Below are positions 1 to 32,000 of a DNA stretch of 32,000 nt, in pieces. A program made the position numbers and the translations under genes. The first letter of the stretch is position 1. Every line of letters begins with the position of its first letter. This stretch comes from Methanothermobacter thermautotrophicus str. Delta H. Its GTDB lineage: Archaea > Methanobacteriota > Methanobacteria > Methanobacteriales > Methanothermobacteraceae. The notes under the pieces were generated by a model. It did no database searches. It was not told the DNA's origin and was given only the letters and a program-made list of their open reading frames with translations. Where the stretch lies: the NCBI RefSeq assembly GCF_000008645.1, contig NC_000916.1, forward strand, positions 390,001 to 422,000, read 5' to 3'.

Positions 1-572
1 AGGCTGCTTCAGCTGGAACCGGAACCATAGAACCCGAACACCTCATGGAGAAGGTTCGGATCGGGAAATCCAGGGCACTCTACATAATCGTCCTTGACAC
101 CTCGTCATCAATGAGACTTGAGAGGAAGATAAAATTTGCAAAGACGGTCTCATGGCTGCTCCTGAGGGACTCCTATGAAAAGAGGAACAGGATAGCCCTC
201 ATAGCCTTCAGGGGATATGAGGCAAACCTGGTGGTTGAGCCCACATCGAATCTTGAGACCGTTGAGGAGGCCCTTGAGGGTCTCAGGTCAGGCGGGAGGA
301 CACCCCTCACACCGGCACTCAGACTGGCAGCTGAGGTTGCATCATCATCCAGCGATGAGGCATGCACAGCCGTTGTAATATCAGACGGCCGCTGCAACGT
401 ATTCATCAACTCCAACCTCGAGGAGGACATGAATATGCTTGAAACTGAACTGAGGAACCTGAACCTTTTATTCGTTAATGCAGAACCCGAGAAGAGGAGC
501 CTGGGTATACTTGAGGACATGGCGTCACGCTTTGGCTCTGAAATCTTCTACCTTGATGATATACTGATCTAG
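1..572 (+). CDS. VWA-domain protein, chelatase D-subunit-like (ChlD/BchD/CobT-type C-terminal module); probably 5'-truncated by the window edge
   Basis: ORF track 45..572. It has a MIDAS-like DTSSSM motif and GGRTPL, typical of VWA/chelatase D subunits. The same frame has no stop between nt 3 and the ATG at 45, so the protein may continue upstream. It is clustered with a cobN-like gene. Stop codon is TAG at 570-572. Confidence 0.7.
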   Translation, partial: AASAGTGTIEPEHLMEKVRIGKSRALYIIVLDTSSSMRLERKIKFAKTVSWLLLRDSYEKRNRIALIAFRGYEANLVVEPTSNLETVEEALEGLRSGGRTPLTPALRLAAEVASSSSDEACTAVVISDGRCNVFINSNLEEDMNMLETELRNLNLLFVNAEPEKRSLGILEDMASRFGSEIFYLDDILI

Positions 573-617
573 GACTTTGGGAGTTTATGAAAAAACATGA
601 CACGCATGGAGGTGTGA

Positions 618-1172
618 TTGTTGTTTAGATTCAGAGATTTCACAACAGCTGATCTGGCCTTCACGGGCCTCATAATAGCCCTGATGTACATCGTTCAGAC
701 GGTGACCATCCTTGGTGTTGCAGCCATAACACCTGTGGATGCATTCAAGTCGATTGCATCCGCCTTCTTTGTCTGCATCGTCATAAGCGTTGGACTTGCA
801 AAGGTGGGAAAGATAGGCACCTTCACCCTGATAGGCCTTGTTAACGGGATAATCTGTGGACTCATAATGCCCGCATTCCTTCCCCTACTACCCGCGACCT
901 TCCTGGGAGGCCTTGCAGCGGATGCCGCCGTCGGGTTGAAATACGGCGTCTACTCTTCAAGGAATTCCCTTCTAGTGGGCTGTGGTGTTGATAAGTTCAT
1001 CGAGACCCTCGTCATCCTCACGGTTCCCTTCCTCTTCGGGTTCTCCAGCTTCATGCTGGCACCGGCACTGATAATCATATCTGCCATAACAGTATCTGTC
1101 CTTGGAATGCTGGGTGCCCTTGTGGGTTACGGTATCATAAATGAGCTCAGAAGGGCCGGCGCCCTGGATTAA
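618..1172 (+). CDS. Small polytopic membrane protein, putative ECF-transporter substrate-specific (S) component of unknown specificity
   Basis: 184 aa, hydrophobic throughout (about 5-6 helices), with a basic patch near the C-terminus (ELRRAG). A strong RBS GGAGGTG lies at 608-614, followed by TTG at 618/621. The stop overlaps the start of the next gene (TAATG at 1170-1174). It lacks the MHIP-type N-terminus of CbiM/NikM. Confidence 0.6.
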   Translation: MLFRFRDFTTADLAFTGLIIALMYIVQTVTILGVAAITPVDAFKSIASAFFVCIVISVGLAKVGKIGTFTLIGLVNGIICGLIMPAFLPLLPATFLGGLAADAAVGLKYGVYSSRNSLLVGCGVDKFIETLVILTVPFLFGFSSFMLAPALIIISAITVSVLGMLGALVGYGIINELRRAGALD

Positions 1173-1930
1173 TGTCTCATGGAGGTCTTTCATTGGACCT
1201 TAAGGCCGTGTTCTCACCATTCACATCAACCCCTGAGGGGTTCCTTGTGGAGGTAAACCCCCTCTCAAAGCTCACTGTGGTGGTATCCGCCACGCTACTG
1301 TCTACATTCATATCAGACCTGACTCTCCTGATAATCATGGGAGTCATTTTCACGGCACTGATAGCCCATTCAGGGTCCCTGAGGTTTGCAGCACCCTTCC
1401 TCTCATTCATCATCCTTTTCTGGCTGGTTTCCCTTGCCATTATCATGGTGCTCTCAGGTAACCCACACACCATGGGATTTCTGAGCCTCTTCTTCGCCCG
1501 TTTCTTCATAATATCAGCGGCAGGACTATCCTTTGCATTCACTACCGAGCCTCAGAAGCTTGCAGAGTCCCTCAGATCCGTCAGAATCCCCGGGGAGATA
1601 GTTTTCACACTCACAGTCGCCCTCAGATACATACCGGCCCTTGCAGTGGAGGCCTCCTCCATATGGGACTCCCTCAAACTCAGGACCAGTCTTTCAGGAT
1701 CTTCCATCATCAGGAGGCCTTCCCTCCTCTACAGGGGACTCATAATACCCATGATAATAAGGACTGTGAAGATTTCAGATGAGGTGGCCATCGCTGCAGA
1801 GACCAGGGGCTTTAACCCTCGTGAAGGTCCCGTAGGGAGTCTCATGTTAAGCGGGAGGGATATCACCTTTTTAGCATTCTTCACTGTTATCTTCGCATCC
1901 CTCGTGATAATGGATGGGGCGGTGGTCTGA
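1172..1930 (+). CDS. cbiQ: ECF transporter transmembrane T component (CbiQ/EcfT family)
   Basis: 252 aa polytopic protein with the C-terminal Ala-x-x-x-Arg-Gly coupling motif (IAAETRGF). It is translationally coupled to both neighbours. Confidence 0.8.
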   Translation: MSHGGLSLDLKAVFSPFTSTPEGFLVEVNPLSKLTVVVSATLLSTFISDLTLLIIMGVIFTALIAHSGSLRFAAPFLSFIILFWLVSLAIIMVLSGNPHTMGFLSLFFARFFIISAAGLSFAFTTEPQKLAESLRSVRIPGEIVFTLTVALRYIPALAVEASSIWDSLKLRTSLSGSSIIRRPSLLYRGLIIPMIIRTVKISDEVAIAAETRGFNPREGPVGSLMLSGRDITFLAFFTVIFASLVIMDGAVV

Positions 1931-3373
1931 TTGGACGCAATCCTCCTTGATGGTGTGAGCTACCGGTACCCCAATCAGGAGCGGCTGGCCCTCAGGGACG
2001 TCAGCTTAAGGGTTAAAAGGGGTGAATCGGTCTTCATCACAGGAAGAAGTGGGAGTGGAAAATCAACCCTTGCAAGGGCAGTAACTGCGGTGATACCCTC
2101 CATGATGGGAGGGGAGATGGATGGAACAGTCAGGGTGATGGGCAGGGACACAGACTCCCTCACCCCCGGGGACCTTGCAGCGGATGTTGGATACGTCTTC
2201 CAGAATCCTGAGTCCCAGTTCTTCACATTGAATGTTAATTCGGAGGTATCCCTGGGGCCAGATACCCTCCAGCTGGATAAACGTGAGGAACGCGTGGAGG
2301 ATGCGCTCCGGAGGGTTGGTATGGAGCATAAGAGGCATGAAAGCGTTTTCAACCTCTCAGAGGGTGAGAAGCAGAGGGTTGCAATAGCATCACAGCTCTC
2401 CATGTCCCCTGAAATCCTCCTCATGGATGAGCCAACATCCAACCTGGATCAGGGATCCACCGATGACCTTTTCAGCATCCTCAAAAACCTTAGGGATAAA
2501 ACACTGATCCTGATTGACCACAGAACTTACAGGGTCCCTGAGGTCTTTGACAGGGTCGTGGTGATGGATGAGGGCATGATCGTTGAGGAGACAGACACTG
2601 ATAACCTCCTGGACCCTGAATTCAGGGAAAGGTACGGTCTGAGGTCTCCATCTCCAGGTTTCAATCAGAGGTCCTGTGGAGGGCGCGGTCTGAGGCCTTT
2701 CTTTCAGGTTTCCACCCATCCTGAAACGAAACAGGACCCTGTACTGAGGGTAATGAACATCTCCCACACCCAGGGAGACTTCAGGCTCGATGGTGTTAAC
2801 CTGGATCTCTGGAGGGGCGAGGTCCTGGGATTGACTGGCCCGAATGGCTCTGGAAAGACGACCCTTGCAAGGCTGATTGTGGGACTCATAGAGCCGGAGA
2901 TGGGTGAGATCAGGGTTGAGGGCACCGCCGGTCTTGTGATGCAGGACCCGGACCATCAGCTGTTCATGGATACTGTGAAGAGGGAGATAACCTTCGGTCT
3001 GGATGATTATTCTGATGGGGATGTTGAGGACCTCCTTGAGACCATGAAGCTCCATCAGCTGATGGAGAGACACCCCCATTCACTCAGCGGCGGTGAAAAG
3101 CAGAGAACACTCATATCCGTTTATCTCTTCAGAAAACCAGATCTCATAATAATGGATGAGCCAACGACGGGCATGGACCTTGATAACATGAAAAGACTTG
3201 CAGGGTGGATAGGTAAACTGAAGGGAATGGGGGTGGCCATGATTCTGATCTCCCATGACCTGGAGTTCCTTCAGATGGTTGCAGACCGGACGATCATGAT
3301 GGATAACGGTGCCCTGGTCCTCCCGGATCATGAAGTAGCGGGCGCTGATTCAGTATCAACATGTTTGAGGTGA
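1931..3373 (+). CDS. cbiO: ECF transporter ATPase, fused duplicated ABC ATPase (CbiO/EcfA1-EcfA2 type)
   Basis: Two Walker A motifs (GRSGSGKST, GPNGSGKTT), two ABC signatures (LSEGEKQR, LSGGEKQR) and two Walker B motifs (LLMDEPTS, IIMDEPTT). The TTG start at 1931 directly follows the TGA of cbiQ. Confidence 0.85.
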   Translation: MDAILLDGVSYRYPNQERLALRDVSLRVKRGESVFITGRSGSGKSTLARAVTAVIPSMMGGEMDGTVRVMGRDTDSLTPGDLAADVGYVFQNPESQFFTLNVNSEVSLGPDTLQLDKREERVEDALRRVGMEHKRHESVFNLSEGEKQRVAIASQLSMSPEILLMDEPTSNLDQGSTDDLFSILKNLRDKTLILIDHRTYRVPEVFDRVVVMDEGMIVEETDTDNLLDPEFRERYGLRSPSPGFNQRSCGGRGLRPFFQVSTHPETKQDPVLRVMNISHTQGDFRLDGVNLDLWRGEVLGLTGPNGSGKTTLARLIVGLIEPEMGEIRVEGTAGLVMQDPDHQLFMDTVKREITFGLDDYSDGDVEDLLETMKLHQLMERHPHSLSGGEKQRTLISVYLFRKPDLIIMDEPTTGMDLDNMKRLAGWIGKLKGMGVAMILISHDLEFLQMVADRTIMMDNGALVLPDHEVAGADSVSTCLR

Positions 3374-3420
3374 CTGATAATGAAACTGGTATTCACTGTG
3401 GTGATGGGTGGTGGTTACTT

Positions 3421-6400
3421 ATGAAGAGGATACTTGCTGTTACCACCATGAACAACACGGCCTCACTGAAGGAGGCGCTGACCAGGATAAGGGAGGAACA
3501 TGGGGACATTGTAAGCATAACTAAGGTCTACCTTGAGAAATATGAGGACCCCCGCGTCCCCATGGACGACGTGGCTGAATACATCGATGAATCCGACATA
3601 ATACTCGTGGATATAAGGGGTAACGAGAGGATAGGGAGGGAACTCCCGGGCATCCTCAGGGACAGGGATAAGACAGTCATATCCCTGGTGTGGGGGAGCA
3701 ACCACATACTTTCCCTGACATCCATGGGCAAACTTGATCTTGGTGAACTCGTTGCAGCGGCACCTGGAAGGATAGATTCACTTGTAAGGGAGAGGGACCT
3801 TGAAGCCATACTCGAACTGCATGGGTCAGATGAGATCAGGGATGACCTCAAGAGATGGTTCCAGGCCATGGACTACTATGGGGCCGGCGACCCCGACAAC
3901 CTCATGAACCTGATACTCTTCCTCCTGGACAGCTACACAGACCTGGAGGTTCCCTTCGAGGACCCGGTGGAGATGCCGCCCTACGGCTCTACCTCCCCTT
4001 CAGGGGATTCTACAGGGACCTGGAGTCCTACAGGCGGGCTTCAAACTTCAACCCGGAGCTCCCAACAGTTGGCATGCTCTTCTATTCAGGGATGCACTTC
4101 GATGACACGAGACCCCTGGTTGAGGAACTCTACAGTCGCCTCCATGGAAATGTGAACTGCACCGTGGTCTTCTCGGACGTCGAGAACAACCTGAGGGCCA
4201 TCGAGGAGTACATGGGGGACGTGGACCTCTTTGTCAACATGCAGTACTTCCAGCTGAACCGGGCCCCCTGGGCGGCGACCCTGAGGCCACAAGGAGGCTC
4301 CTGAGGAGGATAGGCGCCCCATACCTCATCTGCCTGAGGGGCTATGAGACAGACCTCGACGAATGGGAGGCAGGTGGTGATGGCCTCAACCCGATGGAGA
4401 TAGTTCTTGGCATAACACTCCCTGAACTTGACGGAGGCTTTGAACCGGTATTCACGGCGGGTATGAGGACTCTCAATGACCCCGACCTGGGGGAGGTGAG
4501 GGTTGTTGACGTGGTGCCAGAGCGCATGGACAGATTCGCTGCAAGGATACTCAACTGGCTGAAGCTGAGGACAATGGAGAACCATGAGAAGAGGATAGGG
4601 ATAATCCTCTATGACTACCCTCCGGGGGAGGCCAACCTTGGAAACGCGGGCTACCTTGACGTATTTGAAAGCCTGGAGGTTTTCCTCAGGAGGCTGAGGG
4701 AGAGGGGATACAGTGTGAGGATACCTGATGAACCCATCAAGGATATTCTCATGAGGGAGGGACTCATCAACAGTCCATCCTACCATGAATATGGCGGCCA
4801 GAGGATCCCCCTCAGTGATTACCTGGAATTTTTCAGTCGTCTGCCAGAGAGGATCCAGGATGATGTGAGGGCAAGGTGGGGCGAACCACCGGGGGAGCTG
4901 ATGGTTGATGGTGATGACATCATCATCCCGGTGACTGAACTGGGCTCGGTCTACCTGTGCATACAGCCCTCCCGCGGGATCATGGAGACCGACAGCTACC
5001 ATAGCAGGGATAATCCACCCCACCACCAGTACCTGGCCTTCTACGCCTACCTCAATTCACTGGGACTTGACGCCATCATCCACTTCGGGATGCACGGGAC
5101 CCTTGAGTTTCTGCCCGGAAGGGAGACCGCCCTGGGGGCTGAATGCTACCCTGACCTGCTCCTGGGGGAGCTCCCCAACATATACCTTTACTGGGCAGGT
5201 AACACCTCAGAGTCGACCATAGCAAGAAGAAGAACCTACGCCCTCCCGGTGGCACATGCGTCACCACCTGTGAGGCAGTCTGACCTCTACGGTGACTACC
5301 TGGTACTGGAAGAACTCATCGACCAGTGGCATGGGGACCCTGATGATGGGTTGAGGGATGAAATAATTGAGAGGGCCTCACAGCTTAACCTGAGGGGGGA
5401 TATCCCTGAGATTGAGTCTGAACTCTTCAGGATGAAAAGGCGACTGATACCAAGGGGCCTTCACATAATGGACTCAGAGTGGGACCCCAATGACATGGTC
5501 AGCTACCTCCTCGGTGTACTCAGATTTGACAGGGAATACCCCTCCATCCATTCAATGGTGGCAGAGAAGCTTGGACTGGATTACAGGGGTTCAATGGATA
5601 CAGCCACAGGATGGGAGATTGAGAGGCACGCGGCTGAGGCTTTGAAGAGGATACTAACAGGGAAGTCAGTGGATCTTCCCCCTGAATACGTTGAATGGGT
5701 GCGTAGCTTATCTGAGCGTTGTGACTTCAGGGGTGAAAGCAGGGGCCTCCTTGAGGCACTTGAGGGAAGGTATGTGAACCCCTCCAGGGGCGGAGACCCA
5801 ATCAGGGACCCTGAGGTATACCCGACAGGCTACTCCATGCACGCCTTTGACCCCATGAAGATACCGGCACCCCTGGCCGAATCAAGGGGCAGGCTTGCAG
5901 CCAGAAAACTCCTTGAGGACTACCTGGAGGAAAATGGGAGGTACCCCGAGACCGTTGCAGTGGTTCTATGGGGATTCGAAACCCTTAAAACAGGTGGAGA
6001 TACCATTTCAATGATCCTGGAACTCCTGGGGGTGCGCATAAACAGGAAGTATGGTCCATGGGCAAAGAACATAGATGTCATACCCCTCAATGAGCTTGGA
6101 AGACCCAGGGTTGATGTCCTGGTGAACATCTGCGGCATATTCAGGGACACACTCGGATCCCAGATTGAGATACTTAACAGGGCCTTCAAAACTGTTGCAG
6201 GTCTTGACGAGGACCCTGAGGATAATTACATCCTGAAACACAACCTTGAGGATGGAGAGGTGAAGGTCCCCCCGAGGATATTCGGACCTGGACCAGCGGA
6301 GTATGCCAGCAGCATCCCTGATATCATAGGAGGTGGTGCCTGGGATCAGGAGGATGAACTGGCAGCAGCCTACCTGGGGGAGATGTGTTACGCCTATCTC

Positions 6401-6973
6401 CCGGATTCTGTGAGAGAGGCACCGGATGAATTCAGGAGGAACCTCCAGAGGGTTGAGCTCGTGGCCCAGGAGAGGGATAACGTGGAGTATGAGGTGACAG
6501 ACCTTGACCATTACTATGAATTCATGGGCGGCCTCACCTCCTCGGTGCGGAACCTGGGGGGTTCCTGCAGCGTCAGGGTCGTGGATTCAACTGAGGATGA
6601 AATCTACGTTGAGGGCCTTGATGAGGTTATAGGGAGGGCTGCAAGGTGCAGAATCCTCAATCCGGTCTGGCTGGATGGGATGCTCGCCCATGACCACCAT
6701 GGTGCCAAGAACATCAAGGACCGGGTGGAACACCTCCTGGGATTCTCTGCAACGACCGGTGCAGTGGATAACTGGGTCTATGATGATGTCGCAGAAACCC
6801 TGATACTTGATGATGAGATGAGGAGGAGGATCTCAGAGAACAACCCCTATGCGGCTGTGAGGATGGGTGAGATACTCCTTGAAACAGCTGAGAGGGGTTA
6901 CTGGGATGCCCCCGATGAGACCCTTAACAGGATCAGGGAGGTTTTTCTTGGCCTTGAATATGAGCTTGAATAG
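3421..6973 (+). pseudogene. cobN: CobN/ChlH-family large chelatase subunit, disrupted by two -1 frame changes (as sequenced)
   Basis: CobN-like sequence runs through three frames:
- Frame 1 from ATG 3421 (MKRILAVTTMNN...) to about 3987.
- Frame 3 from about 3988 to about 4260 (LYLPFRGFYRDLESY...QYFQLN).
- Frame 2 from about 4262 to TAG 6971-6973 (GPLGGDPEATRRLLRRIGAPYLICLRGYE...).
The ORF-track pieces are 3361..4155, 3855..4304 and 4394..6973. The joined length of about 1184 codons fits CobN. Confidence 0.8.
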
Positions 6974-7115
6974 GAAGTTTGGTAGCTCTGCATTATTAGC
7001 CCGGATGGAAATTATACGGTTGTAGCAGAATATGGACCCGGAAAGGATATCCGGTACAGAACCCGGCACCACTGCACACATAATCAACCACATGGTTTAC
7101 AGATATACATTCAAC

Positions 7116-7121
7116 TTTTTT
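7116..7121 (+). terminator. Oligo-T tract (T6), possible archaeal terminator downstream of cobN
   Basis: A T6 run lies in the AT-rich spacer, 143 nt after the cobN stop. Archaeal RNAP terminates at oligo-T. Confidence 0.25.
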
Positions 7122-7136
7122 CTTTCAATAAAAAAA

Positions 7137-7145
7137 TTAATATAA
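7137..7145 (+). promoter_or_regulatory. TATA-box-like element (TTAATATAA) with an A-rich BRE-like upstream run; predicts a leaderless or near-leaderless transcript for the sensor gene
   Basis: The element is centred about 27 nt upstream of ATG 7168. There is no SD sequence between it and the ATG. Confidence 0.4.
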
Positions 7146-7167
7146 CAGAAAAAATAATATAATATCC

Positions 7168-8946
7168 ATGCCATCTGCCCTTGTCGTCGAGGACGAGGCT
7201 GTAACCTCCCTTGAACTTTTAAGGCTCCTGGAATCCTGGGGGTATGAAACGGTCAGTGTAAAGACCGGGGAGGATGCCATTGAAACCGCGCTGAGGATGA
7301 AACCCGACGTCATCCTCATGGACATAGTACTCCCCTCAGATGTGGATGGAGTCACAGCAGCAAGGGCCATAAAGAAGGAGATGGACATCCCCCTGATTTT
7401 CATAACAGCCTACTCCAGCAGGGAGGTATTTGAGAGGGCAGCCGAGGTTGAACCTGAGGCCTACCTCCTCAAGCCCTTCAACTCCCGGGAACTTGGATAT
7501 GCAATGGAACTTGCAATCTACAAGAACCGGATCCAGAACCTGCTCTCACATACCAGCAGGAGGTACCAGGAGATACTGGAAACCACAGGTGAGGGTGTCT
7601 GCGTATTCAATGACGATGGAAGCATCCAGTACTGCAATGAGAGGATGGCTGACCTCCTCTCCATGAGAAGGGACGAGATTATCGGAAGGAAGATATTCGA
7701 TTTTATACATCCCTCTGACCGGGAGACCATGGAGCGAATACTTGATTCATGCAGAAGGGGATCCTCGGGTGAACATGAACTCCGCTTCAGGACGGATGAG
7801 GGGACAAGGTGGGTGATACTCTCAGGTCATCCCCTCATTGAATCCTCCGGCTTCAGGGGAGGATTCTGCATGTTCAGGGATATAACGCCCCAGAAGATGC
7901 TTGAAAGGATGCTGAGGAGAAACAACAGCTGCCTCAGACTTCTAAGCAGGATCAACCGCCAGGCAGCCATCTCAGCCACCCCTCAGGAATTGATGGAAGG
8001 GGTTTCCGGGATCCTGATGGAGGTCGGATACTCCGGTGCATCCTTCAGGGAATCTGATGGAACCGTGATTGCAGGGGAGGGTGAAAAAAGAGTATCACCA
8101 CTCCGGCCAGGCATCATCACCTGGGAGGATACCTCAACTGCAGTCATTGAACTTGAAGATTGCAGCAAACCCCTTTACCTTGTGGTCTCAGCCCCCAGGA
8201 TGATTGACGATGAGGAGCTGGGCTTCCTCAGGGAGATAGCATCCAGCACAGCCGGTGCCCTCAGGAGGATGGACTCTGAGCAGAGGATGAATGATATTTC
8301 CTCAAGGTACCGGGAACTCTTTGAGAATGCAGGGGATGCGATATTCCTGGTGAAGGACTTCAGGATAATAGGATGTAACAGCAGGGCCCTTGAACTCTTC
8401 GGGGGAGATGAGGAAGACATACTGGGCAGAAAACCATGGGAGCTATCACCTGAGTACCAGCACCATGGTGAATCCTCAGAAATTGCCCGGGAACTTATTG
8501 AGAGGGCAATGAATGGCGAAAAATGCGAGTTCACATGGATCCACAGAAAGATCAGCGGTGAGACATTCCCGACAAGGGTGGTCCTCAGCAGATCAGGTGA
8601 CATTGTGATGGGCATTGTCAGGGACATGACTGAACTCTACAGGGCCCACAGGAAGTTAAAGGAGGAGCACAGAAAGTTCAGGGACCTGCTGGAGTCCATA
8701 CCCGACCCTACCTTCGCCCTGGATACCCGTGGAAGGGTGATAGCCTGGAACCGTGAGATTGAGAGACTCACAGGTGTGAAAAAGGAAGAGATCCTCGGGA
8801 GGGGTAACAGGGTCTACGCAGTTCCGTTCTATGGCAGGAGGACGCCGGGGCTCCTTGAATTCCTGCTGAACCCTGGAAAGGCCCCTTCAAGGTACCGCAA
8901 CATCAGCAGGGAGGGTAATGCAATCTATGCAGAGGTCCATGTTTAG
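7168..8946 (+). CDS. Response-regulator receiver domain plus several PAS domains; N-terminal fragment of a large hybrid sensor kinase frame, ending at in-frame TAG 8944-8946
   Basis: REC motifs are present (ALVVEDE..., DVILMDIVLP, LLKPF), followed by PAS-type repeats. The last PAS fold is cut by the TAG. Confidence 0.8.
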   Translation: MPSALVVEDEAVTSLELLRLLESWGYETVSVKTGEDAIETALRMKPDVILMDIVLPSDVDGVTAARAIKKEMDIPLIFITAYSSREVFERAAEVEPEAYLLKPFNSRELGYAMELAIYKNRIQNLLSHTSRRYQEILETTGEGVCVFNDDGSIQYCNERMADLLSMRRDEIIGRKIFDFIHPSDRETMERILDSCRRGSSGEHELRFRTDEGTRWVILSGHPLIESSGFRGGFCMFRDITPQKMLERMLRRNNSCLRLLSRINRQAAISATPQELMEGVSGILMEVGYSGASFRESDGTVIAGEGEKRVSPLRPGIITWEDTSTAVIELEDCSKPLYLVVSAPRMIDDEELGFLREIASSTAGALRRMDSEQRMNDISSRYRELFENAGDAIFLVKDFRIIGCNSRALELFGGDEEDILGRKPWELSPEYQHHGESSEIARELIERAMNGEKCEFTWIHRKISGETFPTRVVLSRSGDIVMGIVRDMTELYRAHRKLKEEHRKFRDLLESIPDPTFALDTRGRVIAWNREIERLTGVKKEEILGRGNRVYAVPFYGRRTPGLLEFLLNPGKAPSRYRNISREGNAIYAEVHV

Positions 8947-8949
8947 CAC

Positions 8950-9222
8950 ATGGGCAGGCACTTCCAGCTCAAGGCATCCCCGATCTGTGATGCGGAGGAT
9001 AGAACCGTGGGGGCCATAGAGATACTGAGGGACGTTACAGATTACATTGAAACCAAGGAGAAACTCAGAAGATCAAAGAACCGTTACAGGGCAATATTTG
9101 AGAACAGGGCCACCCCCACAGCCATCACAGACCGGGAGTGGAATATCACAGGGACAAACAGGGTCTTCAGGGAACTCTTCGGTGTTGATGAGGGCTTCAA
9201 TTTAAGGGACCTGCTGGACTAG
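8950..9222 (+). CDS. PAS-domain fragment (middle piece of the same reading frame, bounded by TAG on both sides)
   Basis: It shares the frame of 7168..8946; only the codon CAC separates TAG 8944-8946 from ATG 8950. The sequence QLKASPICDAEDRTVGAIEILRDVT completes the upstream PAS fold. It ends at TAG 9220-9222. Confidence 0.5.
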   Translation: MGRHFQLKASPICDAEDRTVGAIEILRDVTDYIETKEKLRRSKNRYRAIFENRATPTAITDREWNITGTNRVFRELFGVDEGFNLRDLLD

Positions 9223-9276
9223 GATGAACTTCAGAAACTTGAGAAACTCCGGGAATCCCAGAGGGCGCTGATAAGG

Positions 9277-10764
9277 ATGAAGGGGGTCAGGGGAAACCTC
9301 CATGTCATGGTCCACAGGGGTGATCTTCCAGATTCAGGTCAGATGATCCTGAGCTTCAATGACATAACAAAACTCAGGGAGTCCCAGAGGAAACTGAGGG
9401 ATGAAGTCCGTGTTAGAAGGGTCCTCAGTGAAATCTACCCACAAGCGGTCTCAACTGATAATCTGGGGGAATTCACAGAGTACATACTCGATGCTACATG
9501 CAAAGTTACAGGCGCGGATGGAGGAATCATAAGACTGAGAAATGTGGAGACAATCACCATCACAGAAAAGCTGGAACCCCCTGAAGAGGTTCCAGACCTT
9601 GAGGGACTCTCAGAAGATGGTAAAATGATCCGCATAACCTCCTCCTCTGCAGATATGAGCTCAGAGTTCATACTCAGGGGCACCAGCTTCAGCAAAGCGG
9701 ATCTCAGGGCTGTCAGGCACATCTCACAGTACTATATGCTGGCTGTAAAGCAGATCAGCTACAGGAGGAGGATGAATGAGCACTGGAACCACCTCAGGCT
9801 CATAAATATCATACTCAAGCTGGCTGATACAGAAGACCCTGAATTATTCCTCAGGGGAGTCCTTGATTTCATAATCAGATGCCCTGAATTCAATGGGGGA
9901 TCAGCATACCTTGACCCAGATTTAAAGGTTGAGAGGGGATTGATACCTCCAGACAGCATTCCAGATACAGAAGGTGTCCTGGTGGATGGAGAAATCATTG
10001 AGATACCCCTGAGTGTGGATGGGGCTGTAAGGGGTGTCTTAAGGCTCCAGGCAGCATACAGTGACGTTAAAGAAAAAACTGAGTTCCTGGAGGTACTTGG
10101 AGGGGAAATATCCGATGGTCTGCAGCGGATAACCATGCGAAATCAGCTCAGGGAATCCCTCCGTGAGAAGGAGGTCCTGCTGAGGGAGATACACCACCGG
10201 GTCAAGAACAACCTCCAGATAGTGGCAAGTCTGCTGTCCCTCCAGACAGCATATACAGACAACCAGGAGACCCTCAATGTCCTCAGGGATAGCCAGATGA
10301 GGGTCAGGGCCATGGCAGTTGCCCATGAGAAGATATACAGGTCAAGCAGCCTGTCCATGATAAACGTTGGAGACTACCTCAGGGCAATCGCAGAGGAGAT
10401 GACCACCCTGCAGTCCACCGGTGGGCTCCTTGTGGATCTCGATGTCCACTACGATGATATAATGGCCGAGATGGACAGGTGCATCCCCCTGGGCCTGATA
10501 ACCAATGAGATAATCTCCAATTCAATCAAACACGCCTTCACAGGGGACAGGGGCAGGATAGTGATCTCACTCAAGAGGGAGGACGATCTTGGTATCCTTG
10601 AAATATCAGATAACGGCAGGGGGCTCCCTGAGGACTTCAACATTGATGAACTGGAATCACTCGGAATGCAGCTTGTATCAAACCTTGTGATGCAGATTGG
10701 GGGTGAACTGGAATATGGAAACAGGGATGGTGCATTCTTCAGGGTCACGTTCCCACTTGAATGA
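9277..10764 (+). CDS. Sensor histidine kinase C-terminal part (GAF-like region, HisKA_2 H-box, HATPase_c)
   Basis: H-box [21 protein letters not shown]-box ITNEIISNSIKHAF and G-box ISDNGRGLPEDF. The frame is open from 9223 (directly after the TAG) to the listed ATG at 9277. Confidence 0.8.
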   Translation: MKGVRGNLHVMVHRGDLPDSGQMILSFNDITKLRESQRKLRDEVRVRRVLSEIYPQAVSTDNLGEFTEYILDATCKVTGADGGIIRLRNVETITITEKLEPPEEVPDLEGLSEDGKMIRITSSSADMSSEFILRGTSFSKADLRAVRHISQYYMLAVKQISYRRRMNEHWNHLRLINIILKLADTEDPELFLRGVLDFIIRCPEFNGGSAYLDPDLKVERGLIPPDSIPDTEGVLVDGEIIEIPLSVDGAVRGVLRLQAAYSDVKEKTEFLEVLGGEISDGLQRITMRNQLRESLREKEVLLREIHHRVKNNLQIVASLLSLQTAYTDNQETLNVLRDSQMRVRAMAVAHEKIYRSSSLSMINVGDYLRAIAEEMTTLQSTGGLLVDLDVHYDDIMAEMDRCIPLGLITNEIISNSIKHAFTGDRGRIVISLKREDDLGILEISDNGRGLPEDFNIDELESLGMQLVSNLVMQIGGELEYGNRDGAFFRVTFPLE

Positions 10765-10765
10765 A

Positions 10766-12007
10766 CTATTCCACCCTTCCAGCGCCCCTGAGCATCAGGG
10801 ACCTTTCTATCCTGGCTATGAAGTACTTCATCCTCAGGATCTTATCCGGGCTTGTGGATATACCGTCAACACCCATCTCAACAAGTCTCCTGACTAGCAT
10901 GTAGCTGGTTGCAGCGTATCCAGCGGCGTAGACATTCACACCACCCTCATGACAGGCGCCTATAACATCTTCCACCAGTCCAAGCACTGCATGGTGTGAG
11001 AGGTTAAAGAGGCCGGCCACGCGGGTGCTTCTGCGGTCAACTGCAAGGCTGCACATTGTGAGGTCACTCATGCCAAGGGATATGAAATCAGCGCCAGCGG
11101 CCAGGAGTTCATCAATCTGGAGGGCCACCGATGGTGTCTCCACTGATGCCCCGACCACTATATCCCTGTGGGGCGTGATTCCTGACTCCTCCAGGAGTTC
11201 AACTGCAGTCACGTACTCATCCACGTCCCTGAGAAATGGGAACTTAAGCTGGAGGTTCCTGTAACCAGAATCCAGGAGGTTCCCCAGGGCCTCAAATTCA
11301 GCCATCAGGATCTCAGGTTCCATCAGGTCCCTTGTTATGGCCCTCATCCCAAGGAACGGGTTCCTCTCAGAGGCTTCGAAGGAGCCCCTGAGATTTGTGA
11401 GCTCATCAACAGGGATATCGAAGGTCCTGAATATGACGGGTTTAGGGTGAAAGGCCTCAAGTATCTCCCTGAGCCCCTTCTCAAGGACTCCTGCCAGTTT
11501 TCCCTCTTTCAGGAGGAGGTGGGGGTGTTTCCCGGTCTCTATCACCATATTTTCTATCCTTACTGAGCCGACACCGTCTGCGAATTCAGCCACCTTTGGT
11601 GCCAGCCAGGGAAAGTTGAGGTTTACCATGACATCGGTGGCTGTCTCATGGAAACCGGGGGTATCCTCAGCCTTCACCCAGTCCATCACCCCGCGGTAGA
11701 TCCCCCCTGTTTTTCCATCAACAGTTACTATCATACCTTCACGGAGGACCTCAGTGGCAACCTCTGTTCCAAGGACACAGGGTATGCCAAGCTCCCGGAG
11801 GGTTATCGCGGCGTGACTTGTGAGGCCGCCGTAGTTTGCTATGACAGCGCCTGCCCTCCGGATCTCCGGTAGCATGTCCCGGGATATCTTCCTGAAAACA
11901 GCCACCTCTCCCCATTCAAGGTTCCTCGCGTCCTCGAGGTTCCTTATTATGCGGACCCTTCCACTGCTCCTGCCTGCACCCGCACCAATACCCCTCAGAA
12001 TCTGCAT
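10766..12007 (-). CDS. PEP-utilizing enzyme: swivelling phosphohistidine domain plus PEP/pyruvate-binding TIM-barrel domain, without the N-terminal ATP-grasp (PPDK_N) domain
   Basis: The mobile-domain motif GGLTSHAAITLRELGIPCV lies near the N-terminus and a C-terminal PEP-utilizer barrel follows. At 413 aa it is only the C-terminal two thirds of a PEP synthase. Confidence 0.75.
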   Translation of the reverse strand: MQILRGIGAGAGRSSGRVRIIRNLEDARNLEWGEVAVFRKISRDMLPEIRRAGAVIANYGGLTSHAAITLRELGIPCVLGTEVATEVLREGMIVTVDGKTGGIYRGVMDWVKAEDTPGFHETATDVMVNLNFPWLAPKVAEFADGVGSVRIENMVIETGKHPHLLLKEGKLAGVLEKGLREILEAFHPKPVIFRTFDIPVDELTNLRGSFEASERNPFLGMRAITRDLMEPEILMAEFEALGNLLDSGYRNLQLKFPFLRDVDEYVTAVELLEESGITPHRDIVVGASVETPSVALQIDELLAAGADFISLGMSDLTMCSLAVDRRSTRVAGLFNLSHHAVLGLVEDVIGACHEGGVNVYAAGYAATSYMLVRRLVEMGVDGISTSPDKILRMKYFIARIERSLMLRGAGRVE

Positions 12008-12242
12008 GAATATATATCTGTTTTATCACAGTAAAATAATCTTTTCAGTATGGTGAGGTTTCTTCTACTTTTTTGTTCACGTGAGCGCTGACATCTTTGC
12101 ATGGCAAAGGGTTTCCTCTGATTTTTTCAGAGTGGATTCCTGGATTGATTACTGCCTGATGAGGAATGAGGTATGACCACGTGTGCTCTGTTGACATGTA
12201 TGTTGTCTCCCTTCTGCTGCAGAAATCCCTTTCAGTATTTAA

Positions 12243-12405
12243 GTGTTTCGGTTTTTTGGTGTGTTTGTGTTGTTTTTCTGGTCTTTTTGGGTCTGTGTTT
12301 TGTTTTTTTGTTCTTTTTTGTGTTTGTTTGAGTACCTCGAGTCTTTTCTGAGTCTGTGTGTCTTTGTGGTGATTTTGTTTGTGTTTCTGGGTTTGTTGGT
12401 GGTGC
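12243..12405 (+). repeat. Low-complexity G/T-only block with T-tracts phased at about 10-11 bp
   Basis: 12251-12330 contains no A and only 4 C on the plus strand. T-runs of 4-7 nt are centred near 12254, 12265, 12275, 12286, 12299, 12306, 12316 and 12326, and further weaker runs extend to 12393. Confidence 0.8.
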
Positions 12406-12416
12406 TTGAACTTGTC

Positions 12417-12424
12417 GTATATAG
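12417..12424 (+). promoter_or_regulatory. TATA-box-like element (GTATATAG) upstream of the Csx16-like gene
   Basis: It lies 33-40 nt upstream of ATG 12457, with RBS GAGGTGA at 12446-12452. Confidence 0.35.
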
Positions 12425-12456
12425 TGAGGAGAAACAATTCTATCCGAGGTGATTTT

Positions 12457-12804
12457 ATGTGTAATGAAATGGATAATGGTAGAATATATATTATTACGAG
12501 GCACCAGAGTACTGTGCACTGGATACTGGCTAAACTGAATGGTAAGGGCCTTGACCGGGACGTCTTCGTGACTGGTCATCTTAGTAATGAGATGATGCTG
12601 AGGATGAGAAAAGGTGATATTGTTTACGGTATTCTCCCTATCCACCTGATCCGGAGGTTACTCCGTAAGGGTGTTGAGTACTTCCATGTGGTTCTCCCTC
12701 ATGTCCCGTATGAGCTTCGTGGTAAGGAGCTGACTCTGAAACAGGTTAAGGAGTTTGGTGGTCAGATCTGGAAGATTGATGATATTAAATGTTTTAAGGT
12801 TTGA
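12457..12804 (+). CDS. Csx16-like (Cas_VVA1548 family-like) small protein, orphan (no cas neighbourhood)
   Basis: 115 aa. The motif order IYIITRHQSTVHW ... KGDIVYGILPIHLIRRLL ... YFHVVLPHVPYELRGKELTLKQVKEFGGQIWKI matches my recollection of Csx16 (ITRH.GA..W, GD.V.G.LP..LAA, P.E.RG.ELS......GA.L). The ATG at 12457 follows a strong SD. The longer ORF-track start at 12379 lies in the G/T block and is unlikely to be real. Confidence 0.55.
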   Translation: MCNEMDNGRIYIITRHQSTVHWILAKLNGKGLDRDVFVTGHLSNEMMLRMRKGDIVYGILPIHLIRRLLRKGVEYFHVVLPHVPYELRGKELTLKQVKEFGGQIWKIDDIKCFKV

Positions 12805-12810
12805 TGAATA

Positions 12811-12900
12811 ATGGTTCGAATTAATGGATTACCTCTTTTTGGAGTCATCGGTGTTATGGGATTATTTATGGTTGATGAAGCTTTTGTTGATGTTTTTTGA
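12811..12900 (+). CDS. Possible 29-aa hydrophobic micro-protein (not in the ORF track)
   Basis: My translation is ATG 12811 ... TGA 12898-12900, giving MVRINGLPLFGVIGVMGLFMVDEAFVDVF. It has one TM-like segment and only a weak SD-like AAGGT about 10 nt upstream. No homology support is possible here. Confidence 0.2.
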   Translation: MVRINGLPLFGVIGVMGLFMVDEAFVDVF

Positions 12901-12966
12901 GTAGGTGGAGCTGTTAAAGATGGTAGATTTAGAAAGACAGAATAAGTTACCGGACGGGTTTATGTC

Positions 12967-13764
12967 ATGTCAGATATTGATGATGAAACGGCTGATGTAC
13001 TGGTGGAGCTAGTTAATGAGTATGAATATGAACACCTGCTTGATAAGGAATCAGTTAATGATGGATGGAAACGTTTCACTGAGGCATTCTATGATGATAA
13101 TAAGGAGATGCTGTGTGATACGGCATTTAATTATGTTATAGATGGTATGCCCGATGATGGGATTAGAGAGGTTTTTAGTAGGACCTACCTGGATAACAGG
13201 GAGTACATTATTTCATCCTTCAGGTATGATGAAGACTTTATTGCATATTTTGATGCAGATTATATGGATCTTGATCTGAGTAACGTGGATTTAGGGGATT
13301 TTGATCCTCTAATGGTCAGGTCATGGTTTATTGATATGTTGCTACCTGTTGCACTGTATATCACTGAGGTCATGGTTGATTTTTCTTATGATCTGGAGTC
13401 GTATTGTAGCGTCTACACCTTTACGGTTGAGGACGGTGAGATTGTTGATGTGGAGTTCAATGAACGGTTTATTGATGGTGAAGGTATGATGGACCTATCA
13501 GAGCACAGCCTCTTGGAGAAACTGGATGAAATAAAGAACCCCTTCGACATGAACAGGAGAATGAGAAAGATCTGCAGCACAGATGTGGGGCGGGAAGAGG
13601 CACTCAGAATGTCTTATTTCTTTGATTGTGTTGATTGTGAGGTCAAAGTGGATATCCTGAAGTACACCTTTGATTTCCTCTGCCGGCTGGCACCCGATGA
13701 GACAGCCTCATATTACATATCAAAGGCAAGAGATCACATGTTTGAGATTTACCAGATAGAATGA
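12967..13764 (+). CDS. Hypothetical hyper-acidic protein (265 aa), no recognisable domain
   Basis: ORF track. By hand count it has 65 Asp+Glu versus 23 Lys+Arg. It is the only long ORF here and shows consistent codon structure. The SD is weak. Confidence 0.6.
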   Translation: MSDIDDETADVLVELVNEYEYEHLLDKESVNDGWKRFTEAFYDDNKEMLCDTAFNYVIDGMPDDGIREVFSRTYLDNREYIISSFRYDEDFIAYFDADYMDLDLSNVDLGDFDPLMVRSWFIDMLLPVALYITEVMVDFSYDLESYCSVYTFTVEDGEIVDVEFNERFIDGEGMMDLSEHSLLEKLDEIKNPFDMNRRMRKICSTDVGREEALRMSYFFDCVDCEVKVDILKYTFDFLCRLAPDETASYYISKARDHMFEIYQIE

Positions 13765-13876
13765 TTCTCTGACGCGGAAAAAACGCAGATAGATGGATTT
13801 ATTACAGAATAAGAAGTGGTTGCCAGCATATTCAGGATCTCTAAATTAGATCATCATGATCCCGGTGAAAAGCCTC

Positions 13877-14314
13877 TCATTCAGATTTTCTGGAGGATCT
13901 GGCTTCAATGAAACTTAAAATATACTCTGAATAGAGGTCGAAGTCTTCAAGGCGGTTTGCAAGGACCTCTGCAATTATGGCAGGGTCAACATCCGTATAC
14001 ATGTGGACAAGAATGTTTCTCAGACCAGCAGCTTCAGAGAATCGCTCTGCAAATTCATGTGGAAGTATTCTGTGCTTTTCAAGGATCTCAATGATGTCTC
14101 TGTAGGTCTCGGGCTTTTCAAGATCCTCCATTGAGATAATAATCTCCCCAGTATCCAGAGCAGATTCAATGGCAAGCTGGAGGTTTCTCTCAATTGCAGA
14201 TCTCAGGAGGTAGTCCTCTGAAAGTTCTCTTTCTGATGCCCTGTGTTCTTTAAGGAACTCAACATAGGAGTTCATGATCTTTATTCTATTAGCGACCCTC
14301 TCAATATCATTCAT
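13877..14314 (-). CDS. hepT: HEPN-domain (DUF86) toxin HepT of a type VII HepT/MntA toxin-antitoxin pair
   Basis: It carries the R-x4-H HEPN motif (RNILVH). The likely start is the internal Met (MNDIERV...) at 14314, which overlaps the upstream MNT stop by 8 nt. The ORF-track start at 14410 lies inside the mntA coding sequence. Confidence 0.75.
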   Translation of the reverse strand: MNDIERVANRIKIMNSYVEFLKEHRASERELSEDYLLRSAIERNLQLAIESALDTGEIIISMEDLEKPETYRDIIEILEKHRILPHEFAERFSEAAGLRNILVHMYTDVDPAIIAEVLANRLEDFDLYSEYILSFIEARSSRKSE

Positions 14315-14720
14315 GGCTGTCGTCTCTCCTTTCAATGTACCTGGATACCCATCTCCTGTCATAGTATCTTCTATCCAGGTACCTTGAGAGTATGTAGTGT
14401 TCAAAGTCAACCTTCACGGACTTATTTTCAATTAAAGGCTTTCTAGACTTTATTATTTCATAATTAAGATTTACAGGAGCATCATTCATTATTACAAGGT
14501 CAATCCTGTCAGATTTGAGCAGAGATGTAAGTTCTGATATTAATTCAAGTTTCACCTTGGACCTTTCAACCCTATCCAGATCATCATCAAGGAGTACTCC
14601 GATGTCAATGTCACTTAGAGGTCCTCCCCTTTCAGATGCCATCGAACCGAACAGGTAAGCCATCTTAACCTGAGCCTTATCTTTAAAGTAGCGCCTCAGC
14701 ATCTCCATGACATCTTTCAT
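14307..14720 (-). CDS. mntA: Minimal nucleotidyltransferase (MNT) antitoxin MntA
   Basis: It carries the nucleotidyltransferase motif GSMASERGGPLSDIDIGVLL (G-S-x...D-x-D). The start was chosen at MKDVMEMLRRYF (14720). The GTG extension to 14768 is unsupported. Confidence 0.75.
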   Translation of the reverse strand: MKDVMEMLRRYFKDKAQVKMAYLFGSMASERGGPLSDIDIGVLLDDDLDRVERSKVKLELISELTSLLKSDRIDLVIMNDAPVNLNYEIIKSRKPLIENKSVKVDFEHYILSRYLDRRYYDRRWVSRYIERRDDSHE

Positions 14721-14903
14721 GTGATTCCATATAAGGCCGATGCCATATACAATTTTCGTCGTGAGCACTAGATGGACTCTGCACCTGCAGTAATCGGATG
14801 TTGATATGGCTGTTAATTAAATAAATGATATAGCTCTTTATTCTCTATTTAAGAAGTTTTTCGTGGAAGGAATGTAAATCTCTGTATCTGCATTCAGTTA
14901 CTG

Positions 14904-14908
14904 AAAAA
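14904..14908 (-). terminator. Oligo-T (T5 on the minus strand) just downstream of the DUF368 gene
   Basis: The minus-strand sequence CTACTTTTTCAG lies 16-20 nt after the stop at 14924. Confidence 0.3.
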
Positions 14909-14923
14909 GTAGAACTGGAGGAT

Positions 14924-15793
14924 TCAGTAGTCAATGTAGTCAAAGCGGCTCTCAAGTATCATAACGATTGCAAAGCCAGTGATGGCTATTACAGCCGATA
15001 TTATGATTGAGTAGGTATCAACCATTGATATCTTGTTGTAGGGCAGCCTGAGGGTGCCTATCATGAGCCCCACAAGGAATGACATGGTGATGGCCTCATG
15101 GTTCCTGAGGAGGTAGTCGAGGACCCTCGAGAAGCTCATTATACCTATGGCCGCACCTGCAATGAAGGTCACAATTTCAACTATGGCCAGCCTGTTAAGA
15201 ACCCCGAGCATGTACTCGTACTGGTTCAGGAGAAGGAGAAGAAAGGCTCCTGATATACCTGGCAGTATCATGGCGCATATCGCCACAAAACCTGATATGA
15301 AGATCACTGGCAGGGTATGGTTTGCCTGTATAGGGTTAAGGCCCACAAAGAGGTAGGCGAATATCAAGCCTGCTCCACCGGCTGCAAGATTCTTAACCGA
15401 AAGGCCATTGATCTTCTGGTAGACTATGTATGCCGATGCAAGTATTAGGCCTGAGAAGAAGGCGTAGGTGTATGCTACGTAGTTTGTTATGAAGAAAAGT
15501 ATGACCTTGGACAGCGTCAGCATGGCGAATGCTATACCTGTGAGGAGTGGTATGAAGAGTTCAAAGTCAACCTCATCCCTCATGGATTCCCGGGCACCTG
15601 CAAGGTCACCCCTGAGGAGTGGCTTTATGAATCCAAATTTTATGCTGCTTATCGCATGCACCAGCCTCTCATATATACCTGTTATGAGTGCTATGATCCC
15701 TCCTGAAACCCCGGGCATCACATCCGCGCTTCCCATGAAAAGTCCGCGAAGGAATATTGCCAGAAAACTCCTGAATTTTTCATAGTAATCCAT
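14924..15793 (-). CDS. DUF368-family polytopic membrane protein (family linked in bacteria to undecaprenyl-phosphate recycling)
   Basis: It carries the duplicated signatures MPGVSGGIIALITGIYERL and ILPGISGAFLLLLL. The start at 15793 (MDYYEKF) is preceded by GGAGGA. The ORF-track start at 15883 overlaps the upstream gene and has no RBS. Confidence 0.75.
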   Translation of the reverse strand: MDYYEKFRSFLAIFLRGLFMGSADVMPGVSGGIIALITGIYERLVHAISSIKFGFIKPLLRGDLAGARESMRDEVDFELFIPLLTGIAFAMLTLSKVILFFITNYVAYTYAFFSGLILASAYIVYQKINGLSVKNLAAGGAGLIFAYLFVGLNPIQANHTLPVIFISGFVAICAMILPGISGAFLLLLLNQYEYMLGVLNRLAIVEIVTFIAGAAIGIMSFSRVLDYLLRNHEAITMSFLVGLMIGTLRLPYNKISMVDTYSIIISAVIAITGFAIVMILESRFDYIDY

Positions 15794-15841
15794 CAGAATC
15801 CTCCATCCCTGGAATTGAAGAAGATATTTATGACCTTCAAG

Positions 15842-15850
15842 CATATAAAG
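15842..15850 (-). promoter_or_regulatory. TATA-box-like element (CTTTATATG on the minus strand) for the DUF368 gene
   Basis: It lies about 50-57 nt upstream of ATG 15793, in the 86-nt gap after the NERD gene. Confidence 0.35.
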
Positions 15851-15879
15851 ATGTGGTATTTTCAGTAGTCGGGCCTCAG

Positions 15880-16749
15880 TCACCAGACCTCTGAGGAGTG
15901 CTTCCTCAGAACCTCGACTATACTGTTCACCTTACCCTCACCGAGCATGAGACGGCTTCTTGATATGTGGTCGGGGATCTGGCAGGGCTTCATTATCAGG
16001 CAGTATTCGTCATCCTCGATGATGGTGCAGGAGCTGTTGATGAATGCCACAATTGCATTTACCCATGAGACGTAGATGTCCTCTGATTCAAGGAACTCCT
16101 TGAGTATGGCGGCATTTCTCTTTGACTGGATGGATGGTGATCTTATCTCCTCCTTCCTGAGGTCGTCATCCAGGAACCAGCGGTCACCCCTCACTATATA
16201 GTTTCCTGAGTAGGATTTTGTCTCGATCACATAGACCCCTGTGGGCCCCACAACAACGTGATCGATGTTTCCGTGGGCACCTGGCAGGTGAACGTCGTTG
16301 AAGATGTGATATCCTTGCGGGAGCCTTCTGAGGCAGCTGGCCACTATGAGTTCACCCACATAACCTTTTGTCCAGCCCATACCCCTCATTTCACCTGTCC
16401 TCATGATTGCAAGGGACAGTAACATGATGGTAGGGCCGGCCAGGACCAGAATTATGGCCCATTTAAGACCTGTGATTAGAAGTAGTATGCCTGAGGCGAA
16501 GGTGATTGCAGCCAGAGGGAGGGCCCAGTGCCCCATACCCGAGAGCCTCCAGTACCTCTCAGCCTTCTTCTGGGTGTGGGTCCTCTTAAAGGATTCTGGA
16601 ACACTCTTTGTCAGGTTACGGTACTCGTTGAGGCTGTTAACGTAGAGTAGAAGTGACCCGCACTCGTCGCACATGTAGAATACCCAGAATTCCTCTTCAG
16701 AGTTGATCTGCCAGTAGTGGTTACAGTTCTCACATATGAGGTAGGCCAT
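15880..16749 (-). CDS. Membrane-anchored NERD (nuclease-related domain) protein with an N-terminal zinc ribbon
   Basis: The N-terminus has CENC...CDEC (4 Cys). Two TM helices follow (WALPLAAITFASGILLLITGL, AIILVLAGPTIMLLSLAIM). The NERD core is GYVGELIVASCLRRLPQGYHIFNDVHL...GNIDHVVVGPTGVYVIETKSYSG. Confidence 0.75.
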   Translation of the reverse strand: MAYLICENCNHYWQINSEEEFWVFYMCDECGSLLLYVNSLNEYRNLTKSVPESFKRTHTQKKAERYWRLSGMGHWALPLAAITFASGILLLITGLKWAIILVLAGPTIMLLSLAIMRTGEMRGMGWTKGYVGELIVASCLRRLPQGYHIFNDVHLPGAHGNIDHVVVGPTGVYVIETKSYSGNYIVRGDRWFLDDDLRKEEIRSPSIQSKRNAAILKEFLESEDIYVSWVNAIVAFINSSCTIIEDDEYCLIMKPCQIPDHISRSRLMLGEGKVNSIVEVLRKHSSEVW

Positions 16750-16954
16750 GATATCACTTAAAGACGATTTCCATTCTTAGTTATCGGAGGAGTTCATTAT
16801 ATCTTTTTCCTTGAGGGCGGTTTTGTGATTACATAACAATATGCTTGATGCATGATAAAGGCGCAGGTTCTAAGGGTGATACTGGTCATGAAATCTGGGT
16901 GAAGAGGGTTTCTGTTTAATCCTCTGGTTCATGCAGTGGTAGTGTACCTGGATA

Positions 16955-17023
16955 GATCTTTATGTAATCTTCAGAGTGAGAACATTACTTAGAACATTCC
17001 GATATACTGATCTTTATGTAATC
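16955..17023. repeat. Two exact 15-bp direct repeats GATCTTTATGTAATC (16955-16969 and 17009-17023)
   Basis: Read directly from the sequence; start-to-start spacing is 54 bp. Each repeat contains the TTATGTAA core that recurs six times between 16829 and 17980. Confidence 0.9.
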
Positions 17024-17198
17024 CTATGAGGGTACCCAACCGTATATTGGCTCCATGTAGAATCTGGCCTTTATTTTTTCCTGCGACTATTGCCATCCCA
17101 TGATTTTGTTTCTCTTTAGCAATCCTGCAGTCATCCTTTAAACCTGGTTTTGCATCAGAACTGAAGAGCAGAAGGGAAAACGGCCCCAGATTCTAAAG

Positions 17199-17207
17199 TT
17201 TTATAAG
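17199..17207 (+). promoter_or_regulatory. TATA-box-like element (TTTTATAAG) for the RHH gene
   Basis: It lies 37-45 nt upstream of ATG 17244. The predicted TSS falls on the TTATGTAA copy at 17223-17230. The SD is AGGGGTG at 17229-17235. Confidence 0.4.
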
Positions 17208-17243
17208 TGCCGGAGACCAAGTTTATGTAAGGGGTGTAATCTT

Positions 17244-17405
17244 ATGGTTGGAAGGAGACCCGGAGGAGGACTTAAAGACACGAAACCCGTTGTTGTCAGA
17301 CTCTACCCTGATGAAATAGAGGCCCTTAAAAGCAGAGTCCCGGCAAATACAAGCATGAGTGCCTACATCCGCAGGATAATTCTCAATCACCTGGAAGATG
17401 ATTAA
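17244..17405 (+). CDS. Ribbon-helix-helix (CopG/Arc/MetJ-type) DNA-binding protein, 53 aa (absent from the ORF track)
   Basis: My translation is MVGRRPGGGLKDTKPVVVRLYPDEIEALKSRVPANTSMSAYIRRIILNHLEDD*. It shows the classic beta strand (PVVVRL), helix 1 (PDEIEALK) and helix 2 (SMSAYIRRIILNHL) layout, with an SD and TATA upstream and a T6 terminator downstream. The listed antisense ORF 17223..17408 is the shadow of this gene. Confidence 0.7.
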   Translation: MVGRRPGGGLKDTKPVVVRLYPDEIEALKSRVPANTSMSAYIRRIILNHLEDD

Positions 17406-17411
17406 CAACTA

Positions 17412-17417
17412 TTTTTT
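17412..17417 (+). terminator. Oligo-T (T6) terminator candidate directly after the RHH gene
   Basis: ATTTTTTAAT lies 7 nt after the TAA at 17403-17405. Confidence 0.4.
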
Positions 17418-17945
17418 AATTAGTAATATCATAATTTTATCCATCATTTAATTTTTATCTGGAGGCATTGCAATCGGTGAAGGTGCTGTAAGGTGGTGAT
17501 GTATATCCTCTGATGGTCCTGACCGGGACTCCATCACACCATTCCTGATAGGTGTGAACTTAAAGTGAAAGTCCTTCATGGATTTGTGTCACACCTTCAG
17601 TTCGACCTTTTAATTTTTGCAGGGTAAAGTTGTGCGGGAATTGGGTAATTAAACCGTTCAGTATATATGGTGCTGGTGATTTACACCCATTTGAGACCAT
17701 TTTCATTTTTCATGCTAAACTCAGAATAACCTTCGTTAAACGATAATATAGCGAAGTTGAATATTTCCTGTTCCTCCAATTTTCGTGTCATGGGGTAGAG
17801 AGTATATGTTTATCAGAACTCATTAAATTCGGAGGCTGACATACCATGTTCACCCCCTCGAGAGAGGAGTATGTATTTATCAGAGAATCGGAATGATGTT
17901 TTTCTGTTTCCTTTAGGGTTCAGGTGGCAGGGAGTTTTTCTGATT

Positions 17946-17981
17946 CTTATGTAACAGGAATCTATGTCACAGTTACATAAG
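17946..17981. repeat. Perfect 10-bp inverted repeat CTTATGTAAC / GTTACATAAG with a 16-nt spacer
   Basis: The arms are at 17946-17955 and 17972-17981. Both contain the TTATGTAA core. Confidence 0.9.
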
Positions 17982-18144
17982 GACTCTCAGGATCCTGCAA
18001 AACTCATTCATCGGTTAGCGAAAAATCATGAGACTTTAACATGAAGGCATGAAATTTCTTTCAGTTCTTGCTTTATCTGGTTATCCGCCATGGCGTATCA
18101 GTTCCAGCAGTATTCCATTTCTACTTTATCGCTGTACCAGAATG

Positions 18145-19809
18145 TTACACAGGGAAGCTTATCCTGAACTCAGTGCCATGATCCCGTCTGATGGTGAGGG
18201 TTCCATCCAGCTGCTCGGTGAGTATACTCACCAGGCTGAGACCCAGGGTATCAGTGTTCTCAGGCTCAATATCCTCAGGTAAACCAACACCATCATCAGC
18301 AACCACCAGCGAAACATCATCATCATGGGATCTGATCCTCACCGTCACACTGCCGGTCCCATCAGGGAAGGCGTACTTGACACTGTTTGTCACAAGCTCA
18401 TTTATTATGAGGCCAAGGGGTATCGCAGTGTCAATATCTGGTTTTATGTCATCAACTTCAATAACCTTCCTTATGCTGCTCCCATGGGAGATGATTATAT
18501 CCTCCACCAGCCTCTCTACATAGTCCCTGAAGTTGATGCTGGCAAGGGATTCTGAACGATAGAGGTGCTCATGTATCATTGCCATCACCTTTATGCGTCC
18601 CTGGCTTTCCATCAGCACATCGCGGACCTCTTTACCCTCTGTTCCAAGGCTCTGGAGGTTCAGGAGACTTGATATTATCTGGAGGTTGTTCTTGACCCGG
18701 TGGTGCACCTCCCTTAAGAGGAGTTCCTTCTCACTGAGGGATCTCCGGAGATTCTCCTCAGCCTCCTTGATTTCCGTGATATCCACCATGGAGGTCACGC
18801 TTTTCGCGGTGCCCGGGATCATGCCCACTATCATCTGCATGTGCCTGACTTCACCGTGCCGGTTTTGAAATCTGAAGGTGTACCTTCTAGGTGCGAGGCG
18901 CGGATCCCTCCTTCGGATTTTATGATACTCCATCATCCTTTCAAGGTCCTCGTCCACCACGAACTCGGTCCAGCTCTTTTTCCCCTCTATCTCATCCCCT
19001 GAGTAGCCGCTCAGTCTCTCAAATTCTCTGTTGGCAAGGATTATGGTGGTGTCCTCATCCACTATGGTGGTCGCAGCCCCGGTGTTCTCGAATATGGTCC
19101 TGTAGAGTTTTTCCTTCTCCTCGAGTTCCTCTTGAAGCTGTTTTTCCTTTGCGCGGTCCTCATAAACCGCCACCACCTCACCTGAGGGTAATCTGTACAC
19201 GAAGTTTTCCCTCCAGCCACTTATTCTCTCGTCCCGGTACTCTGTGAGGGGGTAGTGCTCAGGATTTCCCGTCCTGTATACTCTCCTGAGGACATCAAGG
19301 AGTCCGAACTCCTCCACACCGGGAAACACCTCAGTCACCCTTTTTCCAAGGACATCCTCCCTCTTAATCCTCTCAGTCTCCTCAGCGGCCCTGTTGAAGT
19401 CAGTGAATAGGAAATCCTCACCATCATCCACGGCCTCATAGACTGCGACACAGGTATTGATATTCTCAAAGAGTTCTCTGTAGCGTTCCTCCTCCAGAAC
19501 AAGTCTCCTGATGATAAAATCCATACACGCCTTAATTTCCTCTGTTCCAGGTGGCTTTTCAAGGCATCCATGGGGGCAGGTTACAACAACGTTCTCATCA
19601 AAGTCCAGGAGGTACATGAATGGTACCCTGATGTCGCATGAAGCCCATCGGCTGACCCTAGCAGGGGTTGTGTATATCAGTACCGTGTCGGCCTCGGCGG
19701 CTCTTTCAATTTTGTCGGCGACGGTCACCTCAACTCCGGCGGAGCTGAGCTTCTCCAGGAGATCAGACACATCGGCTTCAGTGTCCCTTACGAGAAGGAT
19801 CCTGAGCAT
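18145..19809 (-). CDS. Sensor histidine kinase: degenerate receiver-like N-terminus, two PAS domains, HisKA_2 and HATPase_c
   Basis: H-box [21 protein letters not shown]-box [15 protein letters not shown] and G-box [15 protein letters not shown] signatures follow coiled linkers ([16 protein letters not shown]). An SD GGAGGG lies upstream of the ATG. Confidence 0.85.
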
Positions 19810-19907
19810 TTCTCACACGCCCTCCATGGTCTTCAATGGGATTCACATACCTATTAAGTTAATTGTGATTCTGTGTTCAGGAATGACCGGTAGGTTCCCT
19901 GTTTCCA

Positions 19908-20594
19908 TCAATCCTCCCTGAAGGACCTCCTGGTTCTCATCTCCTCGAGGTTTGAGACTATCCTTGGAAGGTCGCCTGCGGGTATGCTCACCATGACGTC
20001 CTCGTCCCTGATCTCCATGTGCCTCCTTGACCCGGTGTCACCGAAGCCATAGGTCACCTTGCCTGTGAGGTAGGGGAGTGCAGCCATTGAACTGCATATG
20101 GGTCCTGAATCAGCCCCCAGTCCGTGTGAACCGGAATCGTAGGCATTGGCGTGGAGTATCTCCATGGCCTGCCGGGCATTGCAGATTATGAATATGACGT
20201 CCGGTTCAAATTCAGCCCTTCCGAGTGGTGCGAATATCAGGGCCCTGAATATACCCGGTTCAATGTTAAGATTGTTTCTCCAGGAGCGCTGGACTGCAGG
20301 TATGTCCCGGTAGACTCCCATGGCTGTGAGGAATGCCCCGCTTCTCATACTGGCTGGAAACTCTTTCGCGTCCCTTAACCCTGTGTACCTTGCACCCCCC
20401 ATACATTCCTCCTCATCTGCAGTTGCATAGAAAACCTCCCCCTTCATGGCCTTCTCAAGCTTCTTGCAGAACCTTGATTTACCCTCCTCCCTTCTGATGT
20501 CCTGTGGCTCCCTCACTGACCACTTTATGGCCACAGGTTCATTCTCGAGCTTCAGAAGTTCCCTGAACCTTTCACCCATCGCTCTGTAATCCAT
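19908..20594 (-). CDS. DUF169-family protein (COG2043-like), function unknown
   Basis: 228 aa. The N-terminal pattern ...LKLENEPVAIKW... and overall layout are as I remember for DUF169. An SD GGAGGTG lies upstream. Confidence 0.55.
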   Translation of the reverse strand: MDYRAMGERFRELLKLENEPVAIKWSVREPQDIRREEGKSRFCKKLEKAMKGEVFYATADEEECMGGARYTGLRDAKEFPASMRSGAFLTAMGVYRDIPAVQRSWRNNLNIEPGIFRALIFAPLGRAEFEPDVIFIICNARQAMEILHANAYDSGSHGLGADSGPICSSMAALPYLTGKVTYGFGDTGSRRHMEIRDEDVMVSIPAGDLPRIVSNLEEMRTRRSFRED

Positions 20595-20772
20595 TTTAGC
20601 ACCTCCGAATGATATAATAATTATCTGGTTTTTTGATATATTTTATGAAAATAGCGGGTGCTCAAAAAATTTTTTTGATAGGATTGAAAGGGATGAATTC
20701 CTTGAAAAGGCTAGGGAATTCAGTGATTATGACCATGACAGCCTTGATAGAATAGGAAAGGCACTCCTTTGT

Positions 20773-20973
20773 ATGGGGAGCAACCATCCAATGACTGTTA
20801 GGAGGGCATCCGAAATTCTTGAATGGGTTGAATCAGGAACATACAGTGAGGTCATAGAGAGACGCACCAGCGAAAAGCTGGAAACAGCTTTTAAATGTCC
20901 TGAATGTGGAACAACCCTCAGTGGCGATGAGAACTTCTGTGGAATGTGCGGATCGAAGTTATGGGGCCGATGA
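20773..20973 (+). CDS. Small zinc-ribbon protein
   Basis: The C-terminus CPECGTTLSGDENFCGMCGSKL is a CPxCG...CGxCG ribbon. The overlapping minus-strand ORF 20727..20981 has no motif. Confidence 0.5.
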   Translation: MGSNHPMTVRRASEILEWVESGTYSEVIERRTSEKLETAFKCPECGTTLSGDENFCGMCGSKLWGR

Positions 20974-21266
20974 ACCATCATTTATTCATCTTTCTGATTG
21001 CAGAGCATAAATCTGCAATAAAACTAACAGCAGTCTTCTGGCAGCGTTCCAGTCAGTGCCGCCTGATGGAACAGCTCCAGCAGTTAAGTGTGATCTGTTA
21101 CGAACTTTAGGTGTTACCTGTTGAGGTACATCTGTTTGCAGATCACTGAGAGCCACCTGCATAATTAATACCGCAGTGAGACAGCAGCGTCAACTCAGTA
21201 TGGATCTTTGATTAACACCGCGGTGACCTCCCATGATTTCTACAGAACATTAATAGCCGCTGAAGC

Positions 21267-21689
21267 TCATCTGAGACCCGTGTACTCAAGGACACTGGTC
21301 CTCTTATCACCCAGTATCTCAGAGGCCCTGGAGATGCATTCCCCCACAACCGATTCGAGGTCCTCGTCGCCGCTCCAGTACTCCTCAAGGAACCGGTAAC
21401 CCATCCTCCCTGCAAGCCTATCAACCACCACGGAGCAGAGGTAGACGTCATCTATGTAGCCATGGGGGCCGAATATCTCCTCGGGTATTATATCATTGGG
21501 GGCCACAAGGTAGCCCATGGCTGCGCAGATCATCAGCCGGTCCTCTCTCTCTATATCCCTGCTCTGCAGGAGGTCTGCTAGTAGCCTGAAGAGGTCAGGG
21601 GCGTAGTCAACAATCCTATCATAGTCTCCCCGGTAACTGTTGAGGTTCTCGCGGAGTATATCATAGAAGTCTGTGAATTCCATATTCAT
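21267..21689 (-). CDS. DUF1232 (YkvA-like) domain protein
   Basis: AAMGYLVAPNDIIPEEIFGPHGYIDDVYLCSVVV resembles the Y-x-x-x-P-x-D-x-I-P-D...G-Y-x-D-D core of DUF1232. ATG 21689 lies 4 nt after the helicase TGA (GGTGATAATATG), so the two genes are translationally coupled. Confidence 0.5.
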   Translation of the reverse strand: MNMEFTDFYDILRENLNSYRGDYDRIVDYAPDLFRLLADLLQSRDIEREDRLMICAAMGYLVAPNDIIPEEIFGPHGYIDDVYLCSVVVDRLAGRMGYRFLEEYWSGDEDLESVVGECISRASEILGDKRTSVLEYTGLR

Positions 21690-21693
21690 ATTA

Positions 21694-24444
21694 TCACCCT
21701 GCGCCACAGAAGGTCCTGAACACGCACCTGCTGCAGAAGGGGTTCTTCCTGGGTTCGAAGCATTCCTCCCTTATCCTCGCGACGGTTTCAGCGATCCTCT
21801 CCTTAACCCTGAATTCAGGGTCGGAGTCAAAGGATATCCTCATGGAGTCCTTTATAGCGTAGGCGGATAGACTGTCGAACCTGTACCTCTCCCTTAGTGC
21901 GTATTCATAGGTCCGGAGCTGGTACTCAAGGGCCATCCTCTCAACACCGCCATGCTCACGGGCCTTGAAGTCGACAAGTTCAAGTTCACCGTCCCTGGTT
22001 CTGATTATCAGGTCTGTCCTCCCCTCTATTATTATATCAGTGTCGGGTATGGAGAAGGGCTCCTCAACCGATACCACCTCCCCTGTATGGTCCCTTGTGT
22101 CATGGTAGTAGTTGAGGAGTTCCCTCTCAAGGCGCCTCTTTTTAACCTTATCGTCTCTCCCCATGGGTATCCAGCACCTTTCAACGATTCTCCTTATGAG
22201 GGCCCCGTTTATCTCCTCTGAGTTCTTCATGGCCAGGTGGAGCTCCTCAAGGCACCTGTGCAGTATGATCCCATAGCGCTGCATGAAGGTCTCAGGGTAG
22301 ACGAAGCCGTAGTGGTATATGAGCATGTACCTGAAGGGACACTCCTCGTAGGTGAAGAGGGCCGAGAAGTTGATCCTGAGGGGCTCCTCACTCCACTCCC
22401 TTTCAAGGCATCTGCTGACGGATGTGCAGTCACACTCATAGATGCCGCACTTCTCCCTGAGGTCTGTGATGAACGGTGACACACCCACCTTCCTGGTGTT
22501 GATACGGGGGGCTGTTGATATGATGAGGGCGTCCTGGGCCCTGGTCATTGCAACGTAGAAGAGGCGCCGGTCCTCATCAGGTACCTCCCCGGGTGATAGC
22601 AGGAGTTCCCCGGGTATGGGTATGGTGTCCCTCTCCTTACGCCTTTTAACAGGGAACCTGCCGTTTATGACCGAACAGATGAAGACAACAGGGAACTCGA
22701 GGCCCTTTGCCTGGTGAACCGTCATGATCTTCACCGACGCCGGGTCCTCCAGGGCTGCCTCGTCGTGGTGGAGGTGGGTGGGTAGGAGGTAGAGGTACCA
22801 TAAAAGGTCCTGTATCCTTGCTCCGGGCTTTATGGCCTCGTATCTGTCTATCAGTGAACTTAACTTTGCGAGGTTGAATATTTTAGCCCTGCTACTGTCG
22901 CTCCCGTCCTCTATGAGCCTCCTGAGGTACCCTGTAACCTCAAGTATACTGTAGAATGTGCTGAGAACTGTCAGTGATCCCTTCCCAACTTCATGGCGTA
23001 TCCTGTTGAGACCAAGGATCTTCTCTGCATCCTCCCCGTGTACACCGATTTCCTCAAGTTCCCTCCTTGATGTGAAGTCCGAGAGCCTGCAGTTTCTGTC
23101 AAGGGATTCGAGGGCCCGGAGGGTTTCACCGGTGAGGTCCAGGAATTCGCCCCTGAATCTGGATATGTTCCACCAGCCATCCCACTTCCTGAATCTTCCT
23201 CCATAGTCCGGTGGATCCACGTAGGCGAGGAAGTAGAGCATGCTCCTCACCTCATACCTTTTGAGGAAGGAGCCGTCTCCTCGCACTATGTAGGGTATGC
23301 CCTCCCTCCTGAGCTCTGCAAGGACCTTGTCTGCGTGGTTGCGGACGCTCCTGAATAGGAGTGCGACGTATCCGTATTCAGGTATCTTGCCGGAGGACTT
23401 CAGTTTCTTTATTAGTGATACTATGTTCCTGGCCTCTGAGTTAACGTCCCTGCTCTTCAGTATAACAACGTCGGTCCCGCCATCCCTTACCGGTTTGATG
23501 GTTTTCTCGTAGTGTCTCTCGCCCCTCATGAAGCTGTCTGCAGTCAGGACTATCCCTGCCCGGGACCTGAAGTTGTCCTCCAGGGTGACCACCTCTGCGT
23601 CGTACTCTTCACGGAACCTTATGAAGTTCTCTGGTGTGGCTCCCCTGAAGCCGTAGATGCTCTGGTCCTCATCCCCCACCACGCAGATGCTGGAGTTCTT
23701 CCCTGCTATCTCCCTTAATATCAACTCCTGTATGGGGCTTGTATCCTGGTACTCGTCTATCATTATGTACCTGTACTTCTTCCTTACGGATTCGAGTACC
23801 CTCTCGCTGGAGTTCAGGAGGAGGTAGACCTCCTTTTCAAGGCCAGGGAAGTCTATCTTCTTCTGCTCCCTGAGGAGTTCAAGGTAGCGGGCATAGCACA
23901 CGGCGATGCCCTGGTATTCTTCCCTGTCAGGATATTTCCTTCTGAGGGCGTTTATGAGCTCTTCAGGTTCAATGCAGTTTTCGGTGCATCTGTTGAAGAA
24001 TTCGATGGCCCTGTGCACCTCCCCCATCTTCATGTAGCGGTCCAATCCTATTTTGTAGAAGACCGTCCTGAGGAAAATGAGCTGGGATTCCTCGTCCAGG
24101 ATCTCGAATCCAGCCCCGAATTCGTGTTCCTCGGGGTGGTCACTCAGCACCTTGCTGCAGAATGAGTGTATGGTGGATATCTGCATGAGCTCGGCGTCCA
24201 GTCCCACACAGTTTATGAGCCTCGCCTTCAGTTCACCGGCTGCCTTCTCTGTGAAGGTTATGACGAGTATGTTCTCCGGGCTGACACCCTTTCTCTTGAC
24301 GAGGTATGCGACCCTTTCAACGAGTACGCGGGTCTTCCCGGCACCTGGTCCCGCCACAACTACCAGCGGCCCCTCCGTCTTCTTAACAGCCATCTTCTGC
24401 TTCTCTGTACATGCCTCGCCCTTCCTGCAGAGTGAACCCGTCAT
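21694..24444 (-). CDS. UvrD/PcrA/Rep-family superfamily-1 helicase fused to a C-terminal PD-(D/E)XK (RecB/Cas4-like) nuclease with a 4-Cys cluster
   Basis: The helicase part has Walker A AGPGAGKT, DEYQDT, and motifs VGDEDQSIYGFRGA and VHQAKGLEF. The C-terminus has EGRTDLI...LVDFKA...QLRTYEYAL plus Cys in EECPF and CSRCVFRTFC (C...CxxCx5C). Confidence 0.85.
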   Translation of the reverse strand: MTGSLCRKGEACTEKQKMAVKKTEGPLVVVAGPGAGKTRVLVERVAYLVKRKGVSPENILVITFTEKAAGELKARLINCVGLDAELMQISTIHSFCSKVLSDHPEEHEFGAGFEILDEESQLIFLRTVFYKIGLDRYMKMGEVHRAIEFFNRCTENCIEPEELINALRRKYPDREEYQGIAVCYARYLELLREQKKIDFPGLEKEVYLLLNSSERVLESVRKKYRYIMIDEYQDTSPIQELILREIAGKNSSICVVGDEDQSIYGFRGATPENFIRFREEYDAEVVTLEDNFRSRAGIVLTADSFMRGERHYEKTIKPVRDGGTDVVILKSRDVNSEARNIVSLIKKLKSSGKIPEYGYVALLFRSVRNHADKVLAELRREGIPYIVRGDGSFLKRYEVRSMLYFLAYVDPPDYGGRFRKWDGWWNISRFRGEFLDLTGETLRALESLDRNCRLSDFTSRRELEEIGVHGEDAEKILGLNRIRHEVGKGSLTVLSTFYSILEVTGYLRRLIEDGSDSSRAKIFNLAKLSSLIDRYEAIKPGARIQDLLWYLYLLPTHLHHDEAALEDPASVKIMTVHQAKGLEFPVVFICSVINGRFPVKRRKERDTIPIPGELLLSPGEVPDEDRRLFYVAMTRAQDALIISTAPRINTRKVGVSPFITDLREKCGIYECDCTSVSRCLEREWSEEPLRINFSALFTYEECPFRYMLIYHYGFVYPETFMQRYGIILHRCLEELHLAMKNSEEINGALIRRIVERCWIPMGRDDKVKKRRLERELLNYYHDTRDHTGEVVSVEEPFSIPDTDIIIEGRTDLIIRTRDGELELVDFKAREHGGVERMALEYQLRTYEYALRERYRFDSLSAYAIKDSMRISFDSDPEFRVKERIAETVARIREECFEPRKNPFCSRCVFRTFCGAG

Positions 24445-24584
24445 GATGAACCCCTGAATGATATATCAGTGCGAATAGATTTGATTGATGGGAATATTAA
24501 TGTTTTGTTTGGTTATTAAATCTGTACCGGATTAAAGGGCCTGAACACAAGGAATTATTAAAGAATCTGTACATAGAATCTTCA

Positions 24585-25364
24585 ATGGATCCTGGAAACC
24601 CTGTCTTCAATGCATTCCTTGCAACCATCTTCACCTGGCTCATGACCCTTGCAGGGGCGGCCCTGGTTTTTCTACCGCTGCAGGGTGATAGAAAACTCCT
24701 TGACTCATCCCTTGGATTTGCAGCAGGTATAATGATCGCTGCGAGCTTCTGGTCACTCCTGGTCCCTGCCATTGAACTTTCACCCACCGGGGTGTATGCC
24801 TGGGTTCCTCCGGCTGCCGGGTTCCTTGCCGGTGGTCTCTTCCTCTCAGCCATGGACAGGATCATACCACACCTTCACCCTGGCTGTGACCCTGAAGGTC
24901 TGCCAACGACCTGGCGGAGGAACAGACTCCTTCTCCTTGCAGTTGTGATACACAACCTTCCTGAGGGGCTGGCCATCGGTGTTGCCTTCGGTGCAGCTGC
25001 CAGTACCGGTGGACTTGCAGCTCCCCTTGCACTGGCACTGGGTATAGGTATACAGAACCTCCCGGAGGGTGCAGCGGTATCACTGCCCCTCCTTGGTGAG
25101 GGACTCTCCAGGTGGAGGAGCTTCATCTATGGACAGTTATCAGGTGTTATTGAGGTACTTGGAGGGATTGGAGGTGCCCTCATGGTCTACTCCTTTTCAG
25201 GGATAATGCCCTATGCCCTTGGCTTTGCAGCGGGGGCCATGATATTCGTTGTGATAGAGGACCTGATACCGGAGTGCCAGAGCGGAGGTAACACGGATCT
25301 TGCCACGGTCTCAGCGCTCATGGGCTTTGTTCTCATGATGGTACTTGACCTCGCACTTGCCTGA
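24585..25364 (+). CDS. ZIP-family divalent metal (zinc/iron) transporter, ZupT/GufA-like
   Basis: It has the signature HNLPEGLAIGVAFG, a second QNLPEGAAVS, and about 8 TM segments. Confidence 0.8.
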   Translation: MDPGNPVFNAFLATIFTWLMTLAGAALVFLPLQGDRKLLDSSLGFAAGIMIAASFWSLLVPAIELSPTGVYAWVPPAAGFLAGGLFLSAMDRIIPHLHPGCDPEGLPTTWRRNRLLLLAVVIHNLPEGLAIGVAFGAAASTGGLAAPLALALGIGIQNLPEGAAVSLPLLGEGLSRWRSFIYGQLSGVIEVLGGIGGALMVYSFSGIMPYALGFAAGAMIFVVIEDLIPECQSGGNTDLATVSALMGFVLMMVLDLALA

Positions 25365-25391
25365 TCCTCATGACACATCATAGTTCAACCG

Positions 25392-25417
25392 GTGGCCCCT
25401 GCCACTGAAAATTTTTT
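25392..25417 (+). terminator. Short hairpin (GTGGC-CCCT-GCCAC) followed by T6
   Basis: Read from the sequence, 28 nt after the ZIP stop codon. Confidence 0.4.
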
Positions 25418-25493
25418 CATGAATACCTGCAGAGCTTGTTTGAATGTCCCATTTTATTAGATATGATTCACATAATATTCTACAGGTGATATC

Positions 25494-26045
25494 ATGGCCA
25501 GGGTTACCCGTGAGATGGTTGAAAATTCAGGTATAGATCTGGATGAACTTGTGGAACTGCTTGTTAAGAACGCGGCTGCTGAACTCACAACCTTCTATTT
25601 TACACCCTACTCGGGGCCAATCTGATTGGACTCGAGGGTGAGGGGCTCAAGGAGATCGCCGAGGCTGCAAGGATAGAGGACAGGAACCACTTCGAGGCCC
25701 TTGTACCCAGGATATATGAACTCGGCGGTGAACTTCCAGGGGACATGAAGGAATTCCATGACATCTCAGGATGCCCACCGGCATACCTCCCGGCTAAGAC
25801 CAATGACACGATGGAGATCCTTGAGGTCCTGGTGGCAGCAGAGAGGTGTGCTGTCAGACAGTGCACCCATATATGTAACATCACCGCCGGGAAGGACCAC
25901 AGGACCTATGACCTTGCACTCTCAATACTCCATGAGGAGATAGCAGCACGAATCATGGTTCTCAGAGTTCCTGGGTGAGGGACCATCAGGTCACTTCATG
26001 AGGCGCGGTGAGACATCATCCTTCGTGAGGAAGTTCCTGGAATAA
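25494..26045 (+). pseudogene. DPS-like (DPSL) ferritin-superfamily antioxidant protein, disrupted by a -1 and a compensating +1 frame change
   Basis: The coding sequence runs through three segments:
- ATG 25494 (SD AGGTGAT) gives MARVTREMVENSGIDLDELVELLVKNAAAELTTFYF.
- The conserved core LIGLEGEGLKEIAEAARIEDRNHFEALVPRIYELGG...AAERCAVRQ...GKDHRTYDLALSILHEEI is in another frame (ORF 25745..25978 and upstream).
- The tail HESWFSEFLGEGPSGHFMRRGE...FLE* returns to the first frame, with TAA at 26043-26045.
The shifts are at T-run 25598-25601 and at GCAGCA 25943-25948. Confidence 0.75.
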
Positions 26046-26065
26046 TCCATGAATTCAGTGGTTCC

Positions 26066-26314
26066 ATGAGAATATTCACCCTGGAAGAACTCCTGGCATT
26101 TGATGGGAGGTCAGGGCCAGCATACATTGCATTTGAGGGAAGGGTCTATGATGTTTCAGGGAGCTTCCTCTGGAGGGACGGGAGACACCAGGCAGGCCAC
26201 AGTGCAGGATCAGACCTCACAGAGGATATAAAGAAAGCCCCACATGGGGCTGAACTCCTTGAAAGGTTCCCGGTTGTTGGTGTACTCGCTGAGGGGGGAA
26301 GTGCTGATGGCTGA
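26066..26314 (+). CDS. Cytochrome b5-like heme/steroid-binding (MAPR-type) domain protein
   Basis: FTLEELLAFDGRSGPAYIAFEGRVYDVSGS..W.DGRHQ resembles the MAPR/cyt-b5-like fold signature. Its last 8 nt overlap the next gene (ATGGCTGA). Confidence 0.65.
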   Translation: MRIFTLEELLAFDGRSGPAYIAFEGRVYDVSGSFLWRDGRHQAGHSAGSDLTEDIKKAPHGAELLERFPVVGVLAEGGSADG

Positions 26315-27968
26315 CTTCAGGTGCACTGTATGCAACTACATATTCCATGAGGAGGCTGATGGGGAATTCGATTCACTCCCTGCTGACTGGCGATGCCCTG
26401 TCTGCAATGCGCCACGCACAGCCTTTGTGAGGGTTCCATCCACTCTTGAGGAGGGCGGCAGGACGGTTTCTGAGGTCTTCATCTCCCAGCTGGCAGCTTG
26501 GGGTCTTAAATACGTTTTCGGCATCCCGGGCACATCCACCCTGGGACTCGTTGATGCCCTCAGAAGGAACGATGAGATAAGGTACATACAGGTGCGTCAT
26601 GAGGCTGCAGCGGCCTTCATGGCCTCCAGCTACGGTAAACTTACTGGTCAGCCCGCGGTCTGCATGGCTGTGGCCGGCCCCCGGGCATCGAACCTTATAA
26701 CAGGGCTCCTTGACGCGGCCCTTGACCGGGCCCCGGTTCTTGCAGTCACAGGACATGTCGAAACCTACAGGATAGGTACAGGTGCAAGCCAGGAGATAGA
26801 TCAGCATAGCCTCTTTGAGTCTTTCTCGGTCTACAACATGACCCTTGTGAGCCCGGATGAGGCAGCTGAGATTGCCAGGGAGGCTGTGAAGCACGCCATC
26901 CTTGAGCGGGGTGTTTCACATGTTGACGTCCCCCGGGATGTCCAGACCATGGAGTGCACAGCCCCGGTGAAGCCCCTCAGGGGCATGATGGCGGAGGCTG
27001 CAGTCACACCCCCCAGGAATCGTCTGAGGGCTGCAGCTGATCTGATAAACAGAGCAGAGCGGCCCGTGATAATAGCAGGCTTCGGTGCCCTGGAAGCAGC
27101 TGACAGTGTTGTTGAACTTGCGGAGAGGATAGGGGCAGCCATCGTATCCACCTTCAGGGGTAAGGGCATCGTTGATAATGACTACCCCCTCTACCTGGGC
27201 TGTCATGGTAGCCTGGGCTCGGCTGCTGCGGCCGAGGCTGTTAGGAAAGCAGATCTTCTCCTGGTTATCGGGTCATCATTCTCTGACCTCACCCGGATCC
27301 CGCCTCGGAGGACCCTCCAGGTCGACATCGACCCCATGATGGTAGCGAGGCGCCACCCGGTTGAGCAGGGCCTCACAGGAAGGTCCTCCCTCATAGTTCA
27401 GGAACTTATATCCATGGTGGAGGAGAAGGAAAGGGGGCCCTACCTGGCAGAACTGGGGGAACTCAGGGATGAATGGCTGGGACTCCTTGAATCAGAGGCT
27501 GATCCTTCACTGAGGCCCATCAGGCCCCAGTACATCATATCAGTCCTGAACAGGGAACTGGATGATGATGCCATCATAACCCTTGATGTTGGTGAGAACG
27601 GATGGTGGTTCGGCCGGAACTTCCAGATGAAGAGCACCAGAGGCTTCTCTTTTCAGGTTACCTGGGGGTCCATGGGTTTCGGTCTTCCGGCGGCCATCGC
27701 AGCACAGCTTGAATTCCCGGATAGACAGGTCGTTTGCATCAACAACAGGAACCTTGCAATGATAATGCAGGAGCAGCGTGTTGAAGGATTCCCTGTATGG
27801 CAGACAGAGCTCCAGGACTGTGACTTCGCAGGTTTTGCAGAGAACTGCGGGGGCCGGGGCCTGAGGGTGGATGATCCCGGTGAACTGGAGGACTCCGTGA
27901 GGGAGGCCCTGGGAACTGATGGTCCGGTCCTCGTGGACATTGAAACAGATCCACGGCGCTTCATCTGA
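26307..27968 (+). CDS. Rubredoxin-like domain fused to a thiamine-pyrophosphate enzyme of the pyruvate oxidase/acetolactate synthase family; the TPP-motif region appears shortened
   Basis: The N-terminus CTVCNYIFHEE...LPADWRCPVCNAPRTAF is a rubredoxin knuckle pair. It is followed by the TPP_enzyme_N (GIPGTSTLGLVDAL...HEAAAAFMA), central and C-terminal domains (WGSMGFGLPAAIAAQL). The start was chosen at ATG 26307, after SD GAGGGGGGA. Confidence 0.8.
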   Translation: MADFRCTVCNYIFHEEADGEFDSLPADWRCPVCNAPRTAFVRVPSTLEEGGRTVSEVFISQLAAWGLKYVFGIPGTSTLGLVDALRRNDEIRYIQVRHEAAAAFMASSYGKLTGQPAVCMAVAGPRASNLITGLLDAALDRAPVLAVTGHVETYRIGTGASQEIDQHSLFESFSVYNMTLVSPDEAAEIAREAVKHAILERGVSHVDVPRDVQTMECTAPVKPLRGMMAEAAVTPPRNRLRAAADLINRAERPVIIAGFGALEAADSVVELAERIGAAIVSTFRGKGIVDNDYPLYLGCHGSLGSAAAAEAVRKADLLLVIGSSFSDLTRIPPRRTLQVDIDPMMVARRHPVEQGLTGRSSLIVQELISMVEEKERGPYLAELGELRDEWLGLLESEADPSLRPIRPQYIISVLNRELDDDAIITLDVGENGWWFGRNFQMKSTRGFSFQVTWGSMGFGLPAAIAAQLEFPDRQVVCINNRNLAMIMQEQRVEGFPVWQTELQDCDFAGFAENCGGRGLRVDDPGELEDSVREALGTDGPVLVDIETDPRRFI

Positions 27969-27990
27969 CCTTCACAGGAGCAGGAAGGTC

Positions 27991-29037
27991 TCATCTGATT
28001 ACATGAACCGCAGAGGCCTTGAACTCTATCCAGACCCTGGACCCGGTGGTGATCCCCATATCATTGAGGGACTTCCCTGTCATGTGGACGGTGAGGGTTT
28101 CACCACCACAGCGCACCTCAAGCTGCTGCACCGAACCGGCGTCACGTACAGCCAGCACCCTGCCCTCCAGCTGGTTCAGGGCACTTGAATCCGTCCTCTG
28201 CCAGGATACAGTTATGTCCTCAGGCCTTATGGTGGCTGAAACATCTCCTGTGGCCCTCTCTGATGAGTAGATGCTTATACCATCACATTCGATGAGGGAT
28301 ATCCCTTCAGCGGTGATATGGGCCCTCCCCCTCAGCATGTTCCTGGCACCAACAAATTCTGCCACGAACCTGCTTGCCGGTTTTTTGAATATCTCCCGGG
28401 GCTCACCAGTCTGGAGGATTGACCGGTTGAGGATTGCAATCCTGTCTGCAAGCTTCTGTCCCTGGAGGAGGTCATGGGTCGTGAATATCACTGTAACATC
28501 CAGTTCAGCTATCACATCCTCCATCCTTGACCTTGAGATCGGGTCAAGGCTGGATGTCGCCTCATCAAGGAGCACAACTTCGGGCCGGTTTATGAGGACC
28601 TGGGCCAGAGCCAGGCGCTGCCGTTCCCCACCGGAGAGTTCAGTGGTTCTTCTGGACCCATAGCCCTTAAGTCCCATGGTTTCAAGGACATCCTTCACCT
28701 CTGACTCATGAGGCCTCTCACCCCTGATGCGGGGACCGTAGAGGATGCTCTCAGCCACGGTGCCCCTGAATACCGGGGTGTTCTGGAACACCATACCCAT
28801 CCTCCTCCTGACCTCCAGTGGTTTCAGGTCATCAACGTTTTCCCCCATGAACAGTATCTCACCATCATCCGGTCTTTCAAGGAGGTCCATTATCCGCAGG
28901 AGGGTGGATTTCCCGGCCCCTGTTGGTCCTATGATGCCCAGGGTCTCCCCCTCCCGCACCTTAAGGTTAACGTCCTCCAGGACCTTAATGTCCCCGTAGC
29001 TTTTTGTTATCCCTGAAAGTTCAATTACATGCATCAT
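27991..29037 (-). CDS. tupC: ABC transporter ATPase with a C-terminal TOBE domain (tungstate/molybdate type)
   Basis: Walker A GPTGAGKST, signature LSGGERQR and Walker B VVLLDEATS. The C-terminal roughly 110 aa are TOBE-like. It is in an operon with the permease and the TTTS-motif binding protein. Confidence 0.7.
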   Translation of the reverse strand: MMHVIELSGITKSYGDIKVLEDVNLKVREGETLGIIGPTGAGKSTLLRIMDLLERPDDGEILFMGENVDDLKPLEVRRRMGMVFQNTPVFRGTVAESILYGPRIRGERPHESEVKDVLETMGLKGYGSRRTTELSGGERQRLALAQVLINRPEVVLLDEATSSLDPISRSRMEDVIAELDVTVIFTTHDLLQGQKLADRIAILNRSILQTGEPREIFKKPASRFVAEFVGARNMLRGRAHITAEGISLIECDGISIYSSERATGDVSATIRPEDITVSWQRTDSSALNQLEGRVLAVRDAGSVQQLEVRCGGETLTVHMTGKSLNDMGITTGSRVWIEFKASAVHVIR

Positions 29038-29055
29038 ATCACCTGTCAGAGGTAT

Positions 29056-29763
29056 TCATTTCTCCTGGAAGTGGTTGAGGGCCGTGTTAACCATCAGGGA
29101 GATCAGGAGGAGTATTATTCCAAGGGCTATTGAGAGTTCAATGTTACCCTTAGATGTCTCAAGGGATATGGCTGTTGTTATGACCCTTGTGAATCCCCTT
29201 ATGTTACCACCGAGCATTATGGCCACACCCACCTCTGATATGGCCCTGCCGAAGCCCAGGATGATGGCGGCCATGACCGCGTACCTCGCCTCGGTGATGA
29301 CCTTCATCATAACCTGATACTCCGTGGCCCCCAGGGACCTTGCAAGATCCCGGAGTTCAGGTTTAACGCTCCTCAGGGCCGTGAGGCTGAATCCTGTTAC
29401 CAGGGGCAGTATCAGTATGCTCTGGCCCAGTATCATGCCGGCGGGTGTGAACAGGAGGTTGAATGACCCAAGGGGTCCTGAGCGCGATATGAGAAGGAAG
29501 ACGAAGAGCCCCACAAGTACCGTTGGCATGCTGTAGAGTGTCTGTATGATGTTTATGATGAACCTCCTGCCCCTGAATTCCCGGGAGTCAATTACTGAGG
29601 CTAGAGGCACTGCTACCACTGCTGCGATGCCGGTGGATGATAGTGAGATCATCAGCGTGCGTGCGGTTATATCCATGAGTTCAGGGTCAAGTGATGCCAT
29701 GAGTTCAAGGGCCCTTATGAATCCGGTGAGTATCTCGTTCAAGTTCCGGTCTCCATGCAGCAT
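29056..29763 (-). CDS. tupB: ABC transporter permease (tungstate/molybdate type)
   Basis: 235 aa, about 5-6 TM segments, located between the binding protein and the ATPase. Confidence 0.65.
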   Translation of the reverse strand: MLHGDRNLNEILTGFIRALELMASLDPELMDITARTLMISLSSTGIAAVVAVPLASVIDSREFRGRRFIINIIQTLYSMPTVLVGLFVFLLISRSGPLGSFNLLFTPAGMILGQSILILPLVTGFSLTALRSVKPELRDLARSLGATEYQVMMKVITEARYAVMAAIILGFGRAISEVGVAIMLGGNIRGFTRVITTAISLETSKGNIELSIALGIILLLISLMVNTALNHFQEK

Positions 29764-29812
29764 CTTCAGAAAAAGTCGGGGTCTTAAAAATAAAGTAGTA
29801 TGTTAACTGTTT

Positions 29813-30694
29813 TTAGCTTTTTGGTTCCTCCCCTCCGAAGAGGGCTGTGAAGAGTGGCTGCCCGTATTCAGCCTTCCCGTACCCGGCTATGAGGTTCTGG
29901 CATTCTTCGCTCATGAGGAACTCAACGAACTTCTCTGCGGCGTCGGTGTTCACGCCCTTCACCCTTGCAGGGTTGATGGTTACTGCTGAGTATACATTGA
30001 GCAGTGATTTATCCTCTGTCAGGTAGGCCACGAGGGTTGTTCTGTTCCTGTAGGCGAGGTATGTCCCTGAATCTGTGAGTGCGTAGGCCTTCTTCTCGTT
30101 TGCAACCCTCAGGGTGTCCGCCATTCCGCTTCCGGTCTCAATGTACCATGCTGATCCGTTGACGGTGCTGTTGTAGTCTGTTACGTTCTTCCATATCTTT
30201 ATCTCCCTTGAGTTTGTGCCTGAGTTATCGCCCCTTGATACGAACTTGACCTTCTCAGGGTTCTTCTCTGCTCCTTCAAGTATCTTTCTGAAGGCATCCT
30301 TCCCTGTTTTCGCATCTTTAATACCTGCGGGGTCATCAGCAGGTCCCACGATGTAGAAGTAGTTGTAGGCGAAGGGGTATCTCTTCACACCGTATCCATC
30401 CTTTATGAATTCCTCTTCCCTCTTCTTATCGTGGACTATCAGGAGGTCTGCATCACCCCTCTTTCCGCGTTCAAGGGCTATCCCGGTTCCACCTGAAACT
30501 ATCTGCACATCTATGTTGGGGTATTTCCGCTCGAAGGCTGCCTCAACATCCTCAAGGAGGCCGGTGTCCTCCAGGCTTGTTGTGGTGGATATTCTGAGTA
30601 TTTCTCTATCTCCATTGCCTGAGATTGCGTAAAATGCTATTGCTATGATGATGACAGCTGCAATGGCTGCCAGTGCAATGTATTTCCTGTCCAT
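29813..30694 (-). CDS. tupA: Periplasmic-type substrate-binding protein, TupA-like tungstate binding protein with an N-terminal membrane anchor
   Basis: ISTTTSLEDTGLLEDV, ...GGTGIALERGKRGDADLLIVH and ...SRGDNSGTNSRE match the TTTS / GTG / DxSGT pattern I associate with TupA. An SD GGAGGT lies upstream. Confidence 0.65.
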   Translation of the reverse strand: MDRKYIALAAIAAVIIIAIAFYAISGNGDREILRISTTTSLEDTGLLEDVEAAFERKYPNIDVQIVSGGTGIALERGKRGDADLLIVHDKKREEEFIKDGYGVKRYPFAYNYFYIVGPADDPAGIKDAKTGKDAFRKILEGAEKNPEKVKFVSRGDNSGTNSREIKIWKNVTDYNSTVNGSAWYIETGSGMADTLRVANEKKAYALTDSGTYLAYRNRTTLVAYLTEDKSLLNVYSAVTINPARVKGVNTDAAEKFVEFLMSEECQNLIAGYGKAEYGQPLFTALFGGEEPKS

Positions 30695-30830
30695 GGTCTT
30701 TAACCTCCATTAACTCAGAACACCTATATCGACATGGACATATATACATATCGGTTCTGTGAAGGAATGAGAACATGGGATCGTCCTGAAAGATAAAGAA
30801 GGACTACTCTGAGGGAGTTATTCCCAGAAC

Positions 30831-31103
30831 CTACTTCTTGTACTTCTTCTCAAACCTTCTCCAGGACTTTGCAATGTATGGTTCACACCTGTCAAGCTCG
30901 GTCAGGAGACACGCCCGTATTGTATCGCTCTTTATCTCCTCTTCAACCTCTATCTTCTTTTTAACGGTCTCGTAGACCCTCTCGATGATCTCCCTCTTCT
31001 CCTCAGGACTGTAACCGGCATCAATGGCTGCCTTCTCCAGTGATGCCCTTATCTTGGATGGTTCATAGGGCTCCCTGAAACCCCTCCTCTTTATAACATT
31101 CAT
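30831..31103 (-). CDS. Stand-alone ATP-cone domain protein
   Basis: MNVIKRRGFREPYEPSKIRASLEKA is the ATP-cone N-terminal signature. The start at 31103 follows GGTGAT. The ORF-track start at 31151 has no RBS. Confidence 0.65.
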   Translation of the reverse strand: MNVIKRRGFREPYEPSKIRASLEKAAIDAGYSPEEKREIIERVYETVKKKIEVEEEIKSDTIRACLLTELDRCEPYIAKSWRRFEKKYKK

Positions 31104-31194
31104 GTTATCACCATTCCATATATCTCTCTCCCCAATAATGTATTTTTTCACTGAACATCAGATTCATGGACAAACTGATAAAGATATCCGGAAG

Positions 31195-32000
31195 ATGCAA
31201 CATATGATAATGTTGATGACCCGATGGAAGAATATATCAGAGATAAGAACGGAGGAGGTTCCTGATGAACTCGAAACATCCGTTAACGGCCTGAAAGAGG
31301 CTGAGATCAGAAAGAGGCTGAATATTCACGGTCCCAATGAGATCCTCTTTAAAAGGCCGATGGCTCTATTAAGATTTCTTAAGCAGTTTCAGAGCCTCCT
31401 AGTCTACGTCCTTCTTATGGTGGCGATATTCACAGCGGTTATAGGTGAATGGATTGACACCGTGGTAATAGCCAGAGTCGTGATCCTGAATTCCACAGTA
31501 GGATTCATACAGGAGGGAAAGGCCTCTGAAGCCATAGAGGCCCTCCAGAAGTTCACCTGGTCAGAATCCGCTGTAATCAGGGATGGTGAGAAGATCAGAA
31601 TCCCCTCAAGGCTCCTCGTACCCGGTGACATAATAATAACTGGTGGTGGAGAGCGATCTCCGGCCGATATAAGGATACTGGAATCAAAGAACCTCCTTGT
31701 GGACGAGTCAGCCCTCACAGAAGAATCAGTGCCTGTTGAAAAGGACTCTGATCCCCTCACCGATGAGGATATTGAGAGGGGTGAGTTCAGGAACATCCTC
31801 TTCAGCGGTACCCTCATAATGAAGGAGAGGGGCATGGGCGCTGTAATCTCAACAGGCCCGGAAACAGAGCCTGGAAGGATAGCAGAAACTGTACAGAAGG
31901 TTGAAGTCAAAACCCCTCTTCTTAAAAAAATTGACGAATTTTCACGCACCATAACCATTACAGTAATTATCCTTGCGACCCTTAACTTCACTGCAGCACT
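31195..32000 (+). CDS. P-type cation-transporting ATPase (type II-like), 5' part; continues beyond the window
   Basis: It is not in the ORF track because it has no stop in the window. My translation of frame 1 gives ...GLKEAEIRKRLNIHGPNEI...LVPGDIIITGGGERSPADIRILES...LLVDESALTEESVPVEK..., the N-terminal cation-ATPase and actuator domain motifs. The start is uncertain among ATGs at 31195, 31204, 31210 and 31216. The listed antisense ORF 31404..31991 is a shadow. Confidence 0.8.
   Translation, partial: MQHMIMLMTRWKNISEIRTEEVPDELETSVNGLKEAEIRKRLNIHGPNEILFKRPMALLRFLKQFQSLLVYVLLMVAIFTAVIGEWIDTVVIARVVILNSTVGFIQEGKASEAIEALQKFTWSESAVIRDGEKIRIPSRLLVPGDIIITGGGERSPADIRILESKNLLVDESALTEESVPVEKDSDPLTDEDIERGEFRNILFSGTLIMKERGMGAVISTGPETEPGRIAETVQKVEVKTPLLKKIDEFSRTITITVIILATLNFTAA

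Follow-up and report, generated by a model that had tools for sequence, protein, structure and literature searches.

A csx16 gene in the chromosome of Methanothermobacter thermautotrophicus ΔH, located in a 32-kb stretch of DNA that was analysed at its full length (the window), is a bona fide member of the Csx16 family lying outside any cas locus in these 32 kb. Judging from its relatives, the encoded protein may be regarded as a ring nuclease of viral ancestry, most likely damping the cyclic tetra-adenylate (cA4) signalling of its host; its ring-nuclease activity, its effect on this signalling and its expression are inferred. It adds one more example to a known kind of gene and does not constitute a new system. 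The explanation as a whole, to which we assign a probability of about 0.6, combines an insertion of viral ancestry, a csx16 product that would damp type III immunity of the host, an adjacent acidic gene that arose by fusion of viral genes, and a 29-codon reading frame between them that is no gene. Coordinates are collected in Table 1.

Table 1. Features of the csx16 locus (positions in the window)
Feature	Position	Strand	Description
Insertion	12053..14922	.	2.87 kb; blastn breakpoints 12052 and 14923 against L076
G/T-rich low-complexity tract	12240..12408	+	Upstream of csx16; G+T up to 0.90
Candidate csx16 expression signals	12418..12452	+	TATATA 12418-12423, Shine-Dalgarno GAGGTGA 12446-12452; direct reading
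csx16	12457..12804	+	115-aa stand-alone Csx16/Cas_VVA1548; predicted cA4 ring nuclease of probable viral ancestry
29-codon hydrophobic ORF	12811..12900	+	Judged to be no gene
Ancestral 5' end of acidic gene	12903..12966	+	Shine-Dalgarno AGGTGGAG 12903-12910, ATG 12920
Acidic protein, N-terminal domain	12967..13482	+	aa 1-172; 26.7% D+E; fast-evolving
Acidic protein, C-terminal domain	13483..13764	+	aa 173-265; conserved, helical
hepT, type VII toxin (HEPN RNase)	13877..14410	-	PF01934 E 2.6e-31; NF047751 120.9 bits, cut-off 60
mntA, type VII antitoxin (nucleotidyltransferase)	14307..14768	-	PF18765, PF01909; NF047752 83.3 bits, cut-off 60
Right-edge segment	14770..14918	.	149 bp, upstream of mntA; inverted in L022-L024 lineage

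The csx16 gene and its viral relatives

The preliminary description of this DNA had assigned the 115-aa product to Csx16 from its motifs, which by direct reading are IITRH (residues 12-16), KGDIVYGILPIHL (52-64) and PYELRGKELTLKQVKEFGG (84-102). Profile searches bore this assignment out, with both family profiles scoring above their cut-offs: PF09652 (Cas_VVA1548) matched with an E value of 5.8e-31 and 107 bits (cut-off 25), residues 11-108 aligning with profile positions 1-89 of 91, and TIGR02620 reached 50.9 bits (cut-off 46.35), while the Csx16 model of PADLOC gave E 1e-36. In the full-length profile match and in size (~100-115 aa) the protein resembles Csx16 of type III loci, and the TRH, GxLPxHL and RGxEL motifs are conserved within its clade. 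The residues invariant in this clade were defined from a 12-sequence alignment, and all of them (T14, R15, H16, Y57, G58, L60, P61, H63, L64, R88, G89, E91, L92 and G101) are kept in the window protein, including the polar, catalytic-type residues T14-R15-H16, H63, R88 and E91 that can be proposed for ring-nuclease function. A sequence search of PDB detected no solved Csx16 structure. The TATA and Shine-Dalgarno signals reported earlier ahead of the gene are present, the latter ending 4 nt upstream of the ATG. There is also a TATTTAAG box near position 12237, another candidate transcription signal of csx16, which would give a GU-rich leader.

The ring-nuclease role, proposed in the preliminary description for a candidate family, has since gained an experimental basis, as one representative of Csx16 was found to cleave cA4, not cA3 or cA6, to linear products in vitro (bioRxiv 10.1101/2024.09.24.614671). 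The same study finds csx16 in two phage genomes and describes the family as typical of type III loci (bioRxiv 10.1101/2024.09.24.614671). In the window no cas gene was found and neither a CRISPR-like repeat array nor a tRNA was detected, so that the earlier remark on the lack of cas genes and arrays held. A position inside or beside a type III CRISPR-cas locus, a contextual and not a molecular trait of Csx16, is thus missing within these 32 kb, and viral members of the family likewise have no such neighbourhood.

The closest relatives of the gene turned out to be viral. Copies 77-79% identical to it reside on ~36-kb viral contigs with terminase, portal and PCNA genes, and those with 58-60% identity on contigs in which a Pei-like peptidase is encoded along with tail genes. 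Among Methanobacterium viruses, tblastn further found csx16 in PhiF3 (ORF30; 44% identity, E 4e-13), whose host is M. thermautotrophicus FF3, and in Drs3 (ORF3; 34% identity). As in the window, a G/T-rich tract precedes csx16 of PhiF3 and an acidic ORF follows csx16 of Drs3; these two viruses differ from the window in having csx16 at an end of the genome, with downstream genes that bear no relation to the acidic protein. In comparison with the copies of PhiF3, Drs3, L018 and L015 the window protein has a 5-residue insertion in the K/NGKGLDRDV segment. Only 10 relatives were returned by a word-indexed protein search; a scan of species-representative genomes with the Csx16 alignment gave none, but this absence is weak evidence, since the ΔH region itself apparently was not searchable there. 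In a neighbour-joining tree, from which the viral origin was deduced and which lacked CRISPR-locus Csx16 as outgroups, chromosomal alleles nest within the viral radiation. Allele P0006 is chimeric: its first 80 aa derive from a chromosomal allele, its last 34 aa from a viral one. The clade appears otherwise to belong to tailed viruses of Methanobacteriales, where the gene often lies near the end of the genome or contig.

It could be argued that csx16 is a CRISPR-associated gene of the host displaced from a type III locus and that viruses took it from hosts, as the typical location of the family and the NCBI protein name, 'CRISPR-associated protein Csx16', would imply. Every relative with readable context is, however, either viral or situated at the same non-cas chromosomal site, and the window gene resides inside an insertion together with virus-related genes and behind a G/T-rich tract of the kind found in viruses, without any cas gene in 32 kb. 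A host origin seems therefore very improbable.

The insertion, allele exchange and sister-lineage decay

The GC content drops from ~0.52 to 0.40 across positions 12000-15000. The AT-rich island with csx16 at its left edge, as it had been described, is confirmed with respect to its low GC, but the insertion proper is confined to 12053-14922: NERD and DUF368, the AT-rich genes on its right side, adjoin the gene for a PEP-utilising enzyme in another species too. In that species, Methanothermobacter sp. Kamch4336 (L076), the NERD, DUF368 and PEP-utiliser genes are contiguous, tblastn found no csx16, acidic, hepT or mntA gene, and only ~75 unaligned nt separate DUF368 from the PEP-utilising enzyme gene. 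The insertion contains the G/T-rich tract, csx16, the acidic gene and a HepT/MntA toxin-antitoxin pair, whose genes overlap on the minus strand and are both matched by their equivalog HMMs, as befits type VII. Apart from this tract, G+T stays below 0.8 throughout the window (mean 0.51, sd 0.06); TRF registered degenerate repeats at 12246-12330, and an Rfam scan of 11900-18200 yielded no RNA family for the tract. A similar tract precedes csx16 in two virus contigs, L015 and L031 (0.82-0.94 over ~850 nt in the latter), as well as in PhiF3 and the L022 allele. Most likely, the ancestry of this insertion in the ΔH chromosome is viral or mobile.

An element bounded by an integrase and att sites was considered and rejected, since inspection of the breakpoints revealed no integrase, no tRNA and no direct repeat on their flanks. 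The designation 'portable' given earlier is for this reason only partly valid: alleles are indeed swapped by recombination, yet integrase, att site and tRNA were not found. The right-edge segment matches the L022-L024 lineage with 98% identity in reverse orientation between collinear flanks. A palindrome as the cause of this two-orientation match was dismissed, because no internal or flanking inverted repeat is present, and a true inversion has occurred between the lineages.

Purifying selection on csx16, block exchange of alleles and decay in sister lineages were all registered at this site. Two chromosomal csx16 alleles differ with dS 0.76 and dN/dS 0.10, and the latter value is also 0.10 against a viral allele. 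In the same comparison of chromosomal alleles dS of the flanking gene was 0.068, while the N-terminal domain of the acidic gene gave dS 0.81 with dN/dS 0.54 (range 0.32-0.54) and its C-terminal domain dS 0.038. High dS of csx16 and the N-domain against low dS of the C-domain and flank means that the two were replaced as one block. Alleles of csx16 reassort against those of the N-domain, P0010 being linked to an N-domain of the L022 type, and at least three distinct intact chromosomal csx16 alleles exist (window, P0005 and P0010). The window copy is chromosomal, not carried on a virus or plasmid, and occupies the same fixed position in no fewer than eight assemblies; those eight with an identical allele are near-clonal, so their identity says little about constraint. 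With CP064324.1, named as ΔH in PMC10579436, the window shares 99.975% identity.

In two sister lineages csx16 is a pseudogene, that of L025 showing a 47-aa truncation and that of L077/L078 a 75-aa internal deletion; in L077 hepT is also frameshifted and mntA mostly deleted. It follows that csx16 can be dispensed with and that in ΔH, too, it could be a neutral remnant. The whole insertion may accordingly be a decaying fragment of a virus or mobile element, in which csx16 and the acidic ORF of ΔH stay intact merely because too little time has passed, without any benefit to the host. The degraded csx16, hepT and mntA of the sister lineages speak for it, as do the frameshift at the ancestral start of the acidic gene in ΔH, the lack of the entire insertion in another Methanothermobacter species and the missing integrase and att site. 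We consider it possible but doubtful, since the dN/dS of 0.10 in both comparisons indicates constraint, even if part of it was perhaps exerted in viruses, all clade-invariant residues are kept, several distinct intact alleles persist in chromosomes, and no lineage bearing the insertion has lost the open frames of the N and C genes. The favoured reading implies instead that purifying selection keeps chromosomal csx16 intact and that divergent alleles, viral ones among them, take its place from time to time through recombination.

The acidic gene and the 29-codon reading frame

The acidic ORF following csx16 encodes 265 aa, and the earlier hand count of 65 Asp+Glu versus 23 Lys+Arg proved exact. 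With 24.5% D+E and a net charge of -42 the protein has the lowest pI (4.05) among the 23 proteins of the window, the others containing 4-20% D+E. In agreement with the previous failure to recognise a domain, no match was obtained in Pfam, NCBIfam, PHROG or PADLOC, in 50,697 phage records (tblastn) or in PDB by sequence profile. Among 5.8 billion sequences there are 3 to 6 relatives, and a set of 1.84 billion representatives contains 5. The Shine-Dalgarno sequence previously noted for this gene exists, but it serves the ATG at 12920 and not the start at 12967. This upstream ATG and its 16 codons are kept in other strains and in a viral homologue; homologues of 281 aa begin with MVDLERQNKLPDGVYVM and the viral one with MNLLKRQNKVQDGFYRM. 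The ΔH sequence has GGG at 12956-12958 instead of GGGG, an allele common to eight assemblies, which puts the ancestral start out of frame. Programmed frameshifting at GGG-TTT-A as a means to rescue this start was discarded, because the needed -1 shift does not fit the canonical X-XXY-YYZ in the zero frame.

Two domains with different histories can be distinguished in the protein. Between chromosomal allele classes the N-domain shares 29-47% and the C-domain 80-99% identity. In lineages L025 and L077 the N-domain forms a gene of its own; a viral homologue of it has 194 aa (31% identity, E 9e-15). A separate 92-aa gene encodes the C-domain in L077/L078 (P0019, 83% identity), and on the virus contigs L028 and L035 stand-alone genes of 71 and 92 aa do so, at 40-43% identity and with E values of 1e-14 (tblastn) and 4e-23. 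One IMG/VR contig of 47,484 bp carries csx16 and homologues of both domains as separate genes. The protein is thus, by comparison with these homologues, a fusion of two viral genes that are still separate in a 47-kb csx16-carrying virus, presumably originating from an early region and combining a fast-evolving N-domain with a conserved helical C-domain. It probably arrived with csx16 or beside it, but is no conserved partner of it.

The strong acidity had raised the idea of a DNA mimic. The protein does share its high negative charge with Ocr, ArdA, AcrF2 and AcrIIA4 and lies on DNA of mobile ancestry beside a gene of anti-defence type. It has, however, no sequence or fold similarity to them, is larger and consists of two domains, and the charge is not conserved across its family: the viral N-domain homologue has pI 5.0 (16% D+E, 12.9% K+R) and the C-domain homologue pI 9.5. 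The contrast in acidity is, moreover, smaller than apparent, as cytoplasmic proteins of the host are already acidic. AlphaFold modelled residues 21-170 of the N-domain with pLDDT ~70-96 in 10-residue blocks and the C-domain with low confidence (42-61); a first run based on 4 sequences had pLDDT 56 and was left out of the fold search. Structure prediction and Foldseek comparison with PDB and BFVD, suggested previously as a check, found no match and lent the mimic idea no support, and the non-acidic viral homologues weaken it further.

The short hydrophobic ORF in the spacer exists as a reading frame, as had been described, but does not exceed the level of chance: the 6 kb examined is overlapped by 71 ORFs of 25 codons or more. 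It sits in a stretch with G+T 0.72-0.73, and G/T-rich sequence is poor in stop codons and encodes V, G, F and L, so the frame is explained as a by-product of composition. At this locus neither the divergent L022 allele, whose spacer is replaced, nor L077, with a spacer of just 79 nt, contains the frame; its presence in unchanged form in eight near-identical strains is uninformative on constraint. We judge it, on these grounds of composition and conservation, a chance product and not a gene.

The preliminary description had united Csx16, the micro-peptide and the acidic protein, the latter for example as a DNA mimic, in a single module directed at cyclic oligoadenylate and serving anti-defence or tuning of defence. 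Such grouping is suggested by the same orientation and tight spacing of the genes, by the exchange of csx16 plus the N-domain in one recombination event with similar dS, and by the rapid evolution of the N-domain; anti-defence genes also generally tend to cluster. The gene right after csx16 in Drs3 (ORF2) is very acidic as well (49 D+E and 17 K+R in 190 aa). As a homologue of the window protein it was rejected for lack of sequence similarity, leaving coincidence or convergence. When sought elsewhere, the pair was met at no other place than this single chromosomal site of Methanothermobacter. BLASTP and hhalign did not relate the acidic protein to the genes that follow csx16 in Drs3, L015, L018 and L028, and in the sole virus carrying all parts csx16, N and C genes are kilobases apart. 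Reassortment of csx16 and N-domain alleles, retention of N and C genes in lineages that lost csx16, the pI values of viral homologues, the missing fold match to known mimics and the lack of conservation of the micro-ORF are equally at variance with a module, which we regard as improbable.

A looser association is unlikely too, but deserves mention. Csx16 and the fast-evolving N-domain might form a hypervariable cassette traded between Methanothermobacter chromosomes and viruses, with the acidic protein as a new family (its fold unmatched in PDB and BFVD) modulating defence or counter-defence, e.g. by superinfection control or by inhibiting another host system. If this were true, the fusion in ΔH would report a functional partnership of N and C, and the host would be tuning its own immunity with captured viral anti-defence genes.

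Type III signalling in the host

For ΔH (DSM 1053) A4>P was reported as the best activator of Csm6 (10.1101/153262), and Csm6 of this strain is listed among cA4-activated enzymes (PMC6755085). A host with a cA4-activated Csm6 is a point in common with csx16 of type III loci; the window copy differs in having no adjoining cas gene or array within the 32 kb and in belonging to a small insertion with virus-related genes. Activation of the host Csm6 by A4>P/cA4 makes a chromosomal brake on type III signalling plausible, and of the two roles formerly envisaged, module or brake, it is this one that retains ground. Csx16, as a small CARF-like enzyme cutting cA4, would act in trans and most likely lower the cA4 level, thus damping or resetting the type III response with its A4>P/cA4-activated Csm6. 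In viruses the same activity would presumably be anti-CRISPR, destroying the type III alarm signal, and the virus-borne nearest relatives fit such an origin of the window gene. The logic is shared with AcrIII-1/Crn2 (DUF1874), Crn4b and Csx20 of phages, where a small virus-borne enzyme degrading cA4 blunts type III immunity; homologues also occur in cellular genomes and may reset signalling there. A partial similarity between Csx16 and DUF1874 has been pointed out, yet Csx16 is a separate sequence family, and the window gene is chromosomal, not virus-borne. Any anti-CRISPR role of Csx16 is a putative one.

The range within which ring nucleases were surveyed is 6 kb of cas10 (bioRxiv 10.1101/2024.09.24.614671). 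Surveys limited to a few kb of cas10 miss a remote csx16 copy such as this one, and the share of type III systems provided with an off-switch may therefore be underestimated. ΔH is genetically tractable and has a characterised Csm6, so that an orphan ring nuclease, virus-derived as it seems, can be tested directly in this strain. With its allele replacement, chimeric allele, gene fusion and decay in sister lineages, the locus represents a compact natural example of gene flow between archaeal viruses and their hosts.

Csx16 identity and chromosomal setting

Three independent Csx16 models match the 115-aa protein encoded by csx16: Pfam PF09652 Cas_VVA1548 (E 5.8e-31, 107 bits at a cut-off of 25), NCBIfam TIGR02620 (50.9 bits, cut-off 46.35) and the PADLOC Csx16 model (E 1e-36). 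The family assignment proposed in the preliminary description was thus borne out by profile searches. Direct reading places IITRH at residues 12-16, KGDIVYGILPIHL at 52-64 and PYELRGKELTLKQVKEFGG at 84-102, and all clade-invariant residues are kept (T14 R15 H16, Y57 G58 L60 P61 H63 L64, G72, L80 P81, R88 G89 E91 L92, G101). A sequence search of PDB detected no solved Csx16 structure. Ring-nuclease function was predicted for the family (PMC8284326), and in vitro it degrades cA4 but neither cA3 nor cA6; the work showing this registered it in 2 of 28,114 phage genomes and limited its ring-nuclease survey to 6 kb around type III loci (bioRxiv 10.1101/2024.09.24.614671). The family and its activity are already known, as is its occurrence in two archaeal virus genomes, and NCBI names the ΔH protein Csx16. 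Our literature search found no description of the orphan position of csx16 in ΔH, of the descent of the gene from viruses and its recombination with their alleles, or of the composite make-up of the acidic protein.

Neither cas genes, nor CRISPR-like arrays, nor tRNAs occur within the 32-kb window, in agreement with the orphan position suggested earlier. Neighbouring genes encode cobalt/ECF transport proteins, CobN, PAS/HisKA_2 kinases, a PEP-utilising enzyme, the HepT/MntA toxin-antitoxin pair, DUF368 and NERD proteins, a UvrD-PD-(D/E)XK helicase, a TPP enzyme and an ABC transporter, and GC content drops to ~0.40 over 12000-15000. Another ΔH genome version, CP064324 (PMC10579436), is 99.975% identical to the window (CP064324.1), with five differences, none of which touches csx16 or the acidic gene. 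The cobN gene, split in the window by 1-nt gaps, is a single gene of 1184 aa in CP064324, and the gaps are likely sequencing differences between the two versions. The response-regulator/PAS and HisKA_2 ORFs, separate in ΔH, correspond to one 1198-aa protein in strains L001-L005. An AT-rich stretch further right holds a sole conserved small ORF, ribbon-helix-helix-like by eye, which gene callers reported in every strain.

Features of the window discussed in the text (window positions; strand where reported)
Feature	Position	Remark
cobN, two ORFs	3361-4155, 4394-6973	1-nt gaps at 3984 and 4260 relative to CP064324
Response-regulator/PAS protein	7168-8946	592 aa
HisKA_2 kinase	9277-10764	495 aa
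ΔH-specific segment	12053-14922	2,870 nt
G/T-rich tract	12240-12408	
TATATA	12418-12423	upstream of csx16
csx16	12457-12804	115 aa
Micro-ORF	12811-12900	29 codons, treated as non-gene
Shine-Dalgarno AGGTGGAG	12903-12910	
Ancestral ATG	12920	
GGG instead of GGGG	12956-12958	
Acidic gene	12967-13764	265 aa
N-domain	12967-13482	aa 1-172
C-domain	13483-13764	aa 173-265
hepT	13877-14410 (-)	
mntA	14307-14768 (-)	
Segment inverted in L022-L024	14770-14918	149 bp
AT-rich stretch	16750-18145	~1.4 kb
Small ORF	17244-17405	53 aa

Viral relatives of csx16

In phage records tblastn registered Csx16 only in three entries belonging to two viruses, Methanobacterium virus PhiF3, whose host is M. thermautotrophicus FF3 (44% identity, E 4e-13), and Methanobacterium virus Drs3 (34%, two records), and in both csx16 lies at the genome end. 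Ten relatives were found in the protein database. The closest viral ones (P0009 and P0008, 77-79% identity) come from ~36-kb contigs with terminase, portal, PCNA and HTH genes; P0012 (58%) from contigs with a Pei-like C39/PMBR peptidase, tail genes and TGT/DUF5591; P0013 (42%) from a 61-kb contig with unannotated genes; while P0005 and P0010 (75-83%) represent other alleles of the same chromosomal site. IMG/VR added six viral csx16 loci. One protein, P0006, consists of residues 1-80 of chromosomal P0005 followed by the last 34 residues of viral P0007, and is therefore a virus/host recombinant; P0007 itself is essentially identical to the csx16 ORF reconstructed from IMG/VR locus L030, the start residue being the sole difference.

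In a neighbour-joining tree the three chromosomal csx16 alleles stand beside the viral clade of L016 type, within an otherwise viral radiation. It seems highly improbable that csx16 is a displaced accessory gene of the host cas apparatus. A RAMP-superfamily protein (PF03787, E 4e-8) is a further product of the ~36-kb virus contigs, and near it L082 has a 207-aa protein with a weak match to Csf1, the type IV large subunit; these regions (L016 10264-13210, L082 7762-9564) may hold a virus-borne mini CRISPR-Cas-like module. DUF5591/TGT-like (archaeosine tRNA-ribosyltransferase-like) proteins on several csx16-bearing virus contigs (L018 1480-3000, L031 3162-4681, L015 3294-3944) may indicate that these viruses have a second anti-defence trait, 7-deazaguanine modification of DNA.

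The insertion and its composite acidic gene

The NERD, DUF368 and PEP-utilising enzyme genes adjoin one another in L076, a MAG from a different Methanothermobacter species, and alignment breakpoints delimit a ΔH-specific segment against ~75 nt there. This segment comprises the G/T-rich tract, csx16, the acidic gene, hepT-mntA and a 149-bp piece at the right edge. Several Methanothermobacter genomes (~1.72-1.75 Mb) encode exact copies of the Csx16 and acidic proteins at this chromosomal site, and many metagenomes contain them as well. Four states of the site were found: the ΔH type; the insertion-free L076; the L022/L084 types, with csx16 75-83% identical, an extra AbrB/MazE-like ORF upstream and an acidic protein sharing 47% identity with the window protein in its N-half and 95% in its C-half; and the L025 and L077/L078 types, where csx16 is a pseudogene (47-aa truncation or 75-aa internal deletion) and two intact genes encode the N and C parts of the acidic protein separately. 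L077 has also lost most of mntA and carries a frameshift in hepT.

The AbrB/MazE-like ORFs (PF04014; L022 2211-2432, L084 1390-1548), which recur in the L018/L031 virus type on the downstream side of csx16, two genes away (L018 1219-1389), are another virus-like element of the variable cassette. The 149-bp intergenic segment, bounded by the start of mntA and the stop of DUF368, is inverted in the L022-L024 lineage at 98% identity with both flanks collinear; its ends showed no inverted repeats, and it could carry the hepT-mntA promoter.

Nowhere in the window but in the G/T-rich tract does G+T reach 0.8 (maximum 0.90, window mean 0.51, sd 0.06), and Rfam gave no matches to the tract. Comparable tracts precede csx16 in viruses L031, L015 and PhiF3 and in the L022 allele; in L031 (positions 1-1650) ~850 nt of almost pure G/T (0.82-0.94) contain 5.9 tandem GGGTGGTGGTA repeats. 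At the contig end of L031 there are 7.6 copies of GTGTTGGTGCCTG, and its G/T region may serve as a genome terminus, as an origin or for packaging. We read the ΔH tract as viral non-coding DNA that arrived with csx16.

The preliminary description combined csx16, the micro-ORF and the acidic gene in one cooperative module, which now appears improbable. Among the ORFs that overlap the 6 kb examined, 71 have 25 codons or more, and the micro-ORF belongs to these. Its surroundings have G+T of 0.72-0.73, and such sequence lacks the A that stop codons require and codes for V, G, F and L. Its invariance is uninformative because the strains are near-identical, and its spacer is replaced by ~330 unrelated nt in the L022 allele and reduced to 79 nt in L077; we regard it as a non-gene. 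Nor is the pair conserved: outside this site csx16 is followed by unrelated genes, those in Drs3, L015, L018 and L028 showing no similarity to the acidic protein by BLASTP or hhalign. The product of Drs3 ORF2 is very acidic too (49 D+E in 190 aa) and equally unrelated.

The reported composition of the 265-aa protein proved exact (65 D+E, 23 K+R); with pI 4.05 it is the most acidic of 23 window proteins, the others having 4-20% D+E, and Pfam, NCBIfam, PHROGs and PADLOC gave no match. Its family is tiny: three clusters in 5.8 billion sequences with a single-sequence query, six with a profile, and, with full HMMER, five matches, mainly fragments, among 1.84 billion representatives. The virus contig IMGVR_UViG_3300033998_000398 (L031; 47,484 bp) carries as separate genes csx16 (60% identity), an N-domain homologue (194 aa, 31% identity over residues 26-171, E 9e-15) and, ~4.5 kb from the latter, a C-domain homologue (92 aa, 43%), whose block of early or replication genes also encodes NrdD, a 648-aa protein and PolB; the same virus type is represented by L028 and L079. 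In ΔH the two parts are joined at the position where the stand-alone C gene has its start codon (MMDLSE). Since the viral N-homologue starts with MNLLKRQNKVQDGFYRM and the 281-aa chromosomal forms with MVDLERQNKLPDGVYVM, the ancestral start is the ATG behind AGGTGGAG. In ΔH and seven other assemblies GGG replaces GGGG, which shifts the first 16 codons into another frame, so that the predicted 265-aa ORF has no Shine-Dalgarno of its own. Candidate signals of csx16 are TATATA and a GAGGTGA Shine-Dalgarno that ends 4 nt ahead of its ATG.

AlphaFold with nine sequences gave a mean pLDDT of 71.6 (10-residue blocks about 70-96 in the N-domain over residues 21-170, a poor 42-61 in the C-domain). Fold comparison found nothing significant by Foldseek in PDB (best E 1.8) or BFVD (best E 0.24), and a PDB profile search was empty. 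Acidity is missing from the viral homologues (pI 5.0 and 9.5), therefore extreme acidity is a trait of the Methanothermobacter copies, not of the family, which weakens the idea of a DNA mimic.

Selection on csx16 and its putative role

Nei-Gojobori estimates of divergence from the window alleles
Region	Compared with	dS	dN	dN/dS
csx16	L022	0.76	0.079	0.10
csx16	virus L016	1.35	0.14	0.10
Acidic N-domain	L022	0.81	0.44	0.54
Acidic C-domain	L022	0.038	0.023	0.59
Flanking PEP-utiliser gene	L022	0.068	0.011	0.165

According to these values csx16 and the N-domain are old alleles exchanged as a block between conserved flanks, and some reassortment between them took place, as P0010 is linked with an N-domain of L022 type (100% identity). 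csx16 is shaped by purifying selection, constraint on the N-domain being much weaker. An inert remnant, for which the decay of csx16 in sister lineages speaks and this constraint does not, is a possible explanation that we consider doubtful.

We favour, with a probability of about 0.6, the reading that a viral csx16 now resides in the ΔH chromosome as a stand-alone ring nuclease most likely degrading host cA4, and that the acidic gene, a fusion of two viral early genes, is linked to csx16 physically, not functionally. For the type III system of ΔH (DSM 1053) A4>P is the best activator of Csm6 (bioRxiv 10.1101/153262), and this system is counted among the cA4-activated ones (PMC6755085). If csx16 is expressed and its product active, as we infer, Csx16 would most likely break down cA4 produced by the host type III system and thus damp or reset Csm6 activation, which would affect host immunity.
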